This document shows positions 1 to 32,000 of a stretch of DNA of 32,000 bases, piece after piece (the first letter of the stretch is position 1; each line of letters opens with the position of its first letter). Under the pieces are notes generated by a model, which worked only from the letters and a program-made list of their open reading frames with translations, was not told where the DNA came from and made no database searches. A program made the position numbers and the translations under genes. Location of the stretch: NCBI GenBank assembly GCA_000025185.1, contig CP001848.1, positions 4,230,001-4,262,000 of the forward strand. The letters run 5' to 3'. The stretch comes from Pirellula staleyi DSM 6068. Lineage in GTDB: Bacteria > Planctomycetota > Planctomycetia > Pirellulales > Pirellulaceae.

Positions 1-2030
1 AACTGCCAGGTGAAATCCTGAAGTCGCAAACGGAAACGACTGTGAGGGTTCGCATCCCAGCAGGGGGCGAGCAGCGAGTCGATTGGCGCTGCAACGTGCT
101 GGCGGAAGGTGAGGCCGTGGTTCGTATGAAGGCCCTCACCGACGTCGAGTCCGATGCAGTCGAGCAGAAGTTCCCCAGCTTCATTCACGGCATGCTCAAG
201 ACCGAATCTTGGGCAGGGACCGTTCCTGCAGGAACCGAATCGTCGAAGCTGAAGTTCAACGTTCCAGCGGAACGTCGCGTGGAAAACAGCGTGCTCGAAA
301 TTCGCTACTCCCCTTCCTTGGCGATGGCGATGGTCGACGCGCTTCCTTACCTCGCCGACTTCCCTTATGGCTGCACCGAGCAGACCCTCAACCGCTTCCT
401 GCCAGCGGTGATTACGCAGAAAACGCTGCTCGACATGCAGCTGAATCTGGCCGAAATTCGCGATAAACGGACCAACCTTAATGCTCAGGAGATCGGCGAC
501 GATCGCGACCGCGCGAAGCAGTGGAAGCGTTTTGATCGCAACCCCGTGTTCGATGAAGCTGAACTTAACCGCATGGTTAAGGAAGGTGTGAAAACTCTCA
601 CCGAGCAGCAAATCAGCGACGGTGGTTGGGGATGGTTCAGTGGTGCAGGAGAGCGTAGCTATCCGCACACCACAGCGGTGGTGGTGCACGGTTTGCAAAT
701 CGCTCGCAGCTGCGATGTGCCACTCGTACCTGGCATGCTCGAACGTGGGATCGACTGGCTCAAACGCTACCAAGCCGAAGAGTTGCAGAAGATCAAGAAC
801 TTCGAAGCCAAGACAAAGAACGTTCCTTGGAAGTCGCACCCCGATGCTTTGGATGCCTTCGTCTACATGATTCTGGTCGACGAAGCTTCGGATAATGCCG
901 AGATGCGTGATCTCCTCTATCGCGATCGCGTGCAACTTCCTGTTTATGCCAAAGCGATGCTCGGTATTGCTCTGGATAAACTGGATCGTGACGATGAAGT
1001 GAAGATGATCGTTCAGAACATCGATCAATTCCTAGTCGAAGATGCCGAGAACGAAACTGCTTACCTCCAGCTACCTCAGGACAACTACTGGTGGTGCTGG
1101 TATGGCAGCGAAGTGGAAGCGAACGCCTATTACCTGAAACTTCTCACGAAAGTCGACCCGAAGGGAGTTCGCGCTCGTCGTCTGGTGAAGTATCTGCTCA
1201 ATAACCGCAAGCATGCGACTTACTGGAGCAGCACTCGCGATACCGCGATTTGTGTCGAATCGTTTGCCGACTTTGTGAAGGCAAGCGGCGAACAAAAGCC
1301 CAGCATGACAGTGGAACTGTGGCTCGATGGTAAGAAGCAAAAGGAAGTAGAGATCAACGCCGAAAATCTCTTTACCTACGACAACAAGTTTGTTCTCACG
1401 GGCAAAGAAGTGACCGATGGTAGCCACGAAGTGGAAATCCGTCGTAAGGGTGAAGGGAACGTTTACTTCAACACTTACCTGACGAACTTCACCCTCGAAG
1501 ATCAGATCACCAAAGCTGGTCTCGAAGTGAAGGTCGAACGTAACTACTTCAAGCTGACCCCTGTTGATAAGAAGGTTCAGGTCGAAGGTGTGCGTGGCCA
1601 AGTGATCGACCAGAAGGTCGAGAAGTACGAACGCTCGCCACTAGCGAATCTCGATTCGCTCACCAGCGGCGATCTCGTTGAAGTGGAACTCGTCATCGAG
1701 AGCAAGAACGACTACGAATACTTGCTCTTCGAGGACATGAAAGCGGCCGGTTTCGAGCCGGTTGATGTTCGGAGTGGATATCAAGGTGGCATGGGAGCGT
1801 ACATGGAGCTTCGCGATAACCGCGTGGCCTTCTTTGTGCGAGCTTTGGCCCGAGGTAAGCACTCGATCTCCTACCGCTTACGAGCCGAGATTCCTGGTAA
1901 GTTCAGCGCTCTGCCTACCAAGGCTTCGGCGATGTACGCACCCGAGCTGAAGGCCAATAGCGATGAGATCAAACTCAACATTGTCGACCAGCCAGCCAAA
2001 GATGCTGCAAAACCAGCAGTCGTGAACTAA
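1..2030 (+). CDS. alpha-2-macroglobulin family thioester protein, C-terminal portion (5' end upstream of window)
   Basis: The frame of the 42..2030 ORF stays open back to nt 3, so the gene is truncated by the window edge. It has the canonical thioester motif G-C-T-E-Q (Cys codon nt 372-374, context FPYGCTEQTLNRF). The helical TED-like region (ISDGGWGWF, YWWCWYGSEVEANAYYL) and beta-rich C-terminal domain are typical of bacterial A2M. The TAA stop at 2028-2030 is followed by a strong terminator. Confidence 0.85.
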   Translation, partial: LPGEILKSQTETTVRVRIPAGGEQRVDWRCNVLAEGEAVVRMKALTDVESDAVEQKFPSFIHGMLKTESWAGTVPAGTESSKLKFNVPAERRVENSVLEIRYSPSLAMAMVDALPYLADFPYGCTEQTLNRFLPAVITQKTLLDMQLNLAEIRDKRTNLNAQEIGDDRDRAKQWKRFDRNPVFDEAELNRMVKEGVKTLTEQQISDGGWGWFSGAGERSYPHTTAVVVHGLQIARSCDVPLVPGMLERGIDWLKRYQAEELQKIKNFEAKTKNVPWKSHPDALDAFVYMILVDEASDNAEMRDLLYRDRVQLPVYAKAMLGIALDKLDRDDEVKMIVQNIDQFLVEDAENETAYLQLPQDNYWWCWYGSEVEANAYYLKLLTKVDPKGVRARRLVKYLLNNRKHATYWSSTRDTAICVESFADFVKASGEQKPSMTVELWLDGKKQKEVEINAENLFTYDNKFVLTGKEVTDGSHEVEIRRKGEGNVYFNTYLTNFTLEDQITKAGLEVKVERNYFKLTPVDKKVQVEGVRGQVIDQKVEKYERSPLANLDSLTSGDLVEVELVIESKNDYEYLLFEDMKAAGFEPVDVRSGYQGGMGAYMELRDNRVAFFVRALARGKHSISYRLRAEIPGKFSALPTKASAMYAPELKANSDEIKLNIVDQPAKDAAKPAVVN

Positions 2031-2071
2031 AGCGATCAGGGATCAACCCAATCGATGGAGCGAAGATTTGT

Positions 2072-2116
2072 GAATCGCTACTCCGGCCCCACTGCTGCAG
2101 TAGCGATTCTTTTTTT
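2072..2116 (+). terminator. rho-independent terminator downstream of the A2M gene
   Basis: Perfect 10-bp stem: GAATCGCTAC (2072-2081) pairs with GTAGCGATTC (2100-2109). The loop is 18 nt and a run of 7 T follows (2110-2116). The opposite strand has no T-tract, so it is functionally + oriented. Confidence 0.75.
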
Positions 2117-2142
2117 GCGCTACGTTTAACAAGCGAGTGAAT

Positions 2143-3012
2143 CTACTTCTTCGTCTCGAGCATTTTGTCCATCAGCGACATCACGACCCCGCGATAGATC
2201 CGCTCGAGCAGCGGGTTCTCTTTGATCAGGGCGAACACTCGGTGCAGCTGTTCTCCCTCTTCCGCCGTGAGATCCGTTTCGAATTGGCGACCAGCACTAT
2301 CAACGAGGACCATTTTGTAAGTGACGGTCCCATCGTCGGCTGTTGCCATCGTCACATCGTGCAGCTGCGCGGAATCGGGATCGAATTCTCCCGCAACAGG
2401 TTCCTCCGCAGGCTTTGTCGCGCGCGGTTTTGTTCCCATCCATTTCTGAAAACCTTGGACGAGTTGATCGACCGACTCCTGGTCGCTCACGGCATTGAGT
2501 GTGCCGGTCAGATCTTCGAGGCGCTCGAGGTTTTCTTCAGCCGACCGCTGTTCGCTTTCACGAATCGCTCGCATCAGGCTCTCAGAGATCAGGTTCCCCT
2601 CTCCGCTGTCGCTAGCTGGTGGCGGTTCGTCTCCCAGTGTCTCAGCCAGTTTTCCCAGCCGCTCGTCGCTCGCCAGTTCCGCAATCTCTCCAAGTTCGAA
2701 GGCATGCTGCCGAATCCAGGCGGCATCGTCATTTCCGAGAGTCATCTCGGCAACAGCGTGTGGCGGTTCACTGGTGCTCGCTGTGAGCTCAATTGTCTTG
2801 TGGGTATTGCCAGCAGGGGGTTCCACGAGTTCGGGGACAATGCCGAGCAACTCACCGATCACCCAGCCAGCAGCGCAAGCATGCAGCATCGTGCTGGCGC
2901 GAAATCCGCGTCGCCAGGTCGACTTTGCAGGTTGGCGCCAAAAGTTCCACATGGTGAAGAATCGGTCGAGTGGCAGCGTGGTTGCGTCCCCGCTTCGCGC
3001 GGGCAATGGCAT
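2143..3012 (-). CDS. hypothetical protein (acidic, one N-proximal hydrophobic segment)
   Basis: 289-aa ORF with protein-like composition (E/D/L/A/T-rich). The mirror ORF 2137..3015 on the + strand is R/F/H/C-rich, as expected for an antisense frame. Hydrophobic stretch ACAAGWVIGELLGIV. No family recognised. The start is uncertain: ATG at 3012, or internal ATGs at 2952 and 2889. Confidence 0.55.
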   Translation of the reverse strand: MPLPARSGDATTLPLDRFFTMWNFWRQPAKSTWRRGFRASTMLHACAAGWVIGELLGIVPELVEPPAGNTHKTIELTASTSEPPHAVAEMTLGNDDAAWIRQHAFELGEIAELASDERLGKLAETLGDEPPPASDSGEGNLISESLMRAIRESEQRSAEENLERLEDLTGTLNAVSDQESVDQLVQGFQKWMGTKPRATKPAEEPVAGEFDPDSAQLHDVTMATADDGTVTYKMVLVDSAGRQFETDLTAEEGEQLHRVFALIKENPLLERIYRGVVMSLMDKMLETKK

Positions 3013-3289
3013 TAGTCTATCCGGCAGGAGGCTCGGTTGCCAAAGTCAGCTGAAGTGTTAGCAGTGACTTTCCAATAGGAACGACCGTAAAAGACTCCCA
3101 AAAACGGCGTAAAAATCGCTTGCTAGCTGCTGTTTGCTGGCGGAGTGTCGCTCGGGAATCTCTCGATAAAAACCGATGTTGCAAGCAGGCGGCTGATCGT
3201 CGATCATCCTGGCTCTGGGCAGGCCCGTTTACCAACGACAGCTTGGCCCCACGATGCACTTCACTCGCACGGAGGCGAGCGCTAGAGTC

Positions 3290-5227
3290 ATGCAGCATTT
3301 CGTTCGGGCACTTCGCGACGCCTTGCCCTACTGGAAATACTTGGCCATTTCGCTCCTCTGCAGCGTCGGCGTTGCCAGTTTGTGGAGCGCCAATATTGCC
3401 ACCCTCTTCCCGATTTTGGAAGTGACTCTGCACGGGGAATCGCTGCAAAACTGGAATGCACGGCGACTGACCGAATCGAAAGCCGCGGCCGTTCAGCTGC
3501 AGCTTGAACTCGATCAACTCGAGGCAAGTACGCCACCCGCCGATCGCAAGGCTGATTACCACTTTCGGCGCGACCTTCTCGCGACGCAAAAGCGCGCTGA
3601 AGAGGCCCGCGCGATGTCGGCCCAGTGGCTAGGTCCGATCATCAATCGTTGGCTTCCCACGAGCCCGTTCGGAACCGTGGCGCTATTGATTGGCATTATC
3701 GTAGCCAGCACATTTTTAAAGCAGGTGCTGCTCGTCTCTAGCACTTTGCTGGTTAGCTATGTATCGAACCGGATTGTGAATCGAATTCGTCAAAAGATCT
3801 TCGATAAGGCGATGCGGCTCGATCGCGCCAGCTATTTGCAAATCGGTACGAGTGGTTTCATGTCGCAAATCACGCATGCGACCGAGATGCTCACCTCGGG
3901 CATCACGAGTGTTTACGGCGGTGCTGTTTCCGAGCCACTCAAAATCATCGCTTGCTTGCTTGGGGCGTGGTGTATTTCCTGGCGATTGACCCTGTTTTCG
4001 CTCATTCTGGCACCAATTGTGGCTGTGCTGGTGCTGTATCTCAACCGGCAGATTCGCAATATCAGCCGCACGATGCTGCAGCGCTCGAAGGGCTTTCATC
4101 ACGTGTTGCTTGAAGCTCTCAGCAGCATGCTCACCGTACAAGCGTATGGCCGTGAGGATTTTGAGCGCGATCGATTTAAGCTCACCACGCGCGAAATGAT
4201 GGGCTACGCCATGCGTTCGGCGTTCTTCAATTCGCTGGCAGGGCCCGTTACGGAATTGCTCGGGCTGAGCATGATCGCGATTTCGCTCCTGGTAGGTGGC
4301 TACCTCGTGATCAATCAGGAGACGCATATTTTTCACATTCGCATGTCGGATACGCCGCTGAGCATTTCGCAAATGATGGTGTTCTTCGGCATGCTCATCG
4401 GGGCTAGTGATCCGATTCGCAAACTGTCGGGGGTGATTTCGGGGGTCAACACGGGAACCGTTGCCGCTTCGATGATCTACCCACTGCTCGATCGCGAATC
4501 GCTGATTGTGGAGGCTAAACACCCACAAACCGTGGCGCGTCCACATGGACTGCTCGAATTCAAAAACATCACGTTTGGCTACGATCCAGCCGACCCGATT
4601 CTCAAGGGGATTGACCTCACAATTCCGTTCGGTGAAAAGCTGGCGATTGTGGGGCCCAATGGTGGTGGAAAGAGTACGCTCATCAGCTTGCTGTGTCGTT
4701 TCTACGATCCTCAGCAAGGGAAGGTGCTGCTCGACGGCACGCCACTCACTGAAATGGCCCTCGAAGACCTGCGTGGGCGTTTAGCGCTTGTTTCGCAGCA
4801 AACGGAACTATTTAACGACTCGGTGATGTACAACATTCGCTACGGTCGTCTCGACGCCACCGATGCCGAGGTAGTGGAGGCTGCTCGCAAGGCTCACGCG
4901 CATGAATTTATCAGCGCCATGTCGGGGGGCTATCAAACGGTCGTGGGCCAAAATGGCCAGCGGCTGAGTGGTGGGCAGCGTCAGCGGATTGCGCTCGCTC
5001 GCGCGATTCTTCGCGATCCCGAAATCTTGATCCTGGATGAGGCGACGAGCCAGATCGATGTGGCGAGCGAAAGCTTGATTCACGACACTTTGGCTGAGTT
5101 TGGCCGGTCGCGCACGGTGATCATGATCACCCATCGCGAAAGCACACTCGATCTTGCCGACCGGATTATCGAAGTCTCGCGCGGCACGATTCGCGAGACC
5201 GACGCCCTCGTCCGTCCCGCCGCCTAA
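3290..5227 (+). CDS. ABC exporter, fused transmembrane + ATP-binding domains (MsbA/type I exporter-like)
   Basis: Walker A GPNGGGKST, ABC signature LSGGQRQRIALARA, Walker B ILILDEATS and an H-loop (ITHR) are present, with an N-terminal 6-TM-like region. The ATG at 3290 (MQHFVRALRDALPYWKY) is preferred because GGAGG lies at 3271-3275. An alternative ATG sits at 3254. Confidence 0.9.
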   Translation: MQHFVRALRDALPYWKYLAISLLCSVGVASLWSANIATLFPILEVTLHGESLQNWNARRLTESKAAAVQLQLELDQLEASTPPADRKADYHFRRDLLATQKRAEEARAMSAQWLGPIINRWLPTSPFGTVALLIGIIVASTFLKQVLLVSSTLLVSYVSNRIVNRIRQKIFDKAMRLDRASYLQIGTSGFMSQITHATEMLTSGITSVYGGAVSEPLKIIACLLGAWCISWRLTLFSLILAPIVAVLVLYLNRQIRNISRTMLQRSKGFHHVLLEALSSMLTVQAYGREDFERDRFKLTTREMMGYAMRSAFFNSLAGPVTELLGLSMIAISLLVGGYLVINQETHIFHIRMSDTPLSISQMMVFFGMLIGASDPIRKLSGVISGVNTGTVAASMIYPLLDRESLIVEAKHPQTVARPHGLLEFKNITFGYDPADPILKGIDLTIPFGEKLAIVGPNGGGKSTLISLLCRFYDPQQGKVLLDGTPLTEMALEDLRGRLALVSQQTELFNDSVMYNIRYGRLDATDAEVVEAARKAHAHEFISAMSGGYQTVVGQNGQRLSGGQRQRIALARAILRDPEILILDEATSQIDVASESLIHDTLAEFGRSRTVIMITHRESTLDLADRIIEVSRGTIRETDALVRPAA

Positions 5228-5523
5228 AGCCAGCATCTATCGGCCGCATTGGCTCGTTTCGTGCGGCTGATGTGCTCTGCCCCGTGCCACCTCAGAGATC
5301 GCAGGGGCATCTGCGATTCTTCGCTGAATCACTGCTTGCCAATTTATCGCCAAGAGTGGACTTATACAGCTTCAAACAATCTCTTGCTCAGGCGCGTGCT
5401 GCTACCGCTTGGAAATCTACGTCTCCGCAGGGCGAGTGTTGCGCTGGTCGAGACTTAGGGCGTCGCAACGAACGAGTTTGGAATGAGGCATAGCGGCGAG
5501 CTTAATAGTCAGAGCTACTTGCC

Positions 5524-6624
5524 TTAAGCGGCACCACGGAAGAGTGATTGTGCCGACTTGCGTACCGAGCGAATCTGCTGACGGACATAGTCTCGCAGTT
5601 CGCGAAATTTGCGGCGGTAGTAGGGCTTCGGTTTTTTCGGTGGAACATGGACAACACCAGCAACGGGCTCATATTCTTGCCAGACCGGTTTGGTGTTGGC
5701 CCAGATGGATCCCTCGAGGTATTGATAAAACTCTTCCGACCGAGGATGGATGCACTCCGCTTGCCAGGGTTTGCGGTAGGTGAAGTGCGAGATGTACGGA
5801 TCGTTGCGATAGAGATCAAAAGCCTCTTTCGAGAAAATCGTGTTCTCGTGCGATGAGAATCGCAGGGGATAGGCGATTTGGTTCCAGCGGTGATCGGCTT
5901 GCTTCCAGCGCTGCGAGAGAACGACATTCAGAGCGTACTGATCCCAGTACGTCACATGCTCGCGATAATCGCTGAGGACTTTCAGCATCCTCTCGGCCAG
6001 TTGTTCCCGACGCCAGAGGTCGAGATCAATCATCATCACGCCACCATTGAGGTAGGGTGCGTGTGGATGGAGGCCAAGTTCGCGATAGTTCGGGATCGGA
6101 TTGGCGTTAGCAATGCATCCGCGCAGCGAGGGCTGCTGCTCGATTAGTTGGGTTGAGTCGACAAACGGCGCACCGGAATCTTGGATCGCTACACAGGGAG
6201 CACCATCAAACGGGGTGTTCCAAAGCTTGGTGAGGTCGCCGCGAATCAGCAGATCGGAGTCGAGGTAGATGAACTTTCCGATGTCGCGCGACAAAATCTC
6301 GGGAGTTAGCAACCGATAGTAAGTTGCATCGGTCACATGGTGCGAAATAACAAACTGGCTCACCAATTTGCGATCAACCGAGACGAAGTGGAGCGTCAGC
6401 CGCGGGTCGCTCAAGTGCCGGGAGATTTCGGCCTTGTTCTCGTCGGTAATGCCGCCGTCGAGAACCCATAGGTCGACACTTGAATCAGCGGCAAGATTGG
6501 TTAGCGCCGATTTAAATGTTCCTGCCAGACCGATCGCGAAATTATTGTCCGATGATGTGACAAGCTGGATCGAGGTTGGCATGTTTTGAGTTGGGTGAGT
6601 GGAACGATCCATCGTCCAAGACAT
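5524..6624 (-). CDS. glycosyltransferase family 8 (LPS/glycan alpha-glycosyltransferase-like), paralog 1
   Basis: GT8 hallmarks: AYYRLL-type motif (TYYRLLTPEIL), DxD motif YLDSDLL, NGGVMMIDL, HFTYRKPW. Clearly paralogous to the next gene. The start may instead be the internal ATG at 6582, where MPTSIQLV aligns with the paralog's N-terminus. Confidence 0.85.
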   Translation of the reverse strand: MSWTMDRSTHPTQNMPTSIQLVTSSDNNFAIGLAGTFKSALTNLAADSSVDLWVLDGGITDENKAEISRHLSDPRLTLHFVSVDRKLVSQFVISHHVTDATYYRLLTPEILSRDIGKFIYLDSDLLIRGDLTKLWNTPFDGAPCVAIQDSGAPFVDSTQLIEQQPSLRGCIANANPIPNYRELGLHPHAPYLNGGVMMIDLDLWRREQLAERMLKVLSDYREHVTYWDQYALNVVLSQRWKQADHRWNQIAYPLRFSSHENTIFSKEAFDLYRNDPYISHFTYRKPWQAECIHPRSEEFYQYLEGSIWANTKPVWQEYEPVAGVVHVPPKKPKPYYRRKFRELRDYVRQQIRSVRKSAQSLFRGAA

Positions 6625-6707
6625 CCCGCAAGTCGACGGTCCAGAAGACCGATTTGCGAGAGGGAAAGATAGCAGGATCGTTCTTCAGCGTCTACGCCGA
6701 AAACCCG

Positions 6708-7760
6708 TTACGCCGCTCTACGAAATACCTGCGAAGTCACCGCGCCGAGCGAATCGATTCGTTTTCGAATCGAACGCTGCATCCGGCCCAAAAGTCCCTG
6801 CCGCTGGCGTGCCGCTGGAGGAGCAGGGGGCGCGACAATTGGCTGCTGTGGAGGATGCCATTCGGGCATCGCCTGCATCCACTTGCTTCCCGCCAAATAG
6901 TCGAAAAAACGCTTCCGCAGCGGGTGCTGACACTCCGGCTGCCACGGTTTGCGGTAAGTAAAATGCACGACCCACGGGGAATGCTTGTACTGCTGAAAAA
7001 CTTGCGGCTCAAGAAAGGTGTGCTGTGGAACCTTAAGTTCGTGAATATAGGCAAGTTGGTTCCAGCGATAGTCGGCCGCCTTCCAGCGGTTGGCAAGCAC
7101 GATGTTCAGCGCAAACTGGTCGTGGTAGATCTGTCGCTCGCGATGCGTGCATAGGACATCGAACATCTGCACCGAAAGTTGCTCGCTCCGCCACGTTTCG
7201 AGGTCGATCATGAAGACTCCGCTATTGAAATAGCGGGTCTCGGGAGCCAGGCCGAGTTCCTCGAACATCGGAATTGGATTGCGGCAGACAATACGGCTGA
7301 GTGCGTCGGGTTTCTCTAGCAGAATTTGGTTGCTATCGAGAAACGGAGCACCAATATCGTGCACGGCAATGCAAGAGTGGCCGTCGAAAGGTTCGTCCCA
7401 AAGGTCGGTCAGATCGCGCTGAACCAGGAGGTCGGCATCGATGTAGAGGAGCTTCTTAACCGATGAGGGGAGCAGATTCGGGGCGAGCAGTCGGTAGTAA
7501 GCGGCGTCCGACATGTGCGGCGCTACTTTAAACTCAGCTAGAAGCGCCCTGTCGACCGGCAGCCAGTTGACCGAAAGCCGTGGATCGTTCCAGTGGTGGA
7601 TCAGATCGTCGCGATTCTCCGAGGAAATACCCCCATCGAGCACCCAAAGATTGAGTTTGCTGGAGGGAGACAAGCTCGCCAGCACCGATTTAATCGTGCC
7701 GGCGAGTCCAATTGCGAAACGATCGTCTGCCGATGTCAAAACGTCGAGCACCCGCTGCAT
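6708..7760 (-). CDS. glycosyltransferase family 8, paralog 2
   Basis: AYYRLLAPNLL, YIDADLL (DxD), NSGVFMIDL, HFTYRKPW. Collinear with 5524..6624 along its whole length, including a basic C-terminal tail ending in RRAA / RGAA. Confidence 0.85.
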   Translation of the reverse strand: MQRVLDVLTSADDRFAIGLAGTIKSVLASLSPSSKLNLWVLDGGISSENRDDLIHHWNDPRLSVNWLPVDRALLAEFKVAPHMSDAAYYRLLAPNLLPSSVKKLLYIDADLLVQRDLTDLWDEPFDGHSCIAVHDIGAPFLDSNQILLEKPDALSRIVCRNPIPMFEELGLAPETRYFNSGVFMIDLETWRSEQLSVQMFDVLCTHRERQIYHDQFALNIVLANRWKAADYRWNQLAYIHELKVPQHTFLEPQVFQQYKHSPWVVHFTYRKPWQPECQHPLRKRFFDYLAGSKWMQAMPEWHPPQQPIVAPPAPPAARQRQGLLGRMQRSIRKRIDSLGAVTSQVFRRAA

Positions 7761-7852
7761 GGCACCACTCAGTGAATGAGGTGTTTGGGCCTAATCTCCT
7801 TTGGCCTACCAGGGGGGGTGAATGTCGTATCGGCACGATCGTTACAAATGGA

Positions 7853-9514
7853 TTACTTTTTCGGCAGGAGTGACTTCAAATAGCCTGCTAGCGACTTTGC
7901 CAAGAGGTCGACGCGATGCTTTTGAAGCTTCCATGCCTCCAGTCGAAGTTGTGCTAGCTGGCGATCCAGTTCGCGGGATTTATTTCCTCGCTCCTGGCGT
8001 CGTCGCAGGTTCACTGCAGAAATATACTTCGCAGCAACTTGCTTGCGTCGCTTTGCTCGTCCCTGAGGAAAAATGTTGATATGTGATTTGCATACGCCAG
8101 CACTAGAGGCTGCGCAATCGGCGATTCGGCTGGTGGCAGCCGTTTCGACCCCTTTGCGATATCGCGAAGTTACCTTGGGGGAATACGAAAACTTCTTTCC
8201 TTTTTGAACACATCGGAGCCAATAATCGAGATCCTCCGCCCACTTAAGGGACGTGGAGAAGCCGCCAACGTCACGAACGACGCTCATTTTGGCGACAACA
8301 CCCGAGGGCTGCATGAGTGTCCGGCTGAAGAGTGAATCAGGAAAGTCGGCTAGTTCTTCGCTCGTCGGGCCCCAGTTTCCCATCGATTGATTGGTTTTGG
8401 TATCGAACATCTCCACAGGTCCGTACGCGATGTCGCAGCCGCTGCGAGTCAGTTGTTCGATGCGGGCTTCTAGGTGCGTTGGGTCCCAGCGATCATCCGC
8501 ATCTAAAAATGCAATCAGGTCGCCTTGGCAGAGTGTGAAGGCGTGATTGCGAGCAGCGCTTACGCCACGATTTTCTGGAAAGCGTTCATAGACTACGCGA
8601 TGGTTGGGGTTGCGGCGCTGAAAATCTTCTACCAGTTGCTGGGTACCATCGTTGGTGCCATCTTCAATAACAATAACTTCCCAGCTCTTGTAAGTTTGAA
8701 TCTCAATGTCAGCGAGCGCTTCGCCAATATAAGGAGCGGCGTTATAAGCAGGGATGACAATCGATGCGGTTTCGAGTTTGATATCTTGGCCACTGGGGGT
8801 TTTGCTGACTGCCGCAGGTGCTGCGAAAGTCTTGTTTTCCTTGGAAGGGAGTACCCAAACTGTGCCACCCAGTTCAGCGGGGCCACCAAACTCGTTCACT
8901 ACCTCCACGACACCTGGAAATTGCTCGCAGTAATCGTGGCCTGAGATGATCTTGGCGCCGATGTCTTGGGCCCAAAGGATATCTTTTTTGGTTTCGGTGT
9001 AATCGTGAATGGCATCGAGAAACACCATGGAGGGGGCGGGGCCCTTATAAGTTCGAAAGAACTCATTTTTGTCCATGCGAATCTGCTCGACATGGCCCGC
9101 CTCGATAAGGTAGCGAAGCATCTGGCGTGTGAGCGTAAAGTGGGCGTCGGGGGTGATTCCCCAGGGGTTCCAGCAATACAAGTCGACCGTGATGATCTTT
9201 TGCTCGGGGGCTTTGTGGAGCGCAAGTGTCGTAGTGGTGTTACCCAGCAGCGTGCCGACTTCAATGATCGGACCCGGGTACTGCTGGGATTGCCGCACCA
9301 GTTTTTGGAGTAGCGGAACCTCATTGGCTCTGAGTGTTGCAAGGCTCAGGTCGGCGGGGGTGCGAATCCCTTGAGGACGCGGTTGTGAGTTGGGGTGTCC
9401 GCTGCCACGAGCAAGCTGAGAGTATTTAAGTGGCCGGCCGCGAAGAACGCGCACAGCATCGCGAATGTTCGAGAAGAGGGTAGTACTCGATTTCGACGAA
9501 CTGGCGATCGACAT
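7853..9514 (-). CDS. bifunctional class I SAM-methyltransferase-like (N-terminal) / GT2 glycosyltransferase (C-terminal) fusion
   Basis: The N-terminal half has IIEVGTLLGNTT (glycine-rich SAM loop-like), VFLDAIHDY and ISGHDY, a pattern seen in Methyltransf_24-type enzymes. The C-terminal half has SIVIPAYNAAPYIGEAL, VIVIEDGTNDGT, NRGVSAARN and FLDADD, the classic GT-A/GT2 motifs. Confidence 0.8.
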   Translation of the reverse strand: MSIASSSKSSTTLFSNIRDAVRVLRGRPLKYSQLARGSGHPNSQPRPQGIRTPADLSLATLRANEVPLLQKLVRQSQQYPGPIIEVGTLLGNTTTTLALHKAPEQKIITVDLYCWNPWGITPDAHFTLTRQMLRYLIEAGHVEQIRMDKNEFFRTYKGPAPSMVFLDAIHDYTETKKDILWAQDIGAKIISGHDYCEQFPGVVEVVNEFGGPAELGGTVWVLPSKENKTFAAPAAVSKTPSGQDIKLETASIVIPAYNAAPYIGEALADIEIQTYKSWEVIVIEDGTNDGTQQLVEDFQRRNPNHRVVYERFPENRGVSAARNHAFTLCQGDLIAFLDADDRWDPTHLEARIEQLTRSGCDIAYGPVEMFDTKTNQSMGNWGPTSEELADFPDSLFSRTLMQPSGVVAKMSVVRDVGGFSTSLKWAEDLDYWLRCVQKGKKFSYSPKVTSRYRKGVETAATSRIADCAASSAGVCKSHINIFPQGRAKRRKQVAAKYISAVNLRRRQERGNKSRELDRQLAQLRLEAWKLQKHRVDLLAKSLAGYLKSLLPKK

Positions 9515-9862
9515 GAGGGATCCTTCCCTGGATAGCGTGGCGCTTACGTAGGTCCTCTACGTAGCCTTAAAGTTGGAGCGTAAGTTAGTTCAGATGAATG
9601 CTATCGCTCAATATCAAAACGGCCCGTTTGCTCGCCGGACGTCTAAAATTCACGAAGTTGCTAGAGGTCTGCTAGCGGCCGGGAAGTCCTTTGGCTTGCA
9701 TAAGCTTAGGTAAATCGTGCATGGAAGTTGCGAGATTGATCTACGCGAGATCGGTAGCGCTCTGTAGACTTGTCACCAATCTAAGACACGACTGCTGGCA
9801 CACCCTTGGTAGCTAGCAGCGGGTAATGGTGGAAAGACTTGCGTCCAGGGAGGGAAGCGAGC

Positions 9863-11461
9863 ATGAACGAGCCCGTGCGAAGTTTGCGTCGATTGAGCGT
9901 GGCGATTGTTGCCCGAAATGCGGCAGCTATCATCGAGCGAACGATTCTGTCGGCCCATCGAGTGGCAAGTGAAGTGCTTGTGGTGGATGCTGGCTCCACC
10001 GACGACACCGTGGCGATTGCTCGCACGCACGGCTGTTTGGTCCACCTGCACGAATGGGAAGATAGCTTCGCCGAAGCGCGAAATGCCGCACTGCGACTTG
10101 TCAGTGGCGACTGGATTTTGTGGCTCGATGCGGGCGAGACGATAGAAGAAGCGACAGCCGAACAACTTGTGCCGTTTGTGAAGCAATTTGCTGCGATCGA
10201 CCGCGTCTATCAGTTGCCCGTGGTTGTTCCTGCAGAGCCCGGTTTGGTGGGTGGTGAGCAGATTTATCGCGTACGGCTTCATCCGCGACGTCCGGGAATG
10301 CAGTTTCAGTCGCGCGTGCGGGAAGTGCTCGACAAATCCCTGTTTGCTTTTGGGATGAGCGTGGAATCGCTTCCATTGCCGATTCAGCGAGGAATCGAAG
10401 ATCACGATTTTGAAGTGAAAGCAGCGAAGGCTCGCCGCAATATTAAACTGGCCGATTTGCAGCTCACCGAGCGTGGTCCCTCGGCGGAAATGCACAATTG
10501 CCTGGGGGAAGCGTTCCAGTCGCTGGGAGAGACTGAGCGAGCACGCGTCCATTACGAACAAGCAACGCAGCTCGCCAAAGCGGGAACTCGCGAGCATCTG
10601 GAAGCTTACTACGGCCTGCTCACCGCGATCGATGGCGAGACCGATGATCGCGAGAAACAGCTGGCGCTCTGCATGCAGGGTGTCGAGCATTTTCCACTCG
10701 ATGCGCAGCTTTTGACGGCACTTGGCGGCTATTTGCAGTCGCTTGAGCAGCCTGAGCTGGCGATTCGGGCCTATACCCTGGCGTGGCGCAGTGGCCAGAT
10801 CGAACAAACTCTGTGGCATCTCCCCGACATTCAGCAGATTGCAGCCCACTGCGAGTCGATTTTGCTTTCCTCGCTCGGGCGGGTTGAAGAAGCGGTGCAG
10901 ATGCTCGAAGAAGCGCTTCGCCGGATGCCGGGCGCGCCACGACTGCTCAAACAACTGATTGAACTGCAAACGCGGCTCGGAAACTTCGAGGGAGCTATTC
11001 ACGCCGTCGATCAGCTTCCAGAGCCTGAATTCGACCGGGCTCGCTGGCAAAGTGCGGTGAGTGGACTCGCCTCGTTTTCGCAAGGAAACTGGATCACGGC
11101 CGATCTGCTGCTGACTGCGGCCTGCGAACAAGGGATCGCCGAGCCCCTCTTTTTGCGAACCTGGGTGGAATCCCGCATCCAGCGTGGGCTCCGTTCGGCT
11201 GCTCAGCAAGCTTTAGCCGTTTATCAGCAAGTGGCCCCCGCTCACGAGGCAATTGCAAGGCTCGCTGCGGCTGTTTCGATCCTCCCGCCAGATGTCCCGG
11301 CCGTAAGTCCGGCCAAAGAGCCAATTAAGCCCCTCTCGAAAGAGAATCGGCGATTCGATCGACCAGGACCGCTGGCAGCTCGAAAGCCAGCCCCCAAAAC
11401 AAGTTCGTCCGGTTCAGCGGCCGCATCAGCCGGGGAATCTAGCGAACCACCTGTAGGCTAG
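9863..11461 (+). CDS. GT2 glycosyltransferase with C-terminal TPR-like repeat region
   Basis: The N-terminus has LSVAIVARNAAAIIERTI, VVDAGSTDDT, FAEARNAAL and WILWLDAGE (GT2 DxD-like). The C-terminal ~330 aa are helical repeats with TPR-like A/L/G/Y spacing. ATG 9863 is preferred over TTG 9839 because AGGGAGGGAAG lies just upstream. Confidence 0.8.
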   Translation: MNEPVRSLRRLSVAIVARNAAAIIERTILSAHRVASEVLVVDAGSTDDTVAIARTHGCLVHLHEWEDSFAEARNAALRLVSGDWILWLDAGETIEEATAEQLVPFVKQFAAIDRVYQLPVVVPAEPGLVGGEQIYRVRLHPRRPGMQFQSRVREVLDKSLFAFGMSVESLPLPIQRGIEDHDFEVKAAKARRNIKLADLQLTERGPSAEMHNCLGEAFQSLGETERARVHYEQATQLAKAGTREHLEAYYGLLTAIDGETDDREKQLALCMQGVEHFPLDAQLLTALGGYLQSLEQPELAIRAYTLAWRSGQIEQTLWHLPDIQQIAAHCESILLSSLGRVEEAVQMLEEALRRMPGAPRLLKQLIELQTRLGNFEGAIHAVDQLPEPEFDRARWQSAVSGLASFSQGNWITADLLLTAACEQGIAEPLFLRTWVESRIQRGLRSAAQQALAVYQQVAPAHEAIARLAAAVSILPPDVPAVSPAKEPIKPLSKENRRFDRPGPLAARKPAPKTSSSGSAAASAGESSEPPVG

Positions 11462-11686
11462 GTTTCGCTGGAACAATCACTCCAATCGGACCCTGGACCA
11501 AAGCTGCTGGCGGTACGATTGGCAAATCCCTCACATTCGTTACCTCGGCGTCAGAAACTCGCCAAATCGCAAGGTTTTGCTAAAGCCCCAAAATTGACAC
11601 TTCCGGTCTAGGATATAGGTTTGATTTGTACGCAGCGTGCTTCCCGTCACCTGTGCACACCGAGAAGTCATTCTCACCCCGTGTGA

Positions 11687-11724
11687 GGCGGGGCCGATAT
11701 CCACAGTCGGCCTCGCCTTTTTTT
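11687..11724 (+). terminator. orphan rho-independent terminator (possible 3' end of a small RNA or a long 3' UTR)
   Basis: 11-bp stem: GGCGGGGCCGA (11687-11697) pairs with TCGGCCTCGCC (11707-11717), with one G-U pair. The loop is 9 nt and TTTTTTT follows (11718-11724). It lies 225 nt past the nearest co-directional stop codon. Confidence 0.7.
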
Positions 11725-12150
11725 GTTTCTTGGGAAGATTTCTCCGCCGCAGCCAATGTCGCTTCCAGCGTGAATCGATCGCTGCTATGGGCCCGCCAAT
11801 CGCTTGCTCTCGTGCGGCTACAGTCGCATTTTGGAATCGCTTCTGATTTTCTGTAAGCTTATACACAGAAAACGCTTGCGTTGATTTACAGGGAGCTGTT
11901 TCGCGCCCCAGTCTGGCCCTTCTGGTCATTTTTCGCCGCTGACTATTCCAGCCGCGCCAGTCCGTCGATTCCTGCCGAGGCTGTCCCCTATCAAAAATCG
12001 TCAAACTGCTCAAAAATAGAAGGTTTCGACGATGCTGCTGGCGGCCTGCTGATTACGTTTCCCAGATCGCCCTTTTGGGGGCGATCGAGCACCGCCCAAA
12101 ACGAGCCTCCCACGAACTTTCCCTTGGCGAACTTCCGGAGTTTTGAACTC

Positions 12151-12579
12151 ATGACGATTGATCCTGCTGATTGGAACGAAGAGAAAGCAGACGTGGTGAC
12201 CGGCGTCGATTGGGCGCGTAAGCAGGACTCGCTGGTGAGCATGGATGGAGACGACACCGGCGATTCGGGTGGCGATCTCGACGACTTCGATGAAGAAGAT
12301 TTTGATGACGAGTTCGACGACGATTTTGAAGACGAACTCGACGACGAGTACGATCTGTCGGATCTCGAAGTGACCGAAGAAGATCTTAAAGAAGATGTCG
12401 ATGTGACCGTGCTCGGCGGCGATTTTGTCGACGAAGACGAAGAGCCAGAAGAGCCGCTTGTTCCAGACGAGGAAGAGGCTCCTCCCGAAGAGAAAAAGGG
12501 GAAGTCCAAAGCGAAGCCCAAGGAAGAGGTCGAGGAAGAAGACGACGAAGATGATGACGACTTCGACGACGAAGACTAG
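12151..12579 (+). CDS. hyperacidic low-complexity protein (142 aa), function unknown
   Basis: ATG at 12151 with GGAG at 12137-12140. By my count 69 of 142 residues are Asp/Glu. Aromatic/Leu residues punctuate the acidic runs (DDFDEEDFDDEFDDDFEDELDDEYDL), and there is one short Lys-rich patch (KKGKSKAKPK). The track ORF's TTG-initiated extension from 11881 does not look like protein. Confidence 0.6.
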   Translation: MTIDPADWNEEKADVVTGVDWARKQDSLVSMDGDDTGDSGGDLDDFDEEDFDDEFDDDFEDELDDEYDLSDLEVTEEDLKEDVDVTVLGGDFVDEDEEPEEPLVPDEEEAPPEEKKGKSKAKPKEEVEEEDDEDDDDFDDED

Positions 12580-12691
12580 TCGCTGGTTGCACTTCGATGT
12601 CATCGAGCGCGAGTGTCGGGTGAACCTCGCGCTCTCGGATCGGCTCTCTGCTTAACGCTTTCGACAAATTTCTATTGGGACTTTGCAAGCG

Positions 12692-15600
12692 ATGTTTAAC
12701 AGTGTTCCCGCTAGTGCGCCGTTTCCAAAACTCGAACAAGAGGTTCTGCAGTTCTGGCGGGAAAACAAGATTTACGACGAGTCGCTCGAGCGCCGCAAAG
12801 ATGCCGAGCGTTTTGTCTTCTTCGAAGGGCCGCCGACAGCCAACGGCATGCCGCACCCAGGGCACTGCCTGACGCGCTCGATCAAGGATCTGTTTCCTCG
12901 CTATCAAACGATGCGAGGAAAACTGTGTGAGCGTAAAGCAGGCTGGGACACCCATGGACTTCCTGTCGAAGTGGAAGTCTGCAAAGAGATGGGGATCCAC
13001 TCGAAGGAAGAGATCGAAGCCTTTGGCATCGAGCCCTTTATTCATCGCTGCCAAGCGAGCGTTTGGCGCTACATGCAGCAGTGGGAAAAACTGACCGAAC
13101 GCCTCGGCTTTTGGATCAAACTCGACCAGGCCTACGTCACCTATCACCAGTCGTTCGTCGAATCGGTCTGGTGGTCGCTCAAGCAACTGTTCGATAACGG
13201 TCTTCTGTACCAAGGCCACAAGATCGTTTGGTGGTGGGCCCAAGGCGGGACCGCGCTATCGAGCGGCGAAGTAGGGCAGGGGTATCGCGAAGTCGCCGAC
13301 CCGAGCGTTTACGTCCTGTTTCCGCTGCTCGACGATGCCGGAAATCCCGAAGGAACGTCGCTCCTGGTTTGGACCACCACACCTTGGACACTCCCAAGCA
13401 ACCAGTTCGCTGCAGTCCATCCCGATTTGGATTACGTTGTCGCGCGTGATACCGAAACCGATCAGCGGATCATCCTTGCAGCAGCACTGGTTGAGACGAT
13501 CGCTGCGAAGTCCAAGCGTCCACTGGAAGTCGTCAAAACGCTCAAGGGGAGCGAACTCCTTGGCCGGCGCTATGTGCCACCTTATTCGTATTACTACAGC
13601 CAACTCGGCAGCACGACTGGCAAGCTCGTTGCAGGTGGCGAAGCCTCCATTGCATGGCGTGTGGTAGCTGCCGATTTCGTGACGACCGACAGCGGTAGTG
13701 GCGTCGTGCATCAAGCACCTGCCTTTGGCGAAGTCGACTTCGACGTGCTTGTAGCTGAAAAAGCGAAGTTCGTCGTCGGCGAAGGTCCTGAACTGATCTG
13801 CGCCGTCGGTCCGGATGGCAAGTTCACCGCAGAAGCGCCGACCTACCAAGGTCGCTGGGTGAAGGATTGCGACAAAGAAATTCAGCGTGAACTCAAGGCT
13901 GCTGGCTTGCTTTATCACCAAGAGCAATACCTGCACGACTATCCCTTCTGCTGGCGCGCCGACAACGATCCGCTGATCCAGTACCCACGTCGAAGCTGGT
14001 TCATTCGGACCACCAAGTTCCGCGACGAAATGCTCGCGAGCAACGAGAAAATCAACTGGCTTCCGGGGCATATCAAAGAAGGTCGCTTCGGCAACTTCCT
14101 CGAGAGCAATGTCGACTGGGCCCTTTCGCGCGAACGCTTCTGGGGCACTCCGCTGCCGATCTGGGTCTGCGAGACCACAGGCCAGATGCAGGCGATTGCC
14201 AGCTATGCCGAGCTCGAGCAAAAGCCTGGCGCGAGCGGCTTCGAAGCGTGGGCTAATGCCAAGCAAGCCAATCCCGAACTTGTCGAAGATCTGAAGGTGC
14301 ACAAGCCTTACATCGACAACATCACCTACGACTCGCCGTTTGCCACTGGCGCGAAGATGCGCCGCGTGAGCGAAGTGATCGACTGTTGGTACGACAGTGG
14401 CGCGATGCCATTCGCGCAGTGGGGCTATCCGCACAAGGGAGCCGCTGATTTTCAGCAGCAGTTTCCCGCTGACTTCATCAGCGAAGCAATCGATCAAACC
14501 CGAGGCTGGTTCTATAGCCAACTGGCGATCAGCACGATGCTGTTTGGCAAAGGTGGCGTGAGCGGCGAAGCACAGCCTCGCGAGTATCCGCATCCATTTA
14601 AGAACTGCATCGTGCTTGGACTGATGCTCGGCGAAGATGGCCAGAAGATGTCCAAGAGCAAGCGAAACTATCGCGAGCCCAACGAGATCTTTGATAAGTA
14701 CGGCGCTGATGCACTACGCTGGTATTTCTTTGCGAATCAGGCTCCCTGGACGAGCATTCGCTACAAAGAACAGTCGATCAAAGACAGCATCCCTGAGTTT
14801 CTGTTGCGACTCTGGAACTGCTATTCGTTCTTCGTGATCTACGCCAACATCGACGGCTTCGATCCCTCGAAATTGCTCGCCGATGTCGGTGATGGACAAC
14901 TCGATGCAGCCACGCTTGCCAAAGCCAAGCACTATCGCCCCATCGCCGAACGCGGTGAGCTCGATCGCTGGATCATGGGCGAGTTGCACAAGACTTCCGC
15001 CGACGTCACCAGGCTGATGGATCAGTACGACAACTTCGAAGCTTGCAAGCTTTTGAACGCCTTTGTCGACGGACTATCCAACTGGTTCGTACGTCGTTCG
15101 CGCGAACGTTTTTGGGCTGCCGATAAAACCTCGCCCGAAAAGCTCGACGCCTACTGGACCCTCTATGAGTGCCTGCTCACCACCGCGAAACTCATCGCGC
15201 CGTTCACGCCGTTCCTCGCGGAAACGCTGTGGCAGAACCTCGCGCGGTCAGTTAGCAGCGACGTCCTGAAAAGCGTGCATTTGTGCGATTTTCCTGAGGG
15301 AAATGCAGCGAATGTCGACTCGCTGCTGTCAGAACGAATGAAGCTCTTGCGCGAAATCGCGTCGCTCGGTCTTTCGGCTCGCATGGCGAACAAACTGAAG
15401 GTTCGTCAGCCTTTGTCGCGAGTGGAAGTGATTCTGAGCAACGCGACACATCAAGCGTGGCTCACCGAGCACGACGAACTTTTGCGCGACGAACTGAACG
15501 TCAAAACAATTGACTACGCCACCAAGGCTGACGAGTACATCACCTACCAAGTGCAGCCTAACTTCAAGCGACTCGGTCCCAAGATCGGCAAACTGCTCCC

Positions 15601-16069
15601 CGCCTGCAAAGCAGCGCTCGGTAATGCCGACGGGGCGACGCTCCTAGCGCAGTTGCAAGCCACCGGCAAAGTGGTACTCACTCTTGGCGGCGAGACACTC
15701 GAACTCGACAACGAAGATATCCAGGTCCGCTTACAAGCCAAAGAAGGCTGGGCTGCGGCTCAAGGCTCGGGCTGCGTGGTCGTCCTTTCGACCGAACTTA
15801 CCCCCGCGCTGATTCGCGAAGGTTATGCCCGAGACCTCGTGCGGCTGATTCAAGATCGTCGTAAAGAACTCGGGCTAGACTACAGCGATCGAATTGAAGT
15901 GGGAGTCGTTTCGAACTCGGAAGAACTAGCTTCAGCGGTTCTCGAGCACGCATCGTTCATCGCCAGCGAAACGCTTGCCACGCATGTCGGAACTTCCGCT
16001 CTCGATTGTGAAGCGGTCGAAACTGAACTCGGCGAGATTCCGATTTCGCTTTACGTTCGAAAAGTCTAG
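12692..16069 (+). CDS. ileS: isoleucine--tRNA ligase (type 2 / eukaryote-like class)
   Basis: HIGH-type motif PHPGH in [21 protein letters not shown] motif ([11 protein letters not shown]), a CP1 editing-domain-sized insertion, and total length ~1125 aa. There is no C-terminal Cys4 zinc cluster. ATG 12692 is preferred over TTG 12683. Confidence 0.95.
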
Positions 16070-16165
16070 CTTTGCACGTTCGCAAGAATACCACTCGAAT
16101 CTCCTCAGCAAGTGCTCGCTCGTTGCCTCGTACTTCCTCTCGTTTTCCTAACGAACTACTGAAGA

Positions 16166-16786
16166 ATGACTGACAAATTGCCCATCGCGGTGTTCATTTC
16201 GGGTGGTGGAACAACGCTGCGCAATTTGCTCGGGAGGATCGCCGAGGGAAAGCTCGAGATCGATATTCGTCTGGTGATCTCGAGTAGTCCTTCGGCCAAG
16301 GGGCTCGATTACGCCTCCGCCGCTGGCATCACGACACTGGTTGTAGAAAAGATTCCCGGCACCAAGGCCGAGGTTTATAGCGAACAGATGTTCGCCCCTT
16401 GCCGCGAAGCAGGGGTGAAGCTCGTCGCGATGGCCGGCTTTCTGAAGCACGTCCTGATTCCAGCCGACTTCGAAAATCGCGTCCTTAATATTCACCCCAG
16501 CCTCATTCCGTCGTTCTGCGGCAAGGGAATGTACGGCCCCAAGGTCCACCAGGCGGCGATTGCGTTTGGTGCGAAGATCAGTGGCTGTACGGTCCACTTT
16601 GTTGACAATCAGTACGACCACGGTCCGATTCTGCTTCAGCAAGCGGTTCCCGTGCTCCCCAGTGACACTGCCGACGACCTCGCCCATCGTGTTTTCGAAG
16701 CGGAGTGCGAGATTTATCCCGAGGCGATCAGCCTCGTGGCAGCAGGCCGCGTGAGTGTCGTAGGCCGCAAAGTCGTCGTCGTCTAG
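16166..16786 (+). CDS. purN: phosphoribosylglycinamide formyltransferase
   Basis: IAVFISGGGTTLRNL, NIHPSLIPSF, CTVHFVDNQYDHGPIL. Catalytic Asn/His/Asp context and ~205 aa length are typical of PurN. Confidence 0.9.
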   Translation: MTDKLPIAVFISGGGTTLRNLLGRIAEGKLEIDIRLVISSSPSAKGLDYASAAGITTLVVEKIPGTKAEVYSEQMFAPCREAGVKLVAMAGFLKHVLIPADFENRVLNIHPSLIPSFCGKGMYGPKVHQAAIAFGAKISGCTVHFVDNQYDHGPILLQQAVPVLPSDTADDLAHRVFEAECEIYPEAISLVAAGRVSVVGRKVVVV

Positions 16787-16982
16787 CTATTTAGCCCTCT
16801 TCTGCTATTCTCTCTTGCAGAAGTCGTTGGCACTATCTTGCCCATTTTCCACATGGGCCTTGCCTTTCACGCTCGCATCTTTGCGAATTCTTTCTAAGTG
16901 ACTGCTGTCAAACGGATTGCGCTGCAATAGCGAATCCTTCTAGGGGAACTCTTGCCCCAGAGTGCGCGTTAATTTTCAGCCT

Positions 16983-17000
16983 GTGATAGAAATCTTTCAC
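16983..17000. promoter_or_regulatory. imperfect palindrome GTGATAGAAATCTTTCAC upstream of the DeoR/BMC operon (candidate operator)
   Basis: 7 of 9 symmetric positions pair. It lies 65 nt upstream of the DeoR start. The half-site with flank, CTTTCACGC...ATCT, also occurs at 16864-16880. Confidence 0.25.
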
Positions 17001-17064
17001 GCATCTGCTTGATAACTACTACTCGTGCAGCCATAATTGGGAAAACTGCGCGGAGTTTACGCAC

Positions 17065-17868
17065 TTGATTCGCCAAACCACCACTGAAGATCGTCGCAAC
17101 CGACTGCTGGAGTTGATCCAGCAGCGCGGCTTTGCGTCGCTGCCCGACTTAGCCGGTCAGCTTCAGGTTTCGGAATCAACAGTCCGCCGTGACCTAGACT
17201 TTCTGGAAGAAACGGGCGTAGCTCAGCGGACTCACGGCGGTGTTTTCTATACCGGCCCGTCCCCCAAACTTGCCCATTTTGACCAGCGGCAGTCGACCCA
17301 TTGGGACAAGAAACGCCAGATTGCGGTGGCTGCGAGTCGCTTAGTTGAAGATGGCGACACACTGCTGCTGGACGGCGGAAGTACCACCTACGAACTAGCG
17401 CAACTCCTTGTGGGGCGACCGCTTCAGGTGGTTACCAATTCGCTACCAGTGGCCAATTTGTTTACCAGTAGTGACCGCGCCGACCTCGTGCTGATTGGTG
17501 GCTATGTCCACGCTCGCACTGGTGTTTCGCTCGGTCCCTACGCCAATCAGATGCTCAGCGGACTTTGCGTTCGCCGTGCGATCATCAGTGTGGCGGGCGT
17601 TAGCGAGCGAGGCTTCTTCAACAGCAACCTGCTGCTGGTAGAAACCGAGCGAGCCATGATGGGAGCCGCCGACGAAGTGATTGTCGTCGCTGATAGCACC
17701 AAGTTTGGTCACACCAGTCTCGCTCACCTTTGCAATTTGAACTTCATCGACACGCTCGTTACCGATCACGAAATCGATCCCACCTGGCAATCAGCCCTCG
17801 AAGAGCAGGGGGTCCGCGTGGTGATTGCCGAGCAGCCTCAAGAACAAACCAATTCGCCTTCGAGCTAA
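17065..17868 (+). CDS. DeoR/GlpR-family transcriptional regulator (sugar-phosphate sensing type)
   Basis: N-terminal HTH (RRNRLLELIQQRGFASLPDLAGQLQVSESTVRRDLDFLEE) and C-terminal DeoR-C effector domain (LLLDGGSTTYELAQLL, VVTNS). TTG start with GGAG 10 nt upstream. Only 29 nt separate it from pduL. Confidence 0.85.
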   Translation: MIRQTTTEDRRNRLLELIQQRGFASLPDLAGQLQVSESTVRRDLDFLEETGVAQRTHGGVFYTGPSPKLAHFDQRQSTHWDKKRQIAVAASRLVEDGDTLLLDGGSTTYELAQLLVGRPLQVVTNSLPVANLFTSSDRADLVLIGGYVHARTGVSLGPYANQMLSGLCVRRAIISVAGVSERGFFNSNLLLVETERAMMGAADEVIVVADSTKFGHTSLAHLCNLNFIDTLVTDHEIDPTWQSALEEQGVRVVIAEQPQEQTNSPSS

Positions 17869-17897
17869 TTCGTAAGCAGTAAGAGCACTACCTAATC

Positions 17898-18605
17898 ATG
17901 AGCAACCTTGCCACTCTCGATCGCGATACTGTCGAACGCATTGTGCGCCAGATCGTCCTCGGAGCCACCGCTGTTCCTTCCGCGAAAGCCGAAGCGCCGC
18001 GAACTCCGAAGCTGATCGTCAGCATCTCGGCCCGCCATTGCCATCTCACCGATGAGCACGTCGAAGTGCTGTTTGGCCCTGGACACAAACTCACGCCCGA
18101 CAAGAACCTCTACCAAGACGGTTTCTATGCCGCTGCCGAAACGGTGATGGTCGTCGGCCCACGTCGACGCATGCTACCGACCGTTCGCGTGCTTGGCCCA
18201 ACGCGTCCTTTCAGCCAAGTCGAACTCGCCTTCACCGACAGCATTTCGCTCGGCATCGATGCACCTGTTCGCCACAGCGGCAACATCAAGGGAACGCCGG
18301 GCTGTGTGCTTGTCGGACCCAAGGGTGTTGTCGAATTGACCGAAGGTGTCATTCGTGCTGCCCGTCACGTCCACATGAACCAAGAAGACGCCGCGTTCTA
18401 CGGCGTGAAGAACGGCGACTTCATGAAACTGCGAGTCGAATCGCCGCAGTGCAGCGTGGTGTTCGAAGACCTTCTGGTCCGCGCAGATAACACCAGCAAA
18501 CTCGAAGTCCACATCGATACCGACGAAGGCAACGCCTGCTATCTCGACTCGGCAACCAAGGTGGAACTCCTTCCACAAACCGAAGGTTGTAAGTGCAAAC
18601 ACTAG
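17898..18605 (+). CDS. pduL: phosphate acyltransferase PduL (BMC phosphotransacylase) with N-terminal encapsulation-peptide-like helix
   Basis: Two PduL repeats carry the ARH-x-H signature ([10 protein letters not shown] and [10 protein letters not shown]). The N-terminal [15 protein letters not shown] is followed by an A/P/S-rich linker. Confidence 0.9.
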
Positions 18606-18692
18606 CGCAGTTGTCTGCGATTCACTGGGTCGCTGGCAATCTCGCTTGATTCTCGAAACTAACGTGTTTTTCTTTTTTCTCTGGAGTATGAA

Positions 18693-19001
18693 ATGGCCAA
18701 AACGAACGAAGCGCTCGGCATGATTGAGACCAAAGGCTTCATTGCCTTGGTTGAAGCTACCGATGCCATGCTGAAAGCTGCAAACGTCGAATTCCTCGGT
18801 TGGGACAAGGTCGGCAGCGGTCTTGTTTCGGCATTCGTCACCGGCGACGTCGCCGCTGTGAAGTCGGCTACCGATGCCGGCGCTGCAGCTGCTGGTCGCA
18901 TCGGCGAAGTGGTCAGCGTGCAAGTCATTCCTCGTCCACACGAAGACCTCCACATCGTTCTTCCACCATCGATCAAGCGCGCTCGTCCTTCGGTCGAATA
19001 G
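18693..19001 (+). CDS. BMC shell protein, single-domain hexamer type (BMC-H)
   Basis: [26 protein letters not shown], pore-loop [23 protein letters not shown]: the Pfam00936 pattern. It has a 15-aa basic C-terminal tail. GGAG lies 6 nt upstream of the ATG, preceded by a 16-nt pyrimidine tract. Confidence 0.95.
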
Positions 19002-19062
19002 TCGCCCGGTCAGCAGCAAGTCACCTCTGAACTTAAGTTCTGTTTTGCAAGGAATACCTTAG

Positions 19063-19332
19063 ATGTCGAGTGCAATTGGATTGATCGAAACCAAAGGTCT
19101 CGTCGGCCTTGTTGAAGCCACCGATGCCATGGCCAAAGCCGCTAACGTGCAAATCGTCAAGCGCATTGGTATCGGCGGTGCCTTCATCACCACGATTGTT
19201 CGTGGCGACGTGGGTAGCGTTCGTGCCGCTGTTGAAGCTGGTGCCCAAGCCGCTCAGCAAACCGGCGAACTCGTCGGCAGCCACGTCATCGCCCGTCCTT
19301 CGGAAGGTCTCGTGGAAGCGTTCCTGAGCTAA
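19063..19332 (+). CDS. BMC shell protein, single-domain hexamer type (BMC-H), second paralog
   Basis: [54 protein letters not shown]. Confidence 0.95.
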   Translation: MSSAIGLIETKGLVGLVEATDAMAKAANVQIVKRIGIGGAFITTIVRGDVGSVRAAVEAGAQAAQQTGELVGSHVIARPSEGLVEAFLS

Positions 19333-19404
19333 GTCGTCCGCGCGATGCATCGTCTGTGTCGCGCCAGGGTAATGAGGAAAGTTCATCAAAGGAGTGTCTG
19401 CATC

Positions 19405-20589
19405 ATGAAGGTGCTAGTCGCCAATCTAGGATCCACGAGCTTTAAGTACCGTCTGTTCGACATGTCGAGCGAGACGCAACTGGCACGTGGTGGCGTTGAA
19501 CGAATTGGATCTCCCGAGTCACCTTGCTTCGTCGAAATCGGATCGAGTCGAACCGAACTTCGCACGCCTGTGCCGGATCATGCCGTCGCGGTGCGAACGT
19601 GTCTCGCTCAGCTCACCGATCCAGTTTCGGGATGCCTCAAGGATGCTTCGGAAGTCGCAGCGATTGGCTTCAAGGCAGTGCATGGCGGCCGCGTCAGCGG
19701 TGTGCAGCGTGTGACGCCCGATGTCCTGGCTGCGATGGAAGAGATGAACCTCGTTGCTCCGGCGCACAATCCACCCTACATCGCAGCCATGCGGCTTCTG
19801 GGCGAGAAACTGCCAGAAATTCCGCTTGTGGCCGCGTTTGAAACTGGATTTCACAACACGATCGCCGACCGACTTCGCACCTATCCCATTCCTCATGAAT
19901 GGGAAGAAAAGCTGCACATTCGCCGCTGGGGTTTCCACGGAGCAAGTCACCGCTATATCGCCATGCGAACCGCCGAACTCATCGGCCGCTACGATCTGCG
20001 CGTGATCTCGTGCCACCTCGGAGGCTCCAACAGTTTGTGCGCGATTCGCGGACAGCAAAGCGTTGCGACCACGATGGGAATGAGCCCTCAAACCGGATTG
20101 CCACACAACAATCGTGTCGGGGATTTCGATCCCTTTGCGATTCCGATGGTGATGAAAGAGTTTGGGCTCTCGCTGCATCAGGTGCTCGACACGCTGGCCG
20201 AAAAAAGTGGTCTGCTCGGACTATCGGGAATCAGCGGAGATATTCGCGATCTCGAGCAAGCAGCAGCCGAAGGTAAATCGCGTGCACGACTCGCGCTCGA
20301 TGTTTTCATCGCCGAAATTCGCCGTCATTTAGGTGGGCTTCTGGTCGAACTAGGTGGCGTCGATGCCGTCGTGTTCACCGGAGGAATTGGCGAGAACAGC
20401 CGAGCAACTCGTGCAGGTGTCTGTGCCGGACTCAGTGAACTCGGGATCGATCTCGATCTCGCGAAGAATGAAACGCATCGCGGCGAAGGTTGCCTCTCGT
20501 CGCCCGCAAGCCGTGCTCAGATTTGGGTGATTCCGACCAACGAAGAGTTGATCGTGGCACGCCAAACAAAGCACTTGCTGGAAGGATAA
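19405..20589 (+). CDS. ackA: acetate/propionate-family kinase (acyl-phosphate -> acid + ATP)
   Basis: [15 protein letters not shown] (N-terminal ASKHA phosphate loop), [24 protein letters not shown] 19405 has AAAGGAG at 19388-19394. The longer track ORF from 19345 is rejected. Confidence 0.9.
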
Positions 20590-20594
20590 TTTCG

Positions 20595-20909
20595 ATGTTC
20601 GTTGCGAAAGTAACCGGATCACTCGTCTCGACGCAGAAGGTGGCGTCGATGGTGGGCTACAAGCTCCTCATCGTCGAACCTTATCGCGTCGAGCCCAAGG
20701 ATCGCACGACACTCGTCACCACAGGACGCACGTTTGTAGCCGTCGACACCTTGGGTGCCGGCGTGGGGGACTACGTCCTGCTGACGCAAGGGAGCAGCGC
20801 TCGTCTCACTCCCGAGACTAAGTCACTCCCCATCGATGCCGTCGTGATCGGGATCGTCGATACGGTGCATGTCGACACGGGATGCGTTTATTCCCGCGAA
20901 AACAGCTAA
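20595..20909 (+). CDS. BMC vertex protein (EutN/CcmL family, BMC-P), paralog 1
   Basis: MFVAKVTGSLVSTQK and AVDTLGAGVGDYVL fit the Pfam03319 pattern. The ATG lies 5 nt after the ackA stop, with GGAAGGA upstream. Confidence 0.9.
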   Translation: MFVAKVTGSLVSTQKVASMVGYKLLIVEPYRVEPKDRTTLVTTGRTFVAVDTLGAGVGDYVLLTQGSSARLTPETKSLPIDAVVIGIVDTVHVDTGCVYSRENS

Positions 20910-20990
20910 GGCTTCGTTCCGCTCGTCATGCATCGCGCTTCGCAGCGAACCTAACTACTCCGCCCAAAAACACTCCAATCGAGTTTGAAT

Positions 20991-22430
20991 ATGCAGATCA
21001 ACGAAGAGCTTATCCGCAACGTCGTCGCCAAAGTGCTCGCCGAGGTCAATCGCGGCGCACATGCTGGCAGCAAATCTTTTGCTGGCCGCAATGGCGTGTT
21101 TACTTGTCCGGATGAAGCTGTCGCTGCCGCTCGCACCGCTTTCGAGCAACTCTCGGAGCGAGGCCGCGAAGAACGCAAGCGAATCATCGATCACATCCGC
21201 CGCATTTCGATCGATCAGTCGGTCGAACTCGGCACGATGGAAATGAACGAAACGAAAATCGGCCGCTTGCAGCACAAGATCGAAAAGCTGCATACACTCG
21301 GGATGAAGACCCCCGGTGTCGAGTTCCTTCGCTCGGAAGTTTATAGCGGCGATCATGGCCTCGCGGTCATCGAGCACGCACCCTTTGGAGTGATCGGTGC
21401 CATCACTCCCGTCACCCACTCGCTCCCCACCATCACCGGCAATGCTGTGAGCATGATTGCGGCTGGTAATGCCCTGGTCGTGAACCCACACCCCAGTGGT
21501 AAGAAAGTGGCTGCCGAAGGTGTGCGTCGTTTCAACGCGGCGATCTACAAAGATCTCGGCATCGACAACCTGATCAGTGTGATTGCCGAACCGACCCTCG
21601 AGACTGCCAACTCACTGTTCGCTCATCGTGGTGTGAACATGATTTGCGTGACAGGCGGTCCCGCAGTCGCTCGCGCAGCGCTGAAGAGTGGCAAACGGGC
21701 CGTGGTTGCTGGTCCTGGTAACCCACCTGTAGTCGTCGACGAAACAGCCGACCTCGATCGGGCTGCCCGCGCCATCATTCAAGGTGGTGCTTATGACAAC
21801 AACTTGCTCTGCATCGCCGAGAAAGAAGTCTTCGTGGTCGCCAGCGTCTTCGACGCCATGATGGCCGCCATGGAACGAGCTGGCGCTGTCCGACTGAATG
21901 CCAAAGAGGTCGATGCTTTGACCAAAGCCGCCATCATTCAAGTGGGTGAAGGGGAGCATAAGCACGACGCTCCGAGCAAGGATTTCCTCGGTCAAGATGC
22001 TGCGGTCCTCGCTCGCGGTGCCGGCAAATCGGTACCAGCCAATGTGGAACTCCTCTTCGGCGAAACCGACGAGCACAACCCATTCGTTCCTGTCGAACAG
22101 ATGATGCCGTTCGTTCCGTTCGTTCGTTGCCGCGACGTCGATCATGCGATTGAACTAGCCAAGAAGTACGAACATGGCTTCCGGCACACCAGCATCATTC
22201 ACAGCAATAACGTTCGAAACATGACCCGCATGGGTCGTATCCTCGACACCACGCTATTCGTGAAAAACGGACCTTGCATGGCGGCTCTAGGACTGGGTGG
22301 CGAAGGCTACTTGTCGTTCTCAATCGCTGGTCCCACGGGTGAAGGGGTCACGACACCACTTACTTTCACCCGCGAACGTCGCTGCTCGCTGATCGACGAT
22401 CTCTACATCCTCGGCAAGCCCAAGAGCTAA
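20991..22430 (+). CDS. CoA-acylating aldehyde dehydrogenase (PduP/EutE-like) with N-terminal encapsulation-peptide-like helix
   Basis: The catalytic-Cys context [10 protein letters not shown] and [14 protein letters not shown] are typical of BMC acylating AldDH. The N-terminal [17 protein letters not shown] precedes a short linker. Confidence 0.9.
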
Positions 22431-22461
22431 CCCAGGTTTGAGTGTCACACAGGAGCCTTCG

Positions 22462-22719
22462 ATGCAAGTCGCACTCGTGGTTGGAACGGCCACCGCAACG
22501 CTGAAGCACAGCTCGATGAAGTCGCAAAAGCTGCTCATCGTGCAGCCGATGCTCGTCGATGGCAGCACCCCCGATGGCGACCCTCAAGTGGCGGTCGATG
22601 CCGTGGGGGCAGGCAAAGGGGAACGTGTGCTGATCAGCAGTGATGGTCGCTACATGCGAGATGTTTTGAAGGCGGATGCTACTCCGGTTCGCTGGAGTGT
22701 GATCGGAATCTGTGATTAA
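22462..22719 (+). CDS. BMC vertex protein (EutN/CcmL family, BMC-P), paralog 2
   Basis: MQVALVVGTATATLKH, AVDAVGAGKGERVL. AGGAG at 22451-22455. Confidence 0.9.
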   Translation: MQVALVVGTATATLKHSSMKSQKLLIVQPMLVDGSTPDGDPQVAVDAVGAGKGERVLISSDGRYMRDVLKADATPVRWSVIGICD

Positions 22720-22745
22720 CCAACTCGCTGCATAGACGTGAATTT

Positions 22746-23492
22746 GTGAACGCTACCGAAGTCGAAAACCTGGTTCGCGAAGTGCTGCGGCAGCTTACTG
22801 CCGTTAGCTCCGCCGCGCCTGGTTCGACCGCTGTCGCGTCGCCGAAACCCCCAGTCGAAACTCCCCGAACAGCACCCATTCCTAGTGGAACGGCAGTCGT
22901 TCGCGATTCGCTGGTAACACTCGCTTCGATCGAAGACCGCTTGACCGGCATTTCGCGGATGGTCGTTTCGTCGCGAGCTATCGTTACGCCAGCTGTGGTC
23001 GATGAACTTCGCAAACGGGGAATTTCGATCGTTCGGTCGGCGGATGCCATCGCTGGTACAACGCTCGCCAATCTCGGGCGGGAATTGGTGGTTACGCTCG
23101 CCTCCGATGGTCTGGCCGCACTGCGAACCGATTTGGTGAGTGTGCTTCGCCGGACAATTCCTCAGCTGGAACTGATCGATAACTGCCGCTCGCCCAAGCT
23201 CGAAGATGTGCTGGCCGAACTAACGTCGCGCGTCGTATCGCGTGGCCGTGTGGGATTGCTCCTGACGTCGACGACCGCTGTAGCAGCTGCCCTGGCGAAC
23301 CGCACCCGCGGTGTTCGAGCCTTGGTCGCCACGAGTGGCCAGTCGATCGACGACGCAGCCGACACACTGGCTCCCAATTTGATTGTGGTCGACCGCTTGA
23401 AAGTCAACGTCTGGCAACTCCGCGCGATTGCCTCGCGGCTGGTGTCGCACGGTGTAATGACCCCTGCGGCTCCCTGGAACCAATTGCTCTAG
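22746..23492 (+). CDS. BMC-associated protein of unknown function: EP-like N-terminus, Pro-rich linker, EutQ-N-like module, degenerate RpiB/LacAB-like domain
   Basis: GTG start, the only start-like codon after the upstream in-frame stop apart from a CTG. It sits between two pentamer genes with gaps of 26 and 14 nt. Domain reading is given in the findings. Confidence 0.7.
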   Translation: MNATEVENLVREVLRQLTAVSSAAPGSTAVASPKPPVETPRTAPIPSGTAVVRDSLVTLASIEDRLTGISRMVVSSRAIVTPAVVDELRKRGISIVRSADAIAGTTLANLGRELVVTLASDGLAALRTDLVSVLRRTIPQLELIDNCRSPKLEDVLAELTSRVVSRGRVGLLLTSTTAVAAALANRTRGVRALVATSGQSIDDAADTLAPNLIVVDRLKVNVWQLRAIASRLVSHGVMTPAAPWNQLL

Positions 23493-23506
23493 GAGCTTCA
23501 GCAGCC

Positions 23507-23791
23507 ATGCGAATTGCCAAAATCGTCGGAACTGTCACCCTCAGCCGTTGCCACGACACCTTCGTGGGAGCGAGCTTGCGATTAGCAGTTCCGATGACCT
23601 TGCCCGAACTGCGCGGCGAGACTCAGCCTGCAGCCGATGAAATCGTCGTTTGGGACGACCTCGGCGCCGGTCTCGGCTCGATGATTGCCGTCAGTGAAGG
23701 TGGCGAAGCGGCTCAGCCGTTCCGCCCGAAAGACAAACCGGTCGATGCCTACGCAGCAGCGATTTTCGACGACCTGCGTCTCGACCCCTAA
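23507..23791 (+). CDS. BMC vertex protein (EutN/CcmL family, BMC-P), paralog 3 (divergent)
   Basis: MRIAKIVGTVTLSRCH, WDDLGAGLGSMIAV. It carries an internal acidic/Pro insertion, LPELRGETQPAADE. Confidence 0.85.
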   Translation: MRIAKIVGTVTLSRCHDTFVGASLRLAVPMTLPELRGETQPAADEIVVWDDLGAGLGSMIAVSEGGEAAQPFRPKDKPVDAYAAAIFDDLRLDP

Positions 23792-23868
23792 ACCGAAACC
23801 AACTTACCACCGTGCGGAACTTGGTTCCGCGAACCATACATTTCACTTCCTACTGAGGAATCTAGATC

Positions 23869-24732
23869 GTGGCGAATATTCACAAGCTGAAGCAAGACAT
23901 CTGCGAGATCGGTCGTCGCCTCTATAACAAAGGCTTCGCCGCTGCGAATGACGGTAACATCACGATTCGTGTCAGCGAGAACGAAGTGCTCGTTACACCC
24001 ACCATGCACTCGAAGGGTTTTCTCAAGCCCGAAGATATTTGCATGATGGATATGTCGGGCAAGCAGATTGGCGGCACCAAGAAACGCTCGAGCGAGGCGC
24101 TGTTGCACCTCGAGATCTTTCGCGAACGTCCCGAAGTGAAAAGTGTGGTGCACTGTCATCCACCACATGCCACCGCGTTTGCCATCGCTCGTGAGCCGAT
24201 TCCCCAGTGCGTGCTTCCCGAAGTCGAAGTCTTTCTGGGTGATGTTCCAATCACCATGTATGAGACTCCTGGCGGAAAAGAATTCGCAGAGACGGTGCTC
24301 CCCTTCGTCAAGAAGACCAACGTCATCATCCTGGCCAATCACGGCACAGTGAGCTACGGCGATAACGTCGAACAAGCCTACTGGTGGACGGAAATTCTCG
24401 ACGCCTATTGCCGCATGCTGATGCTCGCCAAAGATCTCGGCCGCGTGAACTACTTCAGCGAGAAGAAAGAACGCGAGCTGCTTGAGCTGAAAGACAAGTG
24501 GGGCTGGAAAGATCCTCGCAATACACCTGAATACAAAGATTGCGACATCTGCGCCAACGACATCTTCCGCGACAGCTGGAAACAATCGGGCGTGGAACGC
24601 AAAGCCTTTGAGGCTCCCCCTCCGATGGCACCATCTGCCAAGAAAGAGGCTGCTCCTGCAGCCGCCGGAGATCAGGAAGCACTCGTCAGACTCATCACCG
24701 AACGTGTGCTCGCCGAGCTCTCGAAGAAGTAG
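23869..24732 (+). CDS. class II (metal-dependent) aldolase, fuculose-/rhamnulose-1-phosphate aldolase-like, with C-terminal encapsulation-peptide-like helix
   Basis: GNITIR, E-x-x-LH (SSEALLHLEIF), VVHCHPPHATAF and LANHGTVSYG form the Aldolase_II pattern with Zn-binding His residues. The C-terminal extension is an A/P/K-rich linker followed by QEALVRLITERVLAELSKK. GTG start with GAGGAA upstream. Confidence 0.9.
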   Translation: MANIHKLKQDICEIGRRLYNKGFAAANDGNITIRVSENEVLVTPTMHSKGFLKPEDICMMDMSGKQIGGTKKRSSEALLHLEIFRERPEVKSVVHCHPPHATAFAIAREPIPQCVLPEVEVFLGDVPITMYETPGGKEFAETVLPFVKKTNVIILANHGTVSYGDNVEQAYWWTEILDAYCRMLMLAKDLGRVNYFSEKKERELLELKDKWGWKDPRNTPEYKDCDICANDIFRDSWKQSGVERKAFEAPPPMAPSAKKEAAPAAAGDQEALVRLITERVLAELSKK

Positions 24733-24819
24733 TTCTCTGAGAACTTCTTCACGAAAATTCGGCCGGAAGTGTCCGTTCTACTCTCGAACTCTTGTTATCT
24801 TTGACGCTGTGGTGTGATC

Positions 24820-25764
24820 ATGAAAGTTTCGATCATCGGTGGTGCTGGTCTCGTCGGTTCGAGTGCCGCTTTTGCGCTGCAGTGCGGCGGTGTGGCCAGT
24901 GAAATTGCTTTACTCGACGTGAACCTCGATCTAGCAGGTGGGCATGCCCTCGACTTGCTGCATGGTGGGCCAAGTACCGCCGATCAAGTGATTACCGCTG
25001 GTGGCTATGAGCATGTTCCCGATAGCGACATTATCTGCATCACTGCCGGTTTGCGTCGTAAGCCTGATGAAAGTCGACTCGATCTGATCAATCGTAACAC
25101 CGACCTGTTCGTCTCGATCCTCACCGAGATCCAGAAGGTGGGTTACAAGAAAGAGGCGATTGTGATTGTGGTGAGCAATCCGGTCGACATCCTTACCTAC
25201 GTTGCTGCCGATCGCTTGAACTTGCCTCACTCGCAGGTGATTGGTCTCGGAACGCAGCTCGATACGATTCGTTTCCGAAGTCTGATCGCGCAGCAGTTGA
25301 AGGTCGCTCCTTCGCAAGTGCAAGCACTGATCCTGGGGGAGCATGGCGACAGCATGGTGCCGATCTGGTCGAGCGCGACGATTGCTTCGCTGCCACTGGA
25401 TAAGTTTCCAGGCTGGAATCTTCGTCTGGCGGACGAACTCTTTACCCGCACCAAGGGTTCGGGAGCCGAGGTGATTAAGAAGAAAACCGGCGCTGGCTTT
25501 GCCGTGGGGATTGCGATCCGCGATCTTGTCGATTCGATCATCCTCGACCAGAAACGGATTCTGCCGATCTCGTCGATCCAAAATGGTTGCTACGACATTC
25601 GCGACGTCGCGCTGAGTGTTCCAACAGTTCTCGGCCGCAAGGGTGTGGTGGCCCGTCACGAAATCGAACTTTGGCCGAAGGAAGTGCAGCTGCTTCGCAA
25701 GAGTGGTTTGGTGCTCCGCCAAACCCTCGAACAAGTGCTCGCCCGCATCGGCCGAAAGAAGTAG
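24820..25764 (+). CDS. L-lactate/malate dehydrogenase-family NAD oxidoreductase
   Basis: Rossmann motif KVSIIGGAGLVGSSAAF, AGLRRKPDESRLDL, SNPVD, IGLGTQLDTIRFR, and catalytic His in LGEHGDS. ATG 24820 is preferred over GTG 24814. Confidence 0.9.
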   Translation: MKVSIIGGAGLVGSSAAFALQCGGVASEIALLDVNLDLAGGHALDLLHGGPSTADQVITAGGYEHVPDSDIICITAGLRRKPDESRLDLINRNTDLFVSILTEIQKVGYKKEAIVIVVSNPVDILTYVAADRLNLPHSQVIGLGTQLDTIRFRSLIAQQLKVAPSQVQALILGEHGDSMVPIWSSATIASLPLDKFPGWNLRLADELFTRTKGSGAEVIKKKTGAGFAVGIAIRDLVDSIILDQKRILPISSIQNGCYDIRDVALSVPTVLGRKGVVARHEIELWPKEVQLLRKSGLVLRQTLEQVLARIGRKK

Positions 25765-25773
25765 TTTTCCCTT

Positions 25774-25794
25774 CAGCTCATACCGCCTGAGCTG
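25774..25794 (+). terminator. hairpin just after the last BMC-operon gene (weak terminator candidate)
   Basis: CAGCTCA (25774-25780) pairs with TGAGCTG (25788-25794) around a 7-nt loop. A second 5-bp hairpin lies at 25795-25812. No U-tract follows, so the terminator call is weak. Confidence 0.25.
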
Positions 25795-25951
25795 GACGCT
25801 ATCCCCGGCGTCCTACTCCCTCAAGAAAAATTGGCACGCCCCCTAAATTCACGAATCTGTGGGGGGGAGGTAGCCGTCTTACGTATGAATCCCGCAGGTT
25901 GTGCCACTCGGCAAGAGCCTGCCGTGTCTTTAAAATCTCGGGGAATTCGTG

Positions 25952-28042
25952 ATGCTCCTCTCTGCTACTCGCTGGCTTCGTGGTGCGCTGGCCGTCATTG
26001 TGCTGGCCACTTCCACTGGACTCTTATCGGCTCAAGACCCTGCTGCGGAGGGTGAAGCAAAGCCTGCTCTACCGCTGGGACGCGTGGTGATGTTCAGCAG
26101 TGGTGTGGCGTTCTACGAGCGCCGCGGCGATGTCGAAGGGGATGCCACCATCGACCTGCGTTTTAATACGCGCGACATCAACGACCTGCTCAAGAGCATG
26201 GTTCTCGAGGACCTGGGTGGCGGTCAGATCTCGACCGTTTCTTACGGCAGCAAAGATCCGATCACACGGACGCTCCGCACCTTTTCGATCGATCTCACCA
26301 CAAGTCCGACGCTCGGAGACTTGCTGGCCCAAATTCGTGGCGAGCGGATCGAACTTGATAGCCCCACACCCACCAGTGGCGTGATTGTGGGGATTGAAAA
26401 ACGGGATCAAAAAGTGGGGGATCAAGTCGTACAGACTTCGATTCTTACTCTGCTAACCGACGAAGGCTTGCGGAACATTTCGCTCGACAACATTGGCCGC
26501 ATCAAGCTGTCGAATCCCAAGCTCGATGCCGAACTTCGTCAGGCACTGCTGGTGCTGGCGATGGGGAAGTCAGCCGACAAGAAGTCGGTCTCGCTTAGCT
26601 TCACAGGCAAAGGAAAACGCCCCGTTCGTGTCGGCTACATTCAAGAGTCGCCGATCTGGAAGACCAGCTATCGCCTGGTGCTCGACGACGAGAAACAGCC
26701 GCTACTGCAAGGCTGGGCGATTGTCGAGAACACGACCGAGGAAGACTGGAACAACGTGAATTTGACGCTGATTAGCGGGCGTCCGATTTCGTTCACGATG
26801 GATCTTTATCAGCCGCTTTACATCGACCGGCCCGAGGTTAAGCCAGAACTCTACGCCTCGCTGACACCGCGTACCTATGATCAATCGATGGCGGAGGCGG
26901 ATCGCGAGTTTGAGGCGCTGGCGCACGATGAAAAAAGCCGCGATGCTGCTGCCAAGCCAGCCATGGCCAACCGCCGGATGGCCGAAGCAGCCTCTAATGG
27001 CGTTGAATTGCAGATGATGAAGCGCGCCGAAGATAAGGCTTTCAATCCGGCCAGTGGCGTGCAGTCGGTTGCCACCGCCAGCGACGTGGGCGAGCTCTTT
27101 CAATACCGCATCGCAACCCCTGTCTCGCTCGAACGTCAAAAGTCGGCGATGCTGCCGATCGTGAACGATTCGGTGAAGGGTGAGAAGGTTTCGATTTACA
27201 GCGAGTCGTCGCATGCCAAGCATCCCCTCAGTGGTGTTCGGCTGAAGAACAGCACCGATCTGCACCTGATGCAAGGTCCGATCACGGTGTTCGACGGTGG
27301 TGCCTACGCCGGTGATGCTCAGATTCAGGATCTACAGCCTGGAACCGAGCGGCTGATCAGCTACGCCCTCGATCTCGATACCGAAGTGGCTCCTTCGATC
27401 GAAGGCTTGCCCGAGGAACTGGTGAGCGTGAAGGTGGTGCGTGGTGTTCTCGAGTCGTCGCGCAAGTATGGTCGCAAGAAGAACTACGTGATCAAGAATT
27501 CATCGAAGAAGACGAAGCAAGTTCTGATCGAATACCCTGTCGAGGCATCGTGGAATCTGATCGAACCCAAAGAGGCGACCGAGAAGACTCGCGACCTCTA
27601 TCGGTTTGCCGTCGCGGCCGAGCCCGGTGTCGCTGCCAATCTGCTGGTGCGTGAAGAGCGTGTCGATACTCAGCGGGTGGCACTAGCCAACTGCGATGAC
27701 AACATGATCCGCTTCTATATCCAAGCCGCCGTTGTTTCACCTGCCCTGAAAGAAAAACTGGGCGAAGTGATTAAACGGAAAGAGGGGCTCGCTCTGCTGG
27801 TGGCTAAGCGTGGCGAACTCGAGCGTCAAGTGACGGTGATCTTCGAAGAGCAAACCCGCATTCGCCAAAACATGGAACAGCTCCCTAAAGACTCGGACTT
27901 GTTCCGCCGCTACGTCACGAAGTTTAACGAGCAGGAAGATAAGGTGGAGCAGCTTCGCGAGCAGATCAAGAAAGCGATCGACGACGAGAATAACGGTCGC
28001 AACGATCTGAATAACTTCCTCTCGAACATCGACCTGTCCTAA
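25952..28042 (+). CDS. secreted DUF4139-like protein with C-terminal coiled coil
   Basis: Signal-peptide-like N-terminus (LRGALAVIVLATSTGLLSAQD). The block SPIWKTSYRLVLDDEKQPLLQGWAIVENTTEEDWNNVNLTLISGRP matches my recollection of the DUF4139/TIGR02231-type signature (W-x-x-x-Y..., T-G/E-E-D-W-x-x-V-x-L-x-L). The last ~110 aa are heptad-like and charged. Confidence 0.6.
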   Translation: MLLSATRWLRGALAVIVLATSTGLLSAQDPAAEGEAKPALPLGRVVMFSSGVAFYERRGDVEGDATIDLRFNTRDINDLLKSMVLEDLGGGQISTVSYGSKDPITRTLRTFSIDLTTSPTLGDLLAQIRGERIELDSPTPTSGVIVGIEKRDQKVGDQVVQTSILTLLTDEGLRNISLDNIGRIKLSNPKLDAELRQALLVLAMGKSADKKSVSLSFTGKGKRPVRVGYIQESPIWKTSYRLVLDDEKQPLLQGWAIVENTTEEDWNNVNLTLISGRPISFTMDLYQPLYIDRPEVKPELYASLTPRTYDQSMAEADREFEALAHDEKSRDAAAKPAMANRRMAEAASNGVELQMMKRAEDKAFNPASGVQSVATASDVGELFQYRIATPVSLERQKSAMLPIVNDSVKGEKVSIYSESSHAKHPLSGVRLKNSTDLHLMQGPITVFDGGAYAGDAQIQDLQPGTERLISYALDLDTEVAPSIEGLPEELVSVKVVRGVLESSRKYGRKKNYVIKNSSKKTKQVLIEYPVEASWNLIEPKEATEKTRDLYRFAVAAEPGVAANLLVREERVDTQRVALANCDDNMIRFYIQAAVVSPALKEKLGEVIKRKEGLALLVAKRGELERQVTVIFEEQTRIRQNMEQLPKDSDLFRRYVTKFNEQEDKVEQLREQIKKAIDDENNGRNDLNNFLSNIDLS

Positions 28043-28160
28043 TTCGCCTGAGCGATTGGGAAGCGATTCGAGGCTAAGAACCAGGGTGAGGGACTTTTCA
28101 GCATCCTCATCCTGAAGGGGCGACTTCCCACCGAGTCGCTCGCGTGGACTCGAGATTTTC

Positions 28161-28691
28161 TTAGGCGACCGGCATCAACGCCGAGTCGCTTTCGTGCAGG
28201 GCGACGCGATCGGTGACAAACTGCACTACAAAGTGTGTGAGTCCGACGCAAAGTTCATCCCCGTGCTGCACAGCGCTTTCGCTCACAGGCTTGCCGTTGA
28301 CAAACGTGCCGTGGCGGGAACCGAGGTCGCGCACCGAAAGCTGTCCATCGTGGAGGTGGATTTGACAATGTCGCCGGCTAATCCAGCGATCGTCAATACG
28401 CACCGACGCGGTAGTGCTACGGCCAATTTCAATCGGAAAGCGATCGAGCGTAAGCTCGCGCGGTGAAGCCAGAGGGTCCTGGCACACAAGTTTTACAATC
28501 ACGGTGGGGGAACCGAAACTGAGAGCAGGGGCTGCGAACTGCTCGGCGGGTGGTGGGAGTGAAAAAAGCGGCAAACTCGCAGTTTTTCCACGAAGTGTGA
28601 TCCTATATCGGCACGCACCGATGTCAATTGCCTTTTGACAATTCTTCTCATTTCTCCGGTACATTCGGCCGGTTGGTGGTCTCGCAATCAC
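28161..28691 (-). CDS. FHA domain-containing protein
   Basis: IGRSTTASVRIDDRWISRRHCQIHLHDGQLSVRDLGSRHGTFVNGKPV is a canonical FHA core (G-R, S-x-x-H, N/H-G-T-x-V-N-G). The first ~63 codons of the ORF are not protein-like. The true start may be the internal GTG at 28502, giving ~113 aa. Confidence 0.7.
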   Translation of the reverse strand: MIARPPTGRMYRRNEKNCQKAIDIGACRYRITLRGKTASLPLFSLPPPAEQFAAPALSFGSPTVIVKLVCQDPLASPRELTLDRFPIEIGRSTTASVRIDDRWISRRHCQIHLHDGQLSVRDLGSRHGTFVNGKPVSESAVQHGDELCVGLTHFVVQFVTDRVALHESDSALMPVA

Positions 28692-28987
28692 GACGGAAAG
28701 CCGATTTTCGTGGGCATTTCGCTATCCAACCAGCGAACGGCACGTCACGCATGGTGTATTCGCTACGCCAGGGCTCGGTTTGCCTCTTTCAAAGCTGCTG
28801 TAGGCGAACCTTTCCGCTTCCCCGGCTTCCTTGAGGTGCTGCGCCGGGGGCTCTCTCTGGCACATAGGAGCCCATCGGTTTAGACTACTGGGCTCGAAAC
28901 CTCACAGCCGACCGCTTCCAGCGAGCGATCGTGTTTTCGCCGTATTTTAGCTGAAATTCATCATTTACCGACCGGGAACGCTTCTCC

Positions 28988-30670
<1,683 letters not shown>

Positions 30671-30714
30671 AGTTCGATCTTAAGAAACTTCGTAGTCCTC
30701 GCCTAAAAACAGAG

Positions 30715-30751
30715 AGCCCTCGATTGGCAGTTTGCTGATCGAGGGCTTTTT
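30715..30751. terminator. bidirectional intrinsic terminator between convergent ilvD and ABC permease genes
   Basis: Perfect 10-bp stem: AGCCCTCGAT (30715-30724) pairs with ATCGAGGGCT (30738-30747). The loop is 13 nt, followed by TTTTT on the + strand. On the - strand an A-run (30706-30710) gives CTCTGTTTTT after the stem. Confidence 0.75.
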
Positions 30752-30848
30752 CGTAGGTGTTTTTTGCGAGTGTGGAGGTGGGCACTGTTCCCCAAGCAGA
30801 CATAGACAAGGAAGTTGTCTAGCACGATCAAGGGCCATGGGTGAAGCG

Positions 30849-32000
30849 CTAGTGTCCTGCTTTCACACGCAGACCGGCAGGGATGATGAACCGCTCGGCG
30901 TAGCCAAACAGGGCGTCGACCACGGTGGCCAAAATCGCTGCAGGGACAGCACCTTGCAGGAGCAAACCAACATCGTTGAGGCGAATGCCGGTCAGGATCG
31001 GCTGGCCATAACCTCCCGCTCCAATCAGCGCTCCGATGGTGGCCGCACCGACATTGATGACAGCGGCGGTTTTGATCCCCGACAGGATCGATCGCGAAGC
31101 CAGCGGAAGTTCGACTTGCCAAAGCTGGGCGCGCTGATCGAGTCCAAGGACCGTGGCACTTTCGCGCAAGTTGGCTGGAATATCGCGCAGCCCCGTGTAG
31201 GTGCTCCGAACAATGGGGAGCAAGCTGTAGAGGAAGAGAGCCGCGATGGCAGGGAGCGCGCCAAGTCCTAGGAGAGGGATCATGAAGACAAGCACTGCCA
31301 GCGAGGGGAGCGTTTGAATGATCCCCACCGCGCCAAGAATGACGTAGCCCAATTTGGGGTAGCGGAAGGAGGCGATCCCCAGCGGAATCGCAATCACGAT
31401 GGCGGCGAATAACGAGATCGCGACGAGTCGCAAGTGCTCCAGTGTGGTGCGCAGCAGATCGCGAGCCAGTTTGCCCCAGCGACTATCGGTTGGCAAATCG
31501 ATCTGCATGCCAAGGTTGGCGTTCAGGAATTCAGCCGCCACGCGCGTCTCGTCCACTTGATCGATCTGCACGCGCGCGTTCATCTCCGACATCGCTTGGT
31601 TGTCGATTTTGCCTTCGAGACGGGAGACAACTTCGATGAACTGCGGCGCGGTTGTTTCAAGCTCTTTCCGATAGAGCGGTACGCAGTAGTAGACCGGAAA
31701 AAAGCCGAGATCATCTTCAAGCACGCGGAGTTTGTAGTACTTCACCTCGGCATCGGTCGAGTAGATGTCGGTAAGATCGATCGTGCCACTTTCGAGCCCG
31801 CGATATGCAAGATTGTGATCCATGCCAGTCACTTTGAATGGCAGGGAATAACGCTCTTGAAGTCCAGGCCAGCCATCGGCCCGTTGAATGAATTCGTCAC
31901 TCACCCCGAGCTTCAGTTTGGCAACTTGGGGGTTGGTTAGGGCAAGTGATGTGAGATCGGAAATCGACTGGATGCCGAGCGCTTCGGCGCGCGATTCTTT
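30849..32000 (-). CDS. osmoprotectant (glycine betaine/choline-type) ABC transporter, fused substrate-binding domain + permease; 5' end beyond window
   Basis: The frame remains open from 31904 to the window end (KESRAEALGIQSISDL...). The upstream part has an OpuAC/ProX-like pattern (DLTDIYSTDAEVKYYKLRVLEDDLGFFPVYY). The downstream ~210 aa form a BPD-type permease with the EAA-like loop (ESATVLGLDQRAQLWQVELPLA). Confidence 0.8.
   Translation of the reverse strand, partial: KESRAEALGIQSISDLTSLALTNPQVAKLKLGVSDEFIQRADGWPGLQERYSLPFKVTGMDHNLAYRGLESGTIDLTDIYSTDAEVKYYKLRVLEDDLGFFPVYYCVPLYRKELETTAPQFIEVVSRLEGKIDNQAMSEMNARVQIDQVDETRVAAEFLNANLGMQIDLPTDSRWGKLARDLLRTTLEHLRLVAISLFAAIVIAIPLGIASFRYPKLGYVILGAVGIIQTLPSLAVLVFMIPLLGLGALPAIAALFLYSLLPIVRSTYTGLRDIPANLRESATVLGLDQRAQLWQVELPLASRSILSGIKTAAVINVGAATIGALIGAGGYGQPILTGIRLNDVGLLLQGAVPAAILATVVDALFGYAERFIIPAGLRVKAGH

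Follow-up and report, generated by a model that had tools for sequence, protein, structure and literature searches.

Twelve co-directional genes occupy positions 17065-25764 of the + strand in the window, the whole 32 kb stretch of DNA analysed. Their order is DeoR, PduL, two BMC-H, acetate kinase, BMC-P, AldDH, BMC-P, the 248-aa PvmL, BMC-P, class II aldolase and LDH/MDH-like dehydrogenase; the first-pass annotation listed these twelve and miscounted them as eleven. Orthologue conservation, together with the gene calls of a public contig (L081) of 99% identity, led to four revised starts: acetate kinase at 19405 (394 aa), first BMC-P at 20595 (104 aa), AldDH at 20991 (479 aa) and second BMC-P at 22462 (85 aa). 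With the revised starts the genes are separated by 5-87 nt, in agreement with the gaps of about 5-90 nt described earlier. The locus tags of the operon are probably Psta_3278-3289, from consecutive numbering, and an exact protein look-up found four proteins residue-for-residue identical to entries of Pirellula staleyi DSM 6068.

Profile matches and coordinates confirm the flanks previously named, with ileS (12683-16069) and purN (16166-16786) on one side and a DUF4139/MuiA-like gene (25949-28042) and ilvD (28988-30670) on the other. The GC content of the locus, 0.55-0.59, is the same as that of the flanks, and neither a tRNA gene nor an Rfam family was found in the whole window. The earlier proposal of stable inheritance is borne out by ileS-purN, which precede the locus in 26-30 of the 54 related genomes whose upstream sequence is long enough. 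Of 80 related Planctomycetota loci, 73 have every detected gene colinear with the window, and 57 of those colinear loci contain all 11 genes other than pvmL.

The first gene, pvmA (17065-17868), encodes a DeoR-family transcriptional regulator of 267 aa (HTH_DeoR 61.5 bits, DeoRC 152.8 bits) that scores below all NCBIfam equivalog cutoffs. An 18-bp palindrome, GTGATAGAAATCTTTCAC (16983-17000, unstranded), is a candidate operator of PvmA. The pattern GTGAWWGANNTCWWTCAC has a single match in the window, the palindrome itself, with 0 mismatches and 0.09 matches expected by chance. In a search set of 81 sequences (80 related loci and the window, 1.41 Mb), 32 of the 35 palindrome matches (at most 2 mismatches) lie in the 300 nt preceding the regulator gene; the palindrome is found upstream of the regulator in 29/65 loci, mostly at -60 to -108. 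PvmA would probably repress the operon through this palindrome until a sugar-derived inducer appears. The PvmA orthologue of Planctopirus limnophila, paired with its promoter, drives a rhamnose-inducible reporter (PMC11958385). A sigma-70-like promoter match, TTGATA-17-CATAAT (17009-17037, + strand), is located upstream of pvmA with 10/12 consensus matches, but it is weak evidence, since the region has no more of these matches than chance would give (2 against 3.0 expected).

Shell proteins, encapsulated enzymes and proposed chemistry

The shell would be composed of two BMC-H hexamers and three distinct BMC-P pentamers. The BMC-H proteins PvmD (18693-19001, 102 aa, PF00936 96.1 bits) and PvmE (19063-19332, 89 aa, PF00936 88.7 bits) share 50% identity. 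The BMC-P paralogues 1 to 3 are PvmH (20595-20909, 104 aa, PF03319 (EutN_CcmL) 98.4 bits), PvmK (22462-22719, 85 aa, PF03319 85.7 bits, L081 gene call) and PvmM (23507-23791, 94 aa, PF03319 68.9 bits), with PvmH sharing 41% and 28% identity with its two paralogues. The lack of a BMC-T in the operon, already pointed out in the first-pass annotation, is real and normal for PVM; the single BMC-T of the genome, Psta_3171, is located in a satellite locus and carries the label 'PVM (sat)' BMC-Ts.

PvmB (17898-18605, 235 aa), identical to ADB17943.1, is a PduL-type phosphotransacylase (PF06130 (PTAC) 241.7 bits; NCBIfam PRK15070 247.9 bits, cutoff 209) with an N-terminal encapsulation peptide, seen in 66 orthologues as a conserved helix followed by a variable linker. 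PvmJ (20991-22430, 479 aa), identical to ADB17948.1, is a CoA-acylating AldDH (PF00171 (Aldedh) 111.6 bits; NCBIfam PRK15398 629 bits, cutoff 403) whose translation shows the catalytic-Cys motif and whose N-terminal encapsulation peptide consists of a conserved EELIRSVVAQVLAEV helix and a variable linker (79 orthologues). The signature enzyme, PvmN (23869-24732, 287 aa), identical to ADB17952.1, is a class II aldolase (PF00596 (Aldolase_II) 165.7 bits) carrying its encapsulation peptide at the C-terminus, where a variable Ala-rich linker precedes a conserved DQEALIQAITDRVMAAL helix (74 orthologues). Its translation contains SSE, HCH and NHG, with the Glu and His positions that form the Zn site in E. 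coli FucA. PvmG (19405-20589, 394 aa) is an acetate/propionate-family kinase (PF00871 351.7 bits; TIGR00016 347 bits, cutoff 293) without encapsulation peptide; conservation among 69 orthologues starts exactly at MKILVANLG, and the L081 gene call also gives 394 aa. Every Pfam family named in the first-pass annotation exceeded its gathering score by a wide margin.

Orthologue conservation shows encapsulation peptides kept on PduL, AldDH, the aldolase and PvmL, and absent from AckA and PvmO. From these conserved amphipathic peptides we infer that the aldolase, AldDH, PduL and PvmL are located inside the shell, whereas the acetate-family kinase, lacking such a peptide, would probably remain outside. 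Following the work on P. limnophila, we propose that the aldolase would split fuculose-1-P or rhamnulose-1-P into DHAP and L-lactaldehyde, that AldDH would convert the latter to lactyl-CoA with production of NADH, that PduL would free the CoA and yield lactyl-phosphate, and that the kinase would finally give rise to lactate and ATP.

The substrate of PvmN is not fixed by sequence alone, since the protein falls below every NCBIfam equivalog cutoff and its top score corresponds to the 3-oxo-tetronate-4-P decarboxylase model (OtnC, 134 bits) and not to FucA (118 bits). In the same PVM organelle the aldolase might then use another phosphorylated sugar or a keto-acid, the encapsulated aldehyde not being lactaldehyde. 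The 32 kb would accommodate this reading, as they contain no fucose/rhamnose isomerase, kinase or transporter, consistent with the earlier remark that a sugar isomerase and kinase are missing from the window. We nevertheless consider it unlikely: aldolase orthologues with 64-82% identity belong to the same conserved operon across Planctomycetota, including the P. limnophila lineage, dependence on fucose/rhamnose has been reported for P. limnophila (PMC11958385), and fucose catabolism in a PVM BMC has been reported for Lentimonas.

PvmL, a protein with a catalytically degenerate RpiB/LacAB-like domain

The gene pvmL (22746-23492, 248 aa), an exact match to Psta_3286 ('hypothetical protein'), had been described as having no assigned function. 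This holds in that Pfam and NCBIfam profiles gave no match to the PvmL of the window, but the literature already names the protein PvmL. It comprises an encapsulation peptide, an Ala/Pro linker and a catalytically degenerate RpiB/LacAB-like domain, and relatives have a long or a truncated form of it or lack it altogether. In a Foldseek search of its AF2 model (pLDDT 69.8) against the PDB, each of the top 45 matches was an RpiB/LacAB entry, the lowest E being 7e-7, the predicted fold being that of RpiB/LacAB (PF02502). The C-terminal half also resembles these enzymes in sequence, including the ANK/ANR-x2-G-(I/V)-RA motif. PvmL family profiles match LacB and RpiB of the PDB (E 2e-5 to 3e-3), and 79 of 100 family members match PF02502 at E <= 0.1; the window PvmL reached no score against PF02502, and PF02441 was not among the matches listed for the 100 members. 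PvmL differs from RpiB/LacAB in its N-terminal encapsulation peptide and linker, and also at the catalytic positions: the Cys of the E. coli type is aligned to Thr174, the Glu of the M. tuberculosis type to Ala180, and the His-Asn pair lies opposite non-conserved residues. Most likely, PvmL has an accessory or structural role in the lumen and no catalytic activity.

PvmL shares with PduM, a structural protein of the Pdu microcompartment, and with TIGR02536 'eut_hyp' its occurrence in BMC loci and an N-terminal helix resembling an encapsulation peptide. A conserved module of about 45 residues aligns to the C-terminal ends of both; 62/100 PvmL family members match eut_hyp and 25/100 match PduM. 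The NCBIfam matches of the short PvmL forms are local and far under the curated cutoffs (E 2.5e-5 to 0.03), and hhalign of the module gave P 3e-4 over 41 columns with a probability of only 25-38%. A common fold of PvmL and PduM is unsupported, because the high-confidence PduM model (pLDDT 90.9) found neither an RpiB-like nor any other significant match in the PDB.

PvmO, a doubtful candidate for luminal NAD+ recycling

The last gene, pvmO (24820-25764, 314 aa), encodes an LDH/MDH-family 2-hydroxyacid dehydrogenase without encapsulation peptide (PF00056 and PF02866; Ldh_1_N 122.9 bits, Ldh_1_C 109.4 bits), 100% identical to 'Lactate/malate dehydrogenase [Pirellula staleyi DSM 6068]'. The protein stays under both NCBIfam cutoffs (L-LDH 288 vs 303.6, MDH 274 vs 283), and in the PDB it is closest to LDHs and to LDH-like MDHs, which are almost tied. 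The LDH catalytic residues R109, D168, R171 and H195 (LDH numbering, from the translation) are retained. Among 64 orthologues each column of the loop ITAGLRRKPDESRLDLINRN is at least 90% conserved, as is the Arg at position 102, a site occupied by Gln in LDHs and by Arg in MDHs; none of the 64 has an extension at the N- or C-terminus.

The first-pass annotation had noted that the window lacks an Fe-type alcohol dehydrogenase of the PduQ/EutG kind. The literature fills this gap with the LDH/MDH-family gene, predicted to be the NAD+ recycler of PVM (Axen 2014, PMC4207490), so that PvmO would be a luminal lactaldehyde reductase regenerating NAD+ in place of PduQ/EutG, recruited without a recognisable encapsulation peptide. 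PvmO is indeed the sole other dehydrogenase of the locus (Axen 2014, PMC4207490), and its gene lies directly 3' of the aldolase gene in 61/65 related loci, while in four loci with enough downstream sequence it is missing from that position. We regard luminal recycling by PvmO as possible but doubtful, because the protein has neither peptide nor terminal extension, and the retained R109, D168, R171 and H195 together with Arg 102 point toward a 2-oxo-acid substrate and not an aldehyde. More plausibly, PvmO would act in the cytoplasm, converting lactate to pyruvate or acting on malate/oxaloacetate. This role departs from the published prediction on the basis of the missing peptide, Arg 102 and the retained carboxylate-binding residues only. 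No clear provider of luminal NAD+ regeneration was found among the genes of the window. An MNdh/BMC-T electron-export module accompanies PVM mostly in satellite loci (PMC11626177). The satellite BMC-T Psta_3171 may instead be part of this module, described in 2024.

Relation to known microcompartment loci

PVM loci are defined by two BMC-H and a BMC-P triplet and are confined to Planctomycetes and Verrucomicrobia (Sutter 2021, PMC8217296); the aldolase is their signature enzyme, and DeoR and AckA are ancillary (Axen 2014, PMC4207490). The earlier PVM call holds because the gene content, namely aldolase, AldDH, PduL, acetate kinase, LDH/MDH-family dehydrogenase, DeoR, two BMC-H and the BMC-P triplet without BMC-T, equals the published definition (Sutter 2021, Axen 2014). 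PvmB/D/E/G/H/J/K/L/M/N/O are given the same families in Supplementary Data 2 and 6 of Sutter 2021 (PMC8217296). As had been stated, the organelle class is known: Table S2 of Axen 2014 (PMC4207490) types P. staleyi DSM 6068 as PVM and counts 2 loci (1 satellite), 2 BMC-H, 1 BMC-T and 3 BMC-P, the alignment of the same work gives its AldDH the label 'PVM[Pirellula staleyi DSM 6068]', and Sutter 2021 (PMC8217296) catalogues the strain again. The operon is therefore not new, and the only fresh detail is the improved description of PvmL, the one unannotated gene. Among the points first listed as unexplained, the absence of BMC-T, the LDH-like stand-in for the alcohol dehydrogenase and PvmL are already covered by the literature; the luminal NAD+ step is still doubtful.

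Other aldolase-containing BMC types come close, since PF00596 aldolases, and often the BMC-P triplet, are common to PVM-like, GRM5, MUF2, ACI and SPU5 loci. The PVM-like loci of Firmicutes have AldDH, PTAC and BMC-P related to GRM5 (Sutter 2021, PMC8217296; Axen 2014, PMC4207490), and PVM-like/GRM5 loci contain, as here, a fuculose/rhamnulose-phosphate class II aldolase, AldDH, PduL and often DeoR; their hosts, however, are anaerobic Firmicutes, whereas P. staleyi is a planctomycete. That the locus belongs to one of these types and not to PVM proper is highly improbable, given that it lacks a glycyl-radical enzyme, a main-locus BMC-T, a PF01791/PF02502 enzyme pair and a PF00389-type 2-hydroxyacid dehydrogenase, that its BMC-P outnumber its BMC-H, and that this very genome was typed PVM. 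We conclude that 17065-25764 is very probably the main PVM locus of P. staleyi DSM 6068, encoding a protein-shelled organelle that would serve the lactaldehyde branch in the catabolism of deoxy-sugars of the L-fucose/L-rhamnose type.

The PVM locus of Planctopirus (Planctomyces) limnophila is reportedly the subject of Erbilgin 2014. No experiment was found in the literature on P. staleyi, and what is said here of its substrate, its induction and the formation of the organelle is carried over from P. limnophila. As likened by families and order, both loci contain the same families in the same order from DeoR to the LDH-like dehydrogenase, which agrees with the synteny anticipated in the first-pass annotation; relative to the P. 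limnophila cluster pvmABDEGHIJKLMNO (PMC11958385), P. staleyi lacks an equivalent of pvmI, only 81 nt separating the first BMC-P from AldDH. They also differ in the satellite BMC-T, Psta_3171 in P. staleyi and none in P. limnophila (Axen 2014 Table S2, PMC4207490), and are alike in the short gap between the regulator gene and pvmB, of 29 nt in P. staleyi and 46 nt in P. limnophila.

Gene content and inheritance of the PVM locus

The plus strand carries, between window positions 17065 and 25764, twelve consecutive ORFs. In order, they encode a DeoR regulator (PvmA; 17065-17868), a PduL-type phosphotransacylase (PvmB), two BMC-H shell proteins (PvmD and PvmE), an acetate kinase (PvmG), a BMC-P protein (PvmH), an aldehyde dehydrogenase (AldDH; PvmJ), a second BMC-P (PvmK), PvmL, a third BMC-P (PvmM), a class II aldolase (PvmN) and an LDH/MDH-family dehydrogenase (PvmO). 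The first-pass annotation had listed these genes in this order; its count of eleven has to be raised to twelve, the number that its own list contained. The Pfam comparison it had proposed places eleven of the ORFs, the shell proteins included, in named families far above the gathering score, the 248-aa PvmL being the exception. Four starts on the plus strand (acetate kinase, 19405; first BMC-P, 20595; AldDH, 20991; second BMC-P, 22462) were corrected from orthologue conservation and from the genes called in a public contig with 99% identity. With these starts the intergenic gaps span 5-87 nt, close to the 5-90 nt estimated at first.

The content of the locus is that of a PVM metabolosome. The signature enzyme, the class II aldolase, reaches 165.7 bits with PF00596 against a cutoff of 22.2. 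The shell set consists of two PF00936 and three PF03319 proteins, the latter sharing 28-41% pairwise identity, and the Pfam scan revealed no tandem-BMC protein in the window. The metabolosome core is formed by the acylating AldDH (PF00171; NCBIfam PRK15398, 629 bits, cutoff 403) and by the PduL-type phosphotransacylase (PF06130), which lies above its subfamily cutoff (NCBIfam PRK15070, 248 bits). The ancillary genes, namely the DeoR regulator, the kinase, placed by NCBIfam in the acetate/propionate kinase family, and the LDH/MDH-family dehydrogenase, are all in the locus.

The locus is flanked by ileS and purN upstream (12683-16786) and by a DUF4139/MuiA-like gene and ilvD downstream, as the first-pass annotation stated. 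Between the DUF4139 gene and ilvD there is an ORF of 90 aa (28194-28466, plus strand), called as a gene in the 99%-identical contig and belonging to no Pfam family. In the remainder of the 32-kb window there is no additional BMC gene and none for fucose or rhamnose. The sugar isomerase and kinase noted as absent at first are indeed lacking within these 32 kb. It does contain the C-terminal fragment of an alpha-2-macroglobulin-like gene running in from the window edge (42-2030) and four glycosyltransferase genes (5524-11461; two GT8 and two GT2, of which one GT2 also has a methyltransferase domain and the other TPR repeats), both unrelated to the microcompartment, together with an ABC exporter and a betaine-type ABC transporter component. 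Two ORFs without Pfam match, 2137-3015 (plus strand, 292 aa) and 2143-3012 (minus strand, 289 aa), overlap almost completely. Scans of the window detected neither Rfam families nor tRNA genes.

Conservation was analyzed in an AldDH scan of species-representative genomes, from which the best 80 loci were listed, P. staleyi itself not being among them. These 80 belong to Planctomycetota or to unclassified bacteria, with AldDH identities of 78-87%. In 73 of them every detectable gene is colinear with its counterpart in the window, and the eleven genes other than pvmL are all present in 57. Upstream ileS and/or purN were found in 26-30 of the 54 listed loci with enough upstream sequence, and the downstream DUF4139 and ilvD genes were conserved in none and in one, respectively, of 51. 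The DUF4139-ilvD flank is essentially specific to the P. staleyi lineage. In two listed loci (L047 and L072) a DUF4139 homologue is located upstream of the PVM locus instead of downstream. The conserved colinearity and the frequent linkage to ileS-purN therefore sustain the earlier view of a stably inherited locus. Horizontal transfer was considered and rejected, given that GC content does not change across the locus and that ileS-purN precede it in many of the listed loci.

Protein location and NAD+ recycling

Termini were analyzed in alignments of 64-79 orthologues. At the N-termini of PduL and AldDH, a conserved amphipathic helix and a variable linker precede the catalytic domain, and PvmL begins likewise. 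The aldolase bears its encapsulation peptide, conserved in 74 orthologues, at the C-terminus, again as an amphipathic helix set off by a variable linker. Conservation of the acetate kinase begins with the kinase domain itself, at its first residue, and the 64 PvmO orthologues have no extension at either the N- or the C-terminus. We infer from these termini that PduL, AldDH, aldolase and PvmL would be encapsulated in the shell and that acetate kinase and PvmO would be cytosolic.

The location of PvmO bears on how NAD+ is regenerated. The Fe-type alcohol dehydrogenase is missing, as had been noticed, and in the published view the LDH/MDH-family gene stands in for it, supplying NAD+ regeneration in the PVM organelle since nothing else in the locus could do so (Axen 2014, PMC4207490). 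However, PvmO (24820-25764) lacks a targeting peptide. By NCBIfam it is intermediate between the LDH and MDH models and stays under both curated cutoffs, and solved LDHs and LDH-like MDHs are about equally near to it. It keeps the catalytic residues of 2-hydroxyacid dehydrogenases, and its loop GLRRKPDESRLDL, in which every column is at least 90% conserved among 64 orthologues, has an Arg in place of the LDH Gln. By the residue roles in this family, the site distinguishes MDHs, with Arg, from LDHs, with Gln. These features would hence suit an acid dehydrogenase of the cytosol better than a lactaldehyde reductase acting in the lumen, and the lack of a targeting peptide together with the resemblance to 2-hydroxyacid dehydrogenases casts doubt on the published scheme of cofactor recycling in PVM organelles. 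PvmO is 100% identical to the entry 'Lactate/malate dehydrogenase [Pirellula staleyi DSM 6068]'. Exact matches for four further proteins, PvmL among them, likewise carry P. staleyi DSM 6068 accessions, which places the window on the chromosome of this strain. In four related loci (L044, L058, L059 and L075) the aldolase gene is not directly followed by an LDH-like gene.

A 2024 study described an electron-exporting module composed of a PduS-like NADH dehydrogenase and an Fe-S BMC-T protein, which in PVM genomes is found in satellite loci in 18 of 20 occurrences (PMC11626177). The BMC-T reported as missing in the first-pass annotation is absent from the window, and this absence is the norm for PVM loci (Sutter 2021). 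The only BMC-T of the genome, Psta_3171, belongs to a satellite locus outside the window, which Sutter 2021 gives the label 'PVM (sat)' (PMC8217296), and may be a member of the electron-export module.

Architecture and possible role of PvmL

The gene left without assigned function at first is pvmL (22746-23492; Psta_3286, annotated 'hypothetical protein'). The protein encoded in the window matches no Pfam or NCBIfam model, and a literature search for 'PvmL' returned nothing relevant. A word-index search gave 11 relatives, and with a full profile search the family grew to 2,472 cluster representatives (E <= 0.001), of which 614 reach E <= 1e-30; their length is mostly 225-270 aa. PvmL is built from four parts: the N-terminal conserved helix IERIVREVLRRL, a variable linker rich in Ala and Pro, a conserved module (VVTL..L.GRL......V....AVVTPAV.DELR.R.I) and a C-terminal portion with the motifs GLLLT....A...ANR..GVRA and ANLLVVD.

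The AlphaFold model of PvmL has moderate confidence (pLDDT 69.8). Its top 45 Foldseek matches in the PDB are all RpiB/LacAB isomerases, with E-values down to 7e-7. TM-scores normalised to the target are 0.45-0.79 overall and 0.61-0.79 among canonical RpiB/LacB entries, and the model thus predicts the three-layer alpha/beta fold of RpiB. Profiles of 12 and of 100 PvmL members compared with PDB sequences matched LacB and RpiB as well (best E 2e-5). The RpiB/LacAB family PF02502 was matched by 79 of 100 members of the PvmL family at E 6.7e-7 to 0.1, the PvmL of the window itself giving no match. In the profile alignments, the catalytic Cys of E. coli RpiB (Cys66) falls on Thr174 of PvmL and the Glu of the M. 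tuberculosis enzyme (Glu75) on Ala180, and the positions aligned with the His-Asn pair (His99-Asn100) are not conserved. As the known catalytic residues are gone from this RpiB-like protein, the known isomerase chemistry would be lost with them; judging by model and alignments, PvmL is an RpiB-like protein devoid of that chemistry. Sutter 2021 files PvmL under the flavoprotein family PF02441 (PMC8217296). This identity is unsupported, PF02441 not being among the families listed when 100 members were scanned, 79 of which match PF02502.

PvmL occurs in long, short and absent states, which were scored with profile HMMs in the slot between the second and third BMC-P of the best 80 listed loci. The long state, with the RpiB-like body, is present in about 48 of them and measures about 200-300 aa, up to 481 when linkers are long. 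The short state (about 18 loci; 81-119 aa) retains only the peptide, the linker and the module of ~45 residues. No gene lies between the two BMC-P genes in 11 loci, and profile HMMs run over all six frames of the loci lacking PvmL did not locate it elsewhere in them. The window carries the long state, and the short one is found in most of its nearest relatives by AldDH identity among the listed 80. The RpiB-like body is missing in many PVM loci and is thus dispensable there; this speaks for PvmL as an accessory protein and against a part in core catalysis. PvmL would be better annotated as a peptide-tagged, catalytically degenerate RpiB/LacAB-like protein, often truncated or lost in PVM loci.

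The short forms and many of the long ones match PduM and TIGR02536 'eut_hyp' weakly but at a consistent place, the C-terminal end of each (E-values of the short forms, 2.5e-5 to 0.03); eut_hyp is matched by 62 and PduM by 25 of 100 family members. Against the PduM family (NF011957 / TIGR04493 / PF15953) the best PvmL match amounts to 21 bits versus a cutoff of 179 and involves only the last ~30-45 model positions. PduM proteins were fetched using as bait a putative Salmonella PduM sequence, which scores 246 bits with the curated PduM model (cutoff 179) and served only for this purpose. Profile-profile comparison of PvmL and PduM (hhalign) aligned 41-43 columns with P of 3e-4 to 8e-4 and a probability of 25-38%. 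An RpiB-derived fold common to both proteins was rejected: the confident AlphaFold model of Salmonella PduM (pLDDT 90.9, pTM 0.80), compared with the PDB by Foldseek, gave no significant match (best E 0.1) and none to RpiB, and the PduM profile matched no PDB sequence. Since the PduM model does not match RpiB, the resemblance between PvmL and PduM is treated as a local motif and not as demonstrated homology. The modelled alpha/beta fold of PduM has apparently no solved relative.

A 2025 study described PduM as a structural protein of the core that carries a signal sequence of its own at the N-terminus, and reported no homologues outside Pdu. It is conceivable, though we consider it rather unlikely, that PvmL is the PVM counterpart of PduM and 'eut_hyp', that is, a peptide-tagged, non-catalytic factor helping to couple cargo to shell. 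Its essential part would then be only the peptide and the ~45-residue beta-alpha-beta module, as in the short forms, the RpiB/LacAB-like rest being a decaying relic of a sugar-phosphate isomerase. Such a relic would perhaps be akin to the signature enzyme (PF02502) found in SPU-type microcompartments, where a BMC-P triplet is present too. Were PvmL that counterpart, PduM would gain relatives outside Pdu organelles, contrary to the 2025 study.

Candidate operator and relation to characterised PVM organelles

The palindrome GTGAWWGANNTCWWTCAC was found through k-mers enriched in the sequence ahead of the regulator gene. Its perfect 18-bp copy GTGATAGAAATCTTTCAC, at 16983-17000, is the only one in the window (0.09 expected by chance) and lies 82 nt ahead of the pvmA start and 9 nt ahead of a -35-like hexamer. 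Of 65 related loci from the best 80 listed, 29 have the motif ahead of the regulator gene. In the 81 sequences formed by these 80 loci and the window (1.41 Mb), 32 of 35 matches fall within the 300 nt upstream of pvmA, which represent 1.4% of the sequence searched; as the motif was derived from the same upstream regions, the match count is partly circular, and the positional bias is not. The palindrome is a candidate operator for PvmA. Promoter and terminator scans gave counts not above those of shuffled sequence, and therefore no transcript boundaries are claimed. Work on P. limnophila suggested that PvmA acts as a repressor, and the PvmA/promoter pair of that species was made into a rhamnose-inducible expression system (PMC11958385). 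The conserved palindrome provides a testable candidate operator for a rhamnose-responsive regulator already used as a genetic tool in Planctomycetota.

The PVM locus of P. staleyi is already known, BMC catalogues containing this exact locus from this exact genome since 2014. In Table S2 of Axen 2014, P. staleyi DSM 6068 is typed as PVM with two loci, one of them satellite, and with 2 BMC-H, 1 BMC-T and 3 BMC-P (PMC4207490); the entry 'PVM[Pirellula staleyi DSM 6068]' of the AldDH alignment in that paper is the AldDH sequence seen in the window. Sutter 2021 defines PVM by two BMC-H and a BMC-P triplet, restricted to Planctomycetes and Verrucomicrobia (285 loci), and the families that it lists for PvmB, D/E, G, H/K/M, J, L, N and O coincide with those found here (PMC8217296); P. 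staleyi, a planctomycete, falls within the host range. The reading of the locus as PVM-type is consequently sustained by content, gene order, host and prior typing, and the organelle class, said at first to be known and not novel, had been assigned to this very genome by Axen 2014. The value as a discovery is small, and what remains of worth is the re-description of PvmL, the doubt that PvmO recycles NAD+ and the candidate operator.

Genetic characterisation of this organelle type comes from a species related to P. staleyi. The characterised P. limnophila cluster, pvmABDEGHIJKLMNO (PMC11958385), includes a pvmI that is missing from the P. staleyi locus. In four related loci (L053, L065, L075 and L052) the first BMC-P and AldDH stand 250-300 nt apart, versus 81 nt in the window, a gap that may give space for a small gene, possibly pvmI. 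The catalogue and synteny comparisons suggested in the first-pass annotation agree with each other: Axen 2014 and Sutter 2021 list the genome as PVM and, pvmI apart, the order of families in P. staleyi equals the published letter order and family table of P. limnophila, genes being matched by family and not by sequence alignment.

Follow-up and report, generated by a model that had tools for sequence, protein, structure and literature searches.

A PduM-like module and a catalytically degenerate RpiB-like fold in one planctomycete microcompartment protein, most likely an assembly or adaptor factor

What question does this locus raise?

PVM microcompartments serve the breakdown of fucose and rhamnose in Planctomycetes, and are relevant to the turnover of algal polysaccharides. 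Among the genes of such a locus in Pirellula staleyi DSM 6068 is one, packed between two genes for shell pentamers, that encodes a protein of 248 residues, which we call X here, and the question is what this protein does: is it an enzyme, or does it help to put the compartment together? The initial annotation of this DNA knew of no assigned function, which still holds for X itself, although a functional context is now provided by its link to PduM. No experiments on X were found in the literature that we searched. The window that we analysed is a stretch of 32,000 nt, and its relevant genes are as follows:

17065..25764, + strand: PVM locus containing the X gene, from DeoR to an Ldh/Mdh-type dehydrogenase, with the same order in 80 Planctomycetota genomes
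22438..22719, + strand: BMC-P2, a EutN/CcmL pentamer (PF03319, E 3e-24), upstream neighbour of X
22746..23492, + strand: X gene, 248 aa, with a GTG start; the N-terminus lines up with Met1 of homologues
23507..23791, + strand: BMC-P3, a EutN/CcmL pentamer (PF03319, E 5e-19), downstream neighbour of X

The open reading frame is real, its translation agreeing with the strings quoted in the initial annotation, and the gaps around it are as claimed there, at 26 nt from BMC-P2 and 14 nt to BMC-P3. Given 2,472 homologous protein clusters (profile search at E<=1e-3, 50% identity level), 614 of which reach E<=1e-30, X is no spurious reading frame; of the best 150 of these 2,472 clusters, nearly all are 220–285 aa long. 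The gene order of the locus runs DeoR, PduL, two BMC-H, acetate kinase, BMC-P1, AldDH, BMC-P2, X, BMC-P3, class II aldolase and Ldh/Mdh, and this is a canonical PVM (fucose/rhamnose) microcompartment locus. From this order the X gene is probably pvmL, and the published gene letters PvmB, PvmG, PvmJ and PvmO are consistent with pvmL at this position (PMC6620236). It had also been proposed to ask whether orthologues occupy the same place, and indeed they do: X lies between P2 and P3 in 80 of 80 Planctomycetota genome loci.

How is X put together?

The AF2 model of X (overall pLDDT 86.5) bears out the four-part layout that had been read from the sequence by eye, namely a helix, a linker, a small module and a Rossmann-like domain:

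22752..22808, + strand: residues 3–21, amphipathic helix of encapsulation-peptide type, TEVENLVREVLRQLTAV (AF2 helix 3–21)
22809..22889, + strand: residues 22–48, flexible linker rich in Pro, Ala, Ser and Thr (pLDDT 59–62, variable across the family)
22890..23054, + strand: residues 49–103, small alpha/beta module common to the C-termini of PduM and TIGR02536 (profile matches, hhalign, AF2)
23079..23453, + strand: residues 112–236, divergent RpiB/LacAB-fold domain with its catalytic residues replaced (Foldseek, PDB profile search, PF02502, NCBIfam RpiB models, hhalign)

Conservation and model matches were counted over 148 member sequences of the X family. The consensus of the helix is D-I-E-x-I-V-R-E-V-L-x-R-L, with V10, V13 and L17 of X at least 90% conserved, and the pattern acidic-x-x-[LIV][LIV]R-x-[LIV][LIV] recurs in the window at the N-terminus of PduL, the N-terminus of AldDH and the C-terminus of the aldolase, a likeness that the initial annotation had already recognised. 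The linker that follows varies in both length and sequence among family members, and to the homologue P0002 it is 37% identical, as against 73–78% in the folded parts. Judged by sequence and model, then, the N-terminus of X has the layout of an encapsulation peptide, a terminal helix followed by a poorly conserved flexible linker. In addition, hhalign aligns X residues 1–20 with residues 1–20 of PduM, which are the experimentally validated signal sequence of that protein, and AF2 predicts a helix at 3–21 in both.

What is the middle module related to?

The module had been described as resembling the N-terminus of EutQ, and this likeness does exist, in weak form, while the clear relatives turn out to be the C-termini of TIGR02536 and PduM. 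The best database match is TIGR02536 ('eut_hyp'), an uncharacterised family of ethanolamine-utilisation operons, whose NCBIfam model is matched by 63 of the 148 members (best E 1.7e-5) at profile positions 157–205 of 207; only these last ~45 positions match, and the rest of the 207-residue family is unrelated to X. The PduM model TIGR04493 is matched by 21 members (best E 9.8e-5) at positions 104–153 of 153, and the matches to the two models always map to the same region of X. Unrelated NCBIfam families, by comparison, collect one to three matching members each. Scores against the PduM models are 11–22 bits where the curated cut-offs are 50 and 179, and PF15953 (PduM) is matched neither by X nor by the 148 family members.

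Comparison by hhalign of the X module with the PduM alignment gives a probability of 72% and an E of 3.4e-5, with the full-length proteins colinear as helix plus module, and two independent AF2 models assign the same order of secondary structure to the X module and to PduM 114–161. The PduM and EutQ query sequences were themselves validated, at 249 bits against the PduM model and 484 bits against the EutQ model. Within the motif T81-P82...D86 of the module, all three residues are invariant across the 148 sequences, and a short flexible hinge follows (block 101–110, pLDDT 52). These profile comparisons show homology between the module of X and the one at the C-terminus of PduM, and make EutQ the weakest of the three relatives of the X module: the EutQ model is matched by 3 of the 148 members, at profile positions 21–62 of 233, and hhalign aligns 23 columns at E 4e-3. 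What the EutQ N-terminal region (~1–60, E. coli/Salmonella) has in common with X is an I-I-T-P-x-A-R-E motif and the strand preceding it; unlike X, EutQ (PRK15457 / PF06249) carries a C-terminal cupin domain, and none was found in X. With the module alone as query, a search of PDB chain sequences gave chance-level matches only.

In PduM the N-terminal signal sequence is functional; the protein binds the cargo core and attaches shell to core (PMC11463388, PMC9132943), and in 2024 it was described as lacking homologues outside Pdu compartments (PMC11463388). The resemblance of PduM (PF15953 / TIGR04493 / NF011957) to X takes in the N-terminal amphipathic signal helix, the ~45-residue module (PduM 114–163) with its V-T-x-x-A-R-D/E...I-x-L motif and its strands and helices in matching order, a putative part in core–shell association, and a gene placed directly upstream of a pentamer gene, pduM being 4 nt upstream of a PF03319 BMC-P gene in one Klebsiella pdu locus and the X gene 14 nt before BMC-P3. 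The two differ in that the module of PduM is C-terminal and stands behind a ~90-residue body, where X has a disordered linker, and in that X continues beyond the module into an RpiB-fold domain; the likeness is confined to ~45 residues and the helix, and a counterpart of the PduM body (24–113) is absent. Two further ideas about PduM were tried and rejected. A Foldseek search of the PduM model (pLDDT 91.8) against the PDB gave nothing significant (best E 0.03), so that PduM is not an RpiB-like fold homologous to X throughout, and hhalign did not find the second copy (E 0.73) that would make PduM two modules in tandem.

We would go one step further, tentatively and at clearly less than even odds, and suggest that this ~45-residue T-P-x-A-R-D module might be a domain that has gone unrecognised and that many metabolosomes share, which would generally serve to join the shell or its vertices to the enzyme core, be found in PduM, TIGR02536, the N-termini of EutQ and EutA, and X, and typically be encoded beside a pentamer gene. 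If so, the PVM protein represents this shared domain both in minimal form (80–96 aa) and fused to a pseudo-RpiB, and PduM gains its first homologues outside Pdu compartments, together with a tractable minimal model.

What has become of the RpiB-like domain?

The fold of the C-terminal domain is that of RpiB and LacAB (PF02502; E. coli RpiB, PDB 1nn4), as had been proposed from short motifs. AF2 places a Rossmann-like domain at residues 114–235, and when Foldseek compares the X model with the PDB, each of the 45 best matches is an RpiB/LacAB chain (~140 columns aligned, best E 9e-7, probability 1.00), with TM-scores, normalised to the target, of 0.66–0.80. The family profile reaches LacB in the PDB at E 6e-5 and 15 RpiB chains at E up to 0.01, while hhalign aligns X with E. 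coli RpiB, a query validated by its 100% identity to PDB 1nn4, over 129 columns at E 7e-5. X by itself does not match PF02502; 88 of the 148 family members do at E<=0.01 (best 6.7e-7). Against the NCBIfam RpiB models the family scores 10–27 bits, where curated cut-offs are 88–325 bits, and the 'RpiB/LacA/LacB isomerase' label that pipelines attach to such genes probably names the wrong activity.

In X the residues of RpiB/LacAB catalysis, namely the base, the His that opens the ring and the pair of Asp and His, have all been replaced, much as the initial annotation had claimed. Cys66 in the E. coli numbering, which belongs to the loop G-x-x-x-C-G-T/S-G, has become Thr174, a position that is Thr in 135 of the 148 members, with Cys absent among the top five residues listed, and His99 and Asn100, which serve ring opening and substrate binding, have become Thr207 and Leu208 (S/A/T and V/I/L in the family). 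Asp9 and His10, at the end of strand 1, correspond to Ala119 and Ser120 by hhalign, in a part of the alignment that is of low confidence and lies just before a five-residue insertion in X. The Asn103 equivalent (N211) is retained, as are the RpiB motifs A-N-K/R and G-V/I-R-A, and X further differs from RpiB/LacAB in its extra putative targeting helix, linker and module.

Where present, the domain is constrained, at 78% identity to P0002 compared with 37% in the linker. Several positions that line its pocket are strongly conserved across the family, namely T174, N185, R186, R191, N211 and D216-P217, with C182 and C240 in most members; X itself is without C182, C240 and R238, all three present in most of the family, and has Met at the Arg238 position. 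Most members also have Gly-Gly-x-Arg at the site of the phosphate-binding Arg133 of RpiB, in a C-terminal tail whose alignment is of low confidence. Conservation of this kind in the pocket may point to a site for a ligand or to a novel activity, and not to a mere scaffold.

A useful comparison is SPU RPI, the RPI of sugar-phosphate utilising (SPU) microcompartments, in which Cys66 is replaced by Asp, isomerase activity is negligible, and a 1:1 complex forms with the signature aldolase of its compartment, such that it has been proposed to aid core packaging (PMC11585597). SPU RPI (pfam02502) is of the RpiB family and, like X, comes from the locus of an aldolase-based microcompartment and is missing the catalytic Cys. 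Unlike X, it is a genuine member of PF02502: His99 is intact, Asp rather than Thr stands at the Cys66 position, and there is no PduM-like module. In X both His99/Asn100 and Asp9/His10 are gone, and identity to RpiB structures is only ~13–19%. The partner of SPU RPI, moreover, is a class I aldolase (DERA), and in the PVM compartment the signature role falls to a class II aldolase.

Is the RpiB-like domain needed?

The natural variation of the gene suggests that it is not. The product is reduced to helix, linker and module (83–96 aa) in 8 of the 80 genome loci, as well as in the locus L082, and no RpiB-like sequence was found within ±6 kb of these short-form loci. A hidden or split domain was rejected as an explanation, a six-frame hmmsearch at maximum sensitivity giving a best E of 0.09. 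A second survey, anchored on P3 and independent of X, yielded 70 informative loci, with 44 long forms, 1 intermediate, 20 short forms and 5 loci that have no X gene, P2 and P3 being adjacent in those five. Short forms (80–96 aa) occur in about 10–30% of related loci, a third at most, and both the short-form loci and those without X retain complete pathway genes. A word-index search with a profile of the module (54 columns) returned only five proteins, all of them short (80–95 aa), of which the one inspected, P0160, is a short form of the X gene.

Since short forms do without it, the RpiB-like domain is dispensable and the conserved core is helix plus module, and since the gene is missing from five related loci, X is not universally required. 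The view of X as a pseudo-isomerase at heart is weakened for the same reason, there being natural forms with no such domain at all.

What does X most likely do?

The combination of a targeting-type helix, a module shared with PduM and an RpiB fold stripped of its catalytic residues makes it most likely that X is no enzyme but helps to assemble the PVM microcompartment or serves as an adaptor in it. More specifically, and with a probability of about 0.5, we think that X is a PduM-type core–shell linker or assembly factor with a pseudo-isomerase extension that oligomerises or binds cargo, paralleling the inactive, aldolase-binding SPU RPI. Its architecture would be one of beads on a string. The N-terminal helix would tie X to the enzyme core or to the inner surface of the shell, as encapsulation peptides do; the module, if PduM genetics are a guide, would carry the conserved job of the family, linking the cargo core to the shell, controlling shell closure, or both; and the RpiB-fold domain would be an accessory body, which might oligomerise in the way of RpiB dimers and tetramers to make a multivalent linker. 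Alternatively, or in addition, that domain may bind a partner, either the aldolase or a sugar phosphate, with the DERA-binding SPU RPI as closest precedent. The idea that it substitutes for a missing targeting helix on the aldolase gained no support: the aldolase keeps its own C-terminal targeting helix in long-form, short-form and X-less loci alike, and there is thus no genomic sign that the RpiB-like domain recruits it.

Could the dead pocket instead be a sensor, which binds a sugar phosphate, either a substrate or DHAP, and lets the metabolite level act on cargo condensation or on the permeability of the shell? Binding of a sugar phosphate was already suggested by the initial annotation, and the conserved, Asn/Arg-rich pocket and the Gly-Gly-x-Arg of most members are consistent with it, but X has Met in place of Arg238 and no conserved Cys pair, the tail alignment that places the Arg133 site is of low confidence, and the short forms mark the whole domain as optional, so that we consider this unlikely. 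Improbable, too, is a role in pentamer (vertex) assembly rather than core–shell linkage, whereby the module would dock on BMC-P2 or BMC-P3 and set vertex insertion, and hence compartment size and closure. The invariant place of X between two pentamer genes (80/80 loci) argues for it, as do the position of pduM directly upstream of pduN and the enlarged or elongated shells that follow loss of PduM (PMC9132943, PMC11463388); however, PduM goes with cargo and not with shell assemblies once the two separate (PMC9132943), adjacency of genes is by itself no proof of contact, and P2 and P3 are neighbours without any X gene in five loci.

Distinctly unlikely, in our view, is that X is a re-purposed and still catalytic enzyme, in which a new set of residues (for example Thr174, Asp216 and Arg186/Arg191, with Cys182/Cys240 in most members) serves to process, inside the compartment, one of the sugar phosphates or aldehydes of the fucose/rhamnose pathway. 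Family-specific conservation at and near the former active-site loop would fit such an enzyme, as would purifying selection on the RpiB-like domain in the window lineage, and a catalytic base can indeed move, on the example of M. tuberculosis RpiB as it is cited in PMC11585597. Against this, Asp9, His10, Cys66, His99 and Asn100 are all replaced, X also lacks C182, C240 and R238, a tenth to a third of related loci lack the domain and a few the gene while their pathway genes are complete, and the accepted PVM pathway requires no extra isomerase (PMC4207490, PMC6620236). Finally, it is very improbable that X acts unencapsulated, outside the shell, and helps multiple compartments to form or to become distributed, as proposed for EutQ, whose first 100 residues are required for binding the shell protein EutM, with binding proposed to be on its cytosol-facing side (PMC4827028), since the module's weak similarity to the EutQ N-terminus is the faintest of its three relationships and the X helix matches lumen-targeting peptides and the core-targeting signal sequence of PduM.

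Why does X matter?

The attachment of metabolosome cores to their shells is still poorly understood, and PduM is among the few proteins known to act in that step. If the link between the modules is true, a very widespread compartment, that of the PVM loci, carries a PduM relative. The X gene is also the second case, after SPU RPI, of an aldolase-based microcompartment with a catalytically dead RpiB-fold protein, which suggests a recurrent structural use of the RpiB fold. The natural variants of X, at full length, as module only and absent altogether, furnish a ready-made deletion series.

A conserved gene between two pentamer genes

The protein of interest is encoded by a tightly packed ORF, which we refer to as X:

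22746-23492, + strand: X, GTG start, 248 aa

X lies between BMC-P2 (end at 22719) and BMC-P3 (start at 23507), separated from them by the 26 nt and 14 nt described in the initial annotation, and the translation contains every string quoted there. Pfam scans of the neighbours give the order DeoR regulator, PduL, two BMC-H, acetate kinase, BMC-P1, aldehyde dehydrogenase, BMC-P2, X, BMC-P3, class II aldolase and Ldh/Mdh-type dehydrogenase, which is the published composition of the microcompartment for fucose and rhamnose in Planctomycetes/Verrucomicrobia (PVM; PMC4207490). By position, X is probably the gene named pvmL, a name we infer from the published letters PvmB, PvmG, PvmJ and PvmO.

X is a real and conserved gene. 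A profile made from the 11 homologues found in a first search was run against 1.84 billion representative proteins and returned 2,472 clusters at E<=1e-3 and 614 at E<=1e-30, with lengths of 220-285 aa in nearly all of the best 150 matches listed. Across an alignment of 148 family members T81, P82 and D86 are invariant, and M1, V10, V13, L17, L88, T174, A180, A184, N185, R186, R191, A192 and N211 reach 90% conservation or more. One genome per species was scanned, and the 80 loci recovered come without exception from Planctomycetota (Pirellulales, Thermoguttaceae, Planctomycetaceae and others); the order aldehyde dehydrogenase, BMC-P2, X, BMC-P3, aldolase is kept in every one as far as the contig reaches; orthologues do indeed occupy the same position in related PVM loci.

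An isomerase fold that has lost its catalytic residues

An AlphaFold2 model of the window protein, built with the 148-sequence alignment (mean pLDDT 86.5), divides it as follows.

Parts of X in the AlphaFold2 model
Residues 3-21: helix
Residues 22-48: low-confidence stretch (linker)
Residues 49-103: module, strand-strand-helix-strand-helix-strand-helix
Around residues 101-110: low-confidence hinge
Residues 114-235: Rossmann-like domain

Together with the family profiles, the model largely agrees with the structure first proposed by eye. Compared with P0002, a relative 69% identical overall, the module and the C-terminal domain stand at 73% and 78% identity and the helix at 62%, against 37% for the linker; purifying selection therefore acts on both folded parts in the window lineage.

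Searched alone, the window protein has no matches in Pfam. In the PDB, however, the family profile finds the galactose-6-phosphate isomerase LacB at E 6e-5 and RpiB in 15 chains at E<0.01, while PF02502 is matched by 88 of the 148 members and the NCBIfam RpiB models by 84-85. When the model is searched against the PDB with Foldseek, RpiB/LacAB structures make up the whole of the best 45 matches (best E 9e-7, target-normalised TM-score 0.66-0.80, identity 13-19%), so that the modelled structure confirms the suggested fold, with the family-level profile matches in its favour. Catalytic positions were mapped by HMM and hhalign alignments to E. coli RpiB, using a sequence 100% identical to PDB 1nn4; for what Cys66 and His99 do we follow PMC11585597.

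RpiB catalytic positions and their counterparts in X
Cys66: Thr174 in the window protein; Thr in 135/148 members
His99: Thr207; Ser, Ala or Thr in the family
Asn100: Leu208; Val, Ile or Leu in the family
Asn103: Asn211; kept in the family
Asp9-His10: Ala119-Ser120, in a low-confidence part of the alignment

The replacement of catalytic residues, originally read by eye, is therefore upheld, and the C-terminal domain of X is an RpiB/LacAB fold without them.

The window protein further departs from most of its family in having A182, P240 and M238, where the majority have C182, C240-P241 and R238. In the 148-member alignment (A2) Cys182 is found in 129/148 and Cys-Pro 240-241 in 114/148; both cysteines (A182, window 23289-23291; P240, 23463-23465) and Arg238 are missing from the window protein, as they are from its closest relatives. 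Just past the first strand of this domain lies a five-residue insertion (DGLAA, residues 121-125, window 23106-23120) seen in only about 5 of the 148 members.

A module shared with PduM

The middle module had been compared to the N-terminus of EutQ, and this likeness is real at the level of the motif. It is weak, however, since the EutQ model is matched by only 3 of the 148 members in an NCBIfam scan (at its positions 21-62), whereas TIGR02536, a family of uncharacterised proteins from eut operons, is matched by 63 and the PduM models TIGR04493 and NF011957 by 21 and 20, respectively; unrelated families are matched by 1-3. In every case the match falls on the module, which corresponds to the final ~45 positions of these models (PduM 104-153 of 153; TIGR02536 157-205 of 207). 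When aligned by hhalign with 25 true PduM proteins, the module matches PduM 114-163 (probability 72%, E 3.4e-5), and the full-length comparison is colinear, pairing helix 1-20 with helix 1-20 and then module with module. Residues 114-161 of Salmonella PduM, modelled with AlphaFold2 (pLDDT 91.8), show the elements of the X module in the same order. The module of X is homologous to the C-terminal module of PduM.

Two X-family members also touch the EutT model. Residues 6-87 of E. coli EutQ match the EutA reactivase model at its N-terminus (NF007991, 2-87 of 467, E 3.3e-5), and so this small module may be present in Eut proteins other than EutQ as well.

Natural short forms and loci without the gene

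In 8 of the 80 genome loci, one of them from the cultured Aeoliella straminimaris, and additionally in L082, the gene encodes helix, linker and module only (83-96 aa). In these loci (L039, L060, L062, L072-L074, L076, L078 and L082; gene at ~6001-6260 in most) the ORF ends just past the module, BMC-P3 follows 3-146 nt on, and nothing RpiB-like can be detected in the 6 kb to either side. To guard against circularity, a second survey was anchored on BMC-P3 rather than on X; among its 80 metagenome loci, 70 were informative, with 44 long forms, 1 intermediate, 20 short forms and 5 loci without the gene (L111, L128, L148, L156 and L157), where BMC-P2 is followed directly by BMC-P3. Helix and module thus form the conserved core and occur in about 93% of loci. 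The RpiB-like domain is optional, with a share of about 63-90% depending on the sample, and now and then the gene as a whole is dispensable or lies elsewhere.

The C-terminal domain is strongly diverged in some long forms. Metagenome short forms include L085-L097 and others, giving a range of 80-96 aa across related loci; loci whose BMC-P3 is nearest to that of the window are mostly short-form, the window itself being long-form.

What might X do?

The best-supported reading is that X is an assembly or adaptor protein of the PduM type. PduM has a functional signal sequence in its first 23 residues and co-localises with the cargo core; without PduM, core and shell partly come apart and the shells are oversized (PMC11463388; PMC9132943). 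The gene setting is also alike, pduM lying 4 nt upstream of a pentamer gene and X 14 nt upstream of BMC-P3. Alongside the demonstrated fold, residue replacements, module homology, synteny and domain dispensability, we envisage that the putative targeting helix would tie X to the core, that the module would perform a conserved linking function, towards shell, pentamers or cargo, and that the dead RpiB fold may be an oligomerising or partner-binding body. There is a precedent of sorts in sugar-phosphate utilising (SPU) microcompartments, where Asp replaces Cys66 in an RpiB-family protein. Its isomerase activity is negligible, it binds the signature aldolase as a 1:1 complex, and it was proposed to assist in packaging the core (PMC11585597).

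Less probably, X would be a ligand-binding pseudo-enzyme or an enzyme with a new catalytic activity; the short forms and gene-less loci argue against X performing an essential catalytic step in the pathway. The earlier idea of a pseudo-isomerase thus stands as regards the dead fold, but the emphasis moves to a PduM-like linker in which that domain is optional. A vertex-specific factor, with the flanking pentamer genes in its favour, is likewise a less probable reading, and an EutQ-like role outside the shell an unlikely one; binding of the shell protein EutM by EutQ in vitro requires the first 100 EutQ residues (PMC4827028). That the RpiB-like domain recruits the aldolase in place of the aldolase's own targeting helix is without support, because that helix is present in all classes of loci.

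X is a new variation on known kinds of parts. Its main value is as a link between PduM, which a 2024 paper describes as having no known homologues outside Pdu compartments (PMC11463388), and a second, very widespread class of microcompartment, and it further provides a natural truncation series.

The surroundings of the locus

Genes downstream of the PVM locus in the window include:

25949-28042, + strand: 697-aa protein, directly downstream, with a DUF4139 domain, a coiled-coil-looking C-terminus and, by eye, a hydrophobic, signal-peptide-like N-terminus
28988-30670, + strand: IlvD/Edd-family dehydratase, a few kb downstream

In L082 the PVM locus is followed on the opposite strand (8428-12261, - strand) by an FGGY sugar kinase and rhamnose isomerase (RhaA), and upstream sugar-activation genes are therefore placed differently among genomes. 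In five loci (L008, L050, L067, L075 and L079) acetate kinase, aldehyde dehydrogenase, PduL or BMC-P1 appears in two or three separate tblastn pieces, which suggests frameshifts, assembly errors or insertions in MAG contigs. The context upstream of the PVM locus (window 42-2030, 5524-11461 and 12683-16069) is unrelated: a bacterial alpha-2-macroglobulin (C-terminal part), an ABC transporter, clustered glycosyltransferases of families GT8 and GT2, and a class I aminoacyl-tRNA synthetase (PF00133, tRNA-synt_1) with DUF5915 at its C-terminus.
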